A stretch of DNA of 33,799 bases from an uncultured Lentisphaeria bacterium. GTDB lineage: Bacteria; Fidelibacterota; UBA8477; JABMPR01. The notes under the pieces were generated by a model. The model was not told where the DNA came from. It ran no database searches and was given only the letters and a program-made list of their open reading frames with translations. Of the stretch, positions 1 to 33,799 are shown piece by piece. Position 1 is the first letter of the stretch. Each line of letters opens with the position of its first letter. The position numbers and the translations under genes are program-made. The stretch spans positions 1-33,799 of the forward strand of contig CAZVSF010000002.1 in the NCBI GenBank assembly GCA_964630195.1, given 5' to 3'.

Positions 1-43
1 TCTGAGACCAGGAAAATGACCCTCTTACGCTAATTAATTTGGA

Positions 44-1615
44 ATGAATATGACAAAATTAACACACACAAAGATGGGTCGTCGAGAATTCTTGAAGAAA
101 TCTGCTATTGGAGTAGCAGGTATCAGCGCGGCTCTGAGTCTTCCCGGCTGTATGGGCAAAAAAGATACATTTGCAAAAAAGAAAAATATTCTCTTCATTG
201 CAGTAGATGATTTGAACACGGATCTGAACTGCTATGGTGCCAAACACATTCACTCACCCAATATCGATAAACTGGCTGCTGAAGGACTTCTTTTTAAGAG
301 AGCTTACTGCCAGTTTGCTGTTTGCAGCCCTTCCAGGACTTCATTATTAACAGGTACACGTCCGGAAAATAATGGGGTCATGGATTTGAAAACCCATTTC
401 AGAGATACCCTTGGAAATGATTTAGTAACCCTGCCACAACAATTTAAAAATCATGGATATCTCACCAGATCATTCAGCAAGATATACCACCCGACTCTGG
501 ATGATCCTCAGTCCTGGTCAGTGGAATCCTGGTGGTCTCAATATCCCGACAAATTCAACTATCGAGTACCTGAGATTGATAATGTTCTGAATGCTGAATT
601 CGATCAATTCCTGAAGGACAATATCGATGAACTGGGTGATCTCCCTGAAGAGGAGCAGTTCAATCAATTCCGCAGGAAATTCAGGGGCCCCTCATGGGGA
701 GCACCCGATGTTGAAGACAATCAACTGGCCGATGGCGAGTGTGCCGATGAAGTCATTAAAGCCTTGCGTGGGGTAGGAGATAAGCCTTTCTTTTTTGCTG
801 CTGGCTTGAGAAAACCGCATCTCCCGTGGGTGGCACCAAAAAAATATTATGATCTTTATCCCCTGGACCAAATCGAATTGGCTGATAATCCGTATATGCC
901 TGAAGATGCGCCGTCTGTTGCCGGAACTGACTGGGGCGAATTGAGAAAATACAGGGATATTCCTAAGGAAGGACCTGTCACTGACAAGCAGGCCGCTGAG
1001 CTTACGCGAGCCTATTATGCCTGTATCTCATTCATCGATGCTCAAGTGGGCAAAATGATGACTGAGCTTGATAATCTCGGATTACGTGATAATACCATAG
1101 TAATACTTTGGGGTGATCACGGCTATCATCTTCTTGACCATGGAATATGGTGTAAGCACACCAATTTTGAAGTCGCTGCCCAGGCACCGATGATCATCTC
1201 TGCTCCCGGCATGAAAGCGGTGGGGAAGACCAGTCAAGCACTGGTAGAATTTGTGGATGTTTACCCAACACTTTGTGAGTTGGCAGGACTTCCCATTCCA
1301 GAACATGTGGAAGGAACCAGCTATAAACCCCTGCTCAGCAATCCTGATCTCGAATGGAAAAAAGCGGCATTCACAGTGTATCCACGAAAAGTAAAGGGCA
1401 TCGGAGTGGTCATGGGTACCTCCATGCGGACCGATCGCTACCGCTATGCGGAGTGGCGCAATGATGAAGCCGGATTCCTGGAACTCGAATTATATGATCA
1501 TGAAAATGATCCTGATGAAAATATCAACATTGCCAATCATGCTGAAAATAGTGACTTGGTCAAAAAGCTTTCCCAGCAACTGACGCAGGGTTGGAAGGGT
1601 GCTTTAGCTGAATAG
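44..1615 (+). CDS. Cys-type (formylglycine) sulfatase, iduronate-2-sulfatase-like; Tat-signal lipoprotein
   Basis: 523-aa ORF. N-terminus has twin-arginine motif GRREFLKK, then lipobox LPGC. Sulfatase signature CSPSRTSLLTG follows NILFIAVDDL...SPNIDKLAAEGLLF, which resembles the human IDS N-terminus from memory. C-terminal ELYDHENDPDENINIA motif is shared by all six sulfatases here. Close paralog of 3005..4513. Confidence 0.9.
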   Translation: MNMTKLTHTKMGRREFLKKSAIGVAGISAALSLPGCMGKKDTFAKKKNILFIAVDDLNTDLNCYGAKHIHSPNIDKLAAEGLLFKRAYCQFAVCSPSRTSLLTGTRPENNGVMDLKTHFRDTLGNDLVTLPQQFKNHGYLTRSFSKIYHPTLDDPQSWSVESWWSQYPDKFNYRVPEIDNVLNAEFDQFLKDNIDELGDLPEEEQFNQFRRKFRGPSWGAPDVEDNQLADGECADEVIKALRGVGDKPFFFAAGLRKPHLPWVAPKKYYDLYPLDQIELADNPYMPEDAPSVAGTDWGELRKYRDIPKEGPVTDKQAAELTRAYYACISFIDAQVGKMMTELDNLGLRDNTIVILWGDHGYHLLDHGIWCKHTNFEVAAQAPMIISAPGMKAVGKTSQALVEFVDVYPTLCELAGLPIPEHVEGTSYKPLLSNPDLEWKKAAFTVYPRKVKGIGVVMGTSMRTDRYRYAEWRNDEAGFLELELYDHENDPDENINIANHAENSDLVKKLSQQLTQGWKGALAE

Positions 1616-1651
1616 GTAAAAGTAGTTTCCAGGAAATTTAAAGAGGATAAA

Positions 1652-2986
1652 ATGAAACGTAGAGAATTCTTAAGTAAATGTGGAGTGGGTCTTTCTGCTG
1701 CAGCAATTAGTCCCGTTCTGGGTTTTGCAGATGAGAAGAAGTGGTGGCAGCTGTTTAAAAAGGACAACGATAGAGCACAAAAACCCAATTTTTTTATCTA
1801 TGTCGCAGATGATCAATACATCGGTAGTGTGGGCTGCTATGGGGCAGAACCCAGTTATACACCAAATATAGATAGATTGGCCAAAGCGGGTATGCGCTTT
1901 ACCCACAGCTATACACCCTCTTCAATTTGTACCCCTAACCGTGGAGTTCTCCTGACAGGGATGTATCCACTGAAAAATGGTGCCCACGCCAACCACTCAG
2001 GATTCTTCGATGGCGTGAAGTCGCTACCCAACTATATGCAGGAGTTGGGCTACAGGGCAGTTATCTCGGGTAAAGATGGTATTCAAAAACCCAGCGATCT
2101 CTACGAGTGGGAATTTAGAATCGGAAAGACCGAGGAGCATGTCCCTGGTGCTGATGAACCCAAACACGATCGTCATCGGAAAAGTGATCTGAAAGCCATT
2201 GAGGCATTTGTTAATGACAGTGAGGATGATCGTCCATTTTGTCATTTCCATGCCGCCTCCTTGCCACATGGACCCATTTTGAACGAATCTTTGAATGGCT
2301 TGAAAGGCTACGATGCAAGTAATTACTATATGGATTACGAATTTGGTAAAATGTTGGAAATCCTGGAGAAAAGTGGGAAGAGCGACAACACCATTGTTAT
2401 CTATGTAAACGACAATGAAGCTCAACTTGATCGTACAAAATACACACTGTATGAAACAGGCACCAGAGTCCCCATGGTCATTCGCTGGCCAGGGCATATC
2501 AAGCAAAATTCCGTCAGCTCTGCCATGGTGAGTTTTCAAGATATTCTGCCAACACTTTTTCAAATCGCCGGAGGAACTGCTCCCGAGGTGATCGATGGTT
2601 TGAGTATGCTGGATGTGCTGGAAGGACGTAGCGACCAACTCCATGATGAACTGTACTTTAGCTGTACTGGAGTGATTGTGAGTAAAAGCGGTCGCCAGGA
2701 AATTCCTTATCCCATTCGAGCGATTCGTACTGATAGATATCGATATATCAGATATCTTAATAGCTCTATTCCTCATCCCAAACGAAAGAATAAGAAATTT
2801 CCACCAGAAGAACTCTTTGACCATAATACTGATCCTGGTGAATTAGTGAATCTGGCTGAGAGTCCCGATCACCAAGCCATCAAGCTGGAATTAAGCGCCA
2901 AAGTTGATGCCTGGATGAAATCCACCGGTGATAGGGGAATCGAAAGCGAGCTTGCGACACTCAAAAAATATCCAGCGAAAAAATAA
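1652..2986 (+). CDS. Cys-type sulfatase (subfamily unassigned; possibly N-sulfoglucosamine-sulfohydrolase-like)
   Basis: 444-aa ORF with a purine-rich AAGAGGA a few nt upstream of the ATG. KRREFLSK twin-arginine motif; signal ends GFA/DE with no lipobox. Signature CTPNRGVLLTG follows FFIYVADDQ. C-terminal ELFDHNTDPGELVNLA. Confidence 0.88.
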   Translation: MKRREFLSKCGVGLSAAAISPVLGFADEKKWWQLFKKDNDRAQKPNFFIYVADDQYIGSVGCYGAEPSYTPNIDRLAKAGMRFTHSYTPSSICTPNRGVLLTGMYPLKNGAHANHSGFFDGVKSLPNYMQELGYRAVISGKDGIQKPSDLYEWEFRIGKTEEHVPGADEPKHDRHRKSDLKAIEAFVNDSEDDRPFCHFHAASLPHGPILNESLNGLKGYDASNYYMDYEFGKMLEILEKSGKSDNTIVIYVNDNEAQLDRTKYTLYETGTRVPMVIRWPGHIKQNSVSSAMVSFQDILPTLFQIAGGTAPEVIDGLSMLDVLEGRSDQLHDELYFSCTGVIVSKSGRQEIPYPIRAIRTDRYRYIRYLNSSIPHPKRKNKKFPPEELFDHNTDPGELVNLAESPDHQAIKLELSAKVDAWMKSTGDRGIESELATLKKYPAKK

Positions 2987-3004
2987 GGTAGGGGATGTAT
3001 TCAT

Positions 3005-4513
3005 ATGAGTAACTATTCACGAAGAGATTTTTTAAGGAGTCTTGGCGTCAGCACTGCTGCATTGGGATTGGTTGGAATGGGATGTTCACCTCAATTGATG
3101 CAAGATGCAAAGCAGAATAAAAAGAATGTGCTCTTCATTGCCATAGATGATCTGCGACCCCAATTGGGGTGCTACGGGCATGAAAGTGTGCTCTCACCCA
3201 ATATCGATAAGCTGGCCAGCGAAGGGTTGCTGTTCAAACGCGCTTACTGTCAGCAGGCGATATGCGGACCTTCCCGTATGAGTGTGCTGACCGGAATGCG
3301 TCCCGAAACCTCAAAAATTTATGGGTTGAAACATAAGAAAACAGATTACCTGCCGAATATTGTAAGTCTGCCCAACCATTTTAAAAATAATGGCTACGAA
3401 ACGCTTTCCATCGGAAAAATCTATCATATCGCAGATGATGATCTGGATGCCTGGTCAGTTGAACCCTATCGTGCCATGGTCAGCAGCGGTTATGTGCTTG
3501 ATGAAAGCAAAGCCATTCAAAAATTGAATAAAGAGACCAACCCCAAAGCTGGTACAAAAGGTCCCGTAACTGAAGCAGCAGATGTTGCTGATAATGTCTA
3601 TAGTGATGGAAAACTTACAGATCGGGCTATTGAGGAATTAGGCCGGATAAAAGATAAGCCTTTCTTTATGGCACTGGGCTACCGCAAACCTCACCTGCCC
3701 TTCACTGCCCCCAAAAAATATTGGGACCTTTATGATCCAACCAAGTTAAAACTGGCTGATAATCCCTTTGAACCTGAAGGCGTCACGCCTTACACCATGA
3801 ACAATTTTGGTGAACTTCGCAATTATTATGGCATGCCAAAAGGGAATGATCGAGTTGAGGACGAACTGGCCCGCCATCTCATCCATGGCTATCATGCCTG
3901 TGTTTCTTTTATCGACGCACAGGTCGGTCGTGTCCTGACAGAGCTTGATCGACTGGGACTCCGCGAAAATACGATTGTCATCCTGTGGGGTGACCACGGT
4001 TGGAAGCTTGGTGAGCACGATAGCTGGGCAAAACACACTGATTTCGAGATCGATACCAATGCACCCTTGATCATTTCGGCTCCGGGAATGGAAAACCCTG
4101 GTCAAAAGACAGAAGTTCTGGCTGAATTTGTTGATATGTACCCAACCCTGTGTGATCTGGCTGGTCTGGAAAAACCATCACAATTGGAAGGTCATAGTTT
4201 TACCCCTCTATTAAAAGACCCGAATCAGCCCTGGAAAACGGCTGCCTTCAGTATCTGGGTCGAAAAGAAGTATCGCTATGATGAAGAAATCCAGATCATT
4301 GGGTACACCATGAAGACTGATCAGTATCGATATACTGAATGGAAACATACAAAATCCGGAGAAGTACGGGCGCGTGAGCTCTATGACCATCATATTGATC
4401 CCGAGGAAAACCATAATGTCGTGGATAAAGAATCCTACGCAGCGATTGTTTCCGAACTTGGGCAGAAAATGGCTCAAGGGTGGAGGAGCGCTCTACCGGC
4501 AAGCGGAAAGTAA
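3005..4513 (+). CDS. Cys-type sulfatase, iduronate-2-sulfatase-like; Tat-signal lipoprotein
   Basis: 502-aa ORF. SRRDFLRS twin-arginine motif plus lipobox VGMGC. NVLFIAIDDLRPQLGCYG...SPNIDKLASEGLLFKRAYCQQAICGPSRMSVLTGMRPE parallels ORF 44..1615 and human IDS (from memory). C-terminal ELYDHHIDPEENHNV. Confidence 0.9.
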   Translation: MSNYSRRDFLRSLGVSTAALGLVGMGCSPQLMQDAKQNKKNVLFIAIDDLRPQLGCYGHESVLSPNIDKLASEGLLFKRAYCQQAICGPSRMSVLTGMRPETSKIYGLKHKKTDYLPNIVSLPNHFKNNGYETLSIGKIYHIADDDLDAWSVEPYRAMVSSGYVLDESKAIQKLNKETNPKAGTKGPVTEAADVADNVYSDGKLTDRAIEELGRIKDKPFFMALGYRKPHLPFTAPKKYWDLYDPTKLKLADNPFEPEGVTPYTMNNFGELRNYYGMPKGNDRVEDELARHLIHGYHACVSFIDAQVGRVLTELDRLGLRENTIVILWGDHGWKLGEHDSWAKHTDFEIDTNAPLIISAPGMENPGQKTEVLAEFVDMYPTLCDLAGLEKPSQLEGHSFTPLLKDPNQPWKTAAFSIWVEKKYRYDEEIQIIGYTMKTDQYRYTEWKHTKSGEVRARELYDHHIDPEENHNVVDKESYAAIVSELGQKMAQGWRSALPASGK

Positions 4514-4519
4514 ATAACC

Positions 4520-6241
4520 ATGATGGATCGAAGACAATTTTTGAAAAGTACAGCGACTGGGATGGCCGGGTTGGCTCTTTCAGGCTGTGTACCGCCATCC
4601 ATCGCCAGGAGTTCAGGGAAACGTCCCAATATCGTTCTGATCATGGCTGATGATTTGGGATTCTCCGATATTGGTTGCTATGGCTCGGAAATTCAGACTC
4701 CTGTACTCGATAAACTGGCTTCAGATGGAGTCAAATTTTCGCAATTCTATAATGCTGCCAGATGTTGTCCCTCGCGAGCATCCCTTTTAACGGGTCTCTA
4801 TCCCCACCAGACTGGTGTAGGGCATATGACCCGTGATTATGGGAAACCAGCATATACAGGGGATTTGAATAATAGCTGTGTAACCATTGCCGAAGCGCTA
4901 GGCAGCGCTGGTTATCAGACCATGATGACTGGGAAATGGCATGTTACCAAGCAGACCGGGCATTGGGATGGAACCGATAGAACTTCCAAAGCCCAGTGGC
5001 CTCTGCAGCGCGGATTTGAGAAGTTTTATGGTTTTATACATGGATCATCCTCCTATTTCGATCCAGTGTTAACAAGGGACAATCAGCCGTTTGATTCTAT
5101 CCCAGACGACATCTATTTAACAGATGCCATCAGTGAAAATGCTGTAAACTATATCTCTGAAGCTTCAGATAATAACAAACCATATTTCATGTATGTGGCT
5201 TATAACGCTCCCCACTGGCCGCTGCACGCCTTGCCTGAGGATATTGAGAAATACAAAGGTAAATATAGTGACGGTTGGGATGCATTGCGTGAAAAACGCC
5301 ACAAAAGGCAGGTGGAACTAGGTCTTGTTGATGAAAAATGGGGACTATCTCCCCGAGATCCCGAAGTGCAGGACTGGGACGATGCTGACAATAAGGCCTG
5401 GCAAGAGCGTCGCATGGAAGTGTATGCAGCCATGATTGATCGCCTGGATCAGGGGATTGGTAAAATTCTTGATCAGGTGAAGGCGTCAGGTGAGGAAGAC
5501 AACACATTGATCATGTTCCTTTCTGACAATGGCGGCTCACCGGAAACCGTAACAAATCCGAGGAAGTTTTACGTTCCCAGAGAGACTGCAGATGGAAGAT
5601 TTGTCCATCGCGGTACCAATCCCGAGATAATGCCCGGAGCCGATGACACGTTCCAGGGTTATGGGATAAGCTGGGCGAATGCCAGCAACACACCATTTAG
5701 GCTATTTAAACGATGGGTGCATGAAGGTGGAATTGCTTCTCCATTTATTATGAAGTGGCCAAAGACTTTGAAAAATCAGGGCGGATTGGTCACAGGGACT
5801 GGACATATCATGGACATCATGGCAACCTGTTTAGATGCTGCCGGTGTGGTATACCCACAACAGTTTGGAGCGCATAAAATAACTCCCCTGGAAGGAAAAA
5901 GCTTATTGCCCATGGTCGAGGGTGAGACTGATGAAACACATGATTATCTCTGTTGGGAACATGAAGGAAACCGGGCCATAAAGCAGGGTAAGTGGAAATT
6001 GACTTCCTACTATACTGAGCCACGGCAAAGAAGAGTAAGCAAAGGCCCACGCACGGGACCCTGGGAATTATACGATCTGACCGCAGATAGAACAGAACTG
6101 CATAATCTCGCAGATCAATATCCAGAAAAGGTTGCGGAACTTGTGGAAAAATTTGAAAAGTGGAGTGAGAAAATGGAAGTTGTCCCCTGGGAAGAGATTC
6201 AGGAAATAAATACACGGTTACTCAGCAAGGAGAATAAATGA
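4520..6241 (+). CDS. Arylsulfatase (AtsA-like Cys-type sulfatase); Tat-signal lipoprotein
   Basis: 573-aa ORF. DRRQFLKS motif plus lipobox LSGC. PNIVLIMADDLGFSDIGCYG...CCPSRASLLTGLYPHQTGVGHM is typical of AtsA-type arylsulfatases. C-terminal ELYDLTADRTELHNLA. The stop overlaps the next start (ATGA at 6238-6241). Confidence 0.9.
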   Translation: MMDRRQFLKSTATGMAGLALSGCVPPSIARSSGKRPNIVLIMADDLGFSDIGCYGSEIQTPVLDKLASDGVKFSQFYNAARCCPSRASLLTGLYPHQTGVGHMTRDYGKPAYTGDLNNSCVTIAEALGSAGYQTMMTGKWHVTKQTGHWDGTDRTSKAQWPLQRGFEKFYGFIHGSSSYFDPVLTRDNQPFDSIPDDIYLTDAISENAVNYISEASDNNKPYFMYVAYNAPHWPLHALPEDIEKYKGKYSDGWDALREKRHKRQVELGLVDEKWGLSPRDPEVQDWDDADNKAWQERRMEVYAAMIDRLDQGIGKILDQVKASGEEDNTLIMFLSDNGGSPETVTNPRKFYVPRETADGRFVHRGTNPEIMPGADDTFQGYGISWANASNTPFRLFKRWVHEGGIASPFIMKWPKTLKNQGGLVTGTGHIMDIMATCLDAAGVVYPQQFGAHKITPLEGKSLLPMVEGETDETHDYLCWEHEGNRAIKQGKWKLTSYYTEPRQRRVSKGPRTGPWELYDLTADRTELHNLADQYPEKVAELVEKFEKWSEKMEVVPWEEIQEINTRLLSKENK

Positions 6242-7470
6242 GCAGAATACTGTCAGTCAGTATTATTTCACTGCTACTGCTGTTGGCTTGTGACAACAAG
6301 CCTGTGCAAAATATTCAGCCACCACAAACGCTTTTCAATGATCCCACAGCTTTACTTGAGACCAGGAAAAGAGCTTTGGCTGGTGATACTGAATTGATGC
6401 CTACATTAAACCAACTCAAAACCGAAGCTGACCAGATGCTGCTGAGTGATGCGATCTATTCGGTGATGGATAAGCCCTTTACACCTCCCAGCGGCGACAA
6501 GCATGATTATATGAGTGTGGGTCCTTTCTGGTGGCCTGACCCAGAGAAATCGGATGGACTGCCCTACATTCGACGAGATGGAGAAACAAATCCTGAACGT
6601 GAATTGTACGACACAACTCCCTTAAGGAAATTAACCCACGAGGTATCAATATTAGCAGCAGCATATTTTTTTCTAGACAAAGAAAAATATGCGAAGCGAG
6701 CAGCCACTTTAGTCAGAGCCTGGTTCCTGGATGAAGATACCATGATGAATCCTAACCTGAATTACGGACAGGCGATTCCCGGAAGGACGATTGGGAGAGG
6801 TATCGGTATTATCGACACCCGATCCTTTTTCCAAATTACTGAAGCCATAGGATTGATAGCGAATTCGCAATCCTGGACAGCTGCTGATGAGGCAGCCTTG
6901 AAACAATGGTTCAGTACTTATGTGGACTGGCTCAGGGAAAGTGAAAATGGTATTGATGAAGAAAATGGCTTAAATAATCATGGGACCTGGTACGATGTCA
7001 TCTTATCCAGTCTGGCACTTTTTTCTGGACGGGAAGATATTGCAAAAGAAGTCATTTCTGATTTTCCAGAACGCCGCATATTGCCCCAGATCGAAGCTGA
7101 TGGCAGTCAACCACGGGAATTATCACGAACCCGTTCATATCATTATTCAACCATGAATCTTAAAGGTATGTTTTACATCGCGCTGCTAGGTGACAAGGTT
7201 GGTGTGACCGTTTTAAGCAACGAAACTGAACATGGACAACTGGTAAAAAAAGCGCTTGACTATTTAATCCCTTTTATGGCTGACTTTGAGGGTTGGCCCT
7301 ATGAGCAACTTCGCGGTTGGGAATCAGACGATTCAGTATCATTGGCAATGATTCTCCAACTCTCCGCCCGTTATTATGGGGAGCCGGAGTATTTAACATT
7401 GATGGATTCAATCCCTGATATCGACTTCTCAGACCATCTATTAAATTTATATCATCCAATAATGAGATGA
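6238..7470 (+). CDS. Alginate-lyase-domain (PL5/AlgL-like alpha/alpha-toroid) polysaccharide lyase, lipoprotein
   Basis: 410-aa ORF. Lipoprotein signal MSRILSVSIISLLLLLAC. DKHDYMSVGPFWWPDP...YIRRDGETNPE block. LNNHGTWY matches the conserved AlgL/PL5 NNH(S)YW catalytic Asn-His region (established knowledge). Paralog of 15300..16505. Confidence 0.72.
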   Translation: MSRILSVSIISLLLLLACDNKPVQNIQPPQTLFNDPTALLETRKRALAGDTELMPTLNQLKTEADQMLLSDAIYSVMDKPFTPPSGDKHDYMSVGPFWWPDPEKSDGLPYIRRDGETNPERELYDTTPLRKLTHEVSILAAAYFFLDKEKYAKRAATLVRAWFLDEDTMMNPNLNYGQAIPGRTIGRGIGIIDTRSFFQITEAIGLIANSQSWTAADEAALKQWFSTYVDWLRESENGIDEENGLNNHGTWYDVILSSLALFSGREDIAKEVISDFPERRILPQIEADGSQPRELSRTRSYHYSTMNLKGMFYIALLGDKVGVTVLSNETEHGQLVKKALDYLIPFMADFEGWPYEQLRGWESDDSVSLAMILQLSARYYGEPEYLTLMDSIPDIDFSDHLLNLYHPIMR

Positions 7471-7480
7471 GAGAAATCTT

Positions 7481-9031
7481 ATGAAAACACACACAAGAAA
7501 AGAGTTTTTAAAAATGTTGGGGGGATCTGCAGCTGCAGTTGGCCTCTCCACCACATTCCCTGGCATGGCCTCGGCATTTTCTAAGAGAGGAAGTGACCCT
7601 GGGGTCTTACCGCTTCGGCCAAATATTCTACTTATTACAACCGACACCCAGCGTTGCGACACGATAAAAGCCATGGGTTATGATCATGCCGTTTCACCAA
7701 ATCTGGATAGACTGATTCGAGAAGGTGTGATGTTTAGAAACGGTCATACCTCCAGTCCGGTTTGTTCTCCAGCTCGAACAAGCTTATTAACGGGTGTGCA
7801 CACACCCATCCATGGTTGCCTTGAGAATGGTATCCAACGACGGACTGATTTAACCACACTCCCTGATTTACTTAAAGAACAGGGGTATACGAATATCATG
7901 GTCGGTAAGACGCATTTTGGTCCGGTACCAGATAGTTTTCAGGTACAGCAGGTGCTGACTGCAGGGAAAAAGGGTGATGCTGATGATGTGTATGGCAAAC
8001 ATATCAAAAAGCTCGGATATTCAAGAAAGTCCGTCGTGCCAAACCCCACACCACCAGATGAATTTATGGATTCCTTCCTCGCTGAAACGGCAATTGATGA
8101 GATGAAAAAAGCTGTTTCAACTGGCAAAGGTCCCTTCTTTACATTTTGTTCCATGCCCAGCCCGCATCCGCCTCTTGACCCACCGGGTGAATATGCCACC
8201 ATGTTCGACGATGTGAAATTTCCTCCGCTGAACTACACCAATGGTGATTTCAAGAAACTTCCTCAGTATTTAATCGACCATCTGGATTTGAAAGATCCTG
8301 GAGAATTGGATATGGAAGCCATGGATAATAAGAGACGGGCATATTATGGACTGGCAGCCTATTGTGATGCCCAGGTCGGCAAATTACTCAATTTTCTGGA
8401 TGATTCTGGTTTGCGTGAGAATACACTGGTGCTTTTTAGTTCTGATCATGGGACCACCTTCAATGATCATGGGCTGTCCAATAAACATCACTATTTTGAT
8501 GAGTCATGGCATGTTCCACTGATCGTGAGTATGCCAGGCACCTTGCCCCAGGGCGAGGAGAGAGAATTTGCCATCTGGAACGATATCACCACATCAATCC
8601 TGGCGGCAGCCGGTACATCTTGTGATACCATGCAGGGTTATGATTTTTATACTCCCATTGCAGCAGGTGAACAATCTCCGCGAAATCATGCTGTATCAGC
8701 AGAGTACCATCAAATGGCTCTGGCCACCAAGGGCTGGAAATTAGTCTACTATTTCGAGCAGGATACCGGGCAGTTGTTTGACCGTAAGAAAGATCCACTG
8801 GAACAGAATAACCTTTATGATGATCCTGAACACCATGAGGTCAAACAAGCCATGTTGATAGCCCTTCTGGGCTGGCGGGGTGATCTGTCTGATTTAGAAT
8901 CGATGCGAAAACGTACGCATGGTGGAGGTCGTGTAGCCGGAATTGCTGCGAAGCACACGCAGACAATGTCAGCATTGGATTCTGAAATACGTCTGAGTGA
9001 AAAAGTCGAACAGATCGAAAAGCGTTGGTAA
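7481..9031 (+). CDS. Cys-type sulfatase (TDxQ-type N-terminus)
   Basis: 516-aa ORF. Degenerate Tat-like TRKEFLKM with signal ending MASA/F. PNILLITTDTQRCD...CSPARTSLLTG. C-terminal QLFDRKKDPLEQNNLY. Confidence 0.88.
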   Translation: MKTHTRKEFLKMLGGSAAAVGLSTTFPGMASAFSKRGSDPGVLPLRPNILLITTDTQRCDTIKAMGYDHAVSPNLDRLIREGVMFRNGHTSSPVCSPARTSLLTGVHTPIHGCLENGIQRRTDLTTLPDLLKEQGYTNIMVGKTHFGPVPDSFQVQQVLTAGKKGDADDVYGKHIKKLGYSRKSVVPNPTPPDEFMDSFLAETAIDEMKKAVSTGKGPFFTFCSMPSPHPPLDPPGEYATMFDDVKFPPLNYTNGDFKKLPQYLIDHLDLKDPGELDMEAMDNKRRAYYGLAAYCDAQVGKLLNFLDDSGLRENTLVLFSSDHGTTFNDHGLSNKHHYFDESWHVPLIVSMPGTLPQGEEREFAIWNDITTSILAAAGTSCDTMQGYDFYTPIAAGEQSPRNHAVSAEYHQMALATKGWKLVYYFEQDTGQLFDRKKDPLEQNNLYDDPEHHEVKQAMLIALLGWRGDLSDLESMRKRTHGGGRVAGIAAKHTQTMSALDSEIRLSEKVEQIEKRW

Positions 9032-9032
9032 G

Positions 9033-9851
9033 ATGGATAAAACAGGCACAATAGGAAAACCATTAAGCCCCAAACTGTTGACTGAGTTTGACGCTTTGGG
9101 TAAACTTCCAGATACAGATAATAATTTTAATCCAAAGGGCGACTGGGAACACAGCTATCGCATGTGGTCCTGTTATGGCTATTGGCACAAAAGTAACAAA
9201 AATGATGGCTGGGTGAAGATATCAAGGAAAGTACTCGCTGGAGATGGAACTCAGACGCTCAAAATTAAGCAGGTCGTTAACAATTTCGTAGGTCGCAAAA
9301 ATGAGCCCACTGTCTTTACGGTCATAGAAACTGAGATTACCTGTTCCATTGATATTCTGAGTAGTGTCCTGGCCTGGAAGGTCAATAGAAAATTTGTTTA
9401 TGAGGATGAGTCTCTGATTATGCCACCGACCCATATCCAGAAAACAGGAAATCTCTCAGCGGGGCAATTGGTCCGGAAAATGAATGGGCAAAAAATGATG
9501 CAAGCATTGCCTGGAAAAGTAAGTAGTAACTGGGGTTTGTTTGAGGCCGTTCAGCGGATGCCCCTGGACACCGGGCTCCCACTGGAATACACACTCCTGG
9601 AGGATTTCGACCTGGTTAAAAGGAATCATAAATTGTCCTATCTCAGAACCGAAACTTCTTCCTGGATGGAAGACAGCCAAGCGGTTCACTATTTCCAGCA
9701 GACCGGCGATGGTGTTTTCCCTTTTGAATACTGGTTGGACAAAAATCATAAGCTCTTTCTGGTAACATCAGGACCACGCGCCTATGTGCTGGATGACAAA
9801 GCTGAACATTTGTTTGATGACCTTTATCCTGAAATGATAACGAGGCTATGA
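9033..9851 (+). CDS. Hypothetical protein, no signal peptide, no family recognised
   Basis: The ORF track gives 8997..9851. The in-frame ATG at 9033 lies 1 nt after the upstream sulfatase stop (9029-9031) and avoids overlap, giving 272 aa. Its stop (9849-9851) lies 1 nt before the next ATG (9853). N-terminus MDKTGTIGKPLSPK is hydrophilic. I recognise no motif. Confidence 0.6.
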   Translation: MDKTGTIGKPLSPKLLTEFDALGKLPDTDNNFNPKGDWEHSYRMWSCYGYWHKSNKNDGWVKISRKVLAGDGTQTLKIKQVVNNFVGRKNEPTVFTVIETEITCSIDILSSVLAWKVNRKFVYEDESLIMPPTHIQKTGNLSAGQLVRKMNGQKMMQALPGKVSSNWGLFEAVQRMPLDTGLPLEYTLLEDFDLVKRNHKLSYLRTETSSWMEDSQAVHYFQQTGDGVFPFEYWLDKNHKLFLVTSGPRAYVLDDKAEHLFDDLYPEMITRL

Positions 9852-9852
9852 G

Positions 9853-11262
9853 ATGAAGCGATCTGAATTTTTAAAGCTCAGTCTTACGGCAACCGCAGCG
9901 CTGGTATCTACAAGTTATCTGGGTGGTTGTGCGCCTGCTTTTATTAAGAAGAGAAAGCCAAATATGTTGCTGATCATGACGGATCAACAGCACATCGATA
10001 CCATCGCCGGCATGGGTTGTGATCAGGTAAGGACACCCTGGTTCGATAAATATTGTACAGAGGGTGTTCACTTTAGACAGTCCTACAGTACCAACCCAGT
10101 TTGTTCACCTGCCCGGAGCTCAATTCTGACGGGACGGATGGCCAGTGAAACAGGTGTTTATGGGAACAACCTTCCTATCAGAAAGGAAGTCCCCAATGTA
10201 GGGCAGTGGTTTAGAAGCAAATCTGCATACGATACCTATTATGCCGGCAAGTGGCATTTGCCCAAGAGTTGGGTACAAAGCATACCCGGTTTTGATCTGC
10301 TAACACCAGGTGTCCAAAACCAGGGGAATATTGGCGATTCAATGGTCTCTATGGCCTGTGAGGGTTTCTTTCATAATCGCAAGCCATCTGATGACCCCTA
10401 TCTCATGGTAGCATCCCTTTTTCAACCTCACGATATCTGCCAATGGTACAGATTGAATATGAATAACCAGTCGACTTTGCAATATCCGCAGATAGAGAGT
10501 TTACTTCCGCCCCTGCCAAAAAATTTCGATAAAATACCTCTGGAATCCAGCGTGATAGAAGATTTGCGAAAGGCCCATGAACCTGTGAAGGGCGGATGGT
10601 CTGAATTGATGTGGCAGTACTATCTCTATGTCTATTACCGTCAGGTGGAAATGGTTGAAGCAGAAATCAGCAGGATTTTACAAGCTCTGGAAGATTCTGG
10701 GCAACGTGAAAATACCCTGGTAATGATTACTTCAGATCACGGAGAAGGAATGGCTGAGCATCGGATGATTCGTAAGAATTATCTCTATGAGGCCTCAGCC
10801 AAGGTCCCATTGATCGTTTCCTGGCCTGATCAAATGCAATCAAACCACGATGATAAAAGAAATCTAGTGAGTGGGATTGATCTGGTACCAACCATGTGTG
10901 ACTATGCGGAAATAGCGTCGCCAGGCAATATCCATAGCAGAAGTTTAAGACCGCTATTGGAAAATCGTGAGACCACCTGGCGCTCAAATTTAATAAGTGA
11001 AGTCAGCCATGGTGGTCATGGTGTAAAAGATCAGCTGGCCAGAATGGTACGGACTGATAAATACAAATATACGATTTATTCGAGAGATCGAGTGGAACAA
11101 CTTTTTGATCTTGAAAAAGATCCAGGCGAAATTGACAATCTGGCAACAAAATCAGGATATGGGCAAAATCTGTTAGAACACAGGAATTTGCTGAAAGCCT
11201 GGGAATCAAAACTGGAGCTAGATCCTGATTTACCAGACAATAAAAAATGGAAAAATGTATAA
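9853..11262 (+). CDS. Cys-type sulfatase (TDQQ-type N-terminus), lipoprotein
   Basis: 469-aa ORF. KRSEFLKL (degenerate Tat-like) plus lipobox LGGC. PNMLLIMTDQQHID...CSPARSSILTG. C-terminal QLFDLEKDPGEIDNLA. Confidence 0.88.
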   Translation: MKRSEFLKLSLTATAALVSTSYLGGCAPAFIKKRKPNMLLIMTDQQHIDTIAGMGCDQVRTPWFDKYCTEGVHFRQSYSTNPVCSPARSSILTGRMASETGVYGNNLPIRKEVPNVGQWFRSKSAYDTYYAGKWHLPKSWVQSIPGFDLLTPGVQNQGNIGDSMVSMACEGFFHNRKPSDDPYLMVASLFQPHDICQWYRLNMNNQSTLQYPQIESLLPPLPKNFDKIPLESSVIEDLRKAHEPVKGGWSELMWQYYLYVYYRQVEMVEAEISRILQALEDSGQRENTLVMITSDHGEGMAEHRMIRKNYLYEASAKVPLIVSWPDQMQSNHDDKRNLVSGIDLVPTMCDYAEIASPGNIHSRSLRPLLENRETTWRSNLISEVSHGGHGVKDQLARMVRTDKYKYTIYSRDRVEQLFDLEKDPGEIDNLATKSGYGQNLLEHRNLLKAWESKLELDPDLPDNKKWKNV

Positions 11263-11292
11263 CCGACGTTGACCATTATCGGGAGGAAGAAA

Positions 11293-12987
11293 TTGAAAGC
11301 TAAAGCTGTTTTAGTGATGACATTAGGTGCTATCGTTGCTCTTATAGGACTTGTGAGCTGTACACCAGGGGCCGTACCTGAGATTTCATTGACACCAGGG
11401 AACGTACCCGAGACCTCATGGACGCCAGAAATATTGACAAATAGTGACCTCTATCTACCGGATTTTTCAACTGCCGGCTATGCCTGGGGTGAAAAACCAT
11501 TACCGAATCTGGAGGCCACTCTTTTTGCAACTGATTTTGGGGTTATAGCAGATGATGGAGCAGATGATTCCGAAGCGCTGCAAGCTGCATTTAAAGCTGC
11601 TCATGAGACCGAGGGATCTGTGGTTCTAAGGCTACCTGCTGGAAAAATCATCTTATCTCAAATCCTGTACATCGAGCGGAGTAATTTTGTGCTTCAGGGG
11701 GCTGGGGATGGAGCAGGTGGAACCGTTATTTATATGCCTAAACCCTTGTCTGAACTTCCGGATCCTGATGAATTGTCTGAATTGCGGGAATATTTGATTG
11801 TAAATAACAAACGTCAGCGTGAAAAAGATCGGGGCGTTGATGAGCCATTTTCCCAATACGCCTGGTCAGCAGGATTTATCTGGGTTCAAAATCCGGAAAT
11901 ACAGGCAAAGATATATCTGAAAAAATATTATCAGGAACCAGAGGTATTGGCAACCACAATTTCAGGTAACAGGGGAGACCGAAGCTTCAAAGTCAATGAT
12001 GCCAGTCAGCTGAAGGCAGGGGACTTTGTCAGAATCAATTGGTTTAATCGAGAGGGTGAGGAGTCATCGTTGATTGATCATCTTTATGATGGTAAGGATG
12101 TGGTTGTTGGTCTCAGACATTGGGAAAACCCTGGAATCCCAATCATAAAGCAAGAAGTTACCATTGTGGCGGTTTCTGGGAATACGGTGACACTTAAAGA
12201 ACACTTACTTCATGATTTACGACCAGAATGGTTCCCAACCATCACCCGGTGGGATGCATTGTCACAGGTTGGCATTGAGAACCTCAAGTTTGAATTTCCC
12301 GATCCTGATACCACTTATATTGCCCACCATCTGGAAAAGGGGTATAACGCCATCTATCTCACAAACCTCACCCAATCCTGGCTGAAAAATGTTTCAGTAC
12401 ACAACGGTGATAGTGGAATACTCGCCGATGTGTGCTCAAATATAACCATAGAGGGTGGTGTATTTACCGGGAAGCTCAGTCACTATACCATTATGTTTGG
12501 TGATGTGACCAGCCTACTGGCAAAAAATGTGAAGGTCCATGGTCCCTGCAGGCATTCATTAAGTTTTAACACAGGATCTCGGGCCTGTGTATATACCCAT
12601 TGCGAAGTAACTATTGCACCATCTCTCGACCAGCATGGGGGTGCCAATCATCAGAATCTTTTTGATGATATCAGCATTGTTGAAAATAAGCCTGGCAGAA
12701 CCTTTTTCTATAAGGGTGGAGACGGATATTGGTCACCTACCCATGGTGCTTTTTCCACATTCTGGAATATTGACGTGACCTTTAGCTATCCGAATGAACC
12801 CAACGCTGTGATCGATCTTGAAGGGGTACCCAACGGCCCCTCAGCAAGACTTGTTGGTCTGCATGCCAATTATCCCATGAACATTTCTTATGGTCCGGAT
12901 GCCTATTTTGAAGGGATCAACAAGCCAAATTTAGCTGTGCCTTCACTTTATGAATATCAACTGGAGCAACGGCTGGCCAGCCAGTGA
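11293..12987 (+). CDS. Right-handed beta-helix (pectate-lyase-superfamily-3-like) glycan-degrading enzyme candidate, lipoprotein
   Basis: The ORF track starts at TTG 11269. The in-frame TTG at 11293 sits 6 nt after GGAGG (11282-11286) and yields a clean lipoprotein signal (M)KAKAVLVMTLGAIVALIGLVSC; ATG 11317 is another option. ATDFGVIADDGADDSEALQAAFKAAH is the typical N-terminal motif of pectate_lyase_3/GH28/GH55-like beta-helix proteins. Later beta-helix rungs include NGDSGILADVCSNITIEGG. Confidence 0.7.
   Translation: MKAKAVLVMTLGAIVALIGLVSCTPGAVPEISLTPGNVPETSWTPEILTNSDLYLPDFSTAGYAWGEKPLPNLEATLFATDFGVIADDGADDSEALQAAFKAAHETEGSVVLRLPAGKIILSQILYIERSNFVLQGAGDGAGGTVIYMPKPLSELPDPDELSELREYLIVNNKRQREKDRGVDEPFSQYAWSAGFIWVQNPEIQAKIYLKKYYQEPEVLATTISGNRGDRSFKVNDASQLKAGDFVRINWFNREGEESSLIDHLYDGKDVVVGLRHWENPGIPIIKQEVTIVAVSGNTVTLKEHLLHDLRPEWFPTITRWDALSQVGIENLKFEFPDPDTTYIAHHLEKGYNAIYLTNLTQSWLKNVSVHNGDSGILADVCSNITIEGGVFTGKLSHYTIMFGDVTSLLAKNVKVHGPCRHSLSFNTGSRACVYTHCEVTIAPSLDQHGGANHQNLFDDISIVENKPGRTFFYKGGDGYWSPTHGAFSTFWNIDVTFSYPNEPNAVIDLEGVPNGPSARLVGLHANYPMNISYGPDAYFEGINKPNLAVPSLYEYQLEQRLASQ
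11362..11430 (+). repeat. Tandem 30-nt repeat (2.3 copies) encoding TPG(A/N)VPE(I/T)S(L/W) linker just after the lipobox Cys
   Basis: Unit 1 is 11362-11391 (acaccaggggccgtacctgagatttcattg). Unit 2 is 11392-11421 (acaccagggaacgtacccgagacctcatgg). A partial unit follows at 11422-11430. Confidence 0.7.
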
Positions 12988-13061
12988 CAGGCAGCGTCTA
13001 GCTCAATCAATCGATTGTTTTACGACTATAGCGATTTGATGGAAGTCCCTCCAAGCTCATT

Positions 13062-15266
13062 ATGAAGATATTCCATGGGACAAGATTGTTAATTAGCCTG
13101 GGTTGCCTTACAGCTCTCGTCTCTTGTAAGTCCGAAACTCAGCCATTTCACATTCACAAGGGAATGATGCTATCTGATCAGCAACTGGTCGAGGCGTTGG
13201 ATCGATCTAATCCTGAGGGTCTGAAGCTATACGAATCACTACGTCAGCTAGAGGATCCAACAACACGAAATGAACAGCTGTCAGATTATTTCAAGAACAA
13301 GCTGGCCATTAGATATTATTTCAATTGGAGAAACTTTGATTCCAGATTTAAGACGTTTCAAAGTGAGTTGCCAGATGAGCAAAAATATCATCAAAAGCAG
13401 GGTGAGCTTCATCTTGGCCTTTACCGGGCAAACACGACCTGGGATTGGCCTCGAAATGATCAGAACGGCAACCCGATCAGCGCCTATCAATTTCGTCACC
13501 TGGCCAGACAGCAAGATGTTGAATCCCACATATTTACTGGATTCTACGAACAGAATATCAAAGCAAAGAAGCAATACTTCGTAGATCAGGTAAGTAGTCT
13601 CATGGAAGCCTACCAGGTGGGAGCGTATGAAGATCGGAATCATGGAGTGTTTGCAACGTTTATCGCAGGCAGGCGCGTTTACACCTGGCTGTTTATTCAC
13701 AACGCCCTCCTGAGCCGACCTGAGTACTCCACGGCGGATCAATTGCTATTGATCAAGACCTTTCTGGCACATGGCGCAGATCTGGCTGAAAGATGCCAGA
13801 CATATGAACCAGGAAACCATCACACCCGCGGATTGGTCGCTCTCTATGAAATTGCTGCATTATTCTCTGAATTTACGGATACCAAAGACTGGCGTGAGTT
13901 AGCAGTCGATGGTTTACTCTGGCATATGGATAACGAGATTGGAAGTGATGGATTTCAGTTTGAGCGATCGGTTTTCTATCACATGGGGGACATTGAGAAT
14001 TATTTCAGGGTCGCCAGATTAGCAAGTAACTGCGGATATGATTTACCAGAAAAATATTGGACCCGACTTAAGAGCATGTTTAACAGTCTGGAACTATTAA
14101 GTCAGGATAATGGGAAGGTCCCTCCGCTCCAGGACTGTAGTGGTCCCTATGGGGATGAAATATCTATTTCCAGCGCCATGATCATGGGCTTCGACGCTTT
14201 CAGAGAATCAGCGTGGATGCCGCTTCTGGGAAACGAACTACCCAGGAATGGATTTTGGCTCCTGAGTGATGATCTGGTAAAGGAGTTCCACGACATTGAA
14301 GGGGGTAAACCTGAGCAAAAACAATCCTCGGTATTAAGGGATGCTGGATACTACATCATGCGGTCTTATAAAACAGGACACTTGAACCAGATCATTATTT
14401 CAGCCGGTTTGTCGGAAATAAAACCGGATCATCAGCAGGGTGACATGTTGGGATTTACGCTCTACTCTGAGAAGCAATCCAGGCTGCCAAATTATGAGGT
14501 CCAGTACAATGATCCGGAGTACAGGGATTTCAAAAATTCACTGGCTAAAAATGTGGCAATTGTCGATGGCATGCTTCAGGGTAAGTATTGGACAGGCAAA
14601 CCTGGAGGGACGGGATTTGCCACGTGGGGTTGCTTGCCTGAGCCAGAAGTTTTGAATTGGATGAGCAATGATAATTATGACTATTTCGCTGGAACCCATG
14701 ATGGTTATGACTCAATTGGTGTGGATTATTTACGAGAGATTATATATCTCAAGCCATCTGTTTTGGTCGTGGCAGATCATTTCAGATCGTCCACTCCCCA
14801 TGATTATTCCCAGATATGGCAGGGGGATTTTTCCAGAAGCGATGATGAAAATGCATTTACCCGTGTTTTTGAGGATGGGTATCATCTTGATTTAAATATT
14901 GCCAATGAGGCTGGGGTGAATCTTTCCAGTGGAATACTTGGAAGCAAGGCTCACACAGTGTTTACCGTTAATGGGAAATCAAATTATGATATAATCACCA
15001 TCCTTGGATTGAACCTCCAGGGAATTGCAGGCAGCGATGGCAAAATTTCAGCAAGGGATCCCAGCCAGGAATGGATGGTTCAACTCGATGCAGTGAAGCA
15101 CGAAATAAAGCTGAGTAAATCAGCGAGTGATGAAATGTTCCTTCTCAAGAATTTATTTATTGATGAAGACACAGGTGATAGAACCAGTGACATTTCAACA
15201 ATTTTAACAACAAGGGATGGTGATAATTCAACATTATTATCCCGGATCAATCAGTATGAGCAATAG
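13062..15266 (+). CDS. Heparinase II/III-like polysaccharide lyase, lipoprotein
   Basis: 734-aa ORF. Lipoprotein signal ...LTALVSC. The size and two-part layout fit the alpha/alpha-toroid plus beta-sandwich lyases (PL12/15/17/21). EPGNHHTRGL is an Asn-His motif. KPDHQQGDMLGFTLY resembles the GHxHxDxLSFxL motif of the Hepar_II_III C-domain (from memory). Confidence 0.72.
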   Translation: MKIFHGTRLLISLGCLTALVSCKSETQPFHIHKGMMLSDQQLVEALDRSNPEGLKLYESLRQLEDPTTRNEQLSDYFKNKLAIRYYFNWRNFDSRFKTFQSELPDEQKYHQKQGELHLGLYRANTTWDWPRNDQNGNPISAYQFRHLARQQDVESHIFTGFYEQNIKAKKQYFVDQVSSLMEAYQVGAYEDRNHGVFATFIAGRRVYTWLFIHNALLSRPEYSTADQLLLIKTFLAHGADLAERCQTYEPGNHHTRGLVALYEIAALFSEFTDTKDWRELAVDGLLWHMDNEIGSDGFQFERSVFYHMGDIENYFRVARLASNCGYDLPEKYWTRLKSMFNSLELLSQDNGKVPPLQDCSGPYGDEISISSAMIMGFDAFRESAWMPLLGNELPRNGFWLLSDDLVKEFHDIEGGKPEQKQSSVLRDAGYYIMRSYKTGHLNQIIISAGLSEIKPDHQQGDMLGFTLYSEKQSRLPNYEVQYNDPEYRDFKNSLAKNVAIVDGMLQGKYWTGKPGGTGFATWGCLPEPEVLNWMSNDNYDYFAGTHDGYDSIGVDYLREIIYLKPSVLVVADHFRSSTPHDYSQIWQGDFSRSDDENAFTRVFEDGYHLDLNIANEAGVNLSSGILGSKAHTVFTVNGKSNYDIITILGLNLQGIAGSDGKISARDPSQEWMVQLDAVKHEIKLSKSASDEMFLLKNLFIDEDTGDRTSDISTILTTRDGDNSTLLSRINQYEQ

Positions 15267-15299
15267 TAAATTATTGTGAAAAGAGAAAAAGGAACAGTT

Positions 15300-16505
15300 A
15301 TGGTTACCGCGAAGCGATTGAGATTCATTTTGATGGGAATAATTTTATTGAGTGTATTGATTGGTTGTGCAGCAGAATTGTCAGTGGGCTTTGGAACCGA
15401 TGTGATTAAAACACCAGTCGATGTCGCTTCCATTGATCGCCAGCGAATTATCGAATCAGCTGATAGCTACTTAAAGGAAATGCCTGTTACTGTTACTGCG
15501 GCAACCTGTGAGCGCAGTCTGGGTGGTCCCCACGATTTTTACTCAGAAGGAGACTACTGGTGGCCAAATCCAGACAATCCTCATGGTCCATACATGCAGC
15601 GCGATGGCATGAGCAATCCCGATAATTTTGTCGATCATCGTCAGGCCATGCGGCGTATGAGCATCCAGGTAGCCAACCTGGCCGCAGCCTACAAGGTCAC
15701 TGGGGAAAAGAAGTACGCAGATCATGCTGCCAAACATTTGATCGCCTGGTTTGTAAATGAAGACACAAAAATGAATCCGCATATGCGTTTTGCTCAGGCA
15801 ATTATGAATGTTGTCCCTGGCCGCGGTGTTGGTCTTATTGATGGCATTCACCTCGTCGAACCAGCTCGAGCCGTGACCATCATTCAGGACTCAGGATCGT
15901 TGACAAAATCAGAATTGAAAAGCATCAAAAACTGGTACGCGACCTTTCTGACATGGATAACAACCCATGAATATGGGATTGATGAGCGCGAGAGAAAGAA
16001 CAACCATGGTACCTGCTGGGTCATGCAGGCTGCCGAATTTGCCAGACTAACCGGGAATGAAGAGATTTTGGATTATTGTCGTGATCGTTATAAAACCGTC
16101 CTGCTTCCGAACCAGATGTCTGAAGATGGCGGATTCTTCATGGAGCTCAGGCGTACCAAACCCTATGGCTATAGTCTATTCAATATTGATGCCATGGCCA
16201 CGGTATGTCATATCCTGTCAACACCAGAAGATAACCTATGGACCTTCACCCTGGAAGATGGCAGGGGAATCGCCAGGGGTATGGAGTTTATCGTCCCATT
16301 TATTGCTGACAAATCTGCCTGGACTCTGCCAACTGATGTCATGTATTGGGATCAATGGCCAGTAAGACAACCCAGTCTACTATTCGCTGGTATGTCGCTG
16401 GGCAATCAGGCGTATATCGATTTATGGAAAACATTGAAACCACTGCCTGAAACAGAGGAAGGTTTAAGAAATTTCCCCATCCGTGAACCCGTCTTGTGGT
16501 TTTAA
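15300..16505 (+). CDS. Alginate-lyase-domain (PL5/AlgL-like) polysaccharide lyase paralog, lipoprotein
   Basis: The ORF track starts at GTG 15276. The in-frame ATG at 15300 gives MVTAKRLRFILMGIILLSVLIGC (lipobox). GGPHDFYSEGDYWWPNPDNPHGPYMQRDGMSNPD, WFVNEDTKMNPHM and KNNHGTCW are colinear with ORF 6238..7470. Confidence 0.72.
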   Translation: MVTAKRLRFILMGIILLSVLIGCAAELSVGFGTDVIKTPVDVASIDRQRIIESADSYLKEMPVTVTAATCERSLGGPHDFYSEGDYWWPNPDNPHGPYMQRDGMSNPDNFVDHRQAMRRMSIQVANLAAAYKVTGEKKYADHAAKHLIAWFVNEDTKMNPHMRFAQAIMNVVPGRGVGLIDGIHLVEPARAVTIIQDSGSLTKSELKSIKNWYATFLTWITTHEYGIDERERKNNHGTCWVMQAAEFARLTGNEEILDYCRDRYKTVLLPNQMSEDGGFFMELRRTKPYGYSLFNIDAMATVCHILSTPEDNLWTFTLEDGRGIARGMEFIVPFIADKSAWTLPTDVMYWDQWPVRQPSLLFAGMSLGNQAYIDLWKTLKPLPETEEGLRNFPIREPVLWF

Positions 16506-16630
16506 TTCTGGATCACCGTTAAAAACCACAGGGCTGATACGTTTATAGGTGACATGCCTGGTAGAGTTGTTACATTATTTTTGTTTCGTTAATCAATCGG
16601 TCCAGGTGACCATTCATATAGGTAATTGTT

Positions 16631-17926
16631 ATGCAAACTGAACGTCTTCCCGCCTTCCATGTCCTGGCCAAACCCATTGGCCCCATCTGTAATCTGGACT
16701 GCAGCTACTGCTTCTATCTGGAAAAGGATCAACTCTATCCTGAAGTGAAGAATTTCAAAATGGAACCTGCTGTCCTTGAAACCTTTATTCGACAAAAAAT
16801 TGAAGGTCATAGCGTGGATACGGTCCATTTCACCTGGCAGGGTGGTGAACCTACCTTGTTAGGTGTTGACTATTTTAGGGAAGTCGTGCGTTTGCAGGAG
16901 AAGTACGCTGGGGGTAGGCGCATTGAAAATGGCTTTCAGACCAATGGCGTCCTGTTGAATGACGAGTGGTGTGAATTTTTCAAAAAGCACAACTTCCTGA
17001 TTGGGTTATCCATCGATGGTCCCGCAGAACTTCACGATATTTATCGGCTCAATAAGGGGGGCAGTGGGAGTTTCGACCAGGTCATGGACGGGCTGGCTTT
17101 GCTGAAAAAACATGGTGTCGAATACAATACCCTGACGGTGGTGAATGCCGGTAACCAGGCGCATCCAGATGAGATTTATGATTTTCTCAAATCCATAGGA
17201 AGTACCTATTGGCAGTTCATCCCCATTGTGGAACGGCTGCGCAAAGAAGATGGGATGTTGGCAGCCCCAGACGAAACGGGTGAGATACCCATGAGTGAAT
17301 GGTCTGTAGAGCCTGAGGCTTATGGTCATTTTCTGGAACACATTTTTCAACGGTGGGTCAGGGAAGATGTGGGACAGATATTTGTCCAACATTTTGAATC
17401 AGCTCTGGCCAATGAGTTGGAAATGCCAGCTGGTGTTTGCGTCTGGAATTCCACCTGTGGTTCGGCTCTGGCAATCGAGCATAATGGTGATGTCTTTCCC
17501 TGTGATCATTACGTTTTCCCACACTATAAATTGGGCAATATTAAAGAAATTCCTCTCGTAGAGATGATACATGATCCCATTCAAATTGAATTTGGGAATG
17601 ATAAGAAAGACAAGTTGCCACAAATATGTCTCGATTGCGAAGTTCTGGATCTCTGTCATGGTGAATGTCCCAAACATCGCTTCATGACGGGGGCGGATGG
17701 GGAGGTAGGACTCAATTATCTTTGTGACGGATATAAACATTTCTTCACAACGATCCGGCCCGAATTGGGTGTTATCGCAGAGTTGTTCGAATTGGGGAAA
17801 CCTGCAGAGAACATCAAGGAATGGATGAAGGAAAAGGATTTGGGGTTTCCTTCACTGAATGCGAAGCGAAATGAGCCCTGTCCCTGTGGCAGTGGTAAAA
17901 AATTCAAAGCATGTTGCGCCATCTAG
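16631..17926 (+). CDS. Anaerobic sulfatase-maturating enzyme (radical SAM/SPASM) with C-terminal SEC-C zinc-binding motif
   Basis: 431-aa ORF with no signal peptide. Radical-SAM CNLDCSYC (CX3CX2C, nt 16688-16711). GGEPTL motif. SPASM-type cysteines CVWNSTCGS...PCDHY and CLDCEVLDLCHGEC (CX2CX5CX3C). The last 18 aa, NEPCPCGSGKKFKACCAI (nt 17870-17923), match the SecA C-terminal SEC-C motif. Confidence 0.9.
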   Translation: MQTERLPAFHVLAKPIGPICNLDCSYCFYLEKDQLYPEVKNFKMEPAVLETFIRQKIEGHSVDTVHFTWQGGEPTLLGVDYFREVVRLQEKYAGGRRIENGFQTNGVLLNDEWCEFFKKHNFLIGLSIDGPAELHDIYRLNKGGSGSFDQVMDGLALLKKHGVEYNTLTVVNAGNQAHPDEIYDFLKSIGSTYWQFIPIVERLRKEDGMLAAPDETGEIPMSEWSVEPEAYGHFLEHIFQRWVREDVGQIFVQHFESALANELEMPAGVCVWNSTCGSALAIEHNGDVFPCDHYVFPHYKLGNIKEIPLVEMIHDPIQIEFGNDKKDKLPQICLDCEVLDLCHGECPKHRFMTGADGEVGLNYLCDGYKHFFTTIRPELGVIAELFELGKPAENIKEWMKEKDLGFPSLNAKRNEPCPCGSGKKFKACCAI

Positions 17927-18123
17927 ACGGTATGAGCGGTCTGAACCTATAATACAGGATCTGGCGTGGGAGTATAGGTGGTAATATTCTGCAACATACC
18001 ACATTGCCAATTCACCCCACCAGGTCTTGCCCTCTCACTATCAATTTTAGGGTCTTTGATCTTGAGATTCCCGGTATCTACAAACCTTATCAATCCTCGT
18101 ATGCTGAAATAGTAGAAATATCC

Positions 18124-18152
18124 TTGACATCCCTTTAACTCTCTTTTAAACT
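18124..18152 (+). promoter_or_regulatory. Candidate sigma70-type promoter TTGACA-17 nt-TAAACT for the TBDR operon
   Basis: Perfect -35 TTGACA at 18124-18129. After a 17-nt spacer, TAAACT at 18147-18152 matches TATAAT at 4 of 6 positions. It lies in the only long non-coding gap (17927-18312) upstream of the TBDR. The promoter type used by this lineage is unknown. Confidence 0.3.
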
Positions 18153-18157
18153 AAATG

Positions 18158-18191
18158 TGTCATACATCTTACTAATTATCTCCGTATGACA
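18158..18191. promoter_or_regulatory. 8-bp perfect inverted repeat TGTCATAC-N18-GTATGACA just downstream of the candidate -10 (operator-like)
   Basis: TGTCATAC at 18158-18165 and its reverse complement GTATGACA at 18184-18191. A third direct copy of GTCATACATC (18273-18282) duplicates 18159-18168. Confidence 0.35.
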
Positions 18192-18216
18192 GAATTTGAA
18201 AAAATCGGGAAGTATC

Positions 18217-18231
18217 GAATACATTGTATTC
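18217..18231. promoter_or_regulatory. Perfect 15-bp palindrome GAATACA-T-TGTATTC in the TBDR leader
   Basis: GAATACA at 18217-18223, centre T at 18224, TGTATTC at 18225-18231. Verified by reverse-complementing by hand. Confidence 0.3.
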
Positions 18232-18312
18232 TTTAGTATATGGCTGGAAGCTTTACTGTGGCGCAAAAATTCGTCATACATCATTCATATTTATGAAAAA
18301 GGGAGTACCTGC

Positions 18313-21243
18313 ATGATTGGGGAAACAAAGTGGATTAAGTATTCCATTGGGTTACTACTATTGATACCCATTCTGCTCGTGGCCGGGCAAGGCGGTAAGA
18401 TAGCTGGTCAGGTGACGGACGCACAAACAGGAGAACCGCTACCTGGGGCAAATGTTATGCTCACCCACCGATGGATCGACGGAGAAGAATCAACCCTTGA
18501 TGCCATTGTTGGTACTGCCACGGATGTAGATGGCCATTACTATCTACTCAATATTTATCCCGGCACCTACACCTTGCGGGTTGATTTCATAGGCATGTCC
18601 AGTAGTCGTGTAACCGAAATCGATGTTCTGGTTGATATGACCACCTTTATTGATGTTGCCCTGGAGGCAGCTTCACTTGAGGGGGAAGCTGTTGTTGTTG
18701 AATCCCAAAGAAAGAATACGGTTCAGACAGATCTCACTGCGACCAAGACGGTATATCAAGTATCGGATGTGCAGAGTATCGCTGGAGTCAGTGATATTGG
18801 TGACATTATCAATCTTCAGGCAGATGTGGTCGATGATCACTTCAGGGGCGGACGTACGGGCGAATCAAGCTATCTCCTCGGCGGTGGAACAATTGTGAAT
18901 CCTCTTAATAATTCCAAGGCTTTCAGTCCTATTGTGACCGGGCTCGAACAGGTTGAGGTCTATACCAGTGGTTTTAGTGCTGAATATGGAAATGCCCAAT
19001 CCGGAGTAATCAATATGGTTACCAAGGAGGGTAGAGAATCCTGGGAATCCCGGATCGAAGTTTCTATCACAGCTCCCTACTATAAGGTATGGGAAGAATT
19101 TTTCGATGAAGATAGTAACCGGACAGTTGAAGCTGGAAGCCCATACGATCGGAATAGTCTGGAATTCTATGACATTTTAATGGACACGAGCGAATGGTTG
19201 AAGGATAATCCTCAACAACCTGGTCGTGTCCTCTATGACCTTGGCTATGGATTTGGTGGGCAGTACTTACCTCCACGTACCACCTGGCCACCGAATCCCC
19301 TTGGTTATGCAGATTCTATCCAGATCGCTCGTCTGGGGCAGGTTAGTTGGATGCAATCTGTTCGAGATGTGGGTTTGCAATACGACGATACATTTGATAA
19401 TCGCCTGGACTTTTCTACAGGTGGACCGATCACCGATCATGTGAAGGGCTTTGTGGCGCTTCGTCAGAATACTTCATATACAAGGATTCCCACACCAACC
19501 CCAGATTTGGATCGCCAGCTGATGAGTAGTCTGGTCTATAAGCCCGACGCATCAAATAAATACAAACTTACCTGGAATTATAATACTTCAAAAGAGACTT
19601 ATTTTAATAGCTCTTATCGGTACTGGCTCTTTGATCCAACCCTATCTACAACACAGAGATTATCCACCTCTACACAGTTGGGGCTTGACTGGAATCATAT
19701 CTTCAACGCTTCTACCTTTGGACACATGAGAGTGAATACCCTGCAGATTGAGGATAAGGAATTGCTTAACCTGCTTGGCGAGGGACAATTAACCACAGAT
19801 TATTCCAAGAATTCCAATTGGGTCGATTACACAGGACCTTCAAACCATCGGGTTGGTCGATTGTCCAACGATAGTGGCAAGGACCAGACTCGAACCTATA
19901 CATTTCAGGGTGACCTTACTTCTCAGGTCAATAATTCCAATATGTTCAAGGTGGGCGCTCAGTTCAGCTATTATGATGTTTTTGTGGATCGCCTGTACAA
20001 TCGAGATGGAGATGCCGATATTCGTATTCTCAATTTCGAGGTGAATCCCTATGAAGGTGCCATCTTTGGCCAGGATAAAATGGAGTTTGAGGGAATGATC
20101 GCCAATATGGGATTAAGACTTGATTTTTATCAGTTGAACAAGGAGTTCTTTTCGGACATTTATGGTCCCTTAAGAAATCCCAATTATGATCCCACTTTAC
20201 CCTATCTGGAGCGGGGTCCCTACTATTCTCAGGATTTGGCAGCGCGTGAGAATACAAAATTATATGCCAGGTTACAGCCCAGGATAGGAGTGAGTTTTCC
20301 TGTGGATGAAACCACAGTTTTTCATTTGAATTACGGCACATTTTCACAGCGTCCCAGTTTCAACCAGCTCTTCTACAACCAGATCACCTTTAACAATGAG
20401 ATCGAGATCCTTGGAAATCCCCGCTTGAAACCTGAGGAGACCAATGCCTATGATATTGGTATCGTAAAAGGATTACCTGCTCTGGGACTGACCCTTGATA
20501 TCAGTGCCTATTACAAGGATGTTAAAAATCTCATTGAAACTGCCTATTACTATGATGAGCAGCAGGCCGTGTATCGCACCTATATCAATAAGGATTATGC
20601 AGATATAAAGGGATTCCATGTAAATCTGGAAAGGAGATCCGGTGCGCTACGTGGATACATGCGCTATAATTATGAGTCGGCCACTGGAAAAAGTAGTAAT
20701 GATCTGAATGCGCCCGTCACCTACTTTGAGATTGCTGACCCTGTATATGGACTGGCACAGCTCCCGGACCCTGCAGATGTCTATCTGGATTATGATCGCA
20801 CTCACAAGGCTGTATTCAATCTCAGATACAAGACACCGAAGACCTTTGGACCCAAAATAATGGGTGTGTTCCCGCTGGCCAAATTCAGTATCAGTGCTAC
20901 CTATAAATATTATACAGGTCGACCCTATACAGACCCAGAAACCAATCTGCTTTATACCGAGCGCACGCCTGATGAACGTGAAGTGCGGGCGAGATTGGAA
21001 AAGGAAGTGAATATTGGTGGCAATAAAACCACACTATATGTCGAAGGCTACAACCTTACCAATAATTATATCTGGTCATATGGTCGGGCGTTTGACAATC
21101 CTTATAATACACCGCGCTGGAAAACAGAACCTGAGAATATTCTGACCTATGAACTCTATGAGCCCTACATCTCAAGTCAGGATATATATCTACTCAGTAA
21201 TCAACCCATTCACTGGCGCTTTGGCCTCATTGTGAAATTCTAA
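18313..21243 (+). CDS. SusC-type TonB-dependent outer-membrane receptor (carboxypeptidase-regulatory-like N-domain + plug + barrel)
   Basis: The ORF track starts at TTG 18196. The in-frame ATG at 18313 is preceded by GGGAG (18300-18304) and gives signal MIGETKWIKYSIGLLLLIPILLVAGQ, for 976 aa. GKIAGQVTDAQTGEPLPGANVML is a CarboxypepD_reg-like domain. GEAVVVES is TonB-box-like. FRGGRTGESSYLLGGG is plug-like. Beta-strand-like alternation runs to the C-terminal ...FGLIVKF, with the terminal aromatic typical of OMPs. Confidence 0.85.
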   Translation: MIGETKWIKYSIGLLLLIPILLVAGQGGKIAGQVTDAQTGEPLPGANVMLTHRWIDGEESTLDAIVGTATDVDGHYYLLNIYPGTYTLRVDFIGMSSSRVTEIDVLVDMTTFIDVALEAASLEGEAVVVESQRKNTVQTDLTATKTVYQVSDVQSIAGVSDIGDIINLQADVVDDHFRGGRTGESSYLLGGGTIVNPLNNSKAFSPIVTGLEQVEVYTSGFSAEYGNAQSGVINMVTKEGRESWESRIEVSITAPYYKVWEEFFDEDSNRTVEAGSPYDRNSLEFYDILMDTSEWLKDNPQQPGRVLYDLGYGFGGQYLPPRTTWPPNPLGYADSIQIARLGQVSWMQSVRDVGLQYDDTFDNRLDFSTGGPITDHVKGFVALRQNTSYTRIPTPTPDLDRQLMSSLVYKPDASNKYKLTWNYNTSKETYFNSSYRYWLFDPTLSTTQRLSTSTQLGLDWNHIFNASTFGHMRVNTLQIEDKELLNLLGEGQLTTDYSKNSNWVDYTGPSNHRVGRLSNDSGKDQTRTYTFQGDLTSQVNNSNMFKVGAQFSYYDVFVDRLYNRDGDADIRILNFEVNPYEGAIFGQDKMEFEGMIANMGLRLDFYQLNKEFFSDIYGPLRNPNYDPTLPYLERGPYYSQDLAARENTKLYARLQPRIGVSFPVDETTVFHLNYGTFSQRPSFNQLFYNQITFNNEIEILGNPRLKPEETNAYDIGIVKGLPALGLTLDISAYYKDVKNLIETAYYYDEQQAVYRTYINKDYADIKGFHVNLERRSGALRGYMRYNYESATGKSSNDLNAPVTYFEIADPVYGLAQLPDPADVYLDYDRTHKAVFNLRYKTPKTFGPKIMGVFPLAKFSISATYKYYTGRPYTDPETNLLYTERTPDEREVRARLEKEVNIGGNKTTLYVEGYNLTNNYIWSYGRAFDNPYNTPRWKTEPENILTYELYEPYISSQDIYLLSNQPIHWRFGLIVKF

Positions 21244-21261
21244 GATGATCTCGGAGAATCC

Positions 21262-23562
21262 ATGAAAATCTTAACAAAAATACTTTATGCATCCCTGGTT
21301 TTGCTCATGGTTCAAACAAGTTTCGGGCAAATAAGAGAATATAGAATTCATGATCGGGGCATGCTGCACAACACGGTCTTTAATACAGGGGAGATCGGTC
21401 GAGCCTGGCAAACAGGGGAGGCTGGTAATTATACTTCTGTCCCGGTTTTTGAATGGCCGCCCTATTCCAAAACCATCATTGACGGTATCGAATATGACGG
21501 TCAGCACAACATTCTTGGTGCTGGTTTTTATATCGGGGCGAACCTTGCCAGTCAACCTGGAGAAGTCAATAGACTCTTTGCATTGTGTGGCGGGGTGGGT
21601 GCCAGCTCACCTGAAGTGTCTATCGGTCGCTGGTCCTTTCCACTCTATATGGAAGAGATTGAAAATTTTCCTCTTTTGGAGGATGGTACTTTAAATCTCG
21701 ATTATGATCCTAATGAAGCAGAGGAAATTATCCGAACTGCCTGGGCTTCATCCACAGGTATTACTGTTACCAGAACGTCGAGAGCCTGGAGTTATCCTGA
21801 TTATGACGACTTTATTATTTATGAATATGAGCTCGAATATACTGGCGATACAGATGGAAATCCTGCCACCATTGAACAAACAGAAGATCTGAAAGACGTC
21901 ATGGTTGCCTTGAATTATGGATTTGCGCCTTCAATGTACGGTTACCAGCGCCAGTACCTTGAATGGAAATACACAGGCGGTATCTATCGTGGTGACCAGA
22001 ATAATTTCTGGGATTCAGACTGGTGGTTGTCCTTTAATATGAATTTGAGAAATAATCTCAGTGATGCCAGTGGCGCCGGCAAACCAGAGCCCGATCCAGA
22101 TCTTTTCATGGAATTTGCCACAACAGGCCGGAATGGTGGCGCATTGGGATCGCCTCAAGCTCCTGGATATGCTGTCCTATTCTATGATACGACTCACCTG
22201 GCCTATGTTGTGCCTGAGGATCTGGATAGTCTGGGGCAAAATGATTCTGAAGTGCAGGCTGTCCTCAGGACTTCAACCCTGCTGTCTCTCGACGAGTACG
22301 ATGAAGTGGATATTTACCGCGAGAATGAAAGTGGGTCATTTACCTGGTATTATGAGCTTGATGGAAATCATCACGTGAAGCAACCCTGGTCCAATAAGGT
22401 ATCCACGGGGAATACCAACAGCCCAAAAATGATGTACGAAAAGGATCCCATCAATCCAACGACTCGTTGGAGCGGTGTCTATTCACCTGGAAGTACTGGC
22501 TGGCCAGAGTTGAAGGGAGATCATTGGCTGGGACGAGCAGCGTATCCTTACAGACAGAGTGCTGATGCAGGCATGAAACACCACACTTTTGGACCCTACA
22601 GTATGTCTATCGGCGACAAGATCGAATTCAGCTATGCCGAAGTCGTGGGGTATGGTGCCGAGCCAGGCAAACGTATCGAAGGTGGTCAGGTTATCAATCA
22701 ATGGGCTGCCACGCCGACATGGAATCGGGCCTATACCATTGATGGTCAATTAATGACCACTGCCTATCTGGATGATTTCGGATATCCCGACTATGTGAAT
22801 TCTGATGTGGTAACCGTTACGCAGGTGACAGAAAAAGCTTTTGAAGCCTATCTTGGAACTGCGCCATCTGTGCCTGTCTGGCCTGAAGACAACCCAAGGA
22901 ATGGGGCCTACACGGTTCCTCCTCCATATCCAGCACCTGTGATAAGTGTACTTAATTATGAGGGCGCCACGGTGCGACTCACCTGGCTCCCTGACCAGGA
23001 AGCATTTGAACACCCCTTGCTGAACTCTACACTGGATAAGTATTATGTATGGAGAGCTGCAGCAGGAATGGGACCCTGGACCCTGGTTGATAGTGTGATG
23101 GTGGGCGATCCCCTGAACAATGATGGACGTTATGAGGTCATCGATACTGAAGAAAGTTTTAAGGTGGGTGAGTATCGATATTATGCGGTGACATCAGTAG
23201 ATGACGCTGGCAAGCAGAGTGGTAAAAGTAATATCACACGATTCGGGAAAAATATCGCTGCTGTTGAGGAATTGGGTGATGTATACGTTGTACCAAACCC
23301 CTATCTGGCCAGCGCTGGATCATTCAGCGGCACAGATGAAGGCAAGATAGGGTTTTATGGATTACCAGCCCGCTGTACCATACAGATATACAGTTATGCC
23401 ATGCAGCTGGTGCGTACGATCGAGCATGACGAACAGGTATACTCCAATTTGAACTATCAAACGACACGTGTGGGCCAGGAAATGGCCTCCGGGATCTATT
23501 TCTACATAGTAACCACTCCGGAAGGCGATAGCTCAAACGGTAAATTTGTAATTGTGAAGTAG
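21262..23562 (+). CDS. Secreted 766-aa protein of unknown function in the SusD position; Fn3-like segment and divergent T9SS-like C-terminal domain
   Basis: Signal peptide MKILTKILYASLVLLMVQTSFGQ with no lipobox. There is an 18-nt gap after the TBDR. An Fn3-like stretch runs ATVRLTWLPD...YYVWRA...YRYYAVTSVDDAGKQS. The C-terminus (nt 23266-23559), VYVVPNPY...LPARCTIQIYSYAMQLVRTI...ASGIYFYIVT...GKFVIVK, is patterned like a T9SS/FlgD-Ig-type sorting domain. Confidence 0.7.
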   Translation: MKILTKILYASLVLLMVQTSFGQIREYRIHDRGMLHNTVFNTGEIGRAWQTGEAGNYTSVPVFEWPPYSKTIIDGIEYDGQHNILGAGFYIGANLASQPGEVNRLFALCGGVGASSPEVSIGRWSFPLYMEEIENFPLLEDGTLNLDYDPNEAEEIIRTAWASSTGITVTRTSRAWSYPDYDDFIIYEYELEYTGDTDGNPATIEQTEDLKDVMVALNYGFAPSMYGYQRQYLEWKYTGGIYRGDQNNFWDSDWWLSFNMNLRNNLSDASGAGKPEPDPDLFMEFATTGRNGGALGSPQAPGYAVLFYDTTHLAYVVPEDLDSLGQNDSEVQAVLRTSTLLSLDEYDEVDIYRENESGSFTWYYELDGNHHVKQPWSNKVSTGNTNSPKMMYEKDPINPTTRWSGVYSPGSTGWPELKGDHWLGRAAYPYRQSADAGMKHHTFGPYSMSIGDKIEFSYAEVVGYGAEPGKRIEGGQVINQWAATPTWNRAYTIDGQLMTTAYLDDFGYPDYVNSDVVTVTQVTEKAFEAYLGTAPSVPVWPEDNPRNGAYTVPPPYPAPVISVLNYEGATVRLTWLPDQEAFEHPLLNSTLDKYYVWRAAAGMGPWTLVDSVMVGDPLNNDGRYEVIDTEESFKVGEYRYYAVTSVDDAGKQSGKSNITRFGKNIAAVEELGDVYVVPNPYLASAGSFSGTDEGKIGFYGLPARCTIQIYSYAMQLVRTIEHDEQVYSNLNYQTTRVGQEMASGIYFYIVTTPEGDSSNGKFVIVK

Positions 23563-23572
23563 GAATGAGGCC

Positions 23573-24538
23573 ATGATGATAAAAAAAAGCATACAGTTGC
23601 TCTTACTCCTTCTTTTTGCAATGAATGTGCATGGGTTTGAAAAAGTGGGGGTTACATCCTTCCAGTTCTTGAAAATCTCGCCGGATCCAACCATTGCTTC
23701 CATGGGTGGGGCATATGCAGCCATATCCAGGGGTACTGAGAGTCTTTTTGGTAACCCTGCTGCTCTGGTTAACCAAACCGGATTTGGAACCTTTATTTCT
23801 CAGACTGACTATATGTTTGAAACCAAGCATACCAGCGTTGCGGCATCCTGGGGATTTGGCGATTTTGCAGTTGGTCTATATGGAATGTCAGTAGATTACG
23901 GGTCGATAGCCGTGACGGATATTGCCAGTCTGGGCTTTGTCGATGGTGTATTTAATCCGGGTCTAACCGGTGAATCCCTGACGCTGGGTGCCACAGACAT
24001 GGGTATTGGTTTTAGTCAGCAGCTTACAGACAAATTCTCCTATGGACTGGTGACCAAATATCTCATTGAGGATTTTTCGGTCGTCAGTGAAGAGCTTGTC
24101 GCCTGGGATCTTGGTGTGCTCTACAACTCAGGCTTTCGGACTGTGGTCCTGGCTGCAACGCTAAGGAATTTTGGTCCGCAGGTGAAATACGAAGAGCAGA
24201 GTTATCCCTTGCCTCAGACCATGAATATTGGTCTTTCCAGTCACCTCATGTCCGCCTCCGATCCTCTCCTTTTTAAAAGTGCCGAGCATGATCTTCTGCT
24301 CACAGTAGATCTTGTGCAGCCCCGGGATTATGCCCAACAATACAACCTGGGCGCTCAGTATGCATTTAAGGATCTCATCTTCGCCAGAACAGGCTATCGA
24401 TTGAATTACGATACCGAGGGTTTCAACTTTGGTCTGGGATTCAAATTAAAGAATGTCGCTTTGAATTATGGCTATAGCAGCTATGGTGAAAAATTCAGCG
24501 GTGTACATCGATTCAGTATCGGTTTTATTAATATTTAG
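23573..24538 (+). CDS. PorV/PorQ-family-like (FadL-fold) outer-membrane beta-barrel protein
   Basis: 321-aa ORF. Signal MMIKKSIQLLLLLLFAMNVHG. The mature N-terminus SFQFLKISPDPTIASMGGAYAAISRGTESLFGNPAAL matches the PorV/PorQ family N-terminal signature (FL.i....R..aMGGA......d.sa...NPAGL) as I recall it. Amphipathic beta-strand pattern throughout. Confidence 0.6.
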   Translation: MMIKKSIQLLLLLLFAMNVHGFEKVGVTSFQFLKISPDPTIASMGGAYAAISRGTESLFGNPAALVNQTGFGTFISQTDYMFETKHTSVAASWGFGDFAVGLYGMSVDYGSIAVTDIASLGFVDGVFNPGLTGESLTLGATDMGIGFSQQLTDKFSYGLVTKYLIEDFSVVSEELVAWDLGVLYNSGFRTVVLAATLRNFGPQVKYEEQSYPLPQTMNIGLSSHLMSASDPLLFKSAEHDLLLTVDLVQPRDYAQQYNLGAQYAFKDLIFARTGYRLNYDTEGFNFGLGFKLKNVALNYGYSSYGEKFSGVHRFSIGFINI

Positions 24539-24549
24539 GGAATGCCAGC

Positions 24550-26088
24550 ATGACACGTAAAAATTCATTTATTATGACAATTTTTCTGGTTCTGGCTATT
24601 CTCACGACGGTCCAGGCTCAGAACAGGGGAAATGTGCTTTCCTTTCAGGGCGTTGATAAAGCTTTGAGCTTTGCACCAGGATCCTTTGGGAGTGGGCTTG
24701 ATGGTATCTCAGACCTGGGTGGCTCGGCTTCCATATTCGCCAATCCAGCTGGCTTATCTGGTATAAAAGGTCTAACCATCAGTACTGGAATGACTTCGAT
24801 TGAAAACCAGTGGTGGGAGAATCAGCATTATCGCCCAAACAGACTCTTTGTAACATTGCCATTCTACCTGGAAGGGTTATACATTCCGGATACATCAGAT
24901 AATGGCCGTCTGGATTCTGATGTATTTTATGAATCACTCCTGGACACCTCATATCTGCTTACAGATCCCGAAATGGGCCTGGAGCACTTCTCTGAAGAAG
25001 CCGCAGATTGGAAACGAAAAGAATCGGCCAGTGGCTTAAGTCATTTTGGAGTGGCATTGCCAATTCGTGTCATGGGGAAGACCCTTACGCTGAGTGGGGG
25101 ATATGCTTCACTCCTGGACGGAATCAGCTATGATAGGAATAAAACATATCTGTCACCACATCCGGGATATTTGGAATATGCAATGCCAGCCATGGCGGAT
25201 GGGATGGATACGATCAGAATGGATTGGTACAATTTTGAGAGGTTACAGAAACTAAACCTCGGTTTGATCAGTTTTGGTGTAGGCTATGAAGCAACTGAGA
25301 ATATTCATGTCGGTCTGGCCCTTTCCATGTACTCTGGCAGCGCTGATGAACTTCAAACCCAGGATAAAGTAGGTTACTTCGACCTGATTGACCAAAATGA
25401 GTTTATCTGGTCCTATGATACCATGAATACCCAATATTCCGGCACTGCAGATTATTCAGGATCGGCATTGAAGCTTGGATTGATATTGGATTATGAGCAA
25501 TTCCGGATGGGTTTGTCATATACAACCGCAATGGATCTGACCAAAGAATGGAGCTATGAGCAAACATTTACCTATCTCCAGGGAGACACTTTACTAACCT
25601 CCAGTACCAGCACGGTCACTGGGAAGGATGTCATGACCATTCCAGCCAGCTATGGTGTGGGTGTCCAGCTGATGCCCACCGATAGATTCACTTTTCTGCT
25701 TAGCTATGAGCTGCATCCCTATGGAGATTCTGAAATTCCTCGTGATACTCTGGGGACCTTTGCTTCAGGTGATATGCAGCACTGGGTAGACCAATCCATT
25801 ATTCAATTTGGTGTCCGTTATCAATTACATAAAATGGTTCATCTGAATGCATTATATCGCTCAGTACCAATGAGTTACCTGCCAGATGGAGCAGCTGTTC
25901 AGTCCACGGGGCCAGAGGCTGTTTCGTACAGAGTTGGCGCTGAAATTGATCTTGGCATGCTGGGCGCGATCGACCTGGGAGCCAGCTTCCAGGACTTGAA
26001 ATATGAAGATATATATTATTCAAATACAAATTATGCCCGCGAGAAGGCAACTGTCTTCAATGTGAGCTATCAATTTTCCCTAAAATAA
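24550..26088 (+). CDS. Putative outer-membrane beta-barrel protein, distant PorV/FadL-like
   Basis: 512-aa ORF. Signal ...LAILTTVQAQ. Degenerate version of the upstream gene's signature (VLSFQGV...GGSASIFANPAGLSG). Alternating hydrophobic strands to the C-terminus (VFNVSYQFSLK). No other family recognised. Confidence 0.45.
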   Translation: MTRKNSFIMTIFLVLAILTTVQAQNRGNVLSFQGVDKALSFAPGSFGSGLDGISDLGGSASIFANPAGLSGIKGLTISTGMTSIENQWWENQHYRPNRLFVTLPFYLEGLYIPDTSDNGRLDSDVFYESLLDTSYLLTDPEMGLEHFSEEAADWKRKESASGLSHFGVALPIRVMGKTLTLSGGYASLLDGISYDRNKTYLSPHPGYLEYAMPAMADGMDTIRMDWYNFERLQKLNLGLISFGVGYEATENIHVGLALSMYSGSADELQTQDKVGYFDLIDQNEFIWSYDTMNTQYSGTADYSGSALKLGLILDYEQFRMGLSYTTAMDLTKEWSYEQTFTYLQGDTLLTSSTSTVTGKDVMTIPASYGVGVQLMPTDRFTFLLSYELHPYGDSEIPRDTLGTFASGDMQHWVDQSIIQFGVRYQLHKMVHLNALYRSVPMSYLPDGAAVQSTGPEAVSYRVGAEIDLGMLGAIDLGASFQDLKYEDIYYSNTNYAREKATVFNVSYQFSLK

Positions 26089-26097
26089 GGAGGAAGT

Positions 26098-27579
26098 ATG
26101 AAGAAACTGCAACTATCCCTTTTATCGCTACTTATTGCCGTAACGTCGTTCGCCCAGATCCCCTCACTCATAGAAGTTGGTGCGGATAACTGGGAAGCAT
26201 GGTATCAGGGTGATTTTAAGAATGTCCTGGGGTTTGTCGCCCAGGGTGCAGACACGGTATTGCTGACCTCATCCGGTTTTAGTTATACGACGGATGATAC
26301 TTTACCACTGGTGATAAATAGCCCGGTTGTCATCATGGCAGCCCCTGGACTGGCTGAAAAACCAATACTGTCGCATACCAACCCAGACACAAGTTCTTCC
26401 AGGGAGATCTTTCGTATTCTGGAAAGTGTAGAATTTAATGGTATTCATTTTAATGGTGCCCCGGATCAACCAAGAGGTGTGAAGTATGCCTTGCGGTATG
26501 GGGATTTTGAAGATGAGGCAACCGGACAGATCAATCTGGCTGAATCAGATATCAATATCACTCTAAAAGATTGTGATTTTGAGAATTTCCACTCTGAAGG
26601 TGATCAGGATAAACAGGGCAATGTCTTGTATTTTTTGAGGCCTCTCGATGTGACCAATGATCATATCCATGCGCATAATGTCATCATTGAAGGCTGTACT
26701 TTTACCGATATCGGTGATGAGGCTATCCGGATTTCCGAAGGTGAAAAATACCCCTTTGGCAGCATTGGGACTGTGGCCTATGATACATTGATCGTCAGGA
26801 ATTGTACTTTCGATGATGTGGATGCTGAATGTGTGCGTATCTATGGAGACACGGACACCAGCTTTGTTGGACCAACTTATGTGGATGGTCTAACTCTCAT
26901 CGAGAAGGTGACCGCAGTGAATTGTGCGCCACGCTTCATCTATGCCAAAAACTATCGGCAGACCATCCTTCGCGATGTGTTGGTCGCTAATGGACGCGAA
27001 CCCTCGATCAATCGCCAGGATAGAGGTGACTATGTCATGCACGTTCAGTTGAGCACATCCTATATCGCGAATGTCGACACATTTGATTTGACATTTACGA
27101 TGTATCAGGAAAATCGTGTTGTGGGTGGGAAGGGGGCTGATGTGGATGAAGCAACCGTGTATGGGTATGATCCCCAATTCACGGATGCCGCTAATGGAAA
27201 TTACGAGGTGAATTCACCCTACCTGTATAGTCGTGGTAGCGATGGAGGTTTCATTGGTGACCCACGTTGGGCTACGGCACCTCCACCCGTGGGAACAGCT
27301 CCAGAGACCAAACCTGTCGCTTTTACGCTGGAACAAAGCTATCCAAATCCATTCAATCCGAGTACCAGGATCGATTATACAATAGAACGACCCGATTTCA
27401 CCACGCTGGTTGTTTACAATGTGCTGGGTCAGGTTGTTTCTACACTCAAAGATGAGTTCATGTGGGAAGGTTCCTACAGTGTTGTATTTGATGCATCAGA
27501 ACTGGCGGGAGGAATTTATTTTTATGAATTGCGCCAGGGTGAGAATGCTCAAATTAATAAAATGATATTACTTAAATAG
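26098..27579 (+). CDS. Secreted right-handed beta-helix protein (single module) with T9SS C-terminal sorting domain
   Basis: 493-aa ORF. Signal ...IAVTSFAQ. Beta-helix rungs IIEGCTFTDIGDEAIRISEG and LIVRNCTFDDVDAECVRIYG. Cap motif DPQFTDAANGNYEV...GSDGGFIGDPRWAT is shared with the modules of the next gene. CTD (nt 27319-27576): LEQSYPNPFNPSTRIDY...GGIYFYELRQG...NKMILLK, Por_Secre_tail type. Confidence 0.78.
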   Translation: MKKLQLSLLSLLIAVTSFAQIPSLIEVGADNWEAWYQGDFKNVLGFVAQGADTVLLTSSGFSYTTDDTLPLVINSPVVIMAAPGLAEKPILSHTNPDTSSSREIFRILESVEFNGIHFNGAPDQPRGVKYALRYGDFEDEATGQINLAESDINITLKDCDFENFHSEGDQDKQGNVLYFLRPLDVTNDHIHAHNVIIEGCTFTDIGDEAIRISEGEKYPFGSIGTVAYDTLIVRNCTFDDVDAECVRIYGDTDTSFVGPTYVDGLTLIEKVTAVNCAPRFIYAKNYRQTILRDVLVANGREPSINRQDRGDYVMHVQLSTSYIANVDTFDLTFTMYQENRVVGGKGADVDEATVYGYDPQFTDAANGNYEVNSPYLYSRGSDGGFIGDPRWATAPPPVGTAPETKPVAFTLEQSYPNPFNPSTRIDYTIERPDFTTLVVYNVLGQVVSTLKDEFMWEGSYSVVFDASELAGGIYFYELRQGENAQINKMILLK

Positions 27580-27594
27580 GAAACGGGAGGTAAC

Positions 27595-30500
27595 ATGAAA
27601 AAACTACTCATTGCCGTATGTCTGCTGACATTGGCATTTGGTACGCTGCAAGCTGCAGTTATTCCAGTAGTTAATGATTCAGATTCCTCTCTGGTTACAG
27701 CATATAACAATGCCGTTGCCGGGGATATTCTGGAATTAACTGTGGATGGTGTGTATTTATCCAGGGCGCAGATCGTCATCGATAAGGATATCACCATTCG
27801 TGCAGCCGCAGGTCTGGCAAATCCACCAGTTTACAAATATGTAGGCACTTCAACTGGCGCCTATATGTTTAAAGGTGTCGGATCACCCCGCATCAACATA
27901 TCTGGTATTGAATTCGACGGTGACGGACAAGCTGAAGGCGGCGCTGCATTGGCCAAATACTTTTTTATTGTTCGCAACGATGACACAACCGCCACACTGG
28001 ATCTCTTTATTGATAATGTCTATGTACATGATTATAACGAGAAGATGATCAAGTTTTATGGTGATGCCGGTGTGGATTCCATGGTCGTGACCAACTCCAT
28101 GTTCGATACGACACCTAAAGAGGGAATTACCCTCTATTCAGGTTCATCAAGCGATCCAATGGCAAAATATGCCTACGTTGAGATCTCAAACACCACGATA
28201 GCCAATACTGGTAGGGAAGCTGTCAAGAACCAGACAAGCCCAGGTGGTACAGTTGTTCTTGATAGGTTGACACTTGACGGTTGTGGTAATAGCGGCAACA
28301 AATCCATGATTTATTTCCGCGATGTTGATGATGTTACTGTCAAGAATAGCATCTTTTATAATAGCACAAATGCTGATGCTGGTGAAGAGTTTGCTGACAT
28401 GGCCACCTCAAACAACGTGTTTCATAACAATGTTGTCTGGGATGTTGTGAACACAGATGTAAGCAATGCTGTGGTCACGGATACCCTTCATGTCGATCCA
28501 ATGTTCTTGGACGCTGCAGCAGGTGACTATACAGTTCTCAATATGGATCTCTACACATTCGCTGATGATGGTGGATCTGTAGGCGATTCATACTGGATCC
28601 CCAATCGCGAACCTGCTGTTTATCAGATCTCGAGTGCTGATACCAATGCACTGGCTGACGCTGTGAACGATGCTATCGCCGGTGATGCTTTTGTACTTGT
28701 GGATGAAGGTCCATACCTGAACACAAGTCAGATGGTTATCGAAGAAGATATCGCCATCATGGCCTGGGACCTTTTACCCACGAAACCTGTTGTGAAATAT
28801 GTAGGTACTTCAACTGGTGCTTATATGTTCAAGGGTGTTGGTTCACCACATATCATGATTCATGGTATCGAGTTTGATGGTGACGGACAAGCTGAAGGTG
28901 GCGCTGCTCTGGCCAAATACTTCTTTATCGTTCGGAATGATGACCCGACTGCCACACTGGATCTCTTTATTGATGATGTCTATGTACATGATTACAACGA
29001 AAAGATGATCAAGTTCTATGGTGATGCAGGTGTTGATTCAATGGTTGTAACCAATTCAATATTCGATACTGGTCCTAAAGAAGGAATCACGCTCTACTCA
29101 GGATCATCATCTGATCCAGCTGCGGTCTATAGCTATGTAGAGATCTCAAATACAACTATTACCAACACTGGCAGGGAAGCTATCAAGAACCAGACAAGTA
29201 CTGGTGGTACAGTTGTTCTAGATAGATTGACCATTGATGGTTGTGGAAACAGTGGCAACAAATCAATGATCTATTTCCGTGATGCTGATGATGTTACTGT
29301 GAAAAACAGCATTTTCTCAAACAGCACCAACGCTGATGCTGGTGAAGAGTTTGCCGATATGGCAACATCAAACAATGCATTCCATAACAATGTTGTTTGG
29401 GATGTAGTGAACACTGAAGTCAGCAATGCTGTTGTGACTGATACGCTGCATGCTGATCCAATGTATGCAGATGCTGCTAATGGTGATTTCACCATCGCCA
29501 ACGCCGACCTATTCACATTTGCTGATGATGGCGGGGCAGTAGGAGATGGACGCTGGGCACCAGAAATGGTTGTTGAAGTCACTGAAGTGACAAATGATCT
29601 TCCAAATGCATTGGCAGATGCTGTTGACGCCTCTGAACCTGGTGACATTCTCGTATTGGTTTCAGAAGGTGAATATGTCAGTGATGATGATATTGAAGTT
29701 CCTCATGATCTGACCATTATGGGTTCATATGAATTGCCAACCAGACCTGTAGTCAAATACAATGGTGGCTCAAGTTCATATTTCTTAAGACCTGAAGCCA
29801 ATGTACGTCTTGCTGTTTCAAATCTTGAATTTGATGGTAACAGACCTGACGGCAGTCTCGTGAAATACTTTGTCCGTATCGACAACTCAGATCCTACGGC
29901 TCTGACGAGTCTGATCGTAGACAATGTGCTTGCACATGATTTTGCTGACAAGGTTGTGAAAGCCTATGGCAACTCTGGTATCGATTCAGTATTGATAACC
30001 AATAGTGTTTTTCATAGTGGCGGCTCAGAGGGTATCTGTCTGTATCAAGGATCCTCTTCTGCAGCGCCTACGCCCATCAATTATGCTGAGATCTCGAACT
30101 GTACACTTTATGACATCGAGCGTGAAGCCATCAAATCTGAGCTCTATGCTGATTCTCAGATCCTCATAGATCGTGTTACAGTCTACAATTGTGGTAGCGC
30201 TCAAAATAAGCCAATGCTGCGCTTCCGTGCTGTAACAAATGTTGAAGTCAAGAACAGCATCTTTGCACACAATGATAATACAGACACAGGTGAAGATTTT
30301 GCCGATTTCGGTGAAGCCGCCAACCTGTTCCATCACAATGCTGTCTGGGACATGCTGAATTATGAAACGGGTTCAGCTACGCCTACTGATACGGTACAGG
30401 TTGACCCAATGTTTGCTGATGCAGCCAATGCTGATTTCACAATTCCTGAAGATTCACCCCTGTACTCCTTTGCTGATGATGGTGGATCCATTGGTGATAC

Positions 30501-33084
30501 ACGTTGGGCACCACCCCTGGGTGTCTACTTCCTGAATACCTTTACCGTTGGTGAGGGTGAGGTTGTACTCGATCCTCCTGGTGGCGTTTATGGTGAAGGA
30601 GAATCAGTTACATTGACCGCTGTACCTGCAGAATACTGGGCTTTCGATCACTGGGATCCAGTGATTGTCTTCCCACCAACAAACCCCGTTGCTACAATCA
30701 CAATGACAGAATCAAAAAATGTAACCGCTCATTTCGTTCCAACGCTGACAAACTACGCGATCGAGACTGCCGTGATCGGTTATGGTCATATTGAAGAGAC
30801 TGTTGGACATCAGTATCCACTCGATGCATACATCGAAGGAGATACGCTGATGTTGACTGCAGTTGCAGATTCTGTTAACTGGGAATTCGCCTACTGGGTG
30901 AATGCAGAGCAGGATAGTATCGCTGACGGTGATATCTATTACCTCATCGATGCTGATACAACCTTTACAGCCATGTTCAGATCTACGCTGACACAGGCTA
31001 TGTTGACAACCATGACAGTTGGTATGGGTAATGTTAGTGTCAGCCCAATGCCAGTTCCCGGGTTTGATACCTACGATGCTGGAACTGAGCTCACTGTTAC
31101 TGCCACAGCCCCATTGGGTTGGGAATTTGCTGGCTGGAGTGGCGATGTAACATCAACTGATAATCCGCTTGCAATTACGCTTGCAGCAGACATGTCCGTG
31201 ACAGCCACATTCACAGAGATCAGTCACCCAGATGGTATTCTTGCCATCGGCTCAGACTGGGATCTGTTAGATGCGCTTGAGTACGCCAAGAACAACGCTC
31301 AAGTTGATCGCATCCTGCTGACTGATATTGGTCCTTATGTTCCATCTGAAGATCGTCGTTCAGAAGGAAAAATGCCCGCGCTCGAAATTACCCAGACGGT
31401 TGAAATTCTGGGTGCCGATACGCTGAGCGCAAAGCCTCTGGTCATGGGATACACCTCCTCCACTGGCGGTACCAGCTCAGAAGGTTTATTCCGACTGAGA
31501 ATGGGTGGAAATTTAACCCTGAAAAATCTGGCTATCGATGGTTGGATGGAAGGTGCTACCGTACAGGCCAAGTATCTCATCCGTGCGGATGATTCAGATA
31601 ATATGGGCTATCATACTTCATTTAGAGCTTTCGGTGTTGATTTTAAATCAACAAAAGAGGTTTTTTATAAGAACTATCCTTCTGCTTATGTCGATTCGTT
31701 GATATTTGACGGTTGTCTGGTTGAGGATATTGGTAAGGAAGCTTTCTTTTTCAACTCGGTCGGTGATGCTGATTTGATTCAGATCACGAACAGCACATTC
31801 AAACGGGTTGGTCGGGAAGTTATCTACATGAAGAATATGGATCCCGTGGTTGTTTTAGACCACCTGACAATTGAGAATTGTGGGATTGGTTATGGAACAG
31901 AAGGTGACAAGTTCGGTGCTGTCAGGCTTCAGGATGGAACCACCAATGTGACATTCACCAATTCGATCATTGTCAATGTTACCAATTCCATAAATGGCTA
32001 TGGTTTGAGAGTAGCAGGTGAGAACTCATATGTAGATAATCTCCTGCTGCATAATACCAATGATAATCTTGATATGCGCGATGGTGCAACACTTGGTCCA
32101 GATGTTTATTTCTATGATCCCATGTTCGCAGACATAGGCGCTGAAGATTACACATTATTGGATGCCTCTTTGGCTTATCATCTACAGAATGATGATTCGC
32201 CGGCCATCGGTGATACTCGTTGGGCAACTTCAACGAATGTTACAGATTACAAAGCTCTCGATCTCATGGTCGCAGGCAATGGTTGGGTTGAACTCAGCCC
32301 AGCTCCTATGGCCAAGTTCTATCTACCCAATGAAGTGGTGACATTAACAGCTTTGCCAGATTCACTGGCTCAGTTTGATGGTTATTCTGGTGATCTGGTT
32401 TCCTCAGATCTTGTTTCCACAGTGACCATGGATACTGACAAGATGATCTATGCTGATTTCAGCATCCCAATGTATACCCTCACGCTAAATGCCCGCATGG
32501 GTTATCAGATATTCGCTGGTAACTTTGATCCAGATACAGACTCTCTGGATGTTGCAGGCAACTTTAACGACTGGAACGGTAGTCCAGAGAGCTGGTTGTC
32601 ACCAACCGGCGCCGATTCGATCTGGTCCGTAACCTTCGAAACCCCGGCTCTCGGTGATTTACACTTTGAGTTTAAACTCAGAATCAACGGGAACTGGGAT
32701 ACCTCTGAATTTCCAGCTGGCGGACCAAATCGCGTATTGGATGTGACAGGGGATACAGAGCTTACAGTCTGGTACAATGATGAAGATTACACCACTGCTG
32801 TGGATGATAACTTCCTGCCAGATGTGTATGCCCTGAACCAGAACTATCCAAACCCCTTTAACCCAAGCACGACCATCTCTTTCGATCTGATCGAGACCGC
32901 CGATACACGCTTGGTTCTCTATGATGTACGGGGTAGGGAAGTGGAACGGATCGTGAACCAGAGTATGGCCCCCGGCCGTTATACAGTGACCTTTGACGGT
33001 TCTGCATACGCCAGTGGTGTCTACTTCTATCGTCTAACCAGCGGTGAGTTCTCAGACGTTAAGAAACTCATGTTGCTGAAATAA
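27595..33084 (+). CDS. Giant (1829 aa) multi-module T9SS cargo protein: 4 beta-helix modules, 4 InlB-B-type repeats, CBM-like domain, T9SS CTD
   Basis: Signal MKKLLIAVCLLTLAFGTLQA. Three tandem 320-aa beta-helix modules are followed by three InlB-B-repeat-like domains (about nt 30521-31220, e.g. FTVGEGEVVLDPPGGVYGEGESVTLTAVPAEYWAFDHWD). A fourth beta-helix module lies at about 31231-32230. A fourth B-repeat lies at 32248-32463. A CBM20/48-like segment LDVAGNFNDWNG...FEFKLRINGNWD lies at 32470-32784. CTD at 32821-33081: NQNYPNPFNPSTTISF...SGVYFYRLTSG...KKLMLLK. Confidence 0.85.
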   Translation: MKKLLIAVCLLTLAFGTLQAAVIPVVNDSDSSLVTAYNNAVAGDILELTVDGVYLSRAQIVIDKDITIRAAAGLANPPVYKYVGTSTGAYMFKGVGSPRINISGIEFDGDGQAEGGAALAKYFFIVRNDDTTATLDLFIDNVYVHDYNEKMIKFYGDAGVDSMVVTNSMFDTTPKEGITLYSGSSSDPMAKYAYVEISNTTIANTGREAVKNQTSPGGTVVLDRLTLDGCGNSGNKSMIYFRDVDDVTVKNSIFYNSTNADAGEEFADMATSNNVFHNNVVWDVVNTDVSNAVVTDTLHVDPMFLDAAAGDYTVLNMDLYTFADDGGSVGDSYWIPNREPAVYQISSADTNALADAVNDAIAGDAFVLVDEGPYLNTSQMVIEEDIAIMAWDLLPTKPVVKYVGTSTGAYMFKGVGSPHIMIHGIEFDGDGQAEGGAALAKYFFIVRNDDPTATLDLFIDDVYVHDYNEKMIKFYGDAGVDSMVVTNSIFDTGPKEGITLYSGSSSDPAAVYSYVEISNTTITNTGREAIKNQTSTGGTVVLDRLTIDGCGNSGNKSMIYFRDADDVTVKNSIFSNSTNADAGEEFADMATSNNAFHNNVVWDVVNTEVSNAVVTDTLHADPMYADAANGDFTIANADLFTFADDGGAVGDGRWAPEMVVEVTEVTNDLPNALADAVDASEPGDILVLVSEGEYVSDDDIEVPHDLTIMGSYELPTRPVVKYNGGSSSYFLRPEANVRLAVSNLEFDGNRPDGSLVKYFVRIDNSDPTALTSLIVDNVLAHDFADKVVKAYGNSGIDSVLITNSVFHSGGSEGICLYQGSSSAAPTPINYAEISNCTLYDIEREAIKSELYADSQILIDRVTVYNCGSAQNKPMLRFRAVTNVEVKNSIFAHNDNTDTGEDFADFGEAANLFHHNAVWDMLNYETGSATPTDTVQVDPMFADAANADFTIPEDSPLYSFADDGGSIGDTRWAPPLGVYFLNTFTVGEGEVVLDPPGGVYGEGESVTLTAVPAEYWAFDHWDPVIVFPPTNPVATITMTESKNVTAHFVPTLTNYAIETAVIGYGHIEETVGHQYPLDAYIEGDTLMLTAVADSVNWEFAYWVNAEQDSIADGDIYYLIDADTTFTAMFRSTLTQAMLTTMTVGMGNVSVSPMPVPGFDTYDAGTELTVTATAPLGWEFAGWSGDVTSTDNPLAITLAADMSVTATFTEISHPDGILAIGSDWDLLDALEYAKNNAQVDRILLTDIGPYVPSEDRRSEGKMPALEITQTVEILGADTLSAKPLVMGYTSSTGGTSSEGLFRLRMGGNLTLKNLAIDGWMEGATVQAKYLIRADDSDNMGYHTSFRAFGVDFKSTKEVFYKNYPSAYVDSLIFDGCLVEDIGKEAFFFNSVGDADLIQITNSTFKRVGREVIYMKNMDPVVVLDHLTIENCGIGYGTEGDKFGAVRLQDGTTNVTFTNSIIVNVTNSINGYGLRVAGENSYVDNLLLHNTNDNLDMRDGATLGPDVYFYDPMFADIGAEDYTLLDASLAYHLQNDDSPAIGDTRWATSTNVTDYKALDLMVAGNGWVELSPAPMAKFYLPNEVVTLTALPDSLAQFDGYSGDLVSSDLVSTVTMDTDKMIYADFSIPMYTLTLNARMGYQIFAGNFDPDTDSLDVAGNFNDWNGSPESWLSPTGADSIWSVTFETPALGDLHFEFKLRINGNWDTSEFPAGGPNRVLDVTGDTELTVWYNDEDYTTAVDDNFLPDVYALNQNYPNPFNPSTTISFDLIETADTRLVLYDVRGREVERIVNQSMAPGRYTVTFDGSAYASGVYFYRLTSGEFSDVKKLMLLK
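27655..30534 (+). repeat. Three in-frame tandem units of exactly 960 bp (320 aa) inside the giant gene; units 1 and 2 near-identical in protein, unit 3 diverged
   Basis: Landmark tatgtagg(c/t)acttcaactgg occurs at 27839 and 28799, an offset of 960. The GD of (A/P)GD(I/A)(L/F)(E/V)L lies at aa 43, 363 and 683. Long identical nucleotide runs occur in units 1 and 2 (ggtgacggacaagctgaagg, gccacactggatctctttattgat, gctgatgctggtgaagagtttgc). Confidence 0.85.
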
Positions 33085-33100
33085 AAAGAAGGAAATTGAT

Positions 33101-33137
33101 CTGCGGGGTGATTCGTCACCCCGCAGACCTCCTTTTT
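33101..33137 (+). terminator. Rho-independent-type terminator hairpin after the giant gene
   Basis: Perfect 11-bp stem CTGCGGGGTGA (33101-33111) paired with TCACCCCGCAG (33116-33126), with loop TTCG. It is followed by acctccTTTTT (T-run 33133-33137). Confidence 0.7.
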
Positions 33138-33799
33138 ATGAAATTTATTCTAAACATATTAACCCTTATAATTTCAGTCACATTAGTGGCTGAAACTGTT
33201 CCTGTGAGCAGTGCGATTGATATTCATAATGCCATGGATGGCTTAAATCCAGGCGATACCCTCCTCATGGAGGACGGTATCTGGGCTGATCAACGTATAT
33301 CTTTTCACGCAAACGGGACGGAAGCTCAAGCCATTGTTCTCATCCCTGAAACGCCAGGGCAAGTTGTCCTCTCAGGATTCAGCACGCTTGAATTCTCAGG
33401 TTCCTATCTTGAGATCAATGGATTGAATTTTACCGATGGCTACTCCACCGGAGATGCGGTGATCGAATTCCGTAGAAATGGTGTGAGAGCCAATCACTGT
33501 CGATTGACCAATACTTCTATTTTTAATTACAACCCCACCAGCATTGGCACCAATTATAAGTGGGTGTCCATGTATGGTCAGAATAATCGGGTGGACCACT
33601 GCTATTTTGCAGGTAAAAATCATGATGCCGCCACCTTTGTGGTCTGGCTCAGCGAAGCGCAGGACAGAGACAATCATCATATCATCGAATACAATCATTT
33701 TGGATACAGACCCGAGCTGGGATTCAATGGTGGCGAGACCATCAGAATCGGAACCAGTACCTGGTCAATGACCAATTCCCGCACCATCGTACGACATAA
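33138..33799 (+). CDS. PL6-family polysaccharide lyase (chondroitinase B / poly-mannuronate lyase-like), 5' part only, runs off the window
   Basis: Not in the ORF track because no stop is reached. My hand translation from ATG 33138 is open to the window end (220 aa). MKFILNILTLIISVTLVA signal. PGDTLLMEDGIWADQRISF, NHCRLTNTSIFNYN, NNRVDHCYFAGKN and FNGGETIRIGTSTWS are colinear with PL6/chondroitinase-B-type motifs as I recall them. The final taa (33797-33799) is out of frame. Confidence 0.78.
   Translation, partial: MKFILNILTLIISVTLVAETVPVSSAIDIHNAMDGLNPGDTLLMEDGIWADQRISFHANGTEAQAIVLIPETPGQVVLSGFSTLEFSGSYLEINGLNFTDGYSTGDAVIEFRRNGVRANHCRLTNTSIFNYNPTSIGTNYKWVSMYGQNNRVDHCYFAGKNHDAATFVVWLSEAQDRDNHHIIEYNHFGYRPELGFNGGETIRIGTSTWSMTNSRTIVRH

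Follow-up and report, generated by a model that had tools for sequence, protein, structure and literature searches.

In the SusC/SusD (RagA/RagB) pair, the PUL core of Bacteroidota, the gene for a large TonB-dependent receptor extended N-terminally by CarboxypepD_reg stands directly before that of a large partner exposed on the surface, the two genes lie among those of sugar enzymes, a genome can have several such paralogous pairs in differing enzyme contexts, and receptor and partner co-diverge; the cassette described here is the same in each of these respects. A TonB-dependent receptor with a co-encoded surface substrate-binding partner is likewise found in the bipartite TbpA/TbpB and HpuA/HpuB systems of Proteobacteria, where, different from the cassette, the partners are lipoproteins, the substrates are iron or haem carriers, and no T9SS or PorV-like barrel takes part.

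Barrels that hold a surface protein are also known. PorZ and PorU keep their C-terminal domains (CTDs), which dock on PorQ and PorV, respectively (PMC10202324). The genes for type B T9SS cargo are clustered with those for the cognate PorP/SprF barrels, which are their anchors (PMC10202324); the type B CTD is probably uncleaved, the barrel acting as carrier and then as anchor (PMC10202324, PMC10994853), and on leaving the translocon cargo is attached to loops of its carrier barrel (PMC10994853). In the BAM complex of Bacteroidota, the surface partner BamH has a conserved N-terminus that is held by BamG, wedged into the barrel wall (PMC12578637). The cassette shares with PorZ-PorQ and PorU-PorV of Porphyromonas gingivalis the combination of a T9SS CTD protein with a PorV/PorQ-family barrel, and with SprB-SprF of Flavobacterium johnsoniae a cargo gene adjoining a dedicated PorV-like barrel gene; known type B cargo, however, are adhesins, not partners of nutrient importers. 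No published description of such a cassette was found in the literature.

Layout of the locus

Gene content, family assignments and operon layout were computed from the window (the whole stretch of DNA analysed, 33,799 nt), as were synteny across phyla and domain-wise co-divergence from related loci. The features are as follows.

44-17926, +: upstream enzyme block (Pfam matches), including seven sulfatases
6238-7470 and 15276-16505, +: two alginate-lyase-family genes (PF05426; Pfam)
8997-9851, +: 284-aa ORF without family assignment
11269-12987, +: pectate-lyase-like gene (Pfam)
13062-15266, +: heparinase II/III-like gene (Pfam)
16631-17926, +: radical-SAM sulfatase maturase (Pfam)
17927-18312, +: intergenic region 5' of G1, 386 nt, the sole long gap in this part of the window
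18313-21243, +: G1, 976-aa TonB-dependent receptor with N-terminal CarboxypepD_reg
21262-23562, +: G2, secreted protein (766 aa) from a large family, conserved but unnamed
aa 1-22 of G2: signal peptide
aa 23-62 of G2: N-terminal segment, conserved, unmodelled
21448-22896 (aa ~63-545 of G2): N-domain, beta-rich
22927-23256 (aa ~556-665 of G2): Fn3-like domain
23284-23559 (aa ~675-766 of G2): PorZ-like T9SS CTD
23573-24538, +: G3, 321-aa PorV/PorQ-family outer-membrane barrel
24550-26088, +: G4, 512-aa FadL/Toluene_X-family barrel
26098-27579, +: G5, 493 aa, beta-helix fold with partial DUF5123 and a canonical type A T9SS CTD
27595-33084, +: G6, 1829 aa, three tandem DUF4957/DUF5123 beta-helix modules, InlB B-repeats, canonical type A CTD
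33100-33127, +: intrinsic-terminator-like hairpin and T-run (12-bp stem, 8 G-C pairs)

G1 to G6 form a six-gene unit on the + strand (18313-33084) situated 3' of the seven sulfatases, four lyase-like genes and the sulfatase maturase. The spacing of 18, 10 and 11 nt given for G1 to G4 in the sequence-only reading was reproduced exactly by the ORF coordinates. The same reading had linked these genes to T9SS cargo immediately downstream, and this was borne out: G5 and G6, directly 3' of the four, carry canonical Por_Secre_tail CTDs (Pfam), are co-stranded with gaps of 9-18 nt throughout the unit, and are followed by the hairpin, a strong terminator at which the unit ends; a DUF5123-type CTD protein of the G5/G6 type lies directly after the cassette in 46 of 61 related (close) loci, an incomplete association that also counts against the function proposed below. 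The 386-nt region 5' of G1 is likely the promoter and regulatory region of the unit; matches in a promoter search of this region were no better than chance, and the promoter was therefore left unassigned. Because the window contains no T9SS core genes, the presence of a T9SS was deduced from the cargo tails.

G5 reaches 33.1 bits with PF18962 (cut-off, 27), and 34.2 bits with DUF5123, under the cut-off of 35.1. The beta-helix module of G6, with a DNA repeat period of 960/951 nt, is a relative of a PL6 alginate lyase's C-terminal half, matching residues 435-682 of BcAlyPL6 (PDB 7dmk; E 2e-14). None of the proteins of the upstream block (44-17926) has a T9SS tail, and two of its sulfatases give weak, sub-threshold TAT-signal matches, which suggests that the upstream sulfatases and lyases work in the periplasm or cytoplasm.

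The receptor, G2 and the two barrels

The layout of SusC that had been read from G1 was largely recovered: CarboxypepD_reg (PF13620) covers residues 30-118 (56 bits; cut-off, 32.3), the TonB_dep_Rec barrel (PF00593) covers residues 411-915 (84.5 bits; cut-off, 27), and the motif GEAVVVES and the C-terminal F are both present, but Pfam Plug gave no score at E ≤ 0.1, the plug region (residues 202-258) being visible solely through other TonB-dependent-receptor models. The label "SusC-type" was not retained. Membership of the SusC/RagA family was considered and rejected in spite of the SusC-like layout, as TIGR04056 (the SusC/RagA model) had no match at E ≤ 0.1; no PDB sequence relative of G1 was significant either, SusC/RagA chains included. 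The receptors paired with remote G2 subfamilies (see below) match TIGR04056 partially (positions 2 to ~350 only, 39-76 bits; cut-off, 368).

G2 had been called an ORFan, which does not hold: 662 of 8000 scored candidates were significant matches, the best 120 of the 662 being full-length with 56-85% identity, and 1460 clusters were matched in a 50%-identity library. The family (47-85% identical) ranges over Fidelibacterota (Marinimicrobia), Ignavibacteriota, Calditrichota and KSB1, and remote relatives extend to candidate division WOR-3, which is outside the FCB group in the NCBI taxonomy, so that the superfamily reaches beyond FCB. Other statements on this protein stood. It has a type-I signal without lipobox (signal peptide found, no Cys), and it is not SusD-like and belongs to no characterised family: SusD families gave no match at E ≤ 0.1, Pfam gave no family match and NCBIfam weak CTD matches only, and a profile search of PDB with G2 found nothing. 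The AlphaFold models (pLDDT 81 and 80) are beta-rich, not of the all-alpha TPR fold of the lipoprotein SusD, and the Fn3-like segment was recovered as a domain at residues ~556-665 with Foldseek FN3 matches (E 8e-7). Residues 23-62 are among the most conserved (~70% identity) and have pLDDT <50 in the monomer, a combination typical of a partner-binding segment; a highly conserved, unmodelled N-terminal segment is also a likeness to BamG-BamH. Sequence islands kept superfamily-wide are WSYPDYDDFIIYEY, FGPY..GD, Fn3 and the CTD, and they persist whether a subfamily sits in lyase loci or in GH10/GH43 xylan loci, two settings with unrelated enzymes. Mean identity is 59% for G2 versus 52% for its receptor; such conservation is unusual for a SusD-like binding protein and fits an enzyme too.

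The divergent T9SS-type CTD noted in G2 was detected by TIGR04183 (E 0.01) and by the C-terminus of the PorZ model (E 0.003), all matches in the window protein being below the curated cut-offs. Among 53 members of the G2 family, the PorZ C-terminus was matched by 52 (best E 3e-10), TIGR04183 by 51, PorU by 27, and Pfam CHU_C (type B) by 44, all sub-cut-off, so that the class of this CTD is ambiguous, the matches being split among type A, PorZ/PorU and type B models. The tail resembles the uncleaved tail of PorZ. The PorZ model did not match the ordinary CTDs of G5 and G6.

G3 and G4 were assigned as outer-membrane barrels by HMM family membership, as had been anticipated. G3 scores 150 bits with NF033709 (PorV/PorQ family; cut-off, 90); among equivalog models PorQ is the best (79 bits, versus 48 bits for PorV; both below cut-offs), and PorP/SprF, the barrel family of type B cargo, is weak (E 0.012; 15 bits against a cut-off of 90.6). 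G4 scores 35.0 bits with PF03349 (cut-off, 29.7), and the PorV-type N-terminal signature previously seen in both proteins was supported by family-versus-family hhalign (98% probability, 77 columns); G4 is a barrel of the FadL/PorV superfamily. Its weak BamG match (44 bits; cut-off, 250) and FadL family recall BamG-BamH, whereas a BamA context is missing.

Gene order and co-divergence in related loci

The synteny comparison covered 80 genome loci, drawn from Fidelibacterota, Ignavibacteriota, Calditrichota, KSB1 and unclassified MAGs. A TonB-dependent receptor lies directly 5' of the G2 homologue in 68 of the 69 loci with room for it, and in the close loci a PorV-family gene lies 3' in 74/76 and a FadL-like gene (G4) is present in 64/65. 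The remote set consists of seven G2 relatives in nine loci (L081-L089) with ~23-27% identity over long alignments; a PorV-like gene is directly 3' in all nine, and a CarboxypepD_reg receptor is 5' in all six with a readable upstream gene (five distinct proteins). The association of G2 homologues with TonB-dependent receptors, on which the sequence-only reading depended, is therefore upheld in close and remote loci alike. Three genes make up the conserved core (receptor, G2-like protein and PorV-like barrel), and the obligatory third gene distinguishes the cassette from SusC/SusD. Of the five distinct remote loci long enough to show it, one (L085) has the FadL-like fourth gene, which is thus limited to the close family plus at least this locus. 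The order receptor, G2-like protein, PorV-like barrel is kept at 10-100-nt spacing down to ~23-27% G2 identity, across phyla and substrate contexts; remote loci contain, for example, MFS with GH43, GH10, GH3 and GH116, LacI with GH2, or GHL10 cargo. Several MAGs have two paralogous cassettes, one pair on a single 66-kb contig. The three-gene core, present here in a Marinimicrobia-type bacterium, recurs across several little-studied phyla.

Domain-wise co-divergence was computed over 57 loci. The G2 CTD correlates with G3 (r 0.83) above the G1 barrel (r 0.59), the N-domain with the G1 barrel (r 0.87) above G3 (r 0.56), and segment 23-62 with the G1 barrel (r 0.76) above G3 (r 0.27), the three contrasts being positive in 300/300 taxon bootstraps; a simple gradient of linkage or recombination over the operon would yield the identical pattern, as the CTD adjoins G3 and the N-domain adjoins G1 on the DNA. 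G4 and G3 co-diverge (r 0.87). For the N-terminal segment of G2, the co-diverging barrel is that of G1 and not G4, in which the segment differs from BamG-BamH.

Proposed function and its alternatives

We consider it moderately probable that G1 to G6 are one operon, work as outlined here, and encode the outer-membrane "front end" of a locus devoted to a polysaccharide that is sulfated and rich in uronates. We infer that G2 is exported by the T9SS, that its CTD remains on G3 and that G2 contacts G1, and we likewise infer the kind of substrate. The PorZ-like CTD of G2 would be left uncut and stay on G3, proposed as its dedicated carrier and anchor, which would tether G2 to the cell surface after the model of PorQ-PorZ and of PorP/SprF holding type B cargo. 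With the Fn3 domain as spacer, the N-domain and the N-terminal segment would be seated on the extracellular face of G1 and act as its substrate-binding partner, as SusD does for SusC. G5 and G6, with PL6-related beta-helices and type A CTDs, would be displayed on the surface for capture or nicking of the polymer; the role of G4 is a guess, and this second PorV-like barrel may carry G5/G6 or pair with G3. Oligosaccharides would enter through G1, powered by TonB, and degradation would be finished by the upstream sulfatases and lyases. The cassette probably fills the role of SusC/SusD in Bacteroidetes; the earlier suggestion of an alternative to SusCD is supported by a G2 that is not SusD-like, by the conserved receptor synteny and by the barrel families of G3 and G4.

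It is rather unlikely that G2 is instead a surface-tethered enzyme, either a polysaccharide lyase or a glycoside hydrolase of a new family, that cuts the polymer beside the receptor, in which case the cassette would still be an uptake module. All Foldseek matches of the N-domain are carbohydrate-active enzymes (GH94, GH116 and GH65 phosphorylases/hydrolases, ExoMA2, heparinase II and a polysaccharide lyase), and the family is very highly conserved, more so than its receptor, with many invariant Arg, Asp, Glu, His, Tyr, Trp, Lys, Asn and Gln residues. These matches are weak, however (E 1e-4 at best, TM ~0.25), and the PDB profile search was empty. The catalytic domains of these enzyme families are largely helical and the N-domain model is mostly beta-strand, so the matches would fall on beta-sandwich accessory parts, not catalytic domains. 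The superfamily-wide islands span unrelated enzyme contexts, which is easier to reconcile with a core for structure or partner binding than with a single catalytic chemistry.

Co-regulation without a physical complex, with G2 as ordinary T9SS cargo (released or LPS-anchored), G3 and G4 as FadL-type channels or general T9SS helpers, and G1 importing alone, is distinctly improbable in our view. Many TonB-dependent receptors act singly, G4 reaches the FadL/Toluene_X cut-off, and linkage by itself can yield the co-divergence pattern, but co-regulation by itself rarely preserves gene order and adjacency to such low identity and across phyla and substrate contexts, each paralogous cassette has its own PorV-like gene, which indicates cognate pairing rather than a general helper, and the CTD of G2 is PorZ-like while those of the neighbouring cargo are not. 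A T9SS attachment or envelope-biogenesis module (PorZ/PorQ-like LPS delivery, or BamG/BamH-like) in place of nutrient uptake would agree with the PorZ- and PorU-like CTD of G2, the PorQ-like G3 and the weak BamG match of G4; yet we regard it as very improbable, the PorZ/PorU, PorQ and BamG matches being far under the equivalog cut-offs of 220-260 bits, and the G2 body being unrelated to PorZ/PorU, its N-domain differing from the double beta-propeller of PorZ. A TonB-dependent receptor is always part of the cassette, and G2 and G3 are encoded beside it in catabolic loci, in several paralogous copies per genome, with LacI regulators, MFS/TRAP transporters and kinases, a pattern at odds with a single housekeeping unit.

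The front-end reading is also favoured by the flanks of 13 related loci, where T9SS cargo is abundant (31 of 81 proteins), together with PL6 (7), alginate lyase (5), heparinase II/III (4), SDR (6), PfkB (2) and DctM/MFS transporters.

Gene layout of the locus and its receptor

The plus strand carries every large ORF of the window, and the following features were assigned.

44-17926, plus strand, upstream enzyme block (Pfam-type family matches)
386 nt, intergenic gap between the enzyme block and G1
18313-21243, plus strand, G1, TonB-dependent receptor
21262-23562, plus strand, G2, secreted protein of 766 aa
23573-24538, plus strand, G3, PorV/PorQ-family barrel
24550-26088, plus strand, G4, FadL/Toluene_X-family barrel
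26098-27579, plus strand, G5, beta-helix protein
27595-33084, plus strand, G6, beta-helix protein
33100-33127, hairpin (12-bp stem) with a T-run, 3' of G6

The enzyme block (44-17926) encodes seven sulfatases and two alginate-lyase-family proteins (PF05426), together with a pectate-lyase-like protein, a heparinase II/III-like protein, a putative 284-aa ORF and a radical-SAM/SPASM sulfatase maturase. The six genes G1-G6 are separated by successive gaps of 18, 10, 11, 9 and 15 nt, and the ORF map of the window reproduced the coordinates and spacings that the sequence-only reading had given for G1-G4. The matches of a promoter scan of the window were at chance level; thus, no promoter is claimed.

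SusC/SusD pairs are the marker by which polysaccharide utilization loci are found and counted, and the strict criterion (PULDB) is a susC/susD tandem adjoining carbohydrate-active enzymes. No large ORF of the window had a SusD-family match in Pfam. The locus was therefore rejected as a strict polysaccharide utilization locus, since the enzymes are present but susD and a SusC-family gene are not, and it is similar to such loci in logic only.

Within the enzyme block, the sulfatase maturase (16631-17926; Radical_SAM and SPASM) carries a C-terminal SEC-C motif (PF02810; CPCGSGKKFKACC), which looks like an unusual C-terminal addition for the anaerobic sulfatase-maturating enzyme class. The putative 284-aa ORF (8997-9851; GTG start) lies between two sulfatase genes, overlaps the upstream one by 35 nt and had no Pfam match.

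G1 belongs to the TonB-dependent receptor superfamily; its TonB_dep_Rec barrel (PF00593, residues 411-915) scored 84.5 bits against a cut-off of 27, and its CarboxypepD_reg domain scored 56 bits. The Pfam Plug model (PF07715) gave no match to G1 at E<=0.1; the plug positions of several NCBIfam receptor models aligned to G1 residues 202-258, and PF07715 was present in the partner receptors of three loci with remote G2 relatives (L083, L084 and L087) and weak in that of another (L082). Membership of the SusC/RagA family was defined as a score of at least 368 bits against NCBIfam TIGR04056 (OMP_RagA_SusC). G1 had no match to this model at E<=0.1, and the partner receptors of the remote subfamilies scored 39-76 bits (cut-off 368) over 110-356 N-terminal model positions only. 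The PDB chains include many SusC/RagA structures; a phmmer search of all PDB chains with G1 returned nothing at E<=0.001; at E<=10, short stretches (30 residues) of RNA-binding protein 8A were the only matches, and these were spurious (E 0.006-0.04). Because of the missing TIGR04056 match, the lack of a significant PDB relative and the N-terminal-only matches of the remote partners, G1 was ruled out as a member of the SusC/RagA family. The earlier term "SusC-type" is thus right as to layout but wrong as to family. No SusD-family gene lies directly downstream of G1, the next gene being G2, which has no SusD match in Pfam.

The G2 family, its C-terminal domain and the neighbouring barrels

G2 had been described as an ORFan, which was not borne out: a search of 5.8 billion proteins, with 8000 candidates scored, gave 662 significant matches, of which the top 120 were full-length with 56-85% identity. 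In a 50%-identity library, 1460 clusters matched at E<=1e-3; of these, 253 remained when the limit was tightened to E<=1e-10, and 45 at E<=1e-30. Matches with a named source came from Marinimicrobia/Fidelibacterota, Calditrichota, KSB1 and Melioribacteraceae, and almost all were labelled "hypothetical". A cultivated carrier was sought in the match names; the best matches listed were all from MAGs or metagenome contigs, and the closest loci were those of Neomarinimicrobiota MAGs (84-85% G2 identity). The bacterium of the window is best assigned to Fidelibacterota (Marinimicrobia). The remote members (650-850 aa) have common co-linear islands, namely the WSYPDYDDFIIYEY hairpin region, the FGPY..GD region, and the Fn3 domain with the T9SS C-terminal domain (CTD). 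One remote subfamily comes from outside the FCB group as NCBI defines it, in candidate division WOR-3 (Caldifarciminota).

The body of G2 was covered by no model of Pfam or NCBIfam, and the family profile found nothing in the PDB at E<=1. The criteria for a SusD/RagB protein were a match to one of PF07980, PF12741, PF12771 and PF14322 together with a TPR-like fold that is all-alpha. G2 had no match to the Pfam SusD/RagB families at E<=0.1, and its signal peptide (MKILTKILYASLVLLMVQTSFG, followed by Q) has no Cys and hence lacks the lipobox of SusD/RagB; the first mature residue, Gln23, was invariant in 53 homologues. AlphaFold2 models were built with an alignment of 53 sequences for the full protein (pLDDT 81, pTM 0.83) and for residues 23-545 (pLDDT 80, pTM 0.87). 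A large, mostly beta-strand N-domain (about 63-545), an Fn3-like domain (about 556-665) and a beta-sandwich CTD (about 675-766) were predicted. As modelled, this architecture rules out a SusD-like fold, and the earlier judgement that G2 is not SusD-like agrees with the Pfam result, the signal peptide and the beta-rich models. Foldseek with the full model matched only the Fn3 domain and the CTD; with the N-domain alone, it gave weak matches to ExoMA2, GH94, GH116, GH65 and heparinase II (E 1e-4 at best, TM about 0.25). Matches of this strength (E>=1e-4) were too weak for a carbohydrate-active fold family or activity to be accepted for the N-domain; the model hints at a carbohydrate-related beta-sandwich.

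Two stretches of G2 stand out. Residues 23-62 (21328-21447) are among the best conserved (about 70% identity), yet their pLDDT is below 50; they may be a partner-insertion segment. Residues about 312-365 (22195-22356) are the sole poorly conserved stretch (8-33% column identity); the window protein is extended here relative to most homologues (766 aa vs about 742-748 aa in total), and the stretch is thus probably a variable surface loop.

Judged by profile comparison, the CTD of G2 is atypical. In the window protein it scored 15.8 bits against TIGR04183 (cut-off 23; E 0.01), had no Pfam match and was matched better by the C-terminus of the PorZ model (E 0.003) than by the generic type A model (E 0.01); its sequence shows PNP, GIYFY and GKFVIVK motifs. 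Among 53 CTDs of the family, 52 matched PorZ (best 3e-10), 51 matched TIGR04183 at E<=0.01 (best 5e-8), 44 matched type B PF13585 (CHU_C) at E<=0.01 (best 1.3e-4, sub-threshold), 27 matched the PorU model and six matched PF18962. Window G2 had no CHU_C match at E<=0.1, and the ordinary CTDs of G5 and G6 had no match to the PorZ model. The identification of G2 as PorZ itself was rejected because only the CTD matches. The CTDs of PorZ and PorU are uncleaved and stay bound to PorQ and PorV, respectively, and type B cargo genes cluster with the cognate PorP/SprF barrels that are their anchors (PMC10202324); the loops of carrier barrels bind cargo as it exits the translocon (PMC10994853). By analogy, a gene for a PorQ-like barrel (G3) directly after a gene with a PorZ-like CTD (G2) fits the pattern of a retained CTD and its carrier.

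G3 was assigned to the PorV/PorQ family with NF033709 (150.2 bits, cut-off 90; residues 28-318, model positions 2-324 of 326). The PorQ model (79 bits) scored higher than the PorV model (48 bits); G3 was accepted as neither PorV proper nor PorQ proper, both scores being under the cut-offs (NF033710, 250; NF033711, 220). G4 was assigned to the FadL/Toluene_X family with PF03349 (35.0 bits, cut-off 29.7), the match spanning residues 243-432 only, and was rejected as BamG (43.9 bits, NF053685 cut-off 250). The family profiles of G4 and G3 could be aligned in their N-terminal PorV signature (77 columns, hhalign probability 98%); the sequence-only reading was correct in seeing a PorV-type motif at the start of both barrels. 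Sequence searches of the PDB found no real relative of G3 or G4.

G5 and G6 have canonical type A T9SS CTDs and DUF4957/DUF5123 beta-helix modules, and within the 33.8-kb window these CTDs point to a T9SS in this organism. Against the PDB, G5 gave chance matches only; the first module of G6 resembled the C-terminal half of the PL6 alginate lyase BcAlyPL6 (PDB 7dmk; E 2e-14, chain residues 435-682), and this match suggests that it may be a binding module. G6 (27595-33084) consists of three tandem modules of about 320 aa each (DNA period 960/951 nt), each a DUF4957 and DUF5123 beta-helix; the first two copies share 83% identity over 300 nt (27825-28124 vs 28785-29084).

Conservation and co-divergence of the cassette

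The genome collection contained 319 loci encoding a G2 relative; the best 80 of 319 were kept and searched by tblastn with the window proteins, and loci with room to judge were used as denominators. Among these best 80, a G1-like receptor was directly upstream of the G2 homologue in 68/69 loci, a G3-like gene directly downstream in 74/76, a G4-like gene next after it in 64/65, and a G5/G6-like beta-helix protein with a CTD after the G4-like gene in 46/61. The remote set consisted of seven G2 relatives (about 23-27% identity over long alignments) at nine loci. A PorV-like gene was directly downstream in all nine, and all six loci with a readable upstream gene (five distinct proteins) had a CarboxypepD_reg receptor homologous to G1; the pairing of G2 with a TonB-dependent receptor, as first read in the window, therefore recurs in both sets. 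A FadL-like fourth gene was found at one remote locus only (L085). Taken together, the close and remote synteny define a conserved general core of three genes, which encode the receptor, a G2-family protein and a PorV-like barrel; this core follows the logic of the susC/susD tandem. One remote context was a xylan-type set (MFS, GH43, GH10, PfkB, GH3 and GH116), another had LacI upstream and GH2 downstream, and another had GHL10 and other CTD cargo.

Several single MAGs have a pair of paralogous cassettes (L036 and L070, L015 and L066, L013 and L068, L002 and L009), whose G2 proteins are about 60% and about 48% identical to that of the window; L036 and L070 are on contig CAZCJL010000025.1, and one paralogous pair is on a single 66-kb contig. 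This suggests duplication and divergence, as in susC/susD paralogues. At two loci, a further receptor homologue, 24-30% identical to G1, is encoded near the main cassette on the opposite (minus) strand (L044:2246-5857 and L056:3-2998). It is preceded in L044 by a PorV-family homologue (27%), with no G2-like gene between, and adjoined in L056 by a CTD-bearing ORF; these may be variant arrangements. On a TARA Oceans contig (L086:6351-7721), the triplet is followed by GWxTD-domain and DUF6785 proteins and no sugar enzymes, and some cassettes need not be related to glycans.

For co-divergence, pairwise protein identities were correlated over 57 loci with all four genes. The coefficient was 0.90 for G1-G2, 0.87 for G3-G4 and about 0.65 for the four cross pairs.

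Correlation (r) of parts of G2 with the G1 barrel and with G3
G2 CTD: G1 barrel 0.59; G3 0.83
G2 N-domain: G1 barrel 0.87; G3 0.56
G2 segment 23-62: G1 barrel 0.76; G3 0.27

The contrasts between G3 and the G1 barrel for the three parts were positive in 300/300 taxon bootstraps, and a weaker contrast (G2 CTD with G4 vs the G1 barrel) was positive in 99%. This pattern is consistent with a G2 whose CTD cooperates with G3/G4 and whose N-terminal part cooperates with the receptor barrel, and a recombination gradient along the operon would give the same pattern, since the CTD of G2 adjoins G3 on the DNA and the N-domain adjoins G1.

Proposed role and substrate context

On the computed evidence, namely gene content, family assignments, operon layout, synteny and co-divergence, we lean, with modest confidence, towards a G2 that is tethered to the cell surface via G3 and acts as the substrate-binding partner of G1 in SusD-free uptake. 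G2 would be exported by Sec and the T9SS, and G3 would carry it out and hold its retained CTD, with the Fn3 domain as a spacer; G4 may have a part in this as well. Both the N-domain and the conserved segment at the N-terminus would be seated on G1 and serve as its substrate-binding partner. The polymer would be captured or nicked at the surface by G5 and G6, oligosaccharides would be imported via G1, and degradation would be finished inside the cell envelope by the CTD-less sulfatases and lyases encoded upstream.

G2 might instead be a tethered enzyme; the Foldseek likenesses of its N-domain include glycoside hydrolase families, at a level too weak to assign an activity, and we regard this as unlikely. 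That the genes are co-regulated and form no complex, with the correlations then due to the recombination gradient, seems to us somewhat less likely again, the synteny extending to the remote relatives. A T9SS or envelope-biogenesis module, of which the PorZ-like CTD and PorQ-like barrel are reminiscent, is improbable beside the polysaccharide-degrading enzymes of the locus. Returning to the tethered binding partner, a broader claim is that the cassette is a widespread SusD-free glycan-uptake machine, made of a TonB-dependent transporter and an extracellular substrate-binding partner of a new family, and that polysaccharide loci are generally organised around the three-gene core in Fidelibacterota (Marinimicrobia), Ignavibacteriota, Calditrichota, KSB1 and WOR-3, like those around susC/susD in Bacteroidota proper; this we advance tentatively, with slightly more doubt than belief.

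The TonB-dependent receptor, the T9SS CTD and the PorV/FadL barrels are known parts, and two-part receptors are a known idea; what is new is the partner family and its apparent mode of anchoring. Searching papers in full text, with targeted reading, turned up no account of a cassette that combines a receptor with a CTD protein and a PorV-like barrel; a 2026 review of bacterial glycoside transporters does not mention these phyla or the T9SS, and the receptors discussed in the Caldithrix genome paper are vitamin receptors only. The near-restriction of SusC/SusD to Bacteroidota has left glycan uptake largely undescribed in the sister phyla, among them Marinimicrobia, which are abundant in the sea, and Calditrichota, Ignavibacteriota and KSB1, which live in sediments. 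If the proposal is true, the conserved triplet would serve as a simple marker by which genomes of these phyla could be screened for such loci, a T9SS protein-barrel tether would replace the lipid anchor in a new design of two-part TonB-dependent importer, and many unexplained PorV/PorQ paralogues would gain a physiological role.

As for the substrate, 81 flanking proteins of 13 related loci were scanned.

Families among 81 flanking proteins
T9SS CTD: 31
DUF5123: 20
Beta_helix: 14
Chondroitinase_B (PL6): 7
Short-chain dehydrogenase: 6
Alginate_lyase: 5
Heparinase II/III: 4
DctM: 3
MFS: 3
PfkB: 2

Such a gene set is typical for alginate and other polyuronates. Across the best 80 of 319 loci, a single sulfatase homologue (>=150 aligned residues) was found near the cassettes, and sulfatases, being almost absent from related loci, were rejected as part of the conserved unit. 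From the polyuronate-type flanks and the sulfatases almost unique to its own version, the window probably targets a sulfated, uronate-containing glycan. In L003 (139-3432), the closest Neomarinimicrobiota relative, an NRPS-like gene (Condensation, AMP-binding and PP-binding) is upstream of the cassette and there is no sulfatase block; thus, the block is taken to be a recent neighbour of the cassette in the lineage of the window.

Follow-up and report, generated by a model that had tools for sequence, protein, structure and literature searches.

We found that a 1829-amino-acid (aa) protein from an uncultured marine member of the Fidelibacterota (Marinimicrobia) carries four beta-helix modules that, among solved structures, are most closely related to the non-catalytic C-terminal helix found in two-domain PL6 alginate lyases. 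The protein is encoded by a single open reading frame with an ATG start at positions 27595..33084 (+) of the window, by which we mean the whole 33,799-nucleotide stretch of DNA that was analyzed. Judging from homology and gene context, we infer that it binds a polyuronate with avidity while retained at the cell surface; it is probably a non-catalytic, multivalent polyuronate-binding surface protein with an SGBP-like function. The original prediction had offered a multivalent enzyme or a binding scaffold. We favor the scaffold because the modules are homologous to the non-catalytic PL6 C-terminal helix and to DUF4957/DUF5123, presumably also the family of BT4112, and because charged residues are not conserved family-wide and the PL6 catalytic domain and motifs are absent, which also counts against the enzyme option.

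Architecture of the 1829-aa protein

From the N terminus, the protein consists of a signal peptide, three tandem modules (M1-M2-M3), three InlB-B-type repeats (B1-B2-B3), a fourth module (M4), a fourth B-repeat (B4), an X25/CBM-like domain, and a type-A CTD of the type IX secretion system (T9SS), all on the plus strand. The reading frame coincides exactly with the one originally predicted, and the predicted domain order was borne out by BLASTP between modules, by Pfam and NCBIfam scores, and by AF2 with Foldseek. The Sec signal peptide (aa 1-19/20, 27595..27651), read directly off the translation, is MKKLLIAVCLLTLAFGTLQA followed by A. A comparison of orthologues revealed purifying selection on all regions of the protein (dN/dS 0.04-0.25), the values per region being qualitative evidence only because dS is saturated. 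A terminator-like hairpin (12-pair stem with 8 G-C pairs, then a T-run) lies 3′ of the gene at 33100..33127 (+).

The tandem modules, each about 318 aa long, are M1 (aa 20-336, 27652..28602; DUF5123 43.6 bits, DUF4957 30.5 bits), M2 (aa 337-656, 28603..29562; DUF5123 55.8 bits), and M3 (aa 657-973, 29563..30513; DUF5123 56.8 bits, DUF4957 33.4 bits). Taken singly, all three exceed the Pfam gathering cutoff for DUF5123 (PF17161, 35.1 bits). The diverged M4 (aa 1226-1546, 31270..32232) scores 29.9 bits for DUF5123 and 29.2 bits for DUF4957 (PF16318, cutoff 30.8 bits), each below the cutoff. The whole protein surpasses both cutoffs, with 144.7 bits for DUF5123 in four stretches and 73.3 bits for DUF4957. 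As had been predicted, there are five modules in two adjacent genes: the 493-aa neighbor (26098..27579, +) comprises one diverged module (aa 20-394) and a T9SS CTD, as identified by NCBIfam/Pfam and BLASTP. Its orthologues are 57-86% identical, and a search of PDB sequences with this protein alone returned only spurious ankyrin matches.

In BLASTP comparisons, M1 and M2 are 78% identical (E 0), M3 is 43-45% identical to either of them (E 1e-88 to 1e-98), M4 is 28% identical to M1-M3 (E 1e-18 to 1e-23), and the module of the 493-aa neighbor is 23-28% identical to M1-M4 (E 1e-7 to 1e-11). By these alignments, the similarity among all five modules is far above chance level. M1 and M2 also share a DNA repeat of 300 nt (83% identical). 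Because M1 and M2 are closer to each other within each of four orthologues (78-87% identity) than M1 is to M1 between genomes (down to 55-68%), we conclude that the two are in concerted evolution, a pattern that would be consistent with one ligand shared by both. Compared strain to strain, M1 and M2 diverge faster than M3.

The opening and closing caps described in the original prediction are visible in module alignment A1 as GD...L..G.Y and DP.F.D....GD.RW, with slightly degenerate versions in M4 and the 493-aa protein. They are the most conserved columns among 268 related modules, and residues conserved in at least 60% of these modules are confined to the caps and an Asn/Thr ladder. The modules are strongly acidic (pI 4.05-4.4; D+E 43-52 versus K+R 16-25). 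Therefore, simple electrostatic binding of a polyanion is not predicted, and cation bridges or a local basic/aromatic ladder would be needed.

Repeats B1 (30514-30762), B2 (30763-31014), and B3 (31015-31260) together span 30514..31260, and B4 (aa 1550-1640) lies at 32242..32514. Against the Flg_new_2 model (PF18998, cutoff 23.6 bits), B1 (37 bits, E 3.3e-9) and B3 (48 bits, E 1.3e-12) score above the cutoff, B4 (22.9 bits, E 8.4e-5) falls just short of it, and B2 (15.8 bits, E 0.014) is below it. The following beta-sandwich domain (aa 1641-1745, 32515..32829), with the signature GNFNDWNG...NGNWD, matches X25_BaPul_like at aa ~1654-1730 with 27.3 bits. Since this score is barely over the cutoff of 27, we regard the domain as CBM-like but borderline; the CBM20 and CBM48 models, to which the predicted "CBM20/48-like" label refers, were not matched. 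The domain alone had no meaningful match among PDB sequences and is missing from the L007 orthologue. The CTD with the stop codon (32845..33084) exceeds the cutoffs of both TIGR04183 (38.5 bits, cutoff 23) and PF18962 (37.4 bits, cutoff 27) and is 92-95% identical to those of the L001 and L002 orthologues and 77% identical to that of L007. Combined with the signal peptide, it marks the protein as predicted T9SS type-A cargo. Cargo with a type-A CTD is not always kept on the cell, and some is released.

To place these four modules in their family, we gathered members by an exhaustive HMMER profile search; a word-indexed search with M3 alone had yielded only 2 matches. Tandem modules (at least two) occur in 89 of the 150 best family representatives, and among these 150, two modules were counted in 54 proteins, three in 23, four in 5, and five in 1. 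Four-module proteins are present in Melioribacteraceae, Roseimarinus, and Marinoscillum. Both the [module]n-3xB-module-B-CTD design and a spacer of ~245-257 aa ahead of the last module were found again in relatives. Given that tandem modules are common in the family, four is at the upper end of the range but not unique, which weakens the earlier claim that four helices are unusual.

Relationship of the modules to PL6 alginate lyases

The AF2 model of M3 is a right-handed beta-helix (pLDDT 90, pTM 0.90). Its top Foldseek match is 7DMK (TMq 0.87, rmsd 2.9 Å), followed by Patl3640, AlyGC, and 8BWK, each a two-domain PL6 lyase; model and matches confirm that the modules are beta-helices, as had been claimed. 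A profile of the five modules matched BcAlyPL6 (7DMK) along the full length of the module at residues 434-744, which form the C-terminal domain of this enzyme (E 1e-29), and the same C-terminal region of 7O77 and 8BWK was matched too. Lower Foldseek matches of M3 included the PL31 structure 6KFN (TMq 0.59), RbmB, Pel9A, and the A-modules of AlgE4 and AlgE6. At TMq 0.36-0.6 and ~12% identity, these matches are, for the model of M3, generic beta-helix similarity.

Some relatives carry the Pfam string Chondroitinas_B + DUF4957 + DUF5123 + Por_Secre_tail, and the PL6 C-terminal helix is therefore the DUF4957/DUF5123 module. The Bacteroides protein BT4112 is presumably a member of this family as well, judging from a table of the BT4109-4114 gene range. 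BT4112 has been described as a homogalacturonan-binding SGBP (PMC8002723), and a "DUF5123 domain-containing protein" is present within the gene range BT4109-4114 (PMC10434189). According to a study of BoPL6 (PMC12992946), BoPL6-CTD is without catalysis and binds polyG with a Kd,app of ~1.4 mM; BoPL6-NTD and BoPL6-CTD pair in trans with a Kd of 6.9 μM, which restores exo-polyG activity, and a loop Glu is needed for this NTD-CTD complex. A match to a characterized CAZy family, which the original prediction had said would count against it, was thus obtained in part, with PL6 matched at its accessory helix and not at its catalytic domain.

Gene neighborhood

A conserved cassette, identified by profile matches and gene order in relatives, lies upstream at 18196..26088 (+). 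It encodes a TonB-dependent receptor (18196-21243, +), a 766-aa conserved protein with no function assigned by match and with a T9SS-CTD-like end (21262-23562, +), a PorV/PorQ-family barrel (23573-24538, +; 150 bits versus a cutoff of 90), and a FadL-like barrel (24550-26088, +). The 766-aa protein was considered as a PorZ because of its length, a weak PorZ match at its C terminus, and the PorQ-like next gene. Its model (pLDDT 68) has Foldseek matches only to C-terminal FN3/CTD Ig domains (TMq ≤0.14), with PorZ 5M11 at rank 40 and no Foldseek match for the N-terminal ~550 aa, so that the idea of a PorZ-like fold lacks support.

Downstream, a two-domain PL6 lyase gene starts 54 nt 3′ of the 1829-aa gene (33138..33799, +). 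Its first 220 aa are within the window, with the rest beyond the window end, and it was assigned by its 72-88% identity to 901-/915-aa proteins of L001-L003 and L007. The L001 orthologue has Chondroitinas_B (336 bits) and Por_Secre_tail, with DUF5123 at 23.5 bits (below the cutoff of 35.1), and module profile A1 matches the PL6 orthologues at aa 493-799 (E 1e-23 to 5e-30). By these profile matches, the PL6 orthologues have their own DUF5123-type C-terminal helix and T9SS CTD.

The same cassette order is found in Fidelibacterota and KSB1, again 5′ of DUF5123/CTD proteins; the Melioribacteraceae cassette is without the FadL-like gene and is placed downstream of the DUF5123 gene. Cassette and DUF5123/CTD proteins are combined in a pectin locus of Melioribacteraceae, in a locus adjoining a GH2 gene of KSB1, and in an alginate locus of Fidelibacterota, and the receptor cassette recurs in several FCB phyla. 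None of the window's 20 open reading frames of at least 150 aa has a SusD-family match, and the TonB-dependent receptor has no SusC-type NCBIfam match. By these results the gene neighborhood does not count as a canonical PUL, and the earlier framing in terms of "PUL enzymes" was not upheld. The window further encodes two PL38-like lyases, a heparinase II/III-like protein, six sulfatases, and a radical SAM/SPASM enzyme that we read as the anaerobic sulfatase-maturase type. With its sulfatases, maturase-type radical SAM enzyme, and alginate/glucuronan-type lyases, the locus fits by context the sulfated polyuronide proposed earlier as the target. Our literature searches returned nothing on a PorV/TonB/FadL cassette, SusD-less T9SS loci of Ignavibacteria, or alginate lyases of Marinimicrobia.

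This neighborhood also bears on whether the protein could serve more generally as a surface adhesin or spacer, fixing the cell to algal or marine-snow particles without feeding a specific transporter. Such a role would suit the great length, repetitiveness, acidity, and T9SS export of the protein as well as its B-repeats, which are typical of surface adhesins, and the faster strain-to-strain divergence of M1 and M2 points in the same direction. However, the tight linkage to the TonB-dependent receptor cassette and to substrate-matched CAZymes is conserved in three phyla, and we consider this explanation unlikely. It overlaps with our best explanation, binding being part of both.

PL6 catalytic features missing from the modules

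Could the modules instead be catalytic, forming a new family of beta-helix polysaccharide lyases (or hydrolases or epimerases), with the protein as a four-headed processive enzyme? PL1/3/6/9/31, GH28, and the AlgE epimerases all have the beta-helix fold; PL31, RbmB, Pel9A, and AlgE are in the Foldseek list, and AlgE epimerases likewise have several beta-helix A-modules per chain. Moreover, a semi-conserved set of residues (K101-Y102, ~50-60%; E156, ~50%; E188, ~42%; R/K/Y191, ~60%) falls on successive coils of the modules. Judged from the alignment, this set could be a binding site and equally a catalytic site in a subfamily.

Yet the sole full-length match, which is also the best one, involves a domain that has been demonstrated to lack catalysis, and the lower matches are generic. 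PF14592 (Chondroitinas_B, the PL6 catalytic beta-helix) matches neither the whole 1829-aa protein nor its single modules. In a profile-profile alignment of the modules with the PL6 N-terminal domain (hhalign), just 43 columns align, all in the N-terminal cap. The PL6 motifs NGGE, SxKS, and RHG, which represent the Ca2+-site Asn and the catalytic Lys/Arg(His) (N201, K240, R261, and H262 of BoPL6), are missing from the 1829-aa and 493-aa proteins and are present with BoPL6 spacing in the PL6 orthologues of L001-L003 and L007. Among the 268 related modules, conservation above 60% is not reached by any charged residue, and a dedicated PL6 lyase gene adjoins. We thus regard a catalytic role as quite improbable.

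It is very unlikely that the modules act as trans partners that shape the specificity of a PL6 catalytic domain. In favor of such a role, BoPL6-NTD and BoPL6-CTD associate in trans, a PL6 lyase gene is adjacent, and the 493-aa neighbor retains a loop insertion where PL6 C-terminal helices have the active-site loop. However, M1-M4 have a gap in the alignments at this loop (DEST in Bacteroides enzymes), whose Glu is essential for the NTD-CTD complex of BoPL6, and the PL6 lyase encoded alongside comes with a C-terminal helix of its own.

Proposed function and significance

We propose that the 1829-aa protein functions as a binding protein as follows. It would be exported first by Sec and then by the T9SS, and would be held at the cell surface. 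Each of the four modules is a free-standing copy of the PL6 accessory helix, which weakly binds polyguluronate without cutting it. With near-contiguous M1-M3, a B-repeat spacer, and M4 placed on one chain, the weak affinity of the single sites would add up to strong avidity for a long polyuronate, which may be sulfated and resemble alginate or glucuronan. Once captured, the polymer would be presented both to the neighboring T9SS-secreted PL6 lyase and to the TonB-dependent receptor cassette beside it. The diverged M4, the 493-aa single-module neighbor, and the X25-like domain probably add extra epitope specificities.

More tentatively, tandem DUF4957/DUF5123 helices may represent a widespread, unrecognized class of polyuronate-binding domains, of which the PL6 CTD is one fused case. 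In non-Bacteroidota FCB phyla, they might be part of a SusD-less glycan-capture machine composed of the TonB-dependent receptor, a ~770-aa highly conserved protein with an unmatched N-terminal fold, and dedicated PorV/PorQ-like and FadL-like barrels, in which the PorV-like barrel would tether T9SS cargo (binding proteins and lyase) beside the transporter.

Marinimicrobia (SAR406) are abundant and mostly uncultured ocean bacteria with a poorly defined role in polysaccharide turnover. Our observations suggest a possible role in capturing and degrading acidic polymers of algae by means of T9SS-exported proteins and a SusD-less receptor cassette. The predicted main binder carries several copies of a module that until now has been regarded as the silent half of PL6 lyases or listed as a Pfam DUF. 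Should binding be confirmed, DUF4957/DUF5123 would be a new CBM-like family for polyuronates, the reason for the second helix in PL6 enzymes would be explained, and SusD-independent systems of glycan uptake in several FCB phyla could be recognized by a sequence marker.

Comparison with known systems

The 1829-aa protein is an unstudied multi-copy form of a known binding-protein family. Like AlgE-type mannuronan C5-epimerases, which act on alginate, it has several beta-helix modules in one secreted chain. AlgE A-modules, however, are catalytic, alternate with R-modules, and are exported by a type I system, and their fold similarity to the modules is generic only (TMq 0.37-0.44). Bacteroides SGBPs with DUF4957/DUF5123 are ~500-aa lipoproteins with one helix, encoded in SusC/SusD PULs. 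BT4112-type SGBPs and the protein described here presumably share the same Pfam families, here above curated cutoffs, and both are presumed surface substrate binders whose genes adjoin that of a TonB-dependent receptor in a locus for polyuronate degradation (PMC8002723, PMC10434189); the protein described here differs in its four helices, its export as T9SS cargo, and its SusD-less cassette with PorV-like and FadL-like barrels.

The [module]n-B-repeats-module-CTD design with 3-4 modules is shared with unannotated "DUF5123 domain-containing proteins" from Melioribacteraceae (MCF8261170.1, 1738 aa), Roseimarinus sediminis (WP_429412589.1, 1645 aa), and Marinoscillum (MEQ8472890.1, 1734 aa), which are uncharacterized, come from other phyla or classes, and have other tail domains. 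The closest counterparts remain the CTDs of PL6 enzymes (BcAlyPL6 7DMK, BoPL6, AlyGC 5GKD, and Patl3640 7O77), which are the same right-handed beta-helix domain with the DUF4957+DUF5123 signature, as reflected in the full-length profile match and the TMq of the M3 model, and which, as reported for BoPL6 (PMC12992946), are non-catalytic and bind polyguluronate. In contrast to these, the modules described here are unfused to a PL6 catalytic N-terminal domain, lack the active-site DEST loop, and are combined, four to a chain, with B-repeats, an X25-like domain, and a T9SS CTD in a host of the phylum Fidelibacterota.

Architecture and Fold of the Modules

The 1829-aa protein is encoded by a single unbroken ORF (window 27595..33084, + strand), and the 493-aa protein by an ORF 5′ of it (26098..27579, +). 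In BLASTP comparisons between segments, module M1 (aa 20-336) is 78% identical to M2 (aa 337-656), M3 (aa 657-973) is 43-45% identical to both (E 1e-88 to 1e-98), and M4 (aa 1226-1546) is 28% identical to M1-M3 (E 1e-18 to 1e-23). The fifth module, aa 20-394 of the 493-aa protein, matches M1-M4 at 23-28% identity (E 1e-7 to 1e-11). An alignment of all five retains the N-terminal cap GD...L..G.Y and the C-terminal cap DP.F.D...GD.RW, both named in the original prediction. Three InlB B-type (Flg_new_2) repeats lie between M3 and M4, one further repeat lies 3′ of M4, and the C-terminus is a T9SS type-A sorting domain (TIGR04183, 38.5 bits against a cutoff of 23). The predicted anatomy was therefore accurate in its ORF, modules, B-repeats, and sorting domain. 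The domain past the fourth B-repeat, predicted to be CBM20/48-like, is CBM-like by a borderline Pfam match to X25_BaPul_like (27.3 bits against a cutoff of 27), with no CBM20 or CBM48 match in the 1829-aa protein.

The modules correspond to Pfam families DUF4957 (PF16318) and DUF5123 (PF17161), both past curated cutoffs. In a search of all PDB sequences with a five-module profile, the whole module aligned to residues 434-744 of the two-domain PL6 alginate lyase BcAlyPL6 (7DMK; E 1e-29), and equivalent C-terminal portions of 7O77/7O7T and 8BWK also matched. The AlphaFold2 model of M3, built from a 23-sequence alignment (pLDDT 90, pTM 0.90), is a stack of short strands. Foldseek against the PDB ranked 7DMK first (E 4e-14, TMq 0.87, rmsd 2.9 Å), followed by Patl3640, AlyGC, and 8BWK; the top matches are all solved two-domain PL6 alginate lyases. 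Lower matches (PL31 6KFN, RbmB, Pel9A, AlgE4/6, GH28, and phage tailspikes) had TMq values of 0.3-0.6 and ~12% identity. The strand stack and its PL6 matches bear out the predicted beta-helix fold. In representatives carrying the module at residues ~490-810, Pfam scans returned the order Chondroitinas_B, DUF4957 plus DUF5123, and Por_Secre_tail. Hence, the DUF4957/DUF5123 module is the very domain that forms the "second helix" of two-domain PL6 lyases.

Genomic Context of the 1829-aa Protein

The window closes with 662 nt (33138..33799, +) of a PL6 gene, coding for its first 220 aa, which are 72-88% identical to the orthologues; between this gene and that of the 1829-aa protein stands a strong terminator-like hairpin (33100-33127). 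Among the species-representative genomes scanned, three MAGs of Candidatus Neomarinimicrobiota, which is Fidelibacterota (FCB group) in the NCBI taxonomy, carry M3 at 73-80% identity. Gene order is identical in two of these MAGs, L001 and L002: TonB-dependent receptor, ~770-aa protein, PorV-like (~320 aa), FadL-like (512 aa), 493-aa protein, 1829/1832-aa protein, 901-aa PL6, PF05426 alginate-lyase-family protein, GntR/FCD regulator, and SDR. A third locus, L003, begins within the large gene and therefore covers this order from that gene onwards. The 901-aa PL6 consists of Chondroitinas_B, a DUF5123-type helix, and a T9SS CTD. Two-domain PL6 with a T9SS CTD is found in Fidelibacterota both at the window's end and at L001 13569..16274; a 2026 paper describes CAZy's two-domain PL6 enzymes as exclusively from Pseudomonadota and Bacteroidota.

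Upstream, positions 44..17926 (+) are densely packed with six sulfatases, two PF05426 lyases, a radical SAM/SPASM enzyme (in our reading, an anaerobic sulfatase maturase), a heparinase II/III-like protein, and a DUF4955 beta-helix protein of 572 aa without a match among PDB sequences. A 284-aa ORF (8997..9851) has no Pfam match, and no SusD homologue occurs within the window. Among solved structures, the PF05426 lyases are closest to 3NFV and 8BDQ, both PL38-type alginate/glucuronan lyases. This gene context suggests that the substrate is likely an alginate- or glucuronan-like polyuronide, possibly sulfated. The main objection to polyanion binding is that the modules are strongly acidic (pI ~4.1), so that Ca2+ bridges or a local basic/aromatic ladder would be required. 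We consider it unlikely that the 1829-aa protein serves instead as a general particle adhesin.

Probable Binding Rather than Catalysis

A study of the two-domain lyase BoPL6 (PMC12992946) reports that its C-terminal domain lacks catalytic activity, binds polyguluronate (Kd,app ~1.4 mM), and moulds the active site of the N-terminal domain via a conserved DEST loop; without the Glu of this loop, the complex does not form. Pfam scans of the 1829-aa protein, whole and per module, gave no Chondroitinas_B match, and a motif search of it did not find the PL6 motifs NGGE, SxKS, and RHG. The neighbouring PL6 orthologues carry these motifs (N197, K236, R257, and H258), spaced as in BoPL6 (N201, K240, R261, and H262). 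Profile-profile comparison of 268 modules with PL6 N-terminal domains aligned 43 cap columns and nothing more (51% probability). Columns conserved at ≥60% across the 268 modules are both caps and an Asn/Thr ladder, which is typical of beta-helix turns, while candidate functional residues are partly conserved (K101-Y102 ~50-60%, E156 ~50%, E188 ~42%, and R/K/Y191 ~60%). M1-M4 also have a gap at the PL6 active-site loop. Together, these sequence features make a good but not conclusive case that the modules bind and do not cut. Of the predicted "enzyme or binding scaffold", the scaffold is thus favoured over the enzyme, and we regard a new lyase family as distinctly improbable.

In PL6 C-terminal helices, the loop that contacts the catalytic domain reads YGGDTNPFS or YRGGNDEST. 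At exactly this position, the 493-aa protein has an insertion, YGDTDTSFVGPT (aa ~248-262), and it could be a free-standing PL6-CTD-like partner. For M1-M4, which lack the loop, a role as trans-acting partners of PL6 catalytic domains is highly implausible.

From architecture, homology, and gene context, we infer binding itself, the identity of the ligand, avidity, and localisation, and propose how the modules might operate. The 1829-aa protein would be exported by Sec and then by the T9SS via its type-A CTD, and may be retained at the surface by the usual CTD-dependent attachment or via a locus-encoded PorV/PorQ-like barrel. M1-M3, near-contiguous with ~10-residue linkers and perhaps ~60 Å long each (gauged from a figure of the BoPL6 CTD), would, together with M4 on its B-repeat stalk, capture a long polyuronate chain through avidity. 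A co-secreted PL6 lyase would cut the bound chain, and oligomers would pass the TonB-dependent receptor for desulfation and degradation in the periplasm.

Recurrence and Evolution of the Multi-Module Design

Searched exhaustively by HMMER with the module profile, 1.84 billion cluster representatives yielded 1021 proteins at E ≤ 1e-3 (115 at E ≤ 1e-30). Among the best 150 of the 1021, 61 have one full module, 54 two, 23 three, 5 four, and 1 five; a loose end-motif match places a T9SS-CTD-like tail on at least half, and many share the design [module]n/~250 aa B-repeats/module/B-repeat/CTD. Multi-module relatives from Melioribacteraceae (1738 aa), Roseimarinus sediminis (1645 aa), and Marinoscillum (1734 aa) are annotated solely as "DUF5123 domain-containing protein". 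The four-module layout is kept in the orthologues of L001, L002, and L007, down to ~55-60% identity. The more distant L007 orthologue (11507..16687; 1726 aa, modules 55-63% identical) is without the X25/CBM-like domain, which is therefore an optional add-on. Given the recurrence of the design and the module counts, four modules are the top end of a common theme and not a singular oddity, and the prediction that they are unusual is borne out only in part.

In each of four orthologues, M1 shares 78-87% identity with M2, whereas between genomes M1-M1 identity is 55-68% (M3-M3, 63-94%); the first two modules are therefore homogenised inside each gene. In the window (27652..29562, +), a 300-nt stretch of M1/M2 is 83% identical in DNA. 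M1 and M2 thus evolve in concert, by gene conversion or repeated re-duplication, which fits both copies serving one ligand. Between orthologues, dN/dS is far under 1 in all regions (qualitatively, as dS is saturated), so no module is in decay.

The Receptor Cassette and Comparison with Known Systems

The SusD-less cassette (18196..26088, +) comprises a TonB-dependent receptor with a CarboxypepD_reg N-terminus, the ~770-aa protein, a PorV/PorQ-family barrel, and a FadL-like barrel, and is accompanied by T9SS cargo proteins in the window and at L004, L005, and L007. Single-module DUF5123/CTD proteins adjoin it in three settings. In a KSB1 genome, both lie beside a GH2 gene. A pectin locus of Melioribacteraceae (GH28, PL10-type Pec_lyase, GH88, and pectinesterase) has a cassette of receptor, ~750-aa protein, and PorV-like gene, without the FadL-like gene, on the downstream side of its DUF5123 gene; a further alginate locus from Fidelibacterota combines the cassette with two PL6 genes. 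We found no description of the cassette in the searchable literature.

Between the receptor and PorV-like genes of every locus examined lies the 766-aa protein (21262..23562, +), which has no Pfam match. It has >660 homologues; the 120 matches listed, from Marinimicrobia, Fidelibacterota, KSB1, Calditrichia, and Melioribacteraceae among others, are 56-85% identical, a conservation far above that of the DUF5123 proteins. PDB matches to its AlphaFold2 model (pLDDT 68) are limited to C-terminal FN3/CTD-like domains, with no fold match for the N-terminal ~550 aa. The cassette and this highly conserved protein are a more novel lead than the 1829-aa protein.

That the module is tied to polyuronate loci (pectate, alginate) has a parallel in Bacteroides BT4112, a reported homogalacturonan SGBP (PMC8002723), which is linked to DUF5123 through a DUF5123 protein in the annotation of its gene range (PMC10434189). 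Set against these systems, the 1829-aa protein consists of known DUF5123/PL6-CTD-type helices, here multiplied and T9SS-attached, in a SusD-less Marinimicrobia cassette.
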